Assembly: GCA_018650165.1 (NCBI GenBank) | Contig: JABIGM010000019.1 | Coordinates: forward strand, 1 to 36,108 | Direction: 5' to 3' | Source: Methanobacteriota archaeon | GTDB lineage: Archaea > Thermoplasmatota > Poseidoniia > Poseidoniales > Poseidoniaceae | Length of the DNA: 36,108 nucleotides | In this document: positions 1 through 36,108 of the stretch, piece after piece | How the letters are laid out: each line of letters begins with the position of its first letter | How positions within the stretch are numbered: position 1 is the first letter of the stretch | The notes under the pieces: model-generated | Database searches by the model: none | Told to the model about the DNA's origin: nothing | Seen by the model: the letters and a program-made list of their open reading frames with translations, nothing else | Made by a program: the position numbers and the translations under genes

Positions 1-76
1 AGAGATATTGCTCGTTAACCAGCGTCTTGCGAGCCATTGCAACAAATTGCCCAACCTCCACAGGTTCGCCCGCCAT
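1..76 (-). CDS. 5' end of a gene running off the window edge (MAGEPVEVGQFVAMARKTLVNEQYL...), product unknown
   Basis: ATG at 76-74 opens a frame with no stop to position 1; divergent from pus10. Too short to assign a family. Confidence 0.5.
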   Translation of the reverse strand, partial: MAGEPVEVGQFVAMARKTLVNEQYL

Positions 77-131
77 GTCACAATTTGAGCGCCCATGGTT
101 CTTGAATAATCGCTTTGGGTAAAGGAAGAGG

Positions 132-155
132 TTTTCAATAGATGGCCGGTCGCCA
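132..155 (+). promoter_or_regulatory. Putative pus10 promoter: AT-rich box plus GTCGCCA element
   Basis: TTTTCAAT (132-139), 9 nt, GTCGCCA (149-155); same spacing as at three other promoters in the window. The TATA-like box is weak. Confidence 0.45.
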
Positions 156-190
156 ACTTCGTTCCAGTCTGGGGTTGGCCCCTTCTTGGA

Positions 191-1894
191 ATGGTGATTA
201 TTGTGTCAGACAAGGATACTTCAGCAGATAAATCCGATGAAGATGACGAATGGATGTCATATGCGAATGCTGGTTTTGGTTCAACAGACTATTCACTTTG
301 GGACGAGACAGAATCTCAACCGGAAGTTAGTACAGACCCTGATTGGGAAAATAACGATTTACAACTTGATACTGGTGAAGAAGAGATTCCAGCCGCTCCA
401 CGCCCGGCAGGACTGAAGCACTTGGTAAGAATCGGTACTTGCAACCACTGTTTAGGGCGCGTAGGTGGAAAGAAAAGATTTGAGCAATCGAACTATGAGT
501 CTGGAGTTGAAATCAGAACTAATGTTGTAGAAGGCGACCAAACAATGGCGCAGGCTAGAGAAGCCGAACCGCTATGTCCGTTTTGTGAAAACCTATTCGA
601 TGAGGCACCACTTCTTGCTGAATTAATCAAAGAAACCGTGGGTGAAAGAGAATGCTCACGAATGCAATTGGGTACTAGAATACCCAAAGACCAAACCGAA
701 GCGGAAGACCATATTAGAAAGCGATTTGGAGCAGGCGGCTCTGCTGCACTGAAGGTAAGTCTAGTCGATGAGATTGCTCGACAATTGAAATCGATTGGTT
801 TCCAAATAAAGTTGGTAATCGACAAGCCAGAAATTTTGGCACTAATCGACGTACTGACTCTGACTGTAGAACTAGACATACGCTCCCACTATGTGTATGG
901 AAGATATCGTAAACTGGCACGGGGGATTCCACAAACAAAGTGGCCATGCCGTTCTTGTAAAGGAAGAGGTTGTGAGCGATGTGACCAAACTGGGATGCAG
1001 TATCAATCATCTGTTCAAGGTTTAATCGGCGACCCGTCATTGGGATTGTTTGGTAGTAAAGAACATGCATTCCATGGAATGGGCAGAGAAGATATCGATG
1101 TCAGATGCCTAGGTCGTGGCCGTCCATTCGTTATTGAGATGAAGCAACCAGTAAAGAGAGAAGTTGACTATGATGCATTGATGAAAACCATCAATGAAAC
1201 TGCATCAGGACAACTCGAGGTAAGTGATATGCGAGCCTCAAACCGTAGTGAAGTTGTACGCGTTAAGGATACTCCTGCCGAAAAGTCCTATACAATTCGT
1301 TACAAAATCGAACCGATAACTCAGAAGGAGTTAGACCAAATCACTCAGGTCATGGAAATTTCCAAGAATAATGCCGACAGAAATCGTCGTCGACGAGATC
1401 ATCACAGAGGTAAGAGGCGCGAACTCAAAACGGAACCCGAACCTGAAATCGATTATTCACAATTGAAAAAAGCAGAATTAACAGCGCTTTGTGAAGAACG
1501 TGGACTGGCTAAGAGTGGAACAAAAAATGTGCTAATTGATAGGCTAGCGAATTTCAAAGAGGAGACTTTGCCGTTACCATCACAAGATTATGTAATGGAA
1601 ATAATGGAAAAATTACAGGGATGCACCCTTGCTCAAAGAACACCAGAAAGGGTCGCTCATCGACGTGCAGACAAAATTCGGAAAAGAAAAGTGCTTGAAA
1701 CATCTAATCCTGCTATCGGATTAGATGATGATGGAAATATGTATGGAGAGTTTAGTCTAAGATGCGAATCAGGAACCTACGTCAAAGAAACAGTTCATGG
1801 TGATGGCGGGCGAACTCAACCCTCAATCGCCTCCCTTGTCAAGGCAAAATGTACAGTCGAATGGCTCGATGTCGCCGATATTCACGCGGATTAA
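191..1894 (+). CDS. pus10: tRNA pseudouridine(54/55) synthase Pus10 with acidic N-terminal extension and internal SAP-like insertion
   Basis: Catalytic motif HGMGREDIDVR, YVYGRYRKLARGIPQTKW, QRTPERVAHRRAD, CESGTYVKE; N-terminal CxxC pairs; sits in the conserved archaeal pus10-rpl21e-rpo4-DUF655-ksgA cluster. True start may be GTG at 203 (GGTGA just upstream). Confidence 0.93.
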   Translation: MVIIVSDKDTSADKSDEDDEWMSYANAGFGSTDYSLWDETESQPEVSTDPDWENNDLQLDTGEEEIPAAPRPAGLKHLVRIGTCNHCLGRVGGKKRFEQSNYESGVEIRTNVVEGDQTMAQAREAEPLCPFCENLFDEAPLLAELIKETVGERECSRMQLGTRIPKDQTEAEDHIRKRFGAGGSAALKVSLVDEIARQLKSIGFQIKLVIDKPEILALIDVLTLTVELDIRSHYVYGRYRKLARGIPQTKWPCRSCKGRGCERCDQTGMQYQSSVQGLIGDPSLGLFGSKEHAFHGMGREDIDVRCLGRGRPFVIEMKQPVKREVDYDALMKTINETASGQLEVSDMRASNRSEVVRVKDTPAEKSYTIRYKIEPITQKELDQITQVMEISKNNADRNRRRRDHHRGKRRELKTEPEPEIDYSQLKKAELTALCEERGLAKSGTKNVLIDRLANFKEETLPLPSQDYVMEIMEKLQGCTLAQRTPERVAHRRADKIRKRKVLETSNPAIGLDDDGNMYGEFSLRCESGTYVKETVHGDGGRTQPSIASLVKAKCTVEWLDVADIHAD

Positions 1895-1908
1895 GGCTAT
1901 CGCGGTGC

Positions 1909-1932
1909 TTATATGGCCCGGGTAGGTCGGCA
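1909..1932 (+). promoter_or_regulatory. Putative rpl21e promoter: TATA box plus GTCGGCA element
   Basis: TTATATGG (1909-1916), 9 nt, GTCGGCA (1926-1932); preceded by GC-rich CGCGG. Confidence 0.6.
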
Positions 1933-1980
1933 GGTTGCTTCCAACTGTCTTAGGACACGCGAAGCAGGGGTACGATTAAC

Positions 1981-2271
1981 ATGCAGAAATCCAAGGGCCA
2001 GCGCCAAGGCACCAGATCAATTCTACGTAAAGGACGTCACGACAAGGGACGAGTCGTCATTTCACGCATCATGCACGAGTACCAAGAAGGTGACCGCGTT
2101 GCTATCGTTTTAGACGGTGGACAACAGATGGGAATGCCTCACCGCAGATTCCAAGGGCGAACTGGATTTATCCAGAAGCGCCAAGGTAAGGCATGGGTTG
2201 TCGCTGTCAAAGACGGCAACATGCAAAAGACTGTGGTTTCACGACCAGAGCACCTACGTCCATTGGAGTGA
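1981..2271 (+). CDS. rpl21e: 50S ribosomal protein L21e
   Basis: MQKSKGQRQGTR..., GMPHRRFQGRTG, C-terminal PEHLRP typical of eL21; conserved context. Confidence 0.96.
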   Translation: MQKSKGQRQGTRSILRKGRHDKGRVVISRIMHEYQEGDRVAIVLDGGQQMGMPHRRFQGRTGFIQKRQGKAWVVAVKDGNMQKTVVSRPEHLRPLE

Positions 2272-2276
2272 TATTA

Positions 2277-2639
2277 ATGACTGACAAAGGAACTTTCACA
2301 GATTTTCAATCAGTGCGTGAAATGCTTGAAGATGCTCAAAAGCGTCGTGGCTTTTTGACATATGAACAGAAAGCTGCTCTGCAGCATGCTGAATGGGCCG
2401 CTAGCGATAATCGAAACGGTTACAAGACTGAACCAAAAGTTTTCACGGATATGTTCACTGCAATCATGGAAATTGAAATCTTCCAGAAATACCCGGAACT
2501 AGCAGCGAAGTTGGCAGAACTTATGCCAATGCATTCTGACGATGTACGTGCGGTTATTGCTAGCCGCCGTATCTCGATAGAAGCTAGCGATGTCGAAGCA
2601 GTTCTAGACATCGTACGCCAAAATGTTGGCGTTAAATGA
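2277..2639 (+). CDS. rpo4: DNA-directed RNA polymerase subunit F (Rpo4)
   Basis: LTYEQKAALQHAE, KLAELMP...DDVRAV, HRDC-like C-terminus; directly after rpl21e. ATG 2277 preferred over the track start 2193, which lies inside rpl21e. Confidence 0.88.
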   Translation: MTDKGTFTDFQSVREMLEDAQKRRGFLTYEQKAALQHAEWAASDNRNGYKTEPKVFTDMFTAIMEIEIFQKYPELAAKLAELMPMHSDDVRAVIASRRISIEASDVEAVLDIVRQNVGVK

Positions 2640-2661
2640 AACCGACGGCCGGTGAGCAAAT

Positions 2662-3264
2662 ATGCGTAATGAGCGTCATAGTGGGCAACGTAGAAGCAGT
2701 TCTCGTACCGAAAAACCAGACCCTTTGATGAAAGTAGAATGGTGCCGAGTTATTGAACACCCCGAATCAGGTGGGGTTCTAGTGGTCATCACAGAACCAA
2801 ATTTACACGTGATTAGACTTCGTCCTAAATCCGGTTCTGGTTTGCAGATGGTAGGAGCTCGCCTATACATGGGAATAGACCATTCCAAGAGAGATGTAGT
2901 GCAAGATATTCTCGGTTTTGCACGTATCCGCGACCTTTCTAATTCAGCATCAATTGAACTTCCAGTTGTTATCCAGCAAGTTATAGAAGACTCCCCGGAG
3001 ATATTCATTCAACAATTCTTTAATCGTGCAGGAAACCTTTCTTTGAAGATGCACGCATTCGAATTATTGGCTGGCGTAGGAAACAAGAAAGCGATGGATA
3101 TGGTCACAAGGCGTGGCCGTGCAGGATGGGAAAATTTTGCGCAATTGGATGAAGACTGTGGCATTAATTCTGCAGAACTTCTTGCTAAGAGGTTTGTTTC
3201 AGAAATCGAGGATCGTAGCCTAGAGCCTCGATTAATCGATTTACTATTGCGTCAGGATGAGTGA
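2662..3264 (+). CDS. DUF655 family putative nucleic-acid-binding protein
   Basis: FFNRAGNLSLKMHAFELLAGVGNKK matches the DUF655 pattern (FFN.AGPI....H.LELLPGIGKK); position between rpo4 and ksgA is typical. Confidence 0.85.
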   Translation: MRNERHSGQRRSSSRTEKPDPLMKVEWCRVIEHPESGGVLVVITEPNLHVIRLRPKSGSGLQMVGARLYMGIDHSKRDVVQDILGFARIRDLSNSASIELPVVIQQVIEDSPEIFIQQFFNRAGNLSLKMHAFELLAGVGNKKAMDMVTRRGRAGWENFAQLDEDCGINSAELLAKRFVSEIEDRSLEPRLIDLLLRQDE

Positions 3265-4103
3265 TTACCATGGGCCACGGAGCCCGTGTTTTGATTGAAC
3301 GACTGCGAATGCGTCAGGACAATATCAAATCTTTAGGTCAACACTTTCTGAATAATGAGGAAGTATTGGACGAAACAATTTCTCTTGCAGAAATAAGTCC
3401 AGATGACCATATAATAGAAATTGGCCCAGGGCCCGGCGTCTTGACAGAGAGGCTACTGGAGACCAATTGTTCACTTACTGCAATTGAACTCGATGATGGA
3501 GCATGCGAATTCCTTAGAGATAATTTCCCAGGTCTTAATCTCATTGAAGGCGATGCACTCAAAGTCAAATGGCCTAATGCAAACAAGGTAGTTGCAAATA
3601 TTCCTTACCAAATATCATCGCCATTAATCGACATCCTCACACGCAATAATTCCATCAAGGAAGTGGTACTATTGCTGCAGGAAGAATTTGCAGAACGGCT
3701 AGTTGTGGAATGGGAAAGTGATAGAGGCAGTCTTGGCATGTGTACTATGCTGGATTGGGAATGTACATTTGAAATGCGGGTCGGACCTCATTGTTTCACT
3801 CCATCACCCCAAGTTCATTCACGTCTAGTAACGATGTCTAGAATTGATTCTCCTGAGAATTCTAAACTTGCAAAATTATTGATTCGGCAAGCATTTTCTC
3901 AAAGACGCAAAAAAATCAGAAATACTCTTTCAAAGGCTCCAAAACGAATCGCTCGCATAAGAGGATGGCATGCAAAAGTGTATGTTGAGGCCATGCAGTC
4001 TATCGATTGTGAGTTTATTGATGAAAGGCCTGAAGATTTAGAAATCGAGGATTGGCTAGAATTAGCGCGGCTTCTCGAAGATGCTCGGGCGGCGATGGGT
4101 TGA
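3261..4103 (+). CDS. rsmA: 16S rRNA adenine dimethyltransferase RsmA/KsgA/Dim1
   Basis: LGQHFL, IEIGPGPGVLT (SAM binding), IELD, GDAL, VVANIPYQISSP, F..RRKKIRN; GTGA overlap with the upstream stop. Confidence 0.95.
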   Translation: MITMGHGARVLIERLRMRQDNIKSLGQHFLNNEEVLDETISLAEISPDDHIIEIGPGPGVLTERLLETNCSLTAIELDDGACEFLRDNFPGLNLIEGDALKVKWPNANKVVANIPYQISSPLIDILTRNNSIKEVVLLLQEEFAERLVVEWESDRGSLGMCTMLDWECTFEMRVGPHCFTPSPQVHSRLVTMSRIDSPENSKLAKLLIRQAFSQRRKKIRNTLSKAPKRIARIRGWHAKVYVEAMQSIDCEFIDERPEDLEIEDWLELARLLEDARAAMG

Positions 4104-4146
4104 CATCTAACCGCCGGCTCGGCCTGTCTCGTCGGGGGGGGTACAC

Positions 4147-5235
4147 ATGGCAAAGAAGGACACATATCTGGCTCTATTACGTCGAGGAATTGACGAGACT
4201 ACAGCAATGCAATTGGCAGATGCTGGAATTAAGATTGGAGATCTCAAGAAAATTGATAAATCTCAATTGGTAGAAAATTATGGATTAAAACCCGACATTG
4301 CAGATGGTGTACTCGAAATCATCACTGCAGGTCCTCAATCTCATGGAAAGGAAAGGTTCCTTTCCAAGGTTCTAGCGCCGGAGCGCAAACCTGAAAATAA
4401 GATTGAAGAATTAAAATTCAAGCGTAAACAAAAGGACGTTTTGTCTGAATTAGCAGAACAAAAAGAACGCCTGAAGCTTGCTAAGGTAGAAGCATTCCGT
4501 GCTCAAAAGTTAGTAATGAACCGTCTTGGAAAGACAGTTGAGTTGATTGTTAAGTTAGAAAACAATCTTGATGATGAAGGTAAAGATGACCAGAAAGTCA
4601 AGATTCGTGACCAACTTGAGACCCGCGGTCTTGAAGCAGCACGTGATCATGAAATGCTCGAACTAGAAGGAACACCTCAAGATATTGTTGATTTCCGAAG
4701 AAAGATAGTTCCTGAACTAATACTTCATGCATGTCCAAATTGTAACGAAGAAATGGACCCCCGTACAAGCAGGAATCCAGATGATTCGAAAAATTGGTCA
4801 TTCATTTGCTGGGAATGTGAGACTCCATTTAATGCAGGATTATCATTGACAGTAGACACGATAATGGAAAATGGCGGAAGAATCGAAATCGACCCCGATG
4901 CACGCCCTCGTAATCCAGTACCTCCAAAGCCAGCCTCTCAGGACTTTACCACAATCAATGAATTGGTTAAGGCTGAATTAGTACAAACCGGTGTCGATGC
5001 AGATTCAATGACACAAGCAGCTGAGCAATCAGTCTTGACAAGTGGATTGATGAGTATCAATGACTGGATTGACCAGACTCTCGCTGCTAAGGGCTACATT
5101 CAGGCACAAGAAGACCGAGAAGATTTCATTCTTAGAACCGGTGCTGGAGCAACTAAGTTCAACAAGTGGATGAAGAAAGCAGGACTTTACTTCAACAAGC
5201 AAACTGGACGTTGGTCACGCTGGGAAGATCGTTGA
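4147..5235 (+). CDS. Hypothetical protein: HhH-like N-terminus, coiled coil, CxxC...CxxC zinc ribbon
   Basis: 362-aa ORF in operon-like context; CPNC and CWEC pairs about 25 aa apart; charged helical middle. Confidence 0.8.
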   Translation: MAKKDTYLALLRRGIDETTAMQLADAGIKIGDLKKIDKSQLVENYGLKPDIADGVLEIITAGPQSHGKERFLSKVLAPERKPENKIEELKFKRKQKDVLSELAEQKERLKLAKVEAFRAQKLVMNRLGKTVELIVKLENNLDDEGKDDQKVKIRDQLETRGLEAARDHEMLELEGTPQDIVDFRRKIVPELILHACPNCNEEMDPRTSRNPDDSKNWSFICWECETPFNAGLSLTVDTIMENGGRIEIDPDARPRNPVPPKPASQDFTTINELVKAELVQTGVDADSMTQAAEQSVLTSGLMSINDWIDQTLAAKGYIQAQEDREDFILRTGAGATKFNKWMKKAGLYFNKQTGRWSRWEDR

Positions 5236-5244
5236 GGTGCTCAA

Positions 5245-5532
5245 ATGGGCCTCATCCGTTTCCTACGTGGTGCTAAATTACTAGGGCAAACAAATGAGAT
5301 ACCCGGCAAGTCTCTTGTAGAGCATGCGCATGCTGCTAATGTGGACATTCCTACTAATTGCACCAGTGGTAATTGTGGCTCTTGTATGGTTACTCTTTTG
5401 TCAGGAGACGTTAGTCTACCAGACCCCCTAACTCCAGGCCTTGATGAGGAAATTGTTTCCGAAGGTGCGAGACTGGGATGTATAGGAGTCCCATCAGGCG
5501 ATGTCGAAATCGATATTTTGCCACCAATTTGA
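5245..5532 (+). CDS. 2Fe-2S ferredoxin-like protein
   Basis: CTSGNCGSC (C-x4-C-x2-C) plus distal RLGC; GAGGTG SD upstream. Confidence 0.9.
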   Translation: MGLIRFLRGAKLLGQTNEIPGKSLVEHAHAANVDIPTNCTSGNCGSCMVTLLSGDVSLPDPLTPGLDEEIVSEGARLGCIGVPSGDVEIDILPPI

Positions 5533-5541
5533 GGTGAATAA

Positions 5542-5700
5542 ATGGATATTCCACCATGGGTTTGGATTTTAAATATCGTAGGAGTAATTGCCGCAGTATG
5601 GTTTTTATCATGGCGTTTGAAATCTAAATTGGCTGAAGTTGAACAACGTCATGTAATGAGTGGAATAAGACATAGAAAACGCTTGGAAGAGTCTGAATGA
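5542..5700 (+). CDS. Small single-pass membrane protein, 52 aa (below the ORF-track cutoff)
   Basis: MDIPPWVWILNIVGVIAAVWFLSWRLKSKLAEVEQRHVMSGIRHRKRLEESE*; GAGGTGA SD at 5531-5537; fills the gap between ferredoxin and corA. Confidence 0.75.
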   Translation: MDIPPWVWILNIVGVIAAVWFLSWRLKSKLAEVEQRHVMSGIRHRKRLEESE

Positions 5701-5740
5701 AGCCCCAAAACGCATATGAGTGAAATGGCGAGGCCCAAAC

Positions 5741-6727
5741 ATGGCCGAACTCCGTTTACAAACCACCGGCGCAGGCGTTGTTGCCTCGTCAGAGTTCACT
5801 TTAGATGGGCTGGAAGAGGCTATCAAGGGAAAGGGAACCGCTTGGCTTGACATTCTCAAACCCGATGATGAAGTCAAAGAATGGCTACAGAATATTGGAA
5901 TTGATGAACTAGCGATTGAGGACATTTACGGGCATGCTAGCGACACCGTTCAAAGATTCCACGGCCACCGATTTATCGTGGTACGCGCCCGTGATGCAGA
6001 CAATCGCTTAGATACAGAGCCAGTGGCAATCATTCTTCGTGGTGATATGATGATCACAGTTAGAGGAACTAGAATTCCTGCCCTTGATGTATTGGGCCGC
6101 CGTCTAAAGACTGCTGATGATGATGAAGTTGCAATCGGTGTAGATTTTCTGCTTTACGAATTACTCGACTCAATTGCAGACGATTGGACACCTATCTTGT
6201 CTGAATATTCTAATAAGTTGGACGACTTAGAATATCAGGTATTTGACCCATCGAAATCATATGAAGGACTGCTAGAGGGCCTTCACGATTTGAAGAGACT
6301 CTTGCGTGAAGCGAGCAAATCTATCGAATCCTTACAAGCAGCATGTTTGAGATTGCTAAAACCTGGGGAGAGATTGATTAACGAATCATCCTTGGCGTTC
6401 TTTACAGATTTACAACAACTATCCAACACTCTGGTAAAGCGATGTTCAGCATATTCGGCAGGTGCTACCAGCACAAGAGACACTTACCTTTCCCATGTAA
6501 GTATGAACTTAGCACTCTCGAATGCAAAGTTGACAGAAGTGATGACAACACTCACAATCATTGGTGCAATCATGTTGCCCCTAACCTTGATTGCTGGAAT
6601 ATTTGGAATGAATACCAAGTTACCAGCTCAGTTAGATGAACTTGGTGGGTTTTGGACAATCATGGCGGGGATGTCTCTCTTCAGCATAATGATGCTAAGT
6701 TGGTTCTATCGCAAAAAATGGATATGA
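5741..6727 (+). CDS. corA: CorA family Mg2+/Co2+ transporter
   Basis: Two C-terminal TM helices with the signature GMN (GIFGMN); cytoplasmic WLDIL...P and DFLLYELLD motifs. Start could be GTG 5720 or ATG 5741. Confidence 0.92.
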   Translation: MAELRLQTTGAGVVASSEFTLDGLEEAIKGKGTAWLDILKPDDEVKEWLQNIGIDELAIEDIYGHASDTVQRFHGHRFIVVRARDADNRLDTEPVAIILRGDMMITVRGTRIPALDVLGRRLKTADDDEVAIGVDFLLYELLDSIADDWTPILSEYSNKLDDLEYQVFDPSKSYEGLLEGLHDLKRLLREASKSIESLQAACLRLLKPGERLINESSLAFFTDLQQLSNTLVKRCSAYSAGATSTRDTYLSHVSMNLALSNAKLTEVMTTLTIIGAIMLPLTLIAGIFGMNTKLPAQLDELGGFWTIMAGMSLFSIMMLSWFYRKKWI

Positions 6728-9700
6728 TTACTCTTCTTGAGTTGATTTTGTTTTAGGTTCAATTATCCCTAATGCTGCAGTGGTTAGTACCATTGATGCG
6801 ATTAGCGACAAGACAATCATCATTGCAGAGAATAATCCAAAGGTATTGAATAATCCCATTGATGAAGTAGCGATAATTGAAAATCCAGCGACATCCGAAA
6901 TCGCTGAACCAACTAAAGCAAGAGCACATGCGCCACCAACTCCATGTAAGGCTTGGCGATGATTGCCACCCTTTTCTCTACCTTCGCGATATCGTTCGGT
7001 AACATGTATACAATAATCGATACCTACGCCAAGAGATATCGTGGCAATAGTTACAGTTACAATATTTAGAGAATAACCAAATGCATAAATCAATCCATAG
7101 AGCCAAACAACAACCAATAGAATCGGTGTTAGGGACACAATTGCTTGCTTAACAGAGCGGAAACCAATAGAGAGTGTGATTAGAACAAACAACGAACCAA
7201 GCAATAGAGATGATTGCATTTCAGATTGCATTTTATCACTCGCAACGAATCTTGTAATCGGTTTACCAGTAAGCATTACCCATGTCAAAGGCTTATCATC
7301 TTCCGATGCCCCCTCTTCTTCCCAAGTACCCGATGAGAGATTTAGAAGAGGCCCTAAATCACTCTTGATTTTATCTATACCAGGACCCATTGATGGAAAA
7401 TCATCGGGAGAGGTTATTCCAAATCTAATCAGCATCATATCATAAGAAATATTCTTCCCACTTTCAGATAGCCATACTCGCTCAGGATCTGGAGTTTCAC
7501 TTGGTGCAATATACAAATCAATTAGAGATGAAGGTATTTCAGTGCCTGGAACTCCATCTAGTGTCAAAACCCCATAGAAGAATACAATACAATCTCTATC
7601 ATCTAAGTTTGGAGCATTTAGGATACCGATTTGTTCACAACCGGATTCATTGAAACCATGCCCCCAAAAAGGCTCAGGATTGCTCACCATCGACGCCGAT
7701 GCATAAATTACAAATTCATCAATGGCAAGAATATCGACCTTTCCATCAGGCTGTCTGGTCATTTTATCTATACCGCCGTCTAATCCTTTGTCTGCATTTT
7801 GCCTAAAGTCATCAATTGCTCTAAATACCTCAGGGTCGGCAACATCTCCCTCAATCAAGAGCATAGCAGGCTCTCCTTCATCGGAGAACCGTTCATTGAC
7901 CATATCGACTCCAAAGGCAAAATCTGAATCTTCATCAAGGAAATCATCAACGGAAAATTCCCCTTCTAAATTCACCATGCCCCAGGCGGCAGGAATTGTC
8001 AACAGAAGGCAGATTCCTGCAATAATTATTGGTCGAGATCCTGTGCCTGATTTTATTGCAATCTTTTGTAACATGTCGGTTCGAATGATATTACGTTTGA
8101 TTTTAGGAGAAGAATTCTTTCCTCTCTTTTCCAGCCATTCATCAAATGAGATACGAAGCAATGGCGCCCATATACCGGTCAATAAGAACGCTGCTAATAT
8201 TCCAAGACCAGCCTCAAGTCCGAACGACCTCAAAGCTGCAACATCACTGAAAAGATTAGCGCCAAATGCCGCCATAGTAGTAAGGCTAGTCAATATGATT
8301 GCCCGCCCAACTCTGTTGACAGTTATGCGGCCTGCACTTTGCGGAGAATTTCCTAAATTACGTTCTTCTTTGTAACGATGTAAAGCATGTAATGAATCAT
8401 CAATTCCAAGTGCTAGTACAAGAATTGGCAAAAGATTAGAGAACTGAGAACGAGAGATTAAGTCAATCCCTAACCAGCCTAAAAGAGAGGCAGAATGGCC
8501 GATTAGTCCCTGCATCCACAATAGTGCACCACCAAGTGATAAAGACACAATTGCAACATCCGACCATCGTCTTAGTGATGCATATAATAGAAAAATAATT
8601 GCAATACCCATACCGAAAATCAAGCCTCCAGAATTTTGTAATTCACGATTGACTTCTACATTTACTGCTTGTCCAACAACTAGAGTTAACGAATTATTAT
8701 CATGGCTGCGCAGGCTTCCTTCAAGATGCATTACAGACCATTCCAATGAACACATATTGTCAAGACCCAAGCAATATTCCGAGGTATATTCGGGAGGTTG
8801 TAGGACTAATTCCATACCATCTAAGCGGTAACCTCCAATCACCAAACCATCATCTGTGAATGAGATTTCTTTTTCAGGGTGAGCATCTTTCCAAATAGTG
8901 GTCCAACCAACCTCTTCCAAAGCAGCCCGATCTAGTTGAACCAATAGCCATGAAGCCGATGCAGACCAACGACCAGGTCCCGGTTCAGCATTCCTCCAAG
9001 TACCATCTTCATTCAGAGCACCACCGATTGGCCCTCCTACAATACCGGTATTTTCCGATGCTTTGACAAATCCTCTATCCAATGACAGCCATCTCAAGAA
9101 AGCAGAACCATTTGCTGCCGCCATTCTACTTGCCGCCAAATCAATATGTGCTTGAGTCAAATCTTCATCTTCAAATGTAAGGCATTCGAGTATACCACAA
9201 TCATCCCAATTTGTTTGGGCTGGCTCTAGTCCTGCTAAGGTCATCGTGGGATGTGTTAGAATCGATTCATTGGCCATAAAGCCACGGAAAATATCTGCAA
9301 GACTCATAACACCTGAAGTTTGTAAACCGGTTACATCATTGATGAACGGTTTGGTATAGTTACCAAGGGCATGGTCGTGAACTATCTGATGCTTTGATTG
9401 AATTTCTCGTAAAATAGTAAGATTCAGAATGCCGCCATCGGTATCTGTAATTCCAACCCATTCTTCTCCTGCATCAATTGCTTCATCAGCAGGGGGGAGG
9501 CTAGACCAATCTGGTGTTCCATCTTCGAGTAGTGGTACTGGGACTGGCGTGGAACCAACTGCTGCAGGGTCTCGTACGCTTACAACAAATCCAAGGATGA
9601 TTTCAGTGGTAGCAAATTCATCATTGATTTTACGCTCTGCGGTAAGTTCTGGCGATTCCATATCATACGATTCCATATCGATTGGTTCTAGTGCCTTTAG

Positions 9701-9799
9701 AGCACCAGGAATCATCAAGATAGTGAGGATAAAAACGGCTAAGTGCACCTTATTTCGGCGTGAAACTAGGACCTTTGATAGGGCTTCGAACTCAGCCAT
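6728..9799 (-). CDS. MMPL/RND family exporter
   Basis: Two repeats of TM + large extracytoplasmic loop + 5 TM, with GIDDSLH and GVGIDYCIH motifs. Confidence 0.9.
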   Translation of the reverse strand: MAEFEALSKVLVSRRNKVHLAVFILTILMIPGALKALEPIDMESYDMESPELTAERKINDEFATTEIILGFVVSVRDPAAVGSTPVPVPLLEDGTPDWSSLPPADEAIDAGEEWVGITDTDGGILNLTILREIQSKHQIVHDHALGNYTKPFINDVTGLQTSGVMSLADIFRGFMANESILTHPTMTLAGLEPAQTNWDDCGILECLTFEDEDLTQAHIDLAASRMAAANGSAFLRWLSLDRGFVKASENTGIVGGPIGGALNEDGTWRNAEPGPGRWSASASWLLVQLDRAALEEVGWTTIWKDAHPEKEISFTDDGLVIGGYRLDGMELVLQPPEYTSEYCLGLDNMCSLEWSVMHLEGSLRSHDNNSLTLVVGQAVNVEVNRELQNSGGLIFGMGIAIIFLLYASLRRWSDVAIVSLSLGGALLWMQGLIGHSASLLGWLGIDLISRSQFSNLLPILVLALGIDDSLHALHRYKEERNLGNSPQSAGRITVNRVGRAIILTSLTTMAAFGANLFSDVAALRSFGLEAGLGILAAFLLTGIWAPLLRISFDEWLEKRGKNSSPKIKRNIIRTDMLQKIAIKSGTGSRPIIIAGICLLLTIPAAWGMVNLEGEFSVDDFLDEDSDFAFGVDMVNERFSDEGEPAMLLIEGDVADPEVFRAIDDFRQNADKGLDGGIDKMTRQPDGKVDILAIDEFVIYASASMVSNPEPFWGHGFNESGCEQIGILNAPNLDDRDCIVFFYGVLTLDGVPGTEIPSSLIDLYIAPSETPDPERVWLSESGKNISYDMMLIRFGITSPDDFPSMGPGIDKIKSDLGPLLNLSSGTWEEEGASEDDKPLTWVMLTGKPITRFVASDKMQSEMQSSLLLGSLFVLITLSIGFRSVKQAIVSLTPILLVVVWLYGLIYAFGYSLNIVTVTIATISLGVGIDYCIHVTERYREGREKGGNHRQALHGVGGACALALVGSAISDVAGFSIIATSSMGLFNTFGLFSAMMIVLSLIASMVLTTAALGIIEPKTKSTQEE

Positions 9800-9868
9800 T
9801 GTTTACCCCCCTATCTTCTTGTTATTGAACAGTTGTATTCATTTGTGTGATATGTGACGCAGGTTTGG

Positions 9869-9952
9869 GCGGGGGTCGCCCAGCTTGGTCAACGGCGGTG
9901 GGTTTAGGTCCCATTTCTTATTGATTCGCAGGTTCGAATCCTGCCCCCCGCA
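9869..9952 (+). tRNA. tRNA-Leu (anticodon TAG)
   Basis: Acceptor GCGGGGG/CCCCCGC, anticodon arm GTGGG-TTTAGGT-CCCAT, long variable arm, T arm GCAGG-TTCGAAT-CCTGC, discriminator A; CCA not encoded. Confidence 0.95.
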
Positions 9953-10053
9953 TCTCTTTTAGCATCTCTTTCATTCTTGGTAAGTTTGTATTGTGAATAA
10001 TTTACAACTTAGTAATAGGTACATACATAGTGTAGTCCTTTCTCCCTAAATTT

Positions 10054-10590
<537 letters not shown>

Positions 10591-12669
10591 TCAAACAGGA
10601 GATAGGTCAAGAGCTCCTGACCAAATATCAAGGCCTCTAAGTCTGCAGTCAAACCGTTGACCAAGTTCTAAAACCGAACTACCATTTTCTCTCTCAACTT
10701 TCAGCCCATATTGATCGATCATCAAGCGTTCCTTACCACCCAACTGGCTCAAATGCATACGTCCTTCAAACGAACCATCATCTTCGAGATCCAAATATAT
10801 CCATGGGCTACGAAGACCTACCACTCTCGCATTCCAAGTCGAACCTTCTTCAGTATTGATTAGGTGCATGTTACAAGTACTTGCAACTAATTCCCATTCG
10901 AGTTTCTTAGCTTGCCTAGAACGGGTCGAGCAATGTTCTGAAATTTCTTCGACTTCTTCGAATGTATGGGTCCAGTCTTTACTTTCAAGCAATGATTTCA
11001 ACTGACGATGGGCCACTAGGTCTGGATACCTTCGTATAGGGGATGTGAAATGGACATAGGCATCCAAATCGAGACCAAAATGTCCAATATTTTCTTCACT
11101 GTAAATCGCCCTTTGCATTAATTGAAATAGCCCCTGATCTACAACCCGGCGCTTAATCTCAGAGAGTTCTGATGCTGCTGATTGGGCATTTCTCAAAGCC
11201 TGTAGCATTTCTGAGCGAGCCTGAGAATCAACAACACTTGAGAGATAGTTACCATCTATGACTTCAACAGTCTCTTCATTATCAAAAGATAGGCCGGCAT
11301 CAGCCCAAGCAGAAAGCAAATTCATTGTTTCAGTAGTTTCAGTCTCCCCGGTTTTTCTATGCGATGGCATTGGCAATTCAATATCCACATCTAAGCACTC
11401 TAGTTTAGCATTTAGAGATTCAACCTCGGGAGAATCCGGTGGCGAATGACATCTCCATGGTAGTGCGGATTCAGCATCTCCCAATAGATGTCCAACCGCT
11501 TCATTCGTTGCAACCATAAAAGCCTCAATCATTTCAGTAGCCTCATTTGGCCATTTCACTTCAAGAGTTATTTCATCCCCATTAATCCGAGGACGCCTTT
11601 CCGCTCCAGCGATGTCAAGACCGATTCTTTTTGCCCGCATCATTTTTGATAACTTCATCATTTCAGGGAATAGATTTCCTTCAATGACATCATCATATGA
11701 CAAATTTTGTTTTACACGGATTAGTGCTTGGTGCGCCTTGGTCGACACTACCCTTGCCTCATTAATTTTCATTTCAATAACCATTGCGTATCTATCGGCA
11801 TCATCTCTCAACGAACATAAATCATCAGCTAAACGTGGAGGCAGCATTGGAAGTACACAATGAGGAAGATATACGCTTGTAGCCCTTTCTCTGGCATATC
11901 TGTCAAGTGATGTATCGGGCTTGACATAGTGAGCAACATCTGCAATGGCGACCCATAATGTATCTTCAATAAGGCATACAGCATCATCAAAATCTCTTGC
12001 ATCAGGAGGATCAATTGTAGTGAATGGTATGTGTCGTAAATCAACTCTATTCTCTGACATCACAGGTTCGGGTAATTTCGCTGCAAATTCGATTAAATCA
12101 TCTCGATATATTCTCGGAAATGGGTTTGTCCCCATCTTTGTTCGATAAGCCAATCTAGCATCTAACATTTCTTCTGGAGTGAAACTGTCACGCATTAGCC
12201 ATGCCATAGATACCAGTGGGTCTGGGAATCGTAGTTTGGCTTCAGATTTCGCAACTTTCTCTAATTGTTTTGTCATATCAAAGCCAAGATATGTTCGCAA
12301 CACCTCCCCCTCCAATAATGAGAAATCATCAGGGAGACTCTCTCCCCTCAAAGTTGCAAGCATCGCACCTTCGTGTAATTGGTGTTGTGATGTCCTTACC
12401 GCTGCTTCAATTTCCTCTCTTTGTTGGGTCGAACGCAAAGAGAAATCATTTGTATCTCCAATAAACAATTCACCTTTTCGACAAGCATGTACAATAGTTT
12501 CTTGAATCTGAGAGTGTAATTGTTTTTCAGTTAATTTAAGATTAGATTCTTTCGATAAGATTGTACTAAGTGCCAAATCAACCGATAAGTTCCTCTCTAG
12601 ACCATGTGAAATCAATCTTCGATAAAGACGTTCATCAGGGGGACTTACCTTTCCCTTACGCCTTTTCAC
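10591..12669 (-). CDS. RNase II/R family (RNB domain) exoribonuclease with C-terminal S1 domain
   Basis: [13 protein letters not shown] (catalytic Asp cluster), [19 protein letters not shown]...[16 protein letters not shown]1-like C-terminus; GTG start overlapping the dnaJ stop. Confidence 0.92.
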
Positions 12670-13529
12670 AAACCCACGTCCTTCAATGCCTGTAAGGCAT
12701 CTATTTGTGATTTGTCAAGTTCATCAAGTTCGTCCAAAATAAATTCAATATCAATCTCTTTCACCCGTTGGCGGTCACCAACTTGCGATAATGGCGGAAT
12801 AGATATTTTCCCCTTTACACCAGAAGGAAGAGTAACAGTAACCTTCCCACCGAGAATCAATGTGGAATATGGGATTTCAACTTCTTTGATAATTCTGCCA
12901 TTATCCCAGCGGCATCCTTCGCCAGGGTCAATTCGAATATTTACGATTAAATCTCCATTAATGCCTTGAGGGTGACCATGGCCTTGGTCTTTAATGCGAA
13001 TCTCCTTGCCATGTTTTACGTTAGGATTTACTTTGACACTCAGGGTGCGACGTTTTCTATCTATACTACCGTGGCTTCCTGGAATTAATTGAGTGTATGT
13101 TAGATTGAAAGAACCACCACTGGCAGCATCTTCGGGGGAAAGGTCGAGCCATGATACAGCATTCTTCCCTCTCTCCTGAGGAGGTCGTGGAGAGTTGTGC
13201 CGTCGTTGCCCCCCGCCCATACTTTTGCCAAACATTTGACCAAGGACATCCTCCATGCCACCCATGCCACCCATGCCGCCAAAGGGGCTGCCTCTACCGC
13301 CGCCAACTCCACCAAACATCTGTTCCTGCTCATGCTTACGGCGGGCTTCAGCCGTACCGATTGAATCGTAAGCGGCTTGTACTTCTTTGAATTTCGCCTC
13401 TGCTGCGGTCGAACCATCGTTACGATCGGGGTGGAATTGCCTTGCAAGTTTGCGAAAAGACTTCTTTATTTCAGCGTCACTGGCTCCCCGTGATACACCG
13501 AGAACCTGATATGGGTCTCGCTCCGCCAT
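12666..13529 (-). CDS. DnaJ-class protein without zinc finger (class II / CbpA-like)
   Basis: J domain DPYQVLGV...FHPDRN with HPD, G/M-rich linker, C-terminal domain (GQGHG...GDLIV); no CxxCxGxG repeats. Confidence 0.9.
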
Positions 13530-13595
13530 GGGTCTATCGAGACACAGGTGTGCTTTGAATCAGTCGATAGCCGGAGCCTATCCGCGCCGCTGAGG

Positions 13596-13619
13596 TTAAA
13601 TGAGGGCCCTAAGTCGCCA
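13596..13619 (+). promoter_or_regulatory. Putative secE-spt5 promoter: TATA box plus GTCGCCA element
   Basis: TTAAATGA (13596-13603), 9 nt, GTCGCCA (13613-13619); SD GAGGTGA follows before ATG 13641. Confidence 0.6.
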
Positions 13620-13640
13620 TGACACCACTGAGGTGAAACC

Positions 13641-13907
13641 ATGTCAGATGACAAGAACCAGACACGCTCCTTCGAGGACAAAGTCCAGGACAAGCAAGAT
13701 GCTATTGAAGCACAATTCCGCAAGATATCTCGCGGAAGCTGGGCTCGTATCATTCGTATGGCTCGAAAGCCTACGCCTCAGGAATTCAAACAAACATCAA
13801 TTATTTGTGGGATTGGACTATTTATCCTAGGTTTTATTGGGTTTGTAATGCTCGTACTGATGGACAATTTCATACCATGGCTTATCCATGATGTATTTGG
13901 TATCTGA
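13641..13907 (+). CDS. secE: Protein translocase SEC61 gamma / SecE
   Basis: RIIRMARKPTPQEFKQT...GIGLFILGFIGF matches the SecE/Sec61g pattern; upstream of spt5 as in the conserved cluster. Confidence 0.92.
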   Translation: MSDDKNQTRSFEDKVQDKQDAIEAQFRKISRGSWARIIRMARKPTPQEFKQTSIICGIGLFILGFIGFVMLVLMDNFIPWLIHDVFGI

Positions 13908-13923
13908 TATTGGAGGGGAAATT

Positions 13924-14862
13924 ATGACTGACGCATTTATCGCATTTGTTCGCCACGAAGAGGAATTATTACTTCTTCATCGCTCTAAATCTGATTCAGA
14001 TTCACCAGGCCTTTGGGACGGTGTGTACGGAATTGGAGATACCGAAGAGGATGTACTTAACCGTGTAGCGGAATGTACCGGAATTCCTCTAGAGGATTTG
14101 GAATATGTTCGTGCAGGACCTGCACTTGGAATTGATATCGGAGGCCGTCTACAAGATATTGCTCCATGCCTAGTAGTATCTTCCAGTAAGGAAGTAACTC
14201 CAACAGGCCGTTACACTGAATCGATCTGGGTTGATCCGGGAAACATTGGTTGGGAAGACCGTGAAAATAACAGAACGAGACACCATGTATTCACAGATCT
14301 AGATATGGAAGGTAGCGAGAAATTGTTGCTGGAGATGTATGGTTCAGTTGCTACTTACCTTTACATCGTAAAGACTGCAATTGGTTCAGAGAAGCGCGTC
14401 GCTGATGAAATGAAAGCTCGTTTGATGGGCTCAGGCTCACTTTCAGCACTTAGCGATGATATATTCGGCATTCTTCATCCAACAGGCATGCGTGGATATG
14501 TAATCGTTGAATCCAGCGCTTCACACCATGTTGAGAAGTTAATCGGGCGTTCTGGTGGTCGTGATCCAAAGGCCCGCCGTGGACTAAATCAAACACCTCT
14601 AAAGAACGCAAAGACTGTTCTTCCAGGAGAGGCAGCACTCAAGGATATCCTACCGTACTTAGAGCCAAAGGCAGTTACCAGCGGCATAGAAGTAGGATGT
14701 ATCGTAGAGATTGTAACAGGAGCATTCAAAGGCGAAAAGGCACGTGTTACTAGTGTCGCAGAAACCAAAGAAGAAGTTAGTATGGAGTTGTATGAACAAC
14801 CTATCCCTATGACCCTAAAGATGCGTGGAGATCATGTCCGCGTCGTCGAGAGAGTCGAATGA
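13924..14862 (+). CDS. spt5: Transcription elongation factor Spt5 (NGN + KOW) fused to an N-terminal Nudix-like domain
   Basis: From about 14356: YIVKTAIGSEKRV, MRGYVIVE (NGN), GCIVEIVTGAFKGEKARV (KOW). First ~140 aa resemble a Nudix fold. GGAGGGG SD before ATG 13924. Confidence 0.9.
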   Translation: MTDAFIAFVRHEEELLLLHRSKSDSDSPGLWDGVYGIGDTEEDVLNRVAECTGIPLEDLEYVRAGPALGIDIGGRLQDIAPCLVVSSSKEVTPTGRYTESIWVDPGNIGWEDRENNRTRHHVFTDLDMEGSEKLLLEMYGSVATYLYIVKTAIGSEKRVADEMKARLMGSGSLSALSDDIFGILHPTGMRGYVIVESSASHHVEKLIGRSGGRDPKARRGLNQTPLKNAKTVLPGEAALKDILPYLEPKAVTSGIEVGCIVEIVTGAFKGEKARVTSVAETKEEVSMELYEQPIPMTLKMRGDHVRVVERVE

Positions 14863-14877
14863 TTGCGCGCGGCGCGA

Positions 14878-14901
14878 TTAAATAGGGGAGGCAAGTCGGC
14901 A
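14878..14901 (+). promoter_or_regulatory. Putative internal promoter for rpl11: TATA box plus GTCGGCA element
   Basis: TTAAATAG (14878-14885), 9 nt, GTCGGCA (14895-14901); GC-rich GCGCGGCGCG upstream in the BRE position. Confidence 0.6.
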
Positions 14902-14940
14902 ACCTGCTCACGTCCGTGTGAGTAACAGAGGTGTACAAAC

Positions 14941-15222
14941 ATGCCAAAGCCTTGGACCAGCCATCTTATCATAAAAGCGCTAGGTGTCAAGAAATGCAAT
15001 GGTAGTCTGGATGCCGCTACTGAGGACTTGAGCCTCGAAAAAGCGATGGACGTCGCTCGCCAAAAGCACAACGACGGCCACTTGACTGGAGCAGACCTGA
15101 AAGCGCAGACCCGTGAGGTCATCGGCACATGTGTGTCAATGCGTGTTAAGATCGATGGACTCTGGGCCAAGGACGCTCTGACCACAATTGAAAAAGGAGA
15201 ATGGGACGAACGATTTGCTTGA
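14941..15222 (+). CDS. rpl11: 50S ribosomal protein L11, C-terminal (rRNA-binding) domain only
   Basis: P.TSHLIIKALGVKK, LSLEKAMDVARQK, DLKAQTREVIGTCVSMRVKIDG, IEKGEWDE match the uL11 CTD; position between spt5 and rpl1; GAGGTG SD. Confidence 0.85.
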   Translation: MPKPWTSHLIIKALGVKKCNGSLDAATEDLSLEKAMDVARQKHNDGHLTGADLKAQTREVIGTCVSMRVKIDGLWAKDALTTIEKGEWDERFA

Positions 15223-15238
15223 ACTGAATCACGGACCA

Positions 15239-15277
15239 CGGTAGAGGGGCTTGTCCCTTCGCAGACCGAAGGGGTGA
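15239..15277 (+). promoter_or_regulatory. Structured rpl1 leader, candidate L1 autoregulatory site
   Basis: CGGT/ACCG and GAGGGG/TCCCTT helices around an asymmetric loop; competing hairpin CCCTTCG/CGAAGGG overlaps the SD GGGGTGA. Confidence 0.4.
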
Positions 15278-15283
15278 ACGGAA

Positions 15284-15928
15284 ATGGAACAGAAAATACA
15301 AGAAGCAATCAAGAACGCTATCGAAGGCGCTCCAGAACGTAAATTTGTTGAATCGTTAGATATGGCATTCACAATCAAAGATGTTGATTTGAAAAACCCT
15401 AACAATCGTATTCAAGAAGAAATCCGCCTACCTGCTGGTCGTGGCAAGCAAATCAAAATTGCAATGTTTGCAGCATCAGATGCTGCAAAGAAAGCAAAAG
15501 ATGCCGGTATCCATGTTATCGATCCATCTGAGATTGAAGAACTTGGAAAGAACAAGGGTAAAGCTAAGAAAATAGCAAACTCGTTTGATTTCTTCCTTTC
15601 AGAAGTCCCTCATATGGGATTGATTGGTCGTTACCTCGGTGTAGTTCTAGGTCCTCGTGGCAAGATGCCCCGTCCAGTTCCACCAGTAGTTGACCCAGCA
15701 GCAATAGCAGCAGGTCTTCAATCCACTACTGTAGTCAAGTCTCGTGACAAGGTTACTTTCCAAACATCGTTTGGAACTCTTGCACAATCTGAAGATGAAT
15801 TATTGAAGAACGCTATGGAAGTTTACACCCGTGTAACATCTCGATTAGAGCGCGGAGTAGGAAACATTCGTTCACTTAACATCAAGACCACAATGGGTCC
15901 AGCAACTAGAGTCGAGGTGGTTAATTGA
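15284..15928 (+). CDS. rpl1: 50S ribosomal protein L1
   Basis: ERKFVESLDM, LPAGRGK, LGVVLGPRGKMP, NIKTTMGP. Confidence 0.97.
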   Translation: MEQKIQEAIKNAIEGAPERKFVESLDMAFTIKDVDLKNPNNRIQEEIRLPAGRGKQIKIAMFAASDAAKKAKDAGIHVIDPSEIEELGKNKGKAKKIANSFDFFLSEVPHMGLIGRYLGVVLGPRGKMPRPVPPVVDPAAIAAGLQSTTVVKSRDKVTFQTSFGTLAQSEDELLKNAMEVYTRVTSRLERGVGNIRSLNIKTTMGPATRVEVVN

Positions 15929-16938
15929 TTCCTAAGGTAGCATCCTGGAAGAAAAACACAGTCTCTGGGCTATCAGAAATGCTTGCTAAAGGTGGTACCT
16001 TTGCAGTAATCGATATTCATGGCGTGCCTGCCGATTCTATGATTGGCATGCGTGCAGGACTTCGTGACAAAGTAAACATTCAAGTTGCAAAAAAGCGTTT
16101 GATGAAGATTGCTTGGGAAGCTGCAGGAAATGATTTTGCAGACCTTGAGGAATTATACTCTTCAGCGGTTCAGCCAGCACTTGTTCAGACAGACATGAAT
16201 TCATTTGAAGTTTTCACAGAACTGAAAGCTACTGAAGCAGGCCGTGCAGCAAAGCCCGGCGACACAGCACCTTACGACATAATTGTTGACAAAATGGACA
16301 CTGGAATGCCACCAGGACCAATTGTTGGAGAATTAAACTCCGTTGGAATCCCTGCTAAAATTGTAAAGGGTAGTGTACAAATTCAAAAGAAGACAACAGT
16401 TCTAACAGAAGGTGAAGCATTCACTGGAGATCTTGGAATGATGCTCTCTAAGATTGGAATCAATCCAATCGTAACCGGTTTGCGACTTTGCGGTACTATC
16501 GAAGATGGTACTCGCTTTGAACCTGCAACTCTAGATATCGACTACGCTAAGTTTGAATCTGATCTAATCAGTTTCGGAGCAGGCGCATTCAATCTGGCTT
16601 GCAACATCCACTGGTTTACCAGTCAAACCGTACCAACACTCCTGTCCAAGGCGAGCGGCGAAGCTCTTGCACTGGCACTGGAGGCTGCAATTGTCACAAC
16701 AGACACTTTGCCGCATCTAATTGGACGTGCAAACCGTGGCGCAATGGGCGTTGCTGGTTCACTGTCTAGCGACGCACTCGATGAAGAGCTGAGCCAACTT
16801 CTTGGCGCAGCCGTTTCTGCTGCAGAATCTGCAGCAGCAGCACCGAGCTCCGATGAAGCCCCTGCCGAGGCTGAAGAGGAAGATGAAGAAGAAGAGGAAG
16901 AGGGCGGTTTCGACGGCCTTGGGTCCTTATTCGGCTGA
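15925..16938 (+). CDS. rplP0: 50S ribosomal protein L10/P0
   Basis: VASWKK, AAKPGDTAP, DTGMPPGPIVGELNSVGIP, acidic tail EEEEGGFDGLGSLFG; TTG start overlapping the rpl1 TGA, with GAGGTGG SD. Confidence 0.96.
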   Translation: MIPKVASWKKNTVSGLSEMLAKGGTFAVIDIHGVPADSMIGMRAGLRDKVNIQVAKKRLMKIAWEAAGNDFADLEELYSSAVQPALVQTDMNSFEVFTELKATEAGRAAKPGDTAPYDIIVDKMDTGMPPGPIVGELNSVGIPAKIVKGSVQIQKKTTVLTEGEAFTGDLGMMLSKIGINPIVTGLRLCGTIEDGTRFEPATLDIDYAKFESDLISFGAGAFNLACNIHWFTSQTVPTLLSKASGEALALALEAAIVTTDTLPHLIGRANRGAMGVAGSLSSDALDEELSQLLGAAVSAAESAAAAPSSDEAPAEAEEEDEEEEEEGGFDGLGSLFG

Positions 16939-16957
16939 AAATTTGAGGTGAAAAAAT

Positions 16958-17257
16958 ATGGAGTACGTATACGCTGCAATGCTTCTGCATTCTGCTGAAA
17001 CTGAGATCGACGAAAAAGCTGTCACTGCTGTCCTAAAGGCTGCTGGTGTAAGTGCTGACTCTGCCCGTGTGAAGGCTCTTGTAGCCTCACTAAGCGGTGT
17101 TGACATAGCTGAAGCAATGGCTACTGCCGTTGCTGCCCCTGCTGCTGCCGCACCTGTTGCGGCTGCCGCTTCCGCTGACGCTGCACCTGCAGAAGAAGCA
17201 GAAGAGGAAGAAGAAGAAGAGGGCGGCTTCGAAGGCCTAGGTTCTCTATTCGGCTGA
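16958..17257 (+). CDS. rpl12: 50S ribosomal protein L12 (P1 stalk protein)
   Basis: [11 protein letters not shown], Ala-rich hinge, [15 protein letters not shown] tail. Confidence 0.97.
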
Positions 17258-17294
17258 AGTCAGACGGAATCGAAACTGATCCAATAGAACACTA

Positions 17295-17528
17295 GAGCCC
17301 ATTAGGGTTCGAGCGTAAGCAGGGTCCAGTTACGGTTACCCAAGCGGTCCACAGTCCGTGGTCAACCTCGCCCACTATTGGGCTGGGGATTGCGGGATAG
17401 ACCGTGAATGGACCATCCACAATCTCCCCTTCCTTGCGAAGGGGGGATTAGTGGCCTTACCAGCATTCGTTTGAGGAATGCACCCCCTATCTTCTTCATA
17501 CCCAACGATTTGGGTTTAGTTAATGCTC
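17295..17528. ncRNA. Candidate structured non-coding RNA, family and strand unresolved
   Basis: Longest non-coding gap in the window, GC-rich, with at least six helices, including a 12-bp stem AATCTCCCCTTC/GAAGGGGGGATT. Confidence 0.45.
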
Positions 17529-17981
17529 AGTCGGAAAGAGTTAGTTCTCGAGGTTTCTACCTCCCCGATTGAGAACATCAAATCTTTTCGAAGAATCACT
17601 GAATCGAATAGTTGGGAGATAACCAGCCACCAAGGTAGCAGATTAGTCGATCGTTTTGCAATCATCATGCCAATGGCCCAAAGTGCCCAAACTCTTGGCC
17701 TGGAAGTATTGGATGGGCCTCTACAGGGATTAGAAATTCATACCTGGGCGGAAACCAAGGGCAGTGCGGGTGCAATCAATATGGCCGCTTGGACTATACC
17801 GGGTGGAGAAGGTAATGAAGAAGCAAGAGAAATTATTCGCGAGTGGACAAAAGGACTCCCCAGATGTCCTTGGAAATGGACCTTCGGTGAAAGAAGTAGA
17901 ATTGGTTATCTATTGCCGGTTTTTCGTAGATCTCGTAAGACCTTTGCAAAGTTAGGTTTGACTGAATGGAATAAGCAATGA
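17523..17981 (+). CDS. Hypothetical protein
   Basis: 152-aa ORF filling the gap, Trp-rich C-terminus; no family recognised. Confidence 0.7.
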   Translation: MLSRKELVLEVSTSPIENIKSFRRITESNSWEITSHQGSRLVDRFAIIMPMAQSAQTLGLEVLDGPLQGLEIHTWAETKGSAGAINMAAWTIPGGEGNEEAREIIREWTKGLPRCPWKWTFGERSRIGYLLPVFRRSRKTFAKLGLTEWNKQ

Positions 17982-18035
17982 ACCAAAACCCTTGGAAACT
18001 ACCACATATTACCCACAGATAACGGAGGAGCGACG

Positions 18036-18725
18036 ATGTCATTCATGGACGATATTAAAACCGACACAAATCTACAGAAATTAGTTGCAGGTATGGTTTT
18101 CTTCGCACTAGTTTTCCCTCTTTATTTTGGATATGCTTCCGGACAAGCAGATACGGATTTTAGCATGAGTGGACCAGTCGGAGATTATACGGTAAATGGA
18201 ACAATATCTTTCCATGAAATCGGTTCAGGCGGTGAGTTAATCGAACACGAGAAAACAGCAATTGTTGGAGCCAATTCAGATGCCGGGGGAGTGGAAGACC
18301 TGAATATTATAGGTTTTAGAATAACTACTAGCCATACAGATACCGAAACTCCTTGCGCACCAACCGCAACCCCTCAAGATGATGAAATTTCTGTTTTAGG
18401 TGGAATAAATGACAACACTACTTCCTATACCGGTACCGAATCAAATTGGGAAGGGTCCTATTTCTTCGTATCTGACTTTTTGAATGTGACATTTGAAGAA
18501 GTCTCTTCAACAGATTTAGACGAGCTGTTAGATGGTGGAGATGCCGGCTTTGGAGAATATACCTTTGAATTAGGAGTGACAGTTAATCGTGGCCAAGCAC
18601 CGTTTGGTGCTTGTACAAATAATGACAACAACGAACAAGTAGATTGGAAGATCGAATTGATTTCTTTGGAATACACCCTCGAAACGGTCGAGGCTGAAGA
18701 AGAGGAAGAAGAATCCGAAGACTAA
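18036..18725 (+). CDS. Hypothetical membrane-anchored acidic surface protein
   Basis: GGAGGAG SD, one N-terminal TM, acidic beta-rich remainder with two Cys. Confidence 0.8.
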   Translation: MSFMDDIKTDTNLQKLVAGMVFFALVFPLYFGYASGQADTDFSMSGPVGDYTVNGTISFHEIGSGGELIEHEKTAIVGANSDAGGVEDLNIIGFRITTSHTDTETPCAPTATPQDDEISVLGGINDNTTSYTGTESNWEGSYFFVSDFLNVTFEEVSSTDLDELLDGGDAGFGEYTFELGVTVNRGQAPFGACTNNDNNEQVDWKIELISLEYTLETVEAEEEEEESED

Positions 18726-20117
18726 TCACAGCAATTTGCTAATATTGGTTATTGGTGAAACTCTCTCATCAATCATTGCAAGTATCTCATCGAGAGTTTC
18801 TTGATCGTTCGCTTCAACTCTCATAACAAGAATCGCTTCTGTGTTCGATTTGCGAGCTAGATACCAAGCAGACTGCACTCCGTCCTTTTCGAAGCGCACC
18901 CTTACGCCGTCAATGGTCGAAGAATCATGGTCAGCAAAAGCCGCTGTGATTGCAGCAACGGTAGCCAACTTGTCCTCTTCAGCACACGGGATTTTCACTT
19001 CGCCAGTAGTTGGTAGGTTAGGCGCTAAGCGGTTTAATTCTGAACTGAAAGAAGCATCTCTGCGAGACCATAACTCTAGAATTCTAGCAGCGTTGTAAAG
19101 TGAACAATCAAAGCCATACCATCCACGGTCAGACATGAATATATGGCCACTCATTTCTCCAGCCATCAATGAATTAGGATGCTCTGCAAGAACTCTCTTC
19201 ATGAATGAATGACCGGTCTTTGCCATCATTGGTTTTCCACCAGCGGCAATAATTGCTTTTTCAACATTCATCGAACATTTGACATCATAGATTAGCAAAT
19301 CTTTTCCCTCTTCGGTTCCAACTACGTCGTCTGCCATCAAAGCAATTAATCGGTCAGGATAAACGAAGTCACCGTTTTCGTCGACAGCTCCGATTCTATC
19401 ACCATCTCCATCAGCACCCAAGCCCAATTCGCAATCATTGTCAACAACAGCCTTGGCTAAATCTATCATGTTGTATTCACGAGTTGGGTCTGCTCCATGA
19501 TTTGGTTCAGTATTATCCCAATCGCAGTACAAGTCGATATGGTCTGCACCAATCATGTCGAGAAGACGAACCATTGCTGGTCCAGGGACTGCATTGCCAC
19601 AATCGACTGCGACTTTCACAGGTCTAGCGAGTTTACCAGTTGATGCGACAATCGCTTCGAGGTATCTGTCTTCATGAGGATGATCAATATGTTCGCCATT
19701 ACCCTCTCTGAATTCTCCAGTTAGGAATACATCCTTCAATTCTTGAATTTCTTCACCGGCAAGCGGTAAAGTTCCTCTACACATCTTGAATCCATTATGC
19801 GTAGGCATTGGTAAGTGTGATGCAGTAACCATTACTCCCCCATCAACCGGTAATGTCCAACAGGCATGGTACAAGCAACCGGTCGAAACAATCCCTAAAT
19901 CTAGGACTTTAACGCCAGAGTCAACCAGTCCTTGAATTAGGTTTGATGCATAACTTGGACTCGATTCACGAATATCCCTTCCAACTGCGAAGGAAGAGCA
20001 ATCAAGGTAAGTTGCCATTGCACGGCCTAGGCGGTATGCGAATTCATCGGACAACTCTTCACCTGACAACCCACGGATATCGTAGGCTTTGAAACAGTGC
20101 GTTGGCCATGTGCCCAT
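18726..20117 (-). CDS. Phosphomannomutase/phosphoglucomutase (alpha-D-phosphohexomutase)
   Basis: FKAYDIRG, VTASH (phosphoserine), DGDGDR (metal loop), GEMSGH (sugar loop), RKSNTE. ATG 20117 preferred because the track extension overlaps the upstream ORF. Confidence 0.94.
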   Translation of the reverse strand: MGTWPTHCFKAYDIRGLSGEELSDEFAYRLGRAMATYLDCSSFAVGRDIRESSPSYASNLIQGLVDSGVKVLDLGIVSTGCLYHACWTLPVDGGVMVTASHLPMPTHNGFKMCRGTLPLAGEEIQELKDVFLTGEFREGNGEHIDHPHEDRYLEAIVASTGKLARPVKVAVDCGNAVPGPAMVRLLDMIGADHIDLYCDWDNTEPNHGADPTREYNMIDLAKAVVDNDCELGLGADGDGDRIGAVDENGDFVYPDRLIALMADDVVGTEEGKDLLIYDVKCSMNVEKAIIAAGGKPMMAKTGHSFMKRVLAEHPNSLMAGEMSGHIFMSDRGWYGFDCSLYNAARILELWSRRDASFSSELNRLAPNLPTTGEVKIPCAEEDKLATVAAITAAFADHDSSTIDGVRVRFEKDGVQSAWYLARKSNTEAILVMRVEANDQETLDEILAMIDERVSPITNISKLL

Positions 20118-20149
20118 GTTGTAGGCCAGCGAGTCTTCTCGTATGTATT

Positions 20150-20341
20150 TCATCGCCTTGTAAGAAATGAAATTGTTAATGCGATTGTTAGAAAAATTCC
20201 CCATTCAAGCAAGATGTCATTCCACCAAGCTGCTATTGTTAAGGCAGAGATTATTGGAACACTAATTTTGAGCAATACAGGCCACGTCATTAGATCTTCA
20301 GGAGGCTCCTCTAGATATGGGGAGCCTGGCATTTTAATCAC
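20150..20341 (-). CDS. Small two-TM membrane protein
   Basis: 63-aa ORF with two hydrophobic segments, start overlapping the RidA stop; fills the gap in an apparent operon. Confidence 0.65.
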   Translation of the reverse strand: MIKMPGSPYLEEPPEDLMTWPVLLKISVPIISALTIAAWWNDILLEWGIFLTIALTISFLTRR

Positions 20342-20712
20342 TCACTAGAATCGATTGCCTGAACAACGATTTCGACCTTTGCGCCAGCAGGTAGAGCTCC
20401 TGCTTCAAATGCAGCCCGTGCAGGCTTGATTACCACATTTTCAACCCATGCGCCGTACACTTCATTCATTGCAGCGAAATCATTGATGTCATCTAAGAGA
20501 ACTTGCGCATAGCAAATCGCTTCTTTAGTGACTCCAGCCGCCTCAAGTAGAGCATCGATTTTTGCAAGTGCGCCGGATGTCTGACTTTTGATGTCATCTC
20601 CGGCCTCAACATCTATCTGTCCAGATAGCCAAATCATACTACCAGCCTTCACTCCAGGGGTATATGGTCCATACAATTTACTTCCAGCCACGCTAATCGC
20701 TTTCTTCTGCAT
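20338..20712 (-). CDS. RidA/YjgF/YER057c/UK114 family protein
   Basis: GPYTPGV, WLSGQI, DFAAMNEVYG, PARAAFEAGALPAGAKVEI. Confidence 0.93.
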   Translation of the reverse strand: MQKKAISVAGSKLYGPYTPGVKAGSMIWLSGQIDVEAGDDIKSQTSGALAKIDALLEAAGVTKEAICYAQVLLDDINDFAAMNEVYGAWVENVVIKPARAAFEAGALPAGAKVEIVVQAIDSSE

Positions 20713-20767
20713 AATAGGGCGCACTACATGGTGGCACATCAAAATAGCCCGTCATTCTCGAGTAATC

Positions 20768-21694
20768 ATGGCGACTGGGTGGGTTATCGATCATCCAGCG
20801 CACGCTCGGCTATTTGCGCCGCTAATGCGTGAGTTATCTTCGACCGATGACATCATCATAGCATGCGATAGAATCGAAGTAAGGGCAATGCTCGAGAATT
20901 GCGATGGACATATGCCTCGTAGACGAATTGTATGGGTGCCACGCCCGGTTGGAAAGGGGCGTTGGCGTAAGGCATGGAAACGCAGGAAGATATCTGGCAA
21001 AGCTCTGAAGGGAGTAGACAAAGTGGTAAGCGTAGGCGCACCGATTGAATTGAGGGCAGCGCCACGTAAAGCAAAACGCATCTACATCACAGATACCGAA
21101 GTAAACCATCTTGCTCATAGATTAGCAAAACCAACAGATATCATAATCCCAACCCATTTTATCGATTCTCTATCTGGTCCACTGATGAATAAGAAAGCAA
21201 AATTTCACAGAATAGATGGCTTGCATGGGCACATTCACCTAAGGCCACAATTGCGTTCGAAAGAGGTAAGAGAACCACCCAAAGTATTGGTGAGAAGATT
21301 GCTTGGAGATGGGATTCATGATAGCGATGAGATATTATCCATTCCTGAAAACTGGTTCGAAGGATTGACAATTCACTATGCTGATGAAAATGAAGTAGAA
21401 GGTAATCCGTGGGATTTAGATCGCACAATTGCCGGCATGGATGGAGTCATTACACAATCGGTAACTATGGCTAGTGAGGCAGTATTACTAGGTTTACCAA
21501 CCCTACTAGTGACCAAAGCAGTACGAGGTTTTATCGACAGGCTAATCGAGGATGGCTATCCATTATTCGTAGTTCGCGAACATGATGAGTCCATTCTAGC
21601 TGCATGGCTCGCAGGTATGCATTTAACAGATGCCATCGAGGTTCCAGATTGGCCAGATACTAAGTCAGAAATGCTTGATTTTATCAAGCATTGA
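20768..21694 (+). CDS. DUF354 family GT-B fold putative glycosyltransferase
   Basis: N-terminal WVIDHPAHARLF resembles DUF354 (WID...PHVHFF); C-terminal TMASEAVLLGLPT resembles GT-B donor-binding motif. ATG 20768 preferred over the track start inside ridA. Confidence 0.72.
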   Translation: MATGWVIDHPAHARLFAPLMRELSSTDDIIIACDRIEVRAMLENCDGHMPRRRIVWVPRPVGKGRWRKAWKRRKISGKALKGVDKVVSVGAPIELRAAPRKAKRIYITDTEVNHLAHRLAKPTDIIIPTHFIDSLSGPLMNKKAKFHRIDGLHGHIHLRPQLRSKEVREPPKVLVRRLLGDGIHDSDEILSIPENWFEGLTIHYADENEVEGNPWDLDRTIAGMDGVITQSVTMASEAVLLGLPTLLVTKAVRGFIDRLIEDGYPLFVVREHDESILAAWLAGMHLTDAIEVPDWPDTKSEMLDFIKH

Positions 21695-22087
21695 CATATG
21701 GTCTCCAGCTAAACTCTCTACTTCAGAAATCCGATACCAAGCTGCACTTGCAGCGTCATCCCCAGCAATGGGTTCTTCAAATGCAGCTACAAGATAAGCA
21801 ATTGAAACAATATGGCCCCGAGGGTCCCTTTTTGGGTCCCCCTTTACACAAAGTAATCTGACAACCTTGCCATCAATCCCGCACTCTTCTTTGAGTTCAC
21901 GAATGACAGCAACCTCAGGGTCTTCATCAGACTCGACAAAACCTCCTGGAAAAGCAAGCATTCCTTTCCAAGGCTCATTCTTTCGTCGAATTAGAAGGAC
22001 TTCATCGCCTCGGATAGCGATGGCATCTACTGCTAAAGAGGGTTGAGGCCATTGGCCACAATCATCACAAGCAGCCAAATCACTCAC
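21665..22087 (-). CDS. Nudix hydrolase (ADP-ribose pyrophosphatase/MutT-like)
   Basis: Intact Nudix box GGFVESDEDPEVAVIRELKEECGI, DPKRDPRGH, AGDDA; GTG 22087 overlaps the uppS stop. Confidence 0.9.
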   Translation of the reverse strand: MSDLAACDDCGQWPQPSLAVDAIAIRGDEVLLIRRKNEPWKGMLAFPGGFVESDEDPEVAVIRELKEECGIDGKVVRLLCVKGDPKRDPRGHIVSIAYLVAAFEEPIAGDDAASAAWYRISEVESLAGDHMSMLDKIKHF

Positions 22088-22859
22088 CAAACCTACGCTT
22101 GCGTGCTTGATATGTCTGAATCGCTTTGAGCAATTCTTTTTTAGAAAATGATGGCCAAAATACATCAGTAAAATATAATTCACTATATGCCATTTGCCAA
22201 AGTAAAAAGTTTGAGATGCGCTCTTCCCCTGAGGTCCGAATGACGAGATCCGGATCTGGCATTTCAGCAGTGTAAAGTCTGCGACTAACTTCTTCTTCAT
22301 CGATTGATTCGAGTGGTAGTTTTCCAGAGCAATGGTCCTCTGCAATACTTTTTATCGCTGCTAACATCTCTTCACGACTGCCATAAGCAAGACAAATTGT
22401 GAACGTATAGTCCTCGTATTCCGAGGTTTTATTTTCCGCATAATCGATTGCCTCATTTACTGAATCTGGCAATAATTCACGCCTACCAATTATCTGAACC
22501 TTAACACGATTTTCGTGAATTCGAGGGTCATCGGCAATATCTCTTAATCCCTCAATATAGAGTTTGAATAGTCCATCTAGTTCATCGATTTGGCGACTTA
22601 GATTTTCAGTTGATAACGCATAGACAGTAAAATATTTAATTTCCAATTCCATTACCCAATCAAGCACTTGTTCGAGTTTCATTTTGCCCATCTTATGGCC
22701 AATATCAGTTTCCAAAGCTTTGGACCAAGCGAATCTTCGATTGCCATCCATAATAATTGCAAGGTGGTTGACTTTTACTGGATGTTTGATTACGTTTCGC
22801 AATAATTTTGCCTCAACAGCATTACCAAGAACATCTCCGAGGCGGTTGCTAATACCCAT
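22080..22859 (-). CDS. uppS: cis-polyprenyl diphosphate synthase (UppS family)
   Basis: HLAIIMDGNRR, YALSTENL, AYGSREE, PDPDLVIRTSGEERISNFLLWQMAYSELYF, RRFG. Confidence 0.96.
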   Translation of the reverse strand: MGISNRLGDVLGNAVEAKLLRNVIKHPVKVNHLAIIMDGNRRFAWSKALETDIGHKMGKMKLEQVLDWVMELEIKYFTVYALSTENLSRQIDELDGLFKLYIEGLRDIADDPRIHENRVKVQIIGRRELLPDSVNEAIDYAENKTSEYEDYTFTICLAYGSREEMLAAIKSIAEDHCSGKLPLESIDEEEVSRRLYTAEMPDPDLVIRTSGEERISNFLLWQMAYSELYFTDVFWPSFSKKELLKAIQTYQARKRRFGE

Positions 22860-22933
22860 ATTTGTCGCCCCCTCTATCCTCCCGATTATCTTCAACCGTT
22901 TGAGTTAATCCCCCTCGCCCCCTCGGCTCTTTC

Positions 22934-23968
22934 ATGGAGGAGCGACCTTGGTGGCCAAAGGGCATCTTGCAAAGTCACGATGCCTCCACAATATCCACTA
23001 CTTGGGGTACAAAGAATCTCCATAATCCAGATGTCACTATTGAATGGTGGAACTCTTTGGATAATACCTGGGGCGACTGGCCTGAAATTACAAACTATGA
23101 ATTGATTGAAGAAGATCGAAGTGGAATGTGGTTCGATATTGGTCAATTCAGGGCTCTCGTAATTCCTATCCCGACTGGCAAACATGTATCGCGATTAGTA
23201 CGAAACCCCCAACTGAAAGCAAGACTGAACACACAGTTACAATTGCCGATTGCAGGCTGCGATAAAGATGGAGACCACGTCCTCATCTATCCTAAAGAAA
23301 ATCCAAAAAAGGTGACGGCCAAATCCCTTGCAGAGTTACATAAATCTCTGATTGATGGAAATTGGACTACCCCAAATGATGAACATGGGTGGAATGCAAG
23401 ACTGAAAAAAGTAGAGGACACGCTCAAAACCAGTACCCTTTGGAGAGCGCCCCATAGTTACCTGACCATCGGAATACCTAGAATTGAATTGAATGGAATG
23501 CGGCCAATTCCAATTCCGCTTAGTGAAGCGTTAATTTGGCCAGAACACACAAATCTTCCAATGATAAGGCAAGCCATAAAGCACAATGTGTTACTAAAAT
23601 GGCGAGAATATATCCCTTCCAAACATTGGGATGAAAGTGTTCTCCGTGTGGCGACCGGGGGGGTTGCGCATATGAAATACGACTTGAATCTATTAGCCAA
23701 AGCCGAATCTGTTGCGTTTGGATATGACGTTCCCGAAGTTGATGAATATCTTGCAGGTGTAGACCGTTTTCAAACAAAATTAGGGAATATGCGTCTTATG
23801 AAAATGGGAATACCATTAGCGATATTTGGATTGATAGGCTCCTTTTGGTTAAGTCGCGCAGGAGAGTTCGCTAACCCAAATATTGGGTATATCACCTTTG
23901 GAATAATCGGGTTGATTTCAGCTTCTCTTTATTCTGTTTCCGAACCAGATTGGCGCGATCAATTGTGA
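22934..23968 (+). CDS. Hypothetical protein with C-terminal TM hairpin; possibly a degenerate phosphotransferase-like fold
   Basis: 344-aa ORF, two C-terminal TMs; SLAELHKSL resembles the APH-family helix but no HxD/DxE motifs are seen. Confidence 0.7.
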   Translation: MEERPWWPKGILQSHDASTISTTWGTKNLHNPDVTIEWWNSLDNTWGDWPEITNYELIEEDRSGMWFDIGQFRALVIPIPTGKHVSRLVRNPQLKARLNTQLQLPIAGCDKDGDHVLIYPKENPKKVTAKSLAELHKSLIDGNWTTPNDEHGWNARLKKVEDTLKTSTLWRAPHSYLTIGIPRIELNGMRPIPIPLSEALIWPEHTNLPMIRQAIKHNVLLKWREYIPSKHWDESVLRVATGGVAHMKYDLNLLAKAESVAFGYDVPEVDEYLAGVDRFQTKLGNMRLMKMGIPLAIFGLIGSFWLSRAGEFANPNIGYITFGIIGLISASLYSVSEPDWRDQL

Positions 23969-25047
23969 CGTCTACGGTTGTCATGGAACCTGAGTCCACA
24001 TGTCTTAGCGAGTTCCATTATTTGGATTAATAATTCCTCACGGGCTTCTCTCTCAGCAGTACCACTAGCGATATCCCAGTATATGTTACAACCAATATCG
24101 ACTGCATCAGGGCCTAGTGATGAGATTCGTGCATATGATGCATCTTCTTTCATCGTCTTCTCATGCTTCACTACAAGGTCAACAACTCCACTGCAGAATT
24201 CTAACACATCGGACGGTTCTGAATTTATATCTAGTTTGAAAATTGGTTGCCAACGACGGAATCTTCGCTTGCCCCAATTTTCAACAGGAGTATTTGTCAA
24301 GTTAGCATTAGGCATCGTAATTACAGTATCAAGACTGGTTCGAATCAATGTTGTGCGAAGACCGATTTGTATGACTTCACCTTCAACAGATCCAATAATT
24401 ATCCAATCTCCAACTTGGAAAGGCCGGTCGAGTAGAACGGTTGTTGCACCAAAGATATTCGAAATAGTATCTTGAGCAGCGAGTGCTAGAGCAAGTCCTG
24501 TAATTCCTAAGCCGGCAACCATCGTAGTTAGGTCAAACCCGAGCGCATCTGCGATGAAAACCAATCCGAAAATGACAATCAAGAAACGCATAATACTCTC
24601 AGCAGCAGAAACCACAGTTTTTTGAGAACCATCTAATTCTCCATCATCATCAGTCCAAATTACAAATCCATGAACCACTCCCACAAATCTGAAAGCAGTA
24701 ATTACAATTGAGACTACCATTCCTAATTTGAGCAAGGATTCTACCATGCCTAAATCGGCTATCAGCATCAGGCTAACCCAGCAACCAGCAGCAACTCCAA
24801 GTGATTTACCTGAACCGATTAATGCTTCACTTGCAACTTCACTAACCTTGCGTAAATTACCAAAAACACGTGGTAACAATCGACCACATAGTTCTCTAAT
24901 TATGAATATCAAAGTCAGTAGTATAGCGACTGTAATAATGCTTTCAGCACTTACTCCAAAAATCTCTTTGTCGTGGCCTGGAATGGCATCAATAATTCTC
25001 TGCATAACCCTTTCGAGGAGCACTAGAGGGAAGTGGTTTTCGCTCAT
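23959..25047 (-). CDS. mscS: Small-conductance mechanosensitive channel, MscS family
   Basis: GLGITGLALALAAQDTISNIFG, DRPFQVGDWI, GEVIQIGLRTTLIRT, MPNANL. Confidence 0.95.
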   Translation of the reverse strand: MSENHFPLVLLERVMQRIIDAIPGHDKEIFGVSAESIITVAILLTLIFIIRELCGRLLPRVFGNLRKVSEVASEALIGSGKSLGVAAGCWVSLMLIADLGMVESLLKLGMVVSIVITAFRFVGVVHGFVIWTDDDGELDGSQKTVVSAAESIMRFLIVIFGLVFIADALGFDLTTMVAGLGITGLALALAAQDTISNIFGATTVLLDRPFQVGDWIIIGSVEGEVIQIGLRTTLIRTSLDTVITMPNANLTNTPVENWGKRRFRRWQPIFKLDINSEPSDVLEFCSGVVDLVVKHEKTMKEDASYARISSLGPDAVDIGCNIYWDIASGTAEREAREELLIQIMELAKTCGLRFHDNRRRHN

Positions 25048-25131
25048 TTTAGTTATCTGAGCCCCCTAAGGGGGGCTATTTCATGGACGCGACGCTTTGA
25101 AGAGGGGGGCGGCTCTGGCTAGAGCGATAGC

Positions 25132-27390
25132 ATGAGTTTCGAATCCCGTCAAAGTTCACTCGCAATTCTTCTATTGCCGTTTTTGCTATCTTTCCTTTCA
25201 CCTATGGTTAGTGCTAGTGTTGAACAAAGTGAAATTGCTGCAGAAGAGCAAACTGATATGGAACCATGGGACCAATGGGACCAAGATGATGAAGGGAAAT
25301 ACATTTTTTGCGAATACAATTCTGAAGGCAATGCAGAGTGTGATTATCTATTCCCTTGGGGGGGCGATGAACAGATGCAATTCAAGGAATATCATTCTTA
25401 TGAAACGATGAAAGCCCGAATGCTTCGCTTAGCAGCAGATAATTCTGAATTTATGCAATTTCATGAAGGATTAAACGGTGGAACAAACGCACGTGGAGAG
25501 CAAACAACATCCAATAATTACGAAGGTTGGTATTACGGACACGGCTCACCTTGGTTGAAGATTACTGGTAATGTAGAGGGCGGAGTTACTAACACATTTA
25601 ACGGCGATAGTGGTAACTATCCAGACCGACCTGATGTCATGATTGTTGGAAACCATCACGCTCGAGAATGGATGAGTTATGAAACACCGCTTCTTGTGAT
25701 GGAAACAATAGCTTACTACTATGGAAAGGGCCCTATCGATAATGATGGCGATGGACTCATTGACGAAGATCCATGGGGCGATGCAGATGGCGATGGTCAA
25801 ATTGATGATGATGGCGACTGTCTCTCCTTAGCCGCAGAATGGCAAGACAGTAATGGGGACGGAAAGCCCTGTAACCCGGGAGATTTCGGTGTCGATGAAG
25901 ATTTCAGTGAAGTGGAATTAACCAATCTTGTTAACAATCGAGAAATCTATCTTATTCCAATGTTAAATGTTGATGGTAACAAGTATGACCGTGAAGTTTG
26001 GGTTGGCAACAATTGTGATGGCGGAGAAGCTTGGGAGAACGGTTGTGCAACATCTGGATGGAGAAAGAACCTACGTGATAACACTGTAACCGGAGTAACT
26101 CCAATTCCTGACCCTGACGAAGCAGTAGACCCTGCTTGTGACGGAGTTGACCTAAACAGGAATTACCAATTTGAATGGGGCGCACCTCTAGGGGCAACCG
26201 GCCCATTATTCCCTGGAATGTGTTATGCAGGTGAAGCCGGTCCAAACAATGATGTTTACAACGGACCAGTTGATACAACAGACCAAGATGACGACGGCCG
26301 TCTCAATGAAGACCATGTTGATGGAAAGGATGACGATGGAGACGGACTACTCGATGAAGACTGGATGGGTGGAAACTCCGAACCGGAAACAAAGTTCATC
26401 CAAGATTTGACTGAAATGAATGATGATGATGGTGACGGTTCTTCTGATTACAAAACCACATTGACTTACCACTCCTTCTCTGAATTGGTATTGTATCCAT
26501 GGGGACACTGCACTAATTGTCAGAGTCCCGACCATGAGCAATTGATTTACCATGGTGACCAAATGGCAACTATGACCGATTACACAAATATGCAATCTTC
26601 AGATTTATATCCAACCTCTGGAGATTTCTGTGATTGGCATTATGGGGTTCACGGCTCTTACTGTTACACTATGGAAATCGGAACTGCATTCCATCAACAT
26701 CAGGATGATGTTGACCATATTGCTGTTAGAAATATTGGTGTTGCATTTTACATGGCCGAAATGGCAGATAATCCACGTGAAAGAGCCGATTTGGCATTAG
26801 CCAATGTTTGGAGAAATCAAATTCTTGAGCAACCTAGCCAACTCGTTATTCCTGCATCTGGCTCAATACCTGTCGAAATGTGCTTAGACACAGCCTTCTC
26901 TATCGATTATGCTGATTCTGCGTCCCATGTAATGTACAGGATGGTCAAACCAAGTCGTTCCCAATCCGATTATGGGCCAGGCGAATGGTTCTCTGAAGAT
27001 TGGTCATCTGTAGGATTTGAATCTGCAGATGATGATTGTGAACTTCTCAATTCAAGCGGTACAGGGTACAAGATTGTAGCATACCTTCCAATAGAAGATA
27101 CTGCGAATGGTAAGTTGCATTACAAGGCAATGATTTCCACTCTTAGTGGAACACAGAAGGTTGAGTATCCTCAAAATTCACAATATTATGAAATTAAGAT
27201 TGACTACAGAGCTCCATTCGGTTCCTTGTTTGGTTCAGTTATGTTATTCATGACAGTGGCAGTATTTGTTTGGGGTGGATTAGGTGTTTGTCTCAGAATG
27301 ATGATGGTAGACCCCGACGAGGTAAAATATCTGGATGATGTTTCTGATGCAATTCTTGATGCTGAACTTTCTGAGGAGGACTCTTCATGA
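25132..27390 (+). CDS. Membrane-anchored M14 zinc carboxypeptidase (carboxypeptidase T-like) with Asp-rich DxDxDG inserts
   Basis: HAREW (HxxE), NVDG, WRKN, GVDLNRN, YHSFSELVLYPWG, GDFCDW, YTMEIG; N-terminal signal peptide, C-terminal TM. Confidence 0.9.
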   Translation: MSFESRQSSLAILLLPFLLSFLSPMVSASVEQSEIAAEEQTDMEPWDQWDQDDEGKYIFCEYNSEGNAECDYLFPWGGDEQMQFKEYHSYETMKARMLRLAADNSEFMQFHEGLNGGTNARGEQTTSNNYEGWYYGHGSPWLKITGNVEGGVTNTFNGDSGNYPDRPDVMIVGNHHAREWMSYETPLLVMETIAYYYGKGPIDNDGDGLIDEDPWGDADGDGQIDDDGDCLSLAAEWQDSNGDGKPCNPGDFGVDEDFSEVELTNLVNNREIYLIPMLNVDGNKYDREVWVGNNCDGGEAWENGCATSGWRKNLRDNTVTGVTPIPDPDEAVDPACDGVDLNRNYQFEWGAPLGATGPLFPGMCYAGEAGPNNDVYNGPVDTTDQDDDGRLNEDHVDGKDDDGDGLLDEDWMGGNSEPETKFIQDLTEMNDDDGDGSSDYKTTLTYHSFSELVLYPWGHCTNCQSPDHEQLIYHGDQMATMTDYTNMQSSDLYPTSGDFCDWHYGVHGSYCYTMEIGTAFHQHQDDVDHIAVRNIGVAFYMAEMADNPRERADLALANVWRNQILEQPSQLVIPASGSIPVEMCLDTAFSIDYADSASHVMYRMVKPSRSQSDYGPGEWFSEDWSSVGFESADDDCELLNSSGTGYKIVAYLPIEDTANGKLHYKAMISTLSGTQKVEYPQNSQYYEIKIDYRAPFGSLFGSVMLFMTVAVFVWGGLGVCLRMMMVDPDEVKYLDDVSDAILDAELSEEDSS

Positions 27391-29075
27391 GTCAATCAGA
27401 CCAGTTTAGCGGTAGAATGGGTTTAATTTTCGCCTCAATTGGTGCTGCAATCGGTACTGGAAACATTTGGCGATTTCCGCGAATGGTAGGTGCTAATGAA
27501 GGAGGAACATTCCTCATTCCCTGGCTCATTTTCTTGTTTGCTTGGTCTATTCCTCTAGTAATTGCAGAGTTCGCTTTAGGAAAGCGTTCACGTACTGGTA
27601 CAATTGGAACATTCAGAATTTTCGCTGGTAAGCACTTTGCTTGGATGGGTCTTTGGACAGCTTGGATTTCGACAGCCATTGGTTTCTACTATGCAGTTGT
27701 AGCAGGATGGTGTTTGAAATATTTCCAACTTGGAGTTTCCAACGGCCTAGTCGGTGAAAATGTCGACACACAATTGGTATGGAATGAATTCTTACAATCA
27801 CCAGGTTCAGTAATTTTCTTCCAATTTTTAGTTATTGCAATTACTCTACTAGCAATTTGGAAAGGTGCAAAAGCAATTGAAAAGGTCAATGTAATTCTGA
27901 TGATTTCATTATTCGTACTACTGTTCATGTCCTTAGGATTATCATTGTGGATGGATATGGCAGACGGCTCTCTTGATGGATTCCTGTTCATGTTCACAGT
28001 GAAATGGAGTTCTTTGAGCGAGCCCTCTATTTGGATAAATGGATTATCGCAATCAGCATGGTCTTGTTCTGCTGGAATGGGTATGGCAATTACTTACTCG
28101 GTTTACATGCGCAAAGACGAGGACACTACACTCAATGCATTCACAATGGGATTAGCTAACAATTCAATTTCAATTATCGCAGGCCTAACCGTGCTTTCTG
28201 CAATCTTCGCAGTATCTGATAACCCTCTTGACACAGTAACCAATGGATCTTCAGCAATTACTTTCCTTGCTTTACCTGAAGTTTTCGCACAAGCACCTGG
28301 CGGTGGTATTGGAGCTTGGGTGATGATGAGTGGTTTCTTCTTAGCACTCTCATTCGCTGCGCTCACATCAATGATTTCTACAGTCGAATTATGTGTTCGA
28401 AATTTCGTTGACCATGGATATGAGCGTGAAAAGTCGGTTTTACTGACTTCAATAGCGATTCTGATTTTTGGCATTCCATCTGCAATGTTATGGATTACAA
28501 TTGCACCAGATGGTACTGCCTTCCCACAATTCCTTGAAGTTCAAGACCACATTTGGGGATATGGATTGATGTTTAGCGGTCTGTTTATCGCATTTACAAT
28601 CTGGAAGTATGGCTACAAAAAATGGCGTGCACATGTTGAGTCTGGAGAAGCAGCACCGGGACTATCTGGATACCTTGGTGTTGGTGTTTCAGCATTCCGT
28701 GATGATTTCATCAACACTGGTGATAACGATATCTGGATCGGCAGATGGTGGGACCTTCTGATGTATCTTGCATTCCCATTCTTGTTCACGATTCTAATCG
28801 TGTCGTATTTCGGAGATATGATCACAAATACTCCAAATGTTTGGCATCCAACAAATCCACATGGAATTACAATCATCCTTCTATTCTGGGGAGTTGTCGC
28901 AGGTGGTTTTATTTTACTCAACAAGAAATTGATACAACGCCCACTATTCAGGAATATCCCAGAAGGTGCAGATGTCGATATTTCGATGCTTCCTGGAGGC
29001 GATGATGACCTTGTTTGCGAAGTTGGAGAATATCCTGCAGGATGGGAACATCTTGCTGAAAAAACTGAAGCATGA
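27387..29075 (+). CDS. Sodium-dependent transporter, NSS/SNF (LeuT-like) family
   Basis: GAAIGTGNIWRFP, GGTFLIPW, FYYAVVAGW, FLALPEVF, AALTSMIS; ATGA overlap with the peptidase. Confidence 0.95.
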   Translation: MSQSDQFSGRMGLIFASIGAAIGTGNIWRFPRMVGANEGGTFLIPWLIFLFAWSIPLVIAEFALGKRSRTGTIGTFRIFAGKHFAWMGLWTAWISTAIGFYYAVVAGWCLKYFQLGVSNGLVGENVDTQLVWNEFLQSPGSVIFFQFLVIAITLLAIWKGAKAIEKVNVILMISLFVLLFMSLGLSLWMDMADGSLDGFLFMFTVKWSSLSEPSIWINGLSQSAWSCSAGMGMAITYSVYMRKDEDTTLNAFTMGLANNSISIIAGLTVLSAIFAVSDNPLDTVTNGSSAITFLALPEVFAQAPGGGIGAWVMMSGFFLALSFAALTSMISTVELCVRNFVDHGYEREKSVLLTSIAILIFGIPSAMLWITIAPDGTAFPQFLEVQDHIWGYGLMFSGLFIAFTIWKYGYKKWRAHVESGEAAPGLSGYLGVGVSAFRDDFINTGDNDIWIGRWWDLLMYLAFPFLFTILIVSYFGDMITNTPNVWHPTNPHGITIILLFWGVVAGGFILLNKKLIQRPLFRNIPEGADVDISMLPGGDDDLVCEVGEYPAGWEHLAEKTEA

Positions 29076-29085
29076 GGTGTGATAC

Positions 29086-29709
29086 TTGGAGTTGAGCCTT
29101 TTCCAATGGATTGGGTTAGGGCTTGGAATTGCCATTATTCTGATACCTATTGTTAGATGGTTTTGGAAACGTTTTGACATGCCTAGTAAACGGGCTGTAG
29201 AAATCATGCAACGTCAAGAAAAAGAGCAACATGAAGCCGAAATGTGGGCCGGAATCGAAGCACAAGTTGAGGCGGAGACCTCCGCAAAACGTGAATCTGA
29301 GATGAAGCAACGCGAGAAGCAAGAGCGTGGTGGAAAGACATTAGATGAGGTTGAATCAGTAGATGTTTGGAACAAACTTGGCATAGACGTACCAATTAAA
29401 CCGGTTGATAGAGAAATAGCGCCCCCTGTTACTCTTGAAAAAACACCTAGTGATGAAGAAACTGATGATGAGTCACTGGCGGAACCAGGGGACGAAGCCG
29501 AACAGGCTGAAGCACCTGATGAGCCGGACTGGGAATTAATTGACAAAATGGCAAATTTAAGTGAGCCAATGGAAGGGGTTCCAGATGCCCCCGATCTTCA
29601 AGAATTAGTTATCGAAGAACCACCTAAATCTGTCGAAATAGAGCCTCAAGTTCTCATGCAAAAAGAAGAATTCGTCAATGATGAACCGGATTGGCCAGTT
29701 AAGTGGTGA
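29086..29709 (+). CDS. Hypothetical protein: N-terminal TM, coiled coil, acidic low-complexity tail
   Basis: GAGGTG SD followed by TTG start; 207-aa ORF. Confidence 0.75.
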   Translation: MELSLFQWIGLGLGIAIILIPIVRWFWKRFDMPSKRAVEIMQRQEKEQHEAEMWAGIEAQVEAETSAKRESEMKQREKQERGGKTLDEVESVDVWNKLGIDVPIKPVDREIAPPVTLEKTPSDEETDDESLAEPGDEAEQAEAPDEPDWELIDKMANLSEPMEGVPDAPDLQELVIEEPPKSVEIEPQVLMQKEEFVNDEPDWPVKW

Positions 29710-29771
29710 TACTGGCTTCTTAGGCCTAAGGGCATCCGTTCATCTGAAATGGTGGATGCGCCCCCGTAGTT

Positions 29772-31094
29772 GTGATGGTACAGAGGCCACGCGGAACACG
29801 GGACTTTCTCCCGGATGTCATGAACAGGCGCCTCGCCTTTGAGAATCTTCTCGAAAACAGGGCACTGTCTCATGGTTTCAAGCGTGTTCAAACTCCAATC
29901 TTTGAGACGCTAGACCTCTTTACAGCAAAGTCCGGTCCTGGTGTTGTAAAGCAACTATATGCATTTCAAGATAAGTCGGATAGAGCATTGACTCTTCGTC
30001 CTGAATTGACAGCACCAGTAATGCGAATGGTTAGTGAAGAAATGCGCAGTTCTCCAAAGCCCCTTAGATTGTCTTACTTTGGGCAATGCTTCAGATATGA
30101 AGAATCCAAGAAAGGGCGTTATCGTGAGTTCTTCCAATATGGTGCAGAATTAATCGGTGCAAGCGGACCTCTAGCTGAAGCGGAGGTTGTCGCTCTTGCT
30201 ATCGACATGCTCGACGCTTGTGGTTTGCTGGAATATGAAGTTCGCATTGGCCATGTAGGTGTTTTACGCGATATACTAACTGGATTGGGACTTTCAGAAC
30301 AGGGTGAGCCTGAAGCTCCAGTCGCTAGTGCAATGCGCTTACTTGACAAAGGAGATTGGGACGGCCTAACTGAATTGTTTGCAGCAAATAATGTAGATTC
30401 ATCTGCAACCGGTAACCTGCGAAGATTATCTGAATTAGACGGAGGTATCGAGACCCTTGAATCCGCTAGGTCAATTCTTTCCACAATGGGAATATCTCAT
30501 GATTCACTTGATGAATTAGCAGCATTACTTACTGCATTAGAATCGTTAGCCCCAACTCCACCTTCACTCAAAGTGAATCTTTGTGTTGCGCGTGGATTGG
30601 ATTACTACACAGGTATGGTTTTCGAAGTTAATGTTGCAGAACTTGGCGGTGAAGGCCAAGTTCTTGGAGGCGGTTCTTACAAACTCCTACATTTGTTTGG
30701 ATTAGAAGACCTCGACCCTTCATGTGGATTTGGTCTAGGTTTCGACAGAGTCCTTCTTGCACTTGAAGCACAGGCTGAAAGAGCAGGTAGAAGTGAAGTT
30801 GTACCTGGCGAAACCCCTGCTCCACGCACATTGATGCTACCGTTCAAAGTCGATTCAACCGCTGTACTTGGAATTGTAAAGAGTCTGAGAGACGAAGGTC
30901 ACCATGTAGAGTTAGACCTGCGTGGTAAGAATATTGGTAAGTCCCTTGATTGGGCTTCAAAGAATGGCTTCACCAACGTAGTGATTGTAGGCCCTCAAGA
31001 TATTGAGAGTGGACAATGTAGTGTGAAGAATCTCGTTTCTGGCGACCAAAATGTGGTTAACCTAGATTCAGGATCTATCTCTGCTGTCCTCTGA
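29772..31094 (+). CDS. hisS: Histidine--tRNA ligase
   Basis: RPRGTRDF, LRPELTAP, FRYEE...GRYREFFQ, ARGLDYYTG, GFGLGFDR, C-terminal anticodon-binding domain. Confidence 0.97.
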   Translation: MMVQRPRGTRDFLPDVMNRRLAFENLLENRALSHGFKRVQTPIFETLDLFTAKSGPGVVKQLYAFQDKSDRALTLRPELTAPVMRMVSEEMRSSPKPLRLSYFGQCFRYEESKKGRYREFFQYGAELIGASGPLAEAEVVALAIDMLDACGLLEYEVRIGHVGVLRDILTGLGLSEQGEPEAPVASAMRLLDKGDWDGLTELFAANNVDSSATGNLRRLSELDGGIETLESARSILSTMGISHDSLDELAALLTALESLAPTPPSLKVNLCVARGLDYYTGMVFEVNVAELGGEGQVLGGGSYKLLHLFGLEDLDPSCGFGLGFDRVLLALEAQAERAGRSEVVPGETPAPRTLMLPFKVDSTAVLGIVKSLRDEGHHVELDLRGKNIGKSLDWASKNGFTNVVIVGPQDIESGQCSVKNLVSGDQNVVNLDSGSISAVL

Positions 31095-31913
31095 TTCTTT
31101 CTTGCTTGGTAAGTAAACAGCAGCCAGTGTCATTGTTGCAAGCGCTGACATGAATAGGAATCCCGGTTGCTCTTCTGCCACAGGTATGCCGTCTTCTCCA
31201 GCCTGGAAGGCTTCATCCCAAGACACAGGGTCGATTGGCAATTCAACACGGGTATCTCCTTCTGCTGAAAGTTTCATCGTGAAGTTAGCAATTTCTCCAC
31301 TGACGGTAATCGGTGAAGTCTGCTGACGGTCTCCCTTTACCTTCATCTCGATTTGTATAGATGGGTTTGCAGTCGATGCATCCCATAGAGTCTGGCCTTC
31401 AGTAATTCTATGTGTTACTGTAATCGGATTCCATCCTATTGATACCTGAGGGACATGCTGGCGGAAAATAGTGGTTGCTCCAGCCCATAATGTAATATTC
31501 AATTCTTCACAATCGTTTGTGCATGGACCATCATTATCATTATTTGTCCAGTCTCCATCGAGGTAAATATTCAGAACGATTCTAACTTCGCCATCGAGAG
31601 TCATGTTGAGCCTCTTGCTCATTTGAGGGTTCATAGAGAATCGCTGGTCGATATTTATTACACCCTGTGGCCTCTCTTGAGAATACATATTGTCTCCAGC
31701 ATTATCGGTTTCATTTGCATTGAAATGCGACCAGAAAGTAGACTGTCCATTAGACCATAGATAGAGCACGGTTTGATTTTCACAAGGCTGTTCAGGGTCT
31801 TCCATACATGGGTCGACAATCTCTTCATCCTCCATGGTTGTAGTTGTACCTCCAACTACAGGTACACTGAGCAGAATTGCCAACAAAATTGCCAATGCAC
31901 TACGGCCTCGCAT
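31068..31913 (-). CDS. Secreted surface protein with a PGF-CTERM-like sorting signal
   Basis: Signal peptide; C-terminus EEQPGFLFMSALATMTLAAVYL followed by SKK. Confidence 0.75.
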   Translation of the reverse strand: MRGRSALAILLAILLSVPVVGGTTTTMEDEEIVDPCMEDPEQPCENQTVLYLWSNGQSTFWSHFNANETDNAGDNMYSQERPQGVINIDQRFSMNPQMSKRLNMTLDGEVRIVLNIYLDGDWTNNDNDGPCTNDCEELNITLWAGATTIFRQHVPQVSIGWNPITVTHRITEGQTLWDASTANPSIQIEMKVKGDRQQTSPITVSGEIANFTMKLSAEGDTRVELPIDPVSWDEAFQAGEDGIPVAEEQPGFLFMSALATMTLAAVYLPSKKESEDSRDRS

Positions 31914-31962
31914 GGTGTATCCTTAACACCGCTATGATTTGGAACTTGCGAATCATTGCGAT

Positions 31963-33123
31963 TCAGTCAAACCGTTGAAATCCAACAGAACTACTGTTTT
32001 GAGATTTGGCCCGAGTGAGTTTGAGCATGTCTCCAAGTTGGTCAGGTTCCATGCGTGCTTTGTTCATTTCAATTCCACCTACTCCGGTAATAATTGCCAT
32101 GACTTTGATTGTATCGCCAAATCCAGGGTCCTGTCTTGCACCCCAAATTACATTGGCTTCATCACTGACATTTGCAGTCATCAAATCAACGACCTGTGAT
32201 GCGTTTTCTAGAGTCATAAATTTACCTCCAGTTACATGAATTAAAACACCGGTCGCTCCAGATACATCCACATCTAATAGTGGATGATTGAGAGCTTCGT
32301 GCACTACCTCTTCAGGTCCGCGGTCACTTTCTCCATACAGCATCATTGTGACTCCACCGTTTGCCATAATAGCGCGAACATCTGCGAAGTCGAGGTTGAT
32401 TAGAGAAGGTAATGTGATTGTTTCAACGATACCCTTCACAATTTCTGCGACCAATTGATCCATTATTGAAAATGCTTCATCCAAAGGTAGGTTTGGTACG
32501 AAATGAAGTAATCGGTTATTGTCTAGAACTAGAACTGCATCAGCAACCTGTCTCAAACTCTCAAGACCTTCCAAAGCGCGCTTCATTCTCTGTCGACGTT
32601 CTACATGGAATGGAGTTGTTACAATTCCAACAACCAATGCGCCGGCAGCTTTTGCTTCTTCAGCCACAATAGGACAAATTCCAGTACCGGAACCTCCGCC
32701 TAATCCACTAGCGATGAATACTAAATCTGCTCCTGTAACAATCCTTCGAATCATTTCCCGGCCTGCTTCTGCACAGCGCCTTCCAGTACTAGGGTCGCCT
32801 CCAGCTCCAAGCCCTCGAGTAATATGTCTACCAACTAACAATTTTTGAAGAGCGCGGGTGTGATCTAAATGCTGTTTGTCGGTATTGATTGCAACAGTAA
32901 TTGCACCTTCTACACCAAGATGAGTAATACGATTGAGTGTGTTGTTTCCTGAACCCCCGCAACCAACGATTAGAATACGCGGATTTGGAACACCGAATGA
33001 GCCCATGTCATCATCCAGCAACGCAGTAGAGCCCTTTCCAATTGCCTCTTGGGCAAGTGAAGCCACCATGTCATTCAACGATTGGTCTGCTGGTCTAGTT
33101 GTGCGTGTTGCATCGGGCCCCAT
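31963..33123 (-). CDS. ftsZ: Cell division protein FtsZ
   Basis: VGCGGSGNN, AINTDKQHL, TRGLGAGGDP, GLGGGSGTG, INLDFADV; GGAGG SD. Confidence 0.97.
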   Translation of the reverse strand: MGPDATRTTRPADQSLNDMVASLAQEAIGKGSTALLDDDMGSFGVPNPRILIVGCGGSGNNTLNRITHLGVEGAITVAINTDKQHLDHTRALQKLLVGRHITRGLGAGGDPSTGRRCAEAGREMIRRIVTGADLVFIASGLGGGSGTGICPIVAEEAKAAGALVVGIVTTPFHVERRQRMKRALEGLESLRQVADAVLVLDNNRLLHFVPNLPLDEAFSIMDQLVAEIVKGIVETITLPSLINLDFADVRAIMANGGVTMMLYGESDRGPEEVVHEALNHPLLDVDVSGATGVLIHVTGGKFMTLENASQVVDLMTANVSDEANVIWGARQDPGFGDTIKVMAIITGVGGIEMNKARMEPDQLGDMLKLTRAKSQNSSSVGFQRFD

Positions 33124-33177
33124 CCCTTACGCCTCCAAGAAAAACAAGGCTGTTCATTTCACTATTAACGGTGATGC

Positions 33178-33216
33178 TCGCGAGCATGAGTCGCGAGCCT
33201 ATTTCGCGACCCTAAT
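33178..33216. repeat. Three 13-bp tandem units each starting with the palindrome TCGCGA (candidate operator array)
   Basis: TCGCGAGCATGAG / TCGCGAGCCTATT / TCGCGACCCTAAT at 33178, 33191, 33204, between the divergent ftsZ and tRNA-Tyr. Confidence 0.75.
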
Positions 33217-33272
33217 ATCAAGTCCAGTTCAGTCTGAAGAATTGATATACGCGAGGTTGGTCGCACAGACTA

Positions 33273-33373
33273 CCTCGCTTAGCTCAGTTGGTAGAGCACC
33301 TGGCTGTAGTTGGAAAATTCCAAACGTCTCAGCAGACACCAGGGTGTCCCCAGTTCAAGTCTGGGAGCGGGGA
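33273..33373 (+). tRNA. tRNA-Tyr (GTA) with a 28-nt intron (33310-33337) at position 37/38
   Basis: Acceptor CCTCGCT/AGCGGGG (C1-G72), D arm GCTC/GAGC, anticodon stem CCTGG/CCAGG, T arm CCCAG-TTCAAGT-CTGGG; bulge-helix-bulge with CTGT pairing intron GCAG. Confidence 0.93.
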
Positions 33374-33397
33374 CTCTAATTCTAGACGTTAGGTTAG

Positions 33398-33553
33398 TCC
33401 ACGCTAAATCGAGAGGTTGAACGATGTGTGGCCAAACCTCTCTCATGAGAGCGGGGGCCACTTCCGTTGGTATCAGATTCTATCTTGCTCCCCACATAGT
33501 CGAGAGTTTGCTCGCTTTGCTCACAGCCCTCTCTCATGAGATCGGGGACCACT
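33398..33553. ncRNA. Tandem pair of homologous 65-nt stem-pocket-stem hairpins (candidate guide/structured RNA)
   Basis: Units 33398-33462 and 33489-33553 are colinear at offset 91; 24/26 identity in the 3' part; each has a GAGAG/CTCTC upper stem and a C-rich/G-rich lower stem. Confidence 0.45.
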
Positions 33554-33563
33554 AATCTTCGAT

Positions 33564-34247
33564 TTATTCAACGATAGCATCGAAGAATACAGCATTCCAA
33601 GAAACATTCACTTCTTCCCCACTATCTGAAACAGTTGGGAGCACAGAGCCCGGAGGATTATTTACGCTTACTTCGACATCAAGTTCGAACACTCCTTGTC
33701 CATGAGATGAATCCATCCATTCATTCACCCAGAATTGTTTATCGTTTCCGGCTACACTCAGGCTTGTTCCATTGTAATTAGGGAATACGTATAGAACAAG
33801 TGACATAGTTTCACAATCCGAATTCATGGCACTAAGTACATTGTTTTCATGACCCCATACAGCACTCACTCCAGTCGGAGTTAAGTCGACAGATACAGTA
33901 TCGCACCGGTCTTGTAATTCACCTGATGTTTCATCATAACTAATGTCTACGAAAAGTATACCAAAGCCGTTATGAGATTCAAACATCTCGTTTGGAGCAG
34001 AAAACTCTAGAGTCACTCTTTCATCATCATTAACAACTCTCGAATCTTCATAGACAAACGAATTTTCTTCAAAATCAATAGTATAATTTTCTAAATCAAA
34101 TTGAGATTGGATATCATCCTTTAAAACGAACCAGAATACCGATGCATGATAAATTACGACCGCAACTAAAAATGTCAAAAAGATAGTCATACCATTACGA
34201 GGCTCATCTTTAGAAAAAAAGTCTTTGAGAATATTATTTTCAGTCAT
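33564..34247 (-). CDS. Hypothetical membrane-anchored acidic surface protein
   Basis: One N-terminal TM, acidic beta-rich domain, two Cys; start abuts the upstream stop (TAAATG). Confidence 0.8.
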   Translation of the reverse strand: MTENNILKDFFSKDEPRNGMTIFLTFLVAVVIYHASVFWFVLKDDIQSQFDLENYTIDFEENSFVYEDSRVVNDDERVTLEFSAPNEMFESHNGFGILFVDISYDETSGELQDRCDTVSVDLTPTGVSAVWGHENNVLSAMNSDCETMSLVLYVFPNYNGTSLSVAGNDKQFWVNEWMDSSHGQGVFELDVEVSVNNPPGSVLPTVSDSGEEVNVSWNAVFFDAIVE

Positions 34248-35564
34248 TTAAGCACCTCTTTCGATTGCAATATTCACAAGGATATCCATTTGCCAAATAA
34301 TAAATGAAACTAGTAAAGCCACCAAACAATATATCAAGCAAGCCCAATCAATTCTGTGAATATATTTTCTTGGAATATCAATTTCTGGGAACCACTTTTT
34401 ATCGACTCCTTTACGTAAATCTGCAGGATTACTTACCAATGTGTGGAATGATTTTTCTTCCCAACCAATTCCGAAAGCGATTATAATTCCAAGTAGTGCA
34501 GCAGTAATCATTTGATTTATTGGAATAACCGATTGTATCAATTCAAGAATTGCAGATGTAGCTACAACGATCAGTATGATTGACATTATCTTCGCCATAG
34601 GCTTTGTCTTTTCATTGATGTCAAATAATCCAAATTTGAGTAAAATGTACATGGCAATGATTGGTCTGGCAATTGTGAAATGTAAATTTGTAGTGAATAT
34701 TGACCATAATTCAAGAACCTCGCCTTTGCCTTCGCCCAAAACAAATCCAGTATCGGATCCAGTGGAATATATCGAATAACCAATTAATCCTAGAGCAAAA
34801 TAAGGCGCTATAATATACAATAATTTGTTAGGATCACCTTTTATTGCCTGGTAAACCTCAATACTCACAATTGCTAATCCAGCGGCTATTCCAATCGAAT
34901 AACCTGATGTCCACATGAAATCCCATAGAGTCGAAGTAAACGATCCTCCTCCAAGGTCGATAAAGAAGAAGTATTCTGATTGTAGAATTAATCCTGGCCA
35001 CCACATCCAAACATGACCCAGAACCAAAGTTAGGAACAAACCTGCAAGAAGTGCGATATTCCTGGTAGCATCTGTTCTCTTCTCACGAGGTGCCAATCGG
35101 AATTTGATATACACTGTGCCCCACAATAATGAAGAAGAATAGTAAACGAAGCCAGGAATGTGCAAGGCTGTAAAATTTAATCCTACAACGTCTAGTATCA
35201 GTCGGAACACTATGAACCCGGCTATTATGGAGAAGCCAATTTTGACCTGTTTGATATTTCTCAAAAATGGGACAGGGTATAGTAATGCTATTGAACAAAT
35301 GCTGGCAGCAAATATGTAGTCCATAGCAAACGCGATTTCAAGCCAAAATTGCCACACGAGTCCGTCTGTTGAAAGAACCTCCTCGTTGAAATATCCAGTT
35401 GCAGCGTTTTGAATTCCTTTTGTGATGAACATCAGGCACAAAATGTGAGCGGCTATCGCTTCATTCCATGCTAAATTTTCATTGCGTCTTACGAGACGTA
35501 ATGACAATCCACCAAGAGCGATACTTAGAATTGCACCGATAAAGAGTAAATTCGTCTCTTCCAT
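34248..35564 (-). CDS. Hypothetical polytopic membrane protein (about 11-12 TM)
   Basis: Successive hydrophobic segments; ATG 35564 (MEETNLL) preferred over the track start, which overlaps the upstream gene. Confidence 0.78.
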   Translation of the reverse strand: MEETNLLFIGAILSIALGGLSLRLVRRNENLAWNEAIAAHILCLMFITKGIQNAATGYFNEEVLSTDGLVWQFWLEIAFAMDYIFAASICSIALLYPVPFLRNIKQVKIGFSIIAGFIVFRLILDVVGLNFTALHIPGFVYYSSSLLWGTVYIKFRLAPREKRTDATRNIALLAGLFLTLVLGHVWMWWPGLILQSEYFFFIDLGGGSFTSTLWDFMWTSGYSIGIAAGLAIVSIEVYQAIKGDPNKLLYIIAPYFALGLIGYSIYSTGSDTGFVLGEGKGEVLELWSIFTTNLHFTIARPIIAMYILLKFGLFDINEKTKPMAKIMSIILIVVATSAILELIQSVIPINQMITAALLGIIIAFGIGWEEKSFHTLVSNPADLRKGVDKKWFPEIDIPRKYIHRIDWACLIYCLVALLVSFIIWQMDILVNIAIERGA

Positions 35565-35646
35565 AATCTCGGCTAAATCAGTGTCTACAATAACTTTGGC
35601 CCGAATAGAAGTAATTTGGCTATTTTTGATCCAAGTCTGGTAATTA

Positions 35647-36108
35647 TCAAACCGGTTGGAGAGTCTGATAACCACCAGGACGCATCAATTTACCATCTCT
35701 GCATAACGCATCGACCAAATCTTCAGCAGCATCTCGTGAAATATCGCAGCGATTCGCTTCTGTCAGAACATCATTGAGAGATACAACTTGTCCTGTTTCC
35801 ACATGTATTCTTCGAACTATTTCTAGGATTGTTCTTTCTCGAATCCTATTATTTCTTGGTCGACTTTTCTCTTTCTCAATAATTTCGTCAGCTTCTTCCA
35901 TAGTAATTGGGAATTCTATATTTCTGGAATCGATATTGTGATTTCTTAATTTTTGATCTATTACACATTGAATACAATGTTCGTCAATATTTTCTCGAAG
36001 TAGTTTTTCAATAAACTGACTTCGAGAACTATACTCTCCCTCTTCACTCTTCTTCTCAATCAAGTCAATTAAATCACTACTTAGGCTCACAGATAACTGG
36101 TACTTCCT
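35647..36108 (-). CDS. Ribbon-helix-helix (CopG/MetJ/NikR-like) protein with C-terminal winged-helix; 5' end lies outside the window
   Basis: Frame is open to the window edge: RKYQLSVSLSSDLIDLIEKKSEEGEYSSRSQFIEKLLRE (strand-helix-SRS-helix); C-terminus LNDVLTEA...AEDLVDALCRDGKLMRP resembles a WH domain. Confidence 0.72.
   Translation of the reverse strand, partial: RKYQLSVSLSSDLIDLIEKKSEEGEYSSRSQFIEKLLRENIDEHCIQCVIDQKLRNHNIDSRNIEFPITMEEADEIIEKEKSRPRNNRIRERTILEIVRRIHVETGQVVSLNDVLTEANRCDISRDAAEDLVDALCRDGKLMRPGGYQTLQPV

Follow-up and report, generated by a model that had tools for sequence, protein, structure and literature searches.

A candidate extended core promoter with a G+C-rich proximal element at translation and transcription genes of Poseidoniales archaea

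At five places in a 36,108-nt stretch of DNA (hereafter the window, i.e. the whole stretch analysed) taken from the 1.75-Mb, 44 % G+C genome assembly of a Candidatus Poseidoniaceae archaeon (Marine Group II), a TATA-like box is followed at the same distance by a G+C-rich word. The preliminary description of this DNA had placed the pattern box-N9-GTCG(G/C)CA before four information-processing genes, with a variant before a tRNA-Tyr gene, and had interpreted it as a core element peculiar to the lineage or as a regulator site of information genes. Do these sites belong to one element, which genes carry it, and what would read it? All five were found by direct reading of the window:

132-155, + strand: pus10 site, TTTTCAAT-N9-GTCGCCA
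1909-1932, + strand: L21e site, TTATATGG-N9-GTCGGCA
13596-13619, + strand: secE site, TTAAATGA-N9-GTCGCCA
14878-14901, + strand: L11 site, TTAAATAG-N9-GTCGGCA
33243-33266, + strand: tRNA-Tyr site, TGATATAC-N9-GTCGCAC

The genes 3' of the first four sites are those of Pus10, L21e, SecE and L11, as named; the SecE assignment is a weak match and the Spt5 gene comes next, while the L11 gene is followed by those of L1, L10 and L12. Downstream of the fifth site, Rfam placed an intron-containing tRNA at 33273-33373 (52.2 bits), whose 5' end lies 30 nt after the box start, exactly as had been reported. ARAGORN missed this tRNA. The identical spacing proved real as well: across the genome, the number of TNAWAWA copies starting exactly 17 nt 5' of GT[CG]G[CG]C was 17, whereas each of 36 other offsets gave 0-4.

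The word GTCG(G/C)C forms the centre of a motif of about 46 nt, with the consensus CG-N6-TTnAWATA-GGGG-nGG-nn-GGTSGSC-N3-TTGCT, so the heptamer first noticed is one module of a whole conserved promoter. Its core is conserved (G 45, T 49, S 51, G 48, S 50 and C 39 of 51 sites within GGTSGSC), whereas its final A is unconserved (A 16, C 13, G 21, T 1 of 51). In the TGC columns, T stands in 33, G in 32 and C in 29 of the 51 sites. The stretch ahead of the TATA box carries CG (39 and 44 of 51) and then G-S-S, and is not A-rich; before ATG starts generally, A is mildly enriched at -35 to -32. In the window, GTCGSCA occurred 13 times (9 copies being intragenic) against 5.25 expected, and none of 100 shuffles reached this number.

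A weight matrix of the motif gave 60 matches of at least 16 bits in the genome against 1 in the reversed genome, and 70 against 6 at 14 bits or more, the weak zone into which the pus10 site falls. The five sites of the window are its top five + strand matches there (41.3, 33.5, 24.6, 21.3 and 15.4 bits). A first refinement at an 11-bit threshold ran away (272 matches, 204 in the reversed genome) and was dropped; the final matrix was rebuilt from matches of at least 20 bits. Because it was refined on its own matches, its weaker positions are partly circular. Non-circular support comes from the offset scan, the tRNA anchors, the other genomes and a matrix built solely on seven seed sites, which found 26 sites of at least 12 bits and none in the reversed genome.

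Two kinds of anchor bear on the position of the transcription start, i.e. mature tRNA 5' ends and leaderless ATGs, and from both we infer a start at the G or C of TGC, 11-12 nt downstream of the heptamer's first G. The heptamer would then occupy about -12/-11 to -6/-5, close to the -13 to -7 proposed before, and the TATA box would be centred near -26. The motif precedes 18 of the 33 tRNAs, and in 15 of these 18 the predicted start falls 0-6 nt before the mature 5' end; at 15 sites, that of L40e among them, a start codon lies 0-2 nt after it. G or C occupies positions -11 to -9 ahead of 25, 25 and 28 of the 33 tRNAs (76-85 % G+C; genome 44 %), and A/T peaks at -32 to -28 before the mature ends. 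The tRNA set comprised 31 Rfam matches and 2 found by ARAGORN only, ARAGORN alone having found 17. TTnAWATA, which spans -18 to -11 of the matrix (-30/-29 to -23/-22 relative to the inferred start), provides the A/T-rich box of about 8 bp that archaeal promoters place about 26 nt upstream of the start, here the predicted one; at -11 to -2, where an A+T-rich promoter-proximal element could be looked for, GGTSGSC is found instead. RNA contigs assembled by Logan from four metatranscriptome runs begin, at L21e, with positions 1950 and 1953 and, at secE, with positions 13642 and 13644, such contigs being unable to show starts; others cross the L11 promoter (14056-14943 and 13932-15388), and no inference on starts is drawn from them. 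Some of the contigs that begin at L21e or secE abut adapter sequence.

Extended to the full motif, the five sites resolve into the following predicted promoters:

117..162, + strand: candidate pus10 promoter, the weakest of the five at 15.4 bits; TATA-like box TTTTCAAT at 132-139, GGTCGCC at 148-154, heptamer at 149-155, predicted start about 160
1894..1939, + strand: L21e operon promoter, 33.5 bits; TCGCGG at 1899-1904, TATA box CTTATATG at 1908-1915, GGTCGGC at 1925-1931, heptamer at 1926-1932, TTGCT at 1935-1939, predicted start about 1937, L21e ATG at 1981
13581..13626, + strand: secE-spt5 promoter, 21.3 bits; TATA box GTTAAATG at 13595-13602, AGTCGCC at 13612-13618, heptamer at 13613-13619, predicted start about 13624, secE ATG at 13641
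14863..14908, + strand: L11-L1-L10-L12 operon promoter, 41.3 bits, the best match of the window; CGGCGCG at 14869-14875, TATA box ATTAAATA at 14877-14884, GGGGAGG at 14885-14891, AGTCGGC at 14894-14900, heptamer at 14895-14901, CTGCT at 14904-14908, predicted start about 14906
33228..33273, + strand: tRNA-Tyr promoter, 24.6 bits; TATA box TTGATATA at 33242-33249, GGTCGCA at 33259-33265, the variant first noted at 33260-33266, predicted start about 33271, mature tRNA 5' end at 33273

The pus10 site, which has no TGC initiator, is the part of the original set that fared worst. It is only partly kept in the genus (best matches of 18.5, 14.4, 10.6 and 6.4 bits, and none, at five other same-genus loci), and beyond the genus its loci mostly score below 11 bits, with exceptions of 15.5 and 17.4 bits lying 114 and 237 nt upstream. 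Downstream of pus10, a match of 25.6-40.1 bits was present in all 30 Poseidoniaceae loci (own locus counted), and across the L21e loci of this family GGTCG is at least 90 % conserved and the spacer variable. At secE, most of 80 Poseidoniales loci (65 unique sequences) carry a match at the equivalent position, with a preserved TATA box and core (GT[CG]G or TTGG) and a changing spacer. The L11 promoter is near-invariant from CGCG to TGC, and the adjoining upstream bases are unconserved (54 unique Poseidoniales sequences). All three sets of orthologous promoters thus retain the TATA box, the GGTCG/GTSG core and TGC amid varying spacers and upstream flanks, and these modules appear to be under purifying selection.

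The lineage specificity proposed at the outset was supported: the consensus matched 36 of 36 sampled Poseidoniales genomes of the two large families (E<=0.01), 2 of 24 sister-lineage genomes and 1 of 67 other Thermoplasmatota. Family f2 yielded only 5 and 8 matches (E<=1). A strict regular expression, GT[CG]G[CG]C at -24 to -5 before tRNAs, matched 7/33 in the own genome, 8/29 in genome G014 and 2/29 in genome G023 (shuffle means 0.8, 1.0 and 0.24, respectively); this pattern is too strict to serve as a good gauge, and a trace of it is seen in the sister lineage. Among viral contigs, ATAGGGG-N6-GTCGGC-N4-TGC matched two, neither in a convincing promoter context.

The top 52 sites of the genome precede 16S and 23S rRNA, 13 tRNAs and 37 protein genes. 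Twenty-two of these 37 encode ribosomal proteins, EF-1alpha or RNA-polymerase subunits (RpoK/E/L), against 2 of 111 operon-first genes without the motif (Fisher p=2e-14). Enrichment at ribosomal-protein, RNA-polymerase and tRNA promoters at a fixed distance from the TATA box, which had been put forward as a check, was thereby borne out in the own genome. The link to translation and transcription is strong without being exclusive: weaker copies precede the genes of isocitrate dehydrogenase, H+-pyrophosphatase, nucleoside diphosphate kinase and dehydroquinase, among others. No good match was found before 15 of the 33 tRNAs, RNase P RNA or the ribosomal-protein gene S24e. Four proteins of no known role also stand under the motif: two are coiled-coil proteins (296 aa, DUF7121, and 278 aa), one is 71 aa long and one is a basic peptide of 35 aa.

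Three attempts were made to assemble a set of ordinary promoters for comparison. The TATA module alone selected 120 of 728 upstream regions, many of which may be false, with a downstream signal of at most 0.13 bit, and this near-absence fits a subset-specific element; a TATA box at leaderless distance from the ATG left only 27 cases, and expectation-maximisation converged on TT[CG]AA without flanking signal. Ordinary promoters were too poorly defined for a clean two-class contrast. The ATG-anchored profile of 415 genes (T/A at -28 to -26, C at -1, GAGG at -11 to -8) was read as a mix of leaderless and Shine-Dalgarno-led genes, and not as the GGTSGSC element.

Taken together, these sequence patterns are probably those of an extended core promoter that is peculiar to the order Poseidoniales and whose G+C-rich proximal element is read by the basal machinery. 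Its modules run from a CG/GC-rich zone at the expected place of the BRE through the TATA box, GGGGnGG at about -21 to -15 and GGTSGSC at about -12 to -6 to the TGC initiator. TBP and TFB would bind the TATA zone, the G run would lie under the TFB core, and GGTSGSC would fall in the melted stretch, touched in the open complex by the TFB B-reader and B-linker and by the TFE-alpha winged helix. According to a cross-linking study in Pyrococcus furiosus (PMC13502027), the B-reader together with the B-linker contacts positions -6 to -10 of the template strand and -4 to -6 of the non-template strand, the TFE-alpha winged helix positions -10 to -14 of the non-template strand, and the TFB core -16 to -20. 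Since GGTSGSC would sit in this melted, TFB- and TFE-contacted stretch, the basal machinery, and not a separate regulator, is its most likely reader. The element would mark a class of strong, co-ordinately used promoters and, a G+C-rich melted region being harder to open, opening might hypothetically be a tunable step for the whole translation apparatus, as at the bacterial discriminator.

In the own TFB1 the motifs of B-reader and B-linker (EWRVF, RTGAP, HDKGLST) are canonical throughout, so nothing in it explains an unusual sequence preference. The genome holds two TFB-family genes, and the promoter class could be specific to one paralogue, the other TFB reading the remaining promoters, with global control of the translation apparatus as the outcome; we regard this as unlikely. 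Equally doubtful is its extension, in which the order-specific TFB2 would read GGTSGSC/TGC promoters in the open complex and TFB1/TFB2 switching would give a sigma-factor-like or discriminator-like control of ribosome synthesis. A TFB2 search matched all of 24 other Poseidoniales genomes (E<=1e-20), 23 of them with a distinct TFB2 gene of 47-72 % identity; in G061 the sole match was a TFB1-type gene. The B-reader helix of TFB2 is non-canonical, [ED]W[TVI]x[HRK] replacing EWRAF/EWRVF with loss of the canonical Arg and Phe, in 15 of 15 TFB2 sequences read (6 of family f1, 7 of f3, 2 of f2), while EWRAF or EWRVF is found in the own TFB1 and in all 12 full-length TFBs of five sister-lineage genomes. 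In Pyrococcus, the B-reader helix cross-links the template at about -6/-7, inside the element (PMC13502027), and the CG/GC-rich zone upstream of the TATA box, which is the part that TFB reads, is unusual too. On the other hand, the co-occurrence of TFB2 and motif within one clade amounts to a single evolutionary event, motif-less sister lineages also have several TFBs, a short divergent one included, and family f2 possesses TFB2 yet has few motif matches. TFB copy number was discarded as a cause: most sampled Poseidoniales genomes have 4 TFIIB-repeat matches and most sister-lineage genomes 6, which we read as 2 versus 3 TFB-family genes, so that copy number alone explains nothing.

Could the element instead be the operator of a dedicated activator or repressor, overlapping the core promoter and co-ordinating ribosome-synthesis genes? 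The motif gene set does resemble a regulon, the element is as strongly conserved as the TATA box in orthologous promoters, its G+C-richness is unexpected in a melted region (PMC2699501), and its fixed position would also fit a repressor sitting on the core promoter. We nevertheless hold an operator to be quite improbable: by eye inspection the asymmetric consensus shows no dyad or repeat, its offset to the TATA box and to the predicted start is single and strictly invariant, it grades into weaker copies before many unrelated genes, and everything from ahead of the TATA box up to the start is conserved as a single block. Asymmetry and unvarying position fit a core element better than an operator. 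That the conserved sequence is part of the transcript (a common 5' leader or RNA motif) is highly improbable, even though the L11 leader directly downstream (CACGTCCGTG) is conserved too, since leaderless ATGs coincide with the predicted start, the heptamer follows the TATA box by only 17 nt, too near for a start ahead of the heptamer, and mature tRNAs begin 2-6 nt after TGC, which places the heptamer upstream of the RNA.

Read as an extended core promoter, the motif can be set beside known systems. Like the promoter-proximal element (PPE) core promoters of Methanocaldococcus jannaschii, haloarchaea and Sulfolobus, it has, in a fixed geometry, a TATA box about 26 nt upstream, a conserved element at about -12 to -2 and a pyrimidine-purine initiator, the start here being predicted. 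The PPE of M. jannaschii is 86 % A+T (pattern AAATTWTTAT), with -11/-10 its most conserved positions, as in haloarchaea; this comes from PMC2699501 and supports the earlier remark that the region is normally A+T-rich in archaea. The Poseidoniales element is GGTSGSC where known PPEs are A+T-rich, and the expected place of the BRE is CG/GC-rich rather than purine/A-rich. The names box A (TATA) and box B (at the start) for the stable-RNA promoters of Methanococcales are said to come from Wich et al. in 1986 and Thomm and Wich in 1988. These promoters, as described in PMC2699501, are alike in a consensus that is stricter at rRNA and tRNA genes than at protein-coding ones and in an initiator with T at -1, G at +1 and C at +2. 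Correspondingly, the Poseidoniales motif covers 16S, 23S and the tRNAs counted above, with TGC at the inferred start; it differs in adding ribosomal-protein, EF-1alpha and RNA-polymerase-subunit genes and two extra G-rich modules between TATA box and start. The bacterial discriminator is also a G+C-rich block in the melted region of translation-apparatus promoters and a handle for growth-rate control. It lies between the sigma-70 -10 hexamer and +1 and involves ppGpp and DksA, whereas the Poseidoniales promoters have a TATA box, a different position and no homology to it, in a genome that encodes TBP and TFB and with TBP, TFB and TFE as the factors; the likeness would be one of functional analogy only. 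The TCT/TOP initiator of animal ribosomal-protein genes is another specialised core element that marks translation-machinery genes; it stands at the start of TATA-less RNA polymerase II promoters, while the Poseidoniales promoters have a TATA box and their element at about -10.

The surface ocean is rich in Marine Group II archaea, which are uncultured, and a full-text literature search, with subscription journals outside its coverage, returned nothing in print on their promoters. The original reading, a lineage-specific core element or regulator site of information genes, is supported by our analysis. The 46-nt consensus would allow transcription units, and genes that are probably highly expressed, to be predicted across hundreds of assemblies, and flags proteins of no known role that share the promoter. 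To our knowledge, archaea lack the bacterial ppGpp/DksA system, and the consensus offers a handle on how they co-ordinate synthesis of the translation apparatus. Finally, a conserved G+C-rich block in the predicted melted region is the opposite of what has been described for other archaea, which would make these promoters a natural substrate for studies of promoter-DNA reading by the TFB B-reader, the B-linker and TFE.

We scanned the genome (1,747,706 bases in 66 contigs, 44 % G+C), of which the window is one entire contig (C60), and found 357 copies of the heptamer GTCG(G/C)CA, only 27 of them outside crude ORF calls. About 45 nt of flank was common to several of these 27, and the motif is far longer than the heptamer. 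A matrix built from seven seeds retrieved 26 sites of at least 12 bits versus none in the reversed genome; a first refinement, whose threshold was too low, ran away and was dropped. The final matrix was rebuilt from 51 hits of at least 20 bits, with the consensus CG, N6, TTnAWATA, GGGG, nGG, N2, GGTSGSC, N3, TTGCT, in which GGTSGSC is the -10 core that overlaps the heptamer. Real and reversed genome were compared at four thresholds, i.e. at least 12 bits (94 vs 12 sites), 14 bits (70 vs 6), 16 bits (60 vs 1) and 20 bits (50 vs 0). The fixed spacing between TATA box and heptamer was also recovered by a matrix-free scan: an offset of exactly 17 nt from the start of TNAWAWA to GT[CG]G[CG]C occurs 17 times, versus 0-4 times for each of the other 36 offsets (2143 core copies).

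On direct reading, the coordinates of all five heptamer sites in the preliminary description proved exact, as follows:

132-155 (+), site before the gene of Pus10
1909-1932 (+), site before the gene of L21e
13596-13619 (+), site before the gene of SecE, then that of Spt5
14878-14901 (+), site before the gene of L11, then those of L1, L10 and L12
33243-33266 (+), site before a tRNA with an intron (33273-33373), found by Rfam and missed by ARAGORN

These are also the five best plus-strand matrix matches in the window (41.3 bits before L11, 33.5 before L21e, 24.6 before the tRNA, 21.3 before SecE and 15.4 before Pus10). GTCGSCA occurs there 13 times versus 5.25 expected, a count that none of 100 shuffles reached, and nine of the 13 copies are intragenic. 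A sixth and last match of at least 12 bits (13443-13488, minus strand, 15.2 bits) falls within the dnaJ coding region and is probably a chance match rather than an internal promoter. Two leader sequences were also noted. A hairpin-like GGGGTTGGCCCC (171-182, plus strand) follows the predicted pus10 start (~160) and precedes the ATG at 191; most Poseidoniaceae genera retain variants of it, also where the promoter match is gone. The L11-operon leader begins with the short palindrome CACGTCCGTG(T)GAG (14909-14922, plus strand), which is near-invariant in 54 unique Poseidoniales sequences and may be a site of autoregulation by a ribosomal protein.

Transcription starts were inferred from two matrix-independent anchors, tRNA ends and leaderless ATGs. 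Among the 33 tRNAs, 18 have a motif match of at least 12 bits, and in 15 of these 18 the mature 5' end follows the G of TGC by 0-6 nt. Alignment on tRNA ends alone gave G/C at -11, -10 and -9 in 25, 25 and 28 of the 33, with an A/T peak at -32 to -28. At 15 sites (14 plus L40e), the start codon lies 0-2 nt 3' of the same G. Both anchors point to the G or C of TGC as the transcription start, which would place the heptamer at about -12/-11 to -6/-5, close to the -13 to -7 first proposed, and centre the TATA box near -26, an ordinary archaeal geometry. In the window, the starts so predicted are near 1937 (L21e), 13624 (secE), 14906 (L11) and 33271 (tRNA). Since this start lies 3' of the heptamer, a shared RNA leader is ruled out. 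The 5' leaders predicted for 15 of the 18 motif-bearing tRNAs are very short (0-6 nt); RNase P RNA is still present (C49:12849-13145).

To describe the genes served, we considered the 52 sites of at least 19.5 bits. They precede 13 tRNAs, 37 protein genes and the 23S and 16S rRNA genes, which are unlinked and have one promoter each:

C32:1-1077, 23S rRNA; promoter 41.9 bits, leader ~137 nt
C44:8400-9184, 16S rRNA; promoter 30.1 bits, leader ~299 nt

The 37 protein genes include 18 for ribosomal proteins (L15e, L11, S13, S12, S15, L18e, S2, S8e, L3, L21e, L10e, S19e, L44e, L7Ae, S6e, S3Ae, L37e and L40e), one for EF-1alpha and three for RNA polymerase subunits (RpoK, RpoE, RpoL). The remaining 15 encode Rrp4, a Toprim (DnaG-like) protein, Tpt1, SecE, FKBP, nucleoside diphosphate kinase, H+-pyrophosphatase, isocitrate dehydrogenase, a stand-alone AsnC-type ligand domain, DUF7121 and five proteins without family. 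As a control, 120 operon-first genes of at least 100 aa with a best upstream score below 8 bits were drawn, of which nine very long ones were omitted and 111 scanned; genes scoring 8-12 bits were kept out of both sets. The ribosomal-protein, elongation-factor and RNA-polymerase class accounts for 22/37 motif genes versus 2/111 controls (only S24e and EF-2; p=2e-14), and for 14/23 when the 100-aa minimum is applied to the motif set too (p=2e-11). Weaker sites, many of them at leaderless genes, precede the genes of dehydroquinase, 3-hydroxyacyl-CoA dehydrogenase, citrate synthase, succinyl-CoA synthetase, alanine dehydrogenase, TFB and others, and no good copy was found at RNase P RNA, 15 of the 33 tRNAs or S24e. 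The proposed association with translation and transcription genes thus stands as an enrichment and is not exclusive.

Four proteins of unknown function lie behind motif promoters of 27.7-33.7 bits:

L044:1180-2067 (-), DUF7121 protein, 296 aa
L044:5064-5897 (-), protein of 278 aa
L041:5537-5749 (+), protein of 71 aa
L055:16795-16899 (-), Lys/Arg-rich peptide of 35 aa

We regard them as candidates for abundant partners of the translation/transcription apparatus. The 296-aa and 278-aa proteins gave only weak, long-stretch matches to SMC/Rad50 models and may be coiled-coil.

The L11 gene (window 14941-15222, plus strand) encodes just 93 aa; of the archaeal L11 model (164 residues) they cover only positions 71-158, the C-terminal RNA-binding domain. 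The protein begins with MPKPW, as in the Poseidoniales loci read. A search for the L11 N-terminal domain family PF03946 (E<=0.1) gave no match in this 80%-complete genome and was positive in 14/14 control genomes. Spt5 (window 13888-14862, plus strand; 324 aa) aligns with the whole Spt5 model over residues 159-322, after an N-terminal extension of ~158 aa without family match; 80 Poseidoniales loci share this extended version, with 70-90% identity. Three proteins carry a fused SAP domain (PF02037), a set that is unusual for an archaeon:

Window 191-1894, Pus10; SAP domain at residues 421-455
L044:14929-15918, ribosomal protein S3Ae; SAP domain at the C-terminus
L019:4958-5764, 268-aa protein with a SAP domain

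Conservation was assessed in the 80 Poseidoniales loci encoding close relatives of the window's Spt5, where matrix hits recur at two conserved positions, one preceding secE and one following spt5. In the L11 promoter, the stretch that runs from CGCG to the end of TGC hardly varies (54 unique sequences), with unconserved bases directly upstream; at secE, the TATA box and a GT[CG]G or TTGG core are retained, with a varying spacer. Downstream of pus10, the L21e promoter was found in 30/30 Poseidoniaceae loci (own genome counted); it scores 25.6-40.1 bits there, and its GGTCG is conserved to at least 90%. Retention of the pus10 site is only partial, even inside the genus.

From 44 sites we then built a covariance model that uses sequence alone and searched it against sampled genome sets (E<=0.01 per genome; absence meaning not found in those searched). 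Matches were obtained in all sampled genomes of the two large Poseidoniales families, i.e. 22/22 (8-24 each) in f1 and 14/14 (2-25 each) in f3, versus 2/24 genomes of the sister lineages f4 and f5 (one match each) and 1/67 in the rest of the phylum (3 matches), in line with the lineage specificity suggested earlier. For two genomes of a third family of the order, f2, a search at E<=1 recovered few matches (5 and 8). Read by eye, tRNA upstream regions carry GGTCGSC in an f3 genome too; those of a sister-lineage genome have TTTAAA then C-rich sequence and no GGTCGSC block, a strict regular expression still matching before 2/29 tRNAs there.

The genome encodes one TBP and two TFB-family proteins. 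In TFB1, aligned to human TFIIB, the motifs are canonical (EWRVF, RTGAP and HDKGLST). The TFB2 gene is cut by a contig end:

C13:18316-18933 (-), TFB2; relatives at loci L270-L278 and L295-L303

TFB2, with a Ser/Thr/Arg-rich N-terminal tail, is a paralogue kept across Poseidoniales: an order-wide search matched all 24 other genomes at E<=1e-20, but in one of them, G061, only a TFB1-type gene, and therefore 23 have a distinct TFB2. In 15/15 TFB2 sequences read, [ED]W[TVI]x[HRK] takes the place of EWRAF in the B-reader helix. Sister-lineage TFBs have EWRAF in all 12 full-length copies (five genomes), and the same five genomes have an additional third TFB, short and divergent.

In P. furiosus initiation complexes (PMC13502027), cross-links of the TFB B-reader and B-linker map to -6 to -10 on the template strand and -4 to -6 on the non-template strand, those of the TFE-alpha winged helix to -10 to -14 on the non-template strand, and those of the TFB core to -16 to -20. 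By analogy, both G-rich modules of the Poseidoniales promoter would lie exactly under basal-factor contacts. The best explanation is therefore a core-promoter element that the basal machinery reads; besides the contact positions, it is favoured by the invariant spacing, by the asymmetric consensus and by the gradual transition to weaker copies. TFB2, given its altered B-reader helix, might be the reader; however, its co-occurrence with the motif is a single-clade coincidence and not evidence of function, so we offer this only as a hypothesis.

The M. jannaschii proximal element (-11 to -2) is 86% A+T, and the Methanococcales stable-RNA promoters favour T, G and C at -1, +1 and +2, respectively (PMC2699501). 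The Poseidoniales promoters thus have the TGC initiator in common with these stable-RNA promoters, and the G+C-rich proximal block is what is new. We found no published account of the element for Poseidoniales/Marine Group II or among archaeal ribosomal-protein or tRNA promoter motifs, subscription journals excepted. The idea of a lineage-specific core element or regulator site is thus supported and extended: judged from sequence, the element is a new, Poseidoniales-specific form of the archaeal core promoter. Its G+C-rich melted region could, by analogy with the bacterial discriminator, make opening rate-limiting and tunable.

What the first reader, a model, noticed from the sequence alone, without database searches (positions are those of the whole stretch)
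13924..14862. Spt5 fused to an N-terminal Nudix-like domain with a degenerate catalytic box
Archaeal Spt5 is normally about 150 aa (NGN+KOW). Here one uninterrupted 312-aa frame places about 140 aa in front of NGN. That part reads like a Nudix fold (AFVRHEEELLLLHRS...PGLWDGVYG), but the box GVYGIGDTEEDVLNRVAECTGI (14020-14085) has lost most of the GX5EX7REUXEEXGU residues (RE becomes NR, EE becomes EC). The intact Nudix at 21665-22087 is an internal comparison. NGN also has a basic insert (GRSGGRDPKARRG). Inference: a pseudo-Nudix riding on the elongating polymerase could sense nucleotides, alarmones or non-canonical RNA 5' caps (NAD, Ap4A) and link them to elongation. I know of no description of this fusion.
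Basis: partly seen in the sequence, partly recalled or inferred. Interest (0 to 1): 0.82.

Follow-up and report, generated by a model that had tools for sequence, protein, structure and literature searches.

The report
Spt5 carrying a dead Nudix domain
In this Marine Group II ocean archaeon, and in every family sampled in its order, the only copy of the universal transcription elongation factor Spt5 carries an extra N-terminal domain: a former Nudix hydrolase that has lost its catalytic glutamates and joins Spt5 right beside its RNA-polymerase-binding surface, so it probably binds something there rather than cutting it.

Summary
Window 13924-14862 (+) is one 312-aa gene in the usual secE-spt5-rpl11 cluster. 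Residues 146-311 are a normal archaeal Spt5 (NGN plus KOW).

Residues 1-142 are a real Nudix fold. The AlphaFold model has pLDDT 84. Foldseek gives 440 PDB matches, and all those listed are Nudix proteins. VIA Z is 12-14.

The domain descends from an active Nudix subfamily, known either alone or fused to IF-2B domains. Three of that subfamily's four invariant glutamates are replaced in all 27 sequences aligned. One is replaced by an invariant arginine (R47).

The fusion occurs in 150 of 151 sampled genomes of the order and is always in one frame. Its ATG and Shine-Dalgarno site are conserved, and it is under purifying selection. It is the only NGN gene in the five genomes checked. The sister order has a short Spt5 and a separate active Nudix.

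The function is untested. My best reading is a non-catalytic binding module next to the NGN surface that grips the RNA polymerase clamp.

Six literature searches found no description. This scan has already noted the same fusion in at least 16 other Marine Group II genomes, with the same verdict. It appears alongside other changes specific to the order: a half-size uL11 and an insertion in the RpoA' dock.

The parts
13596..13619 (+). Promoter-like element (TTAAATGA-N9-GTCGCCA) upstream of secE; the likely promoter of a secE-spt5 transcript
   Evidence: The sequence was read. A regex finds the same motif at 1909, 13596 and 14878. There is none in the secE-spt5 gap or inside spt5.
13641..13907 (+). 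secE (88 aa), the conserved upstream neighbour of spt5
   Evidence: The ORF is listed. PF00584 SecE scores E 1.6e-4 (22.0 bits, just under the 22.7 cut-off).
13912..13918 (+). Shine-Dalgarno-like GGAGGGG, 5 nt before the spt5 ATG
   Evidence: Seen. A GGAGG or GAGGTG-type site lies at the same distance before the aligned start codon in most of 31 loci across the order.
13924..14862 (+). Complete spt5 gene: pseudo-Nudix plus NGN plus KOW, 312 aa plus stop
   Evidence: There are 433 homologues of 287-390 aa, those with a source name called Spt5 or NusG. It is the only NGN gene in the genome.
13924..14349 (+). Non-catalytic Nudix-fold domain (aa 1-142). The core is aa 1-108, aa 109-130 is a variable low-confidence stretch, and the C-terminal helix is aa 131-142.
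   Evidence: AF2 gives pLDDT 83.8 and pTM 0.79. Foldseek finds 440 PDB hits at E<=1e-3. VIA Z is 12.4-14.1 with rmsd 2.2-2.9 A. PF00293 scores 15.3 bits here and matches 21 of 27 relatives. Distant sequence hits are true Nudix proteins.
14020..14085 (+). Degenerate Nudix box (aa 33-54, GVYGIGDTEEDVLNRVAECTGI)
   Evidence: Column table. Active relatives have Glu in 16 of 16 sequences at positions 47, 50 and 51. The 27 Marine Group II sequences have R47 (27 of 27), E50 (23 of 27) and C/A/S/V at 51.
14062..14064 (+). Codon of R47, an invariant arginine at the position of the first metal-binding glutamate
14209..14214 (+). Codons of R96 and Y97. Position 96 is an invariant Glu in active relatives and is lost here. 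Y97 is invariant in the order.
   Evidence: position 96 is E in 16 of 16 active relatives against R/L/I/V here. Y97 is present in 27 of 27.
14359..14544 (+). NGN domain core, with the RNA-polymerase-binding depression (I148, Y192, I194) and the Spt4-contact Glu (E196)
   Evidence: PF03439 scores 37-39 bits. Alignment to M. jannaschii Spt5 4zn1 maps A4, Y42, L44 and E46. The mutagenesis is in PMC2896526.
14548..14595 (+). Basic insert in NGN (aa 209-224, RSGGRDPKARRGLNQT), predicted disordered
   Evidence: It appears as gaps against Pyrococcus and Thermococcus Spt5. It is 9 aa shorter in families f2 and f3. pLDDT is below 50 for aa 200-250.
14701..14778 (+). KOW motif (aa 260-285)
   Evidence: PF00467 scores 17.6-19.5 bits. 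The region is strongly aligned to the solved Spt5 KOW domains.
14878..14901 (+). Promoter-like element (TTAAATAG-N9-GTCGGCA) before rpl11, marking the end of the secE-spt5 unit

Best explanation
Shown: this is the sole Spt5 of a Marine Group II archaeon. An ancestor of the order fused a gene from an active Nudix subfamily onto the N-terminus of Spt5. That subfamily is otherwise found alone or fused to IF-2B-like domains. The domain kept its fold but lost three of the subfamily's four invariant glutamates, one of them to an invariant arginine, so it cannot use the normal two-metal Nudix chemistry. It has since been inherited vertically under purifying selection. The NGN and KOW parts keep the residues that bind the RNA polymerase clamp coiled-coil and Spt4, and Spt4 is still encoded. 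Inferred: the domain's last helix (aa 131-142) runs straight into NGN strand 1. That strand carries I148, the counterpart of M. jannaschii A4 in the polymerase-binding depression. The domain must therefore ride on the elongation complex right beside the clamp contact. I think it most likely works as a non-catalytic binding module, in the way the NrtR Nudix domain does. Its remodelled former active-site cleft (R10, R20, W31, D32, R47, Y97, W102, D104) would hold a phosphate-bearing small ligand without metal. Occupancy would then change how, or how tightly, NGN engages the polymerase, tying elongation to a metabolic signal. The identity of the ligand is unknown.
For: The fusion is real and universal in the order: 150 of 151 genomes, all three families, and one frame of about 290-310 aa in nearly all of them. 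The aligned start is ATG in 30 of 31 loci and TTG in one, and most have an SD-like site upstream. The internal Met138 is Leu in some members. dN/dS is about 0.08 for the Nudix core. There is one NGN gene per genome in five genomes, two of them single-contig. Nudix descent is supported. Catalytic loss, and invariant residues specific to the order at former active-site positions, are shown. The domain forms a single clade with 100/100 support on a long stem. The sister order has Spt5 without the domain and a separate active Nudix of the same subfamily. In Marine Group II genomes the best match to that enzyme is the Spt5 domain itself. Position next to the polymerase-binding depression follows and PMC2896526. 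NrtR is a precedent for a dead Nudix domain serving as an effector sensor in transcription (PMC2330246). The NrtR Nudix domain bound to ADP-ribose is among the structural neighbours (3gz8, Z 12.8).
Against: No ligand, binding pocket or interaction was tested. I had no model coordinates, so I could not check whether the invariant residues cluster in space. R47 with E50 could simply be an intra-helix salt bridge that stabilises the box without metal. Many pocket-lining residues of the active relatives are changed (S35 to Y, W77 to N/Q/V, H80 to T/A/M, F82 to I/C/V). That could mean the pocket was lost rather than re-tuned. The full-length model does not fix the orientation between the domains (pTM 0.55). 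Other polymerase modules specific to the order exist, which makes a protein-docking role about as likely.
Confidence: 0.4

Rival explanations
1. The domain is a protein-docking or structural accessory with no small ligand. The ex-enzyme fold would serve only as an acidic surface. It could contact the RNA polymerase, another polymerase module specific to the order, chromatin proteins or the ribosome. The acidic N-terminal region of eukaryotic Spt5 plays a comparable role.
For: The domain is strongly acidic: median net charge -13 and pI about 4.3, against -1 for NGN-KOW. The sister-order Spt5 already has a short acidic N-terminal tail. Marine Group II RpoA' carries insertions in the dock and clamp head that its sister order lacks. 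Earlier scan notes report further extra polymerase modules. The pocket-lining residues are heavily changed.
Against: Several order-specific invariant residues sit at former active-site positions (47, 96/97, 32) rather than being spread over the surface. No partner has been identified. The clamp coiled-coil is identical between the order and its sister, so the canonical contact did not co-evolve.
Confidence: 0.3
2. The domain binds the 5' end or a sequence of the nascent RNA. It would be an RppH/Dcp2-like or CFIm25-like RNA-binding Nudix without hydrolysis. It could hold or protect triphosphate or NAD-capped 5' ends on the elongation complex.
For: RppH, BdRppH, NudC, Nudt12 and Dcp2 are among the structural neighbours. 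CFIm25 is a known non-catalytic RNA-binding Nudix (listed in PMC3744803; its lack of catalysis is from my own knowledge). There are three invariant arginines.
Against: A net charge of about -13 is unfavourable for RNA binding. The structural neighbours cover every kind of Nudix equally, so they do not single out the RNA-acting ones. From established structures, the NGN N-terminus lies over the DNA cleft, not at the RNA exit. I did not test that here.
Confidence: 0.1
3. The domain is still a hydrolase with an atypical active site. It would act on the nucleotide pool or on RNA ends next to the polymerase.
For: E50 is kept in 23 of 27 sequences. The loop before the helix is rich in Asp and Glu (aa 39-43). 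Atypical Nudix mechanisms exist (YmfB, 4nfx, listed).
Against: Three of the subfamily's four invariant Glu residues are replaced in all 27 sequences, one by Arg. In NrtR, comparable box damage reduced activity to barely detectable (PMC2330246).
Confidence: 0.05
4. The fusion is an annotation or assembly artefact. Either two genes were wrongly joined, or translation starts only at the internal ATG 14335.
For: The internal ATG exists with GGAG directly before it. No proteomic evidence was available.
Against: The same single frame is seen in 150 of 151 independent genomes, including single-contig ones. A start codon lies at the aligned position in all 31 loci (30 ATG, one TTG), mostly with an SD-like site upstream. 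Met138 is not conserved. dN/dS is well below 1 upstream of it. There is no promoter-like element in the gap or inside the gene.
Confidence: 0.02

Closest known systems
Canonical archaeal Spt5 (NGN plus KOW; P. furiosus 3p8b/3qqc, M. jannaschii 4zn1/3lpe, T. kodakarensis 9bct)
   Same: Residues 146-311 align end to end (E 1e-18 to 1e-20). The polymerase-binding depression residues and the Spt4-contact Glu are conserved. The secE-spt5-rpl11 gene order is the same, Spt4 is encoded, and the gene is single-copy.
   Different: It has about 142 extra N-terminal residues forming a whole folded domain. Family f1 also has a basic 16-aa insert in NGN. Known archaeal Spt5 proteins start 1-3 residues before strand 1.
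[quoted passage not shown]
   Same: These are the closest sequence relatives of aa 1-140 (26-42% identity, E 1e-8 to 1e-3 against 1.8 billion proteins). They share the fold, length, the W31, G36, T52-G53, P81 and W102 framework, and the N-terminal position in fusions.
   Different: They keep the complete box (E47, E50, E51) and E96 in 16 of 16 sequences, whereas the Spt5 domain has R47, non-Glu residues at 51 and 96, and a long stem branch. Their partner domain is IF-2B-like rather than NGN. Their substrate is unknown. HVO_1934 was linked to them only by domain architecture, not by alignment.
NrtR (Nudix-related transcriptional regulators)
   Same: Both have a Nudix domain with a damaged signature fused at the N-terminus of a transcription protein. 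In NrtR it works as an effector (ADP-ribose) sensor without catalysis. The NrtR Nudix domain is a structural neighbour (3gz8, Z 12.8).
   Different: NrtR is bacterial. Its partner is a winged-helix DNA-binding domain and it acts at promoters as a repressor. Here the partner is a general elongation factor bound to the polymerase. The two are not close in sequence.
Other non-catalytic Nudix folds: CFIm25/NUDT21, MutY C-terminal domain, TRPM2 NUDT9-H
   Same: They follow the same principle: the Nudix fold is kept as a binding module (for RNA, 8-oxoG or ADP-ribose) after loss of box glutamates.
   Different: The partners and lineages are different. None is attached to Spt5 or NusG. The resemblance rests on my own knowledge plus the MUTYH C-terminal domain (7efa) appearing.
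Eukaryotic Spt5 N-terminal acidic region; RfaH autoinhibition
   Same: The eukaryotic region is an acidic N-terminal addition ahead of NGN. RfaH is a second domain that can mask the NGN polymerase-binding site.
   Different: The eukaryotic region is disordered, not a folded ex-enzyme. RfaH masks with its C-terminal KOW domain. Neither behaviour was tested here.

Membership tests
Archaeal Spt5 (NusG/Spt5 family) | NGN domain | tested here: met
   PF03439 scores 37.1-38.8 bits against a cut-off of 22.4, at aa 146-207. The genome search gives 39.7 bits.
Archaeal Spt5 (NusG/Spt5 family) | C-terminal KOW domain | tested here: met
   PF00467 scores only 17.6-19.5 bits (cut-off 22.3). However, aa 239-311 align residue by residue to the KOW of solved Spt5 proteins within matches of E 1e-19 to 1e-20.
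Archaeal Spt5 (NusG/Spt5 family) | Hydrophobic depression that binds the RNA polymerase clamp coiled-coil (M. jannaschii A4, Y42, L44) | tested here: met
   The alignment to 4zn1 gives I148, Y192 and I194, all hydrophobic or aromatic. I148 is 90% or more conserved. The role of these residues comes from PMC2896526. Binding itself was not tested.
Archaeal Spt5 (NusG/Spt5 family) | Spt4 partner and the Spt4-contact glutamate (M. jannaschii E46) | tested here: met
   E196 is invariant. Spt4 is encoded in the same genome: PF06093 scores 42.7-44.5 bits against a cut-off of 25.
Archaeal Spt5 (NusG/Spt5 family) | Conserved secE-spt5-rpl11-rpl1-rplP0 gene order and single copy | tested here: met
   gene order; one NGN gene in each of five genomes.
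Nudix superfamily (PF00293), by descent and fold | Alpha/beta/alpha Nudix fold | tested here: met
   The model has pLDDT 83.8. Foldseek finds 440 PDB hits at E<=1e-3, with Nudix enzymes at the top. VIA Z is 12.4-14.1 over 111-127 of 140 residues.
Nudix superfamily (PF00293), by descent and fold | Significant sequence match to the family profile | tested here: inconclusive
   The window's domain scores 15.3 bits (E 0.021), under the 21.1 cut-off. PF00293 matches 21 of 27 relatives at E<=1, the best at 2.4e-6. Intermediate hits at E 1e-8 to 1e-3 are true PF00293 proteins. Taken together this supports homology.
Nudix hydrolases (active enzymes) | Nudix box GX5EX7REUXEEXGU with its metal-binding glutamates | tested here: not met
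   RE has become NR and EE has become EC. Position 47 is Arg in 27 of 27 sequences, and positions 51 and 96 are never Glu. Active relatives have Glu in 16 of 16 sequences at positions 47, 50, 51 and 96.
Nudix hydrolases (active enzymes) | Pyrophosphohydrolase activity | not testable with these tools
   This needs an enzyme assay on the recombinant domain.
NrtR-type regulatory pseudo-Nudix | Nudix-like effector domain fused to a winged-helix DNA-binding domain | tested here: not met
   The C-terminal partner here is NGN plus KOW, not a wHTH. It may work like NrtR but is not a member.
NrtR-type regulatory pseudo-Nudix | Binds a metabolite effector without hydrolysing it | not testable with these tools
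   This needs ligand-binding assays.

The most novel reading that the evidence does not exclude
Spt5 in Marine Group II archaea would be a metabolite-gated general elongation factor. The ex-Nudix domain sits 4-6 residues from the NGN surface that grips the polymerase clamp. It would mask or reshape that surface until it binds a phosphoribosyl or dinucleotide signal such as PRPP, ADP-ribose, Ap4A or NAD. Global transcription processivity in some of the most abundant surface-ocean archaea would then track nutrient or stress state. This would have evolved together with the order's other rebuilt parts: the RpoA' dock domain and the half-size uL11.
Probability: 0.15. Interest if true: 0.85.

Novelty: new variant of a known kind. 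Interest (0 to 1): 0.64.

Why it matters
[quoted passage not shown] Here a whole order of very abundant, still uncultured ocean archaea obligatorily uses a version with a third, folded, ex-enzyme domain attached at the polymerase-binding end. This is a natural experiment in adding a regulatory or docking input to the core elongation factor. The protein is small and can be made recombinantly, so ligand screens and structures are feasible without culturing the organism. It also gives a clean case of an enzyme turning into a pseudo-enzyme. The origin is dated to a single event, and an active counterpart survives in the sister order.

Tried and rejected
1. Does the Nudix domain replace Spt4? Rejected. 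Spt4 is encoded in the same genome and the Spt4-contact Glu is invariant.
2. Was the domain copied from the window's own intact Nudix (21665-22345, minus strand)? Rejected. BLASTP finds no similarity (E = 52), and that protein falls on a very long branch in the tree.
3. Is there a second, canonical short Spt5 in these genomes, making this an accessory paralogue like RfaH? Rejected. There is one NGN gene in each of five genomes.
4. Does a separate active Nudix of the same subfamily persist in Marine Group II? None was found. The best match to the sister-order enzyme is the Spt5 domain itself.
5. Is the subfamily's usual IF-2B partner present in Marine Group II? It was not found in three genomes, so no link to that pathway can be drawn.
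6. Gene neighbours of the sister-order standalone Nudix are uL16/L10e, an amino-acid kinase, PCMT and a TIM-barrel protein. They give no functional clue.
7. Is there an internal promoter or start for a short product? No promoter-like element lies in the gap or in the gene, and Met138 is not conserved.
8. The exact sister group of the domain among active Nudix proteins is unresolved (a polytomy).
9. The profile search of PDB by sequence gave only marginal Nudix hits (NudC E 0.045). The fold search was needed.
10. The full-length model did not give a confident arrangement of the domains (pTM 0.55), and no coordinates were available for mapping conserved residues.
11. Six full-text literature searches found no paper describing an Spt5/NusG-Nudix protein. 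One ESM Atlas cluster of these proteins carries an automatic PF00293 label on 21% of its members, so databases partly see it.

Full report
**Anatomy**

Window 13924-14862 (+) is a single stop-free 312-aa frame. It sits 16 nt after secE (13641-13907) and before rpl11, rpl1 and rplP0, the usual archaeal cluster. GGAGGGG lies 5 nt before the ATG. A promoter-like TATA-N9-GTCGSCA element precedes secE (13596) and rpl11 (14878). None lies in the secE-spt5 gap or inside spt5. The gene is therefore probably translated from a secE-spt5 transcript.

Pfam finds NGN at aa 146-207 and KOW at aa 260-285, and nothing above threshold in aa 1-137. Solved archaeal Spt5 chains are 147-163 aa and align only to aa 146-311.

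**The C-terminal half is a normal Spt5**

Alignment to M. jannaschii Spt5 (4zn1) matches its A4, Y42 and L44 to I148, Y192 and I194. Its E46 matches the invariant E196. In M. jannaschii those three residues line the hydrophobic depression that binds the polymerase clamp coiled-coil, and E46 contacts Spt4 (PMC2896526).

Spt4 is encoded elsewhere in the genome. There is exactly one NGN gene in each of five genomes of the order, two of them assembled as a single contig. All Spt5 function in these organisms therefore passes through the fused protein.

**The N-terminal half is a Nudix fold by descent**

- A full HMMER scan of 1.84 billion representative proteins with aa 1-140 found the fused relatives first. 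It then found proteins at E 1e-8 to 1e-3 that Pfam calls NUDIX. These are either standalone (126-138 aa) or N-terminal to an IF-2B-like domain.
[quoted passage not shown] I linked it only by domain architecture.
- PF00293 scores 15.3 bits on the window's domain, under the 21.1 cut-off. It matches 21 of 27 relatives across the order, the best at E 2.4e-6.
- An AlphaFold2 model of aa 1-140 has pLDDT 83.8 and pTM 0.79.
- Foldseek gives 440 PDB matches at E<=1e-3, and all those listed are Nudix proteins. VIA-align gives Z 12.4-14.1 at rmsd 2.2-2.9 A over 111-127 residues. The matches include the ADP-ribose-bound Nudix domain of NrtR.

**The domain is catalytically dead**

I aligned 27 sequences from the order with 16 active relatives. 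The active proteins have Glu in 16 of 16 sequences at positions 47, 50, 51 and 96. The Spt5 domains have Arg at 47 (27 of 27), Glu at 50 (23 of 27), C/A/S/V at 51 and R/L/I/V at 96. The box Arg at position 46 is also lost.

The order has its own invariant residues: R10, D32, R47, G69, Y97 and D104. Several sit at former active-site positions. Pocket-lining residues of the active relatives are widely changed. The domain is strongly acidic, with median net charge -13, against -1 for NGN-KOW.

**Distribution and origin**

- The domain was found in 150 of 151 sampled genomes of the order, in all three families and 22 genera. It is almost always in a single open frame of about 290-310 aa. The one genome without it is 86% complete.
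- In 31 loci the aligned start is ATG (30) or TTG (1), mostly behind a GGAGG or GAGGTG-type site.
- Met138, the proposed internal start, is Leu in several members.
- Within the genus, dN/dS is about 0.08 for the Nudix core and 0.03 for NGN-KOW. dS is saturated, so these values are rough.
- In the sister order of the same class, Spt5 matches only from residue 142-146 onwards. It has a short acidic leader of roughly 20 residues.
- That sister order also has a separate 136-aa Nudix of the same subfamily with an intact box. Sources name it only 'NUDIX domain-containing protein'.
- In Marine Group II genomes the best match to that enzyme is the Spt5 domain itself. No IF-2B gene was found in three of these genomes.
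- In a maximum-likelihood tree the Spt5 domains form one clade with 100/100 support on a long stem (2.27 changes per site). Their internal branching follows the families. The sister group is unresolved.

This fits one fusion in the ancestor of the order, fast change after loss of catalysis, and vertical descent since.

**How it probably works**

In the full-length model (pLDDT 69.7) the last Nudix helix (aa 131-142) runs directly into NGN strand 1 (aa 144-150) without a linker. I148 in that strand lines the polymerase-binding depression. The extra domain must therefore sit next to the clamp contact when Spt5 is on the polymerase. That placement is an inference.

I see two comparably likely roles.

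- **Ligand sensor (my preferred reading).** The remodelled cleft binds a phosphate-bearing ligand without metal and tunes NGN engagement, as the dead Nudix domain of NrtR senses ADP-ribose (PMC2330246). Order-specific invariant residues sit at old active-site positions, and a Glu-to-Arg swap occupies the metal site.
- **Acidic protein-docking surface.** The polymerase of this order has its own additions that could be partners. RpoA' has an insertion of about 150 aa with four cysteines in the dock region and smaller clamp-head insertions relative to the sister order. The clamp coiled-coil is unchanged.

RNA 5'-end binding is less likely because of the negative charge. Residual catalysis is unlikely. 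An artefact is nearly excluded.

**Novelty**

Six full-text searches found no description of an Spt5/NusG-Nudix protein. Sources call these proteins simply Spt5 or NusG. One ESM Atlas cluster carries an automatic NUDIX label on 21% of its members.

This scan has already recorded the same fusion in at least 16 other Marine Group II genomes, with follow-up reports reaching the same verdict. My tests were run independently and agree. Both parts are known families, while the architecture and its position on a core factor are new: a new variant of a known kind.

Noticed in passing
window 14941-15222 (+): The rpl11 gene just downstream of spt5 encodes only the C-terminal rRNA-binding domain of uL11 (93 aa, PF00298). 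The N-terminal factor-binding domain (PF03946) was not found in this genome or in any of 57 other genomes of the order at 88% or more completeness. It was found in 13 of 13 sister-order genomes, where both domains lie in one frame right after spt5. The loss maps to the same ancestral node as the Nudix gain, so it is a single event and no statistics apply. Earlier scan reports describe it.
   Followed up: yes
own genome contig C16, about 9540-12780 (locus L054); not in the window: RpoA' (Rpo1N) is 1038-1079 aa (stop-to-stop) in three genomes of the order, against 905 aa in a sister-order genome. It has an insertion of about 150 aa with two Cys pairs between the ...NYVIRGD... and ...VERHLIDGD... 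blocks (dock region, by my recollection of Rpb1). There are also two small clamp-head insertions, and an acidic C-terminal tail in family f1. The clamp coiled-coil sequence is unchanged. Earlier scan reports describe the dock insertion.
   Followed up: partly
window 1909-1932, 13596-13619, 14878-14901: A TATA-like box, 9 nt, then GTCG(G/C)CA recurs before rpl21e(?), secE and rpl11. GTCGSCA also occurs at 149 and 7835. It is probably a lineage-specific promoter and initiator arrangement, as a first-stage note proposed.
   Followed up: partly
protein P0131 (385 aa, metagenome): A divergent relative of the fused Spt5 (46% identity in the Nudix part) has about 85 further N-terminal residues with a C2H2-like CxxC...HxxxH motif. 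Pfam does not recognise it. It could be a real extra zinc finger or a mis-called start.
   Followed up: partly
window 14248-14271 (aa 109-116): This genome and a few close relatives (the 312-aa forms) carry an 8-aa insertion (GWEDRENN) in the variable, low-confidence stretch of the Nudix domain. The 304-aa majority lacks it.
   Followed up: no
loci L033-L037 (sister-order Spt5): The sister-order Spt5 has its own different insertion in NGN, after the ...HARG motif (a Gly- and Lys-rich stretch of roughly 15 aa), and an acidic N-terminal leader of roughly 20 residues. Additions to NGN loops seem common across the class.
   Followed up: no
PMC8576121 (Haloferax volcanii interaction study): The Haloferax Nudix-IF-2B protein HVO_1934 ('aIF2Bsu') was co-isolated once with the polymerase subunit RpoB2 as bait, in one direction only. 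This is a weak lead that the ancestral subfamily may already associate with the polymerase.
   Followed up: no
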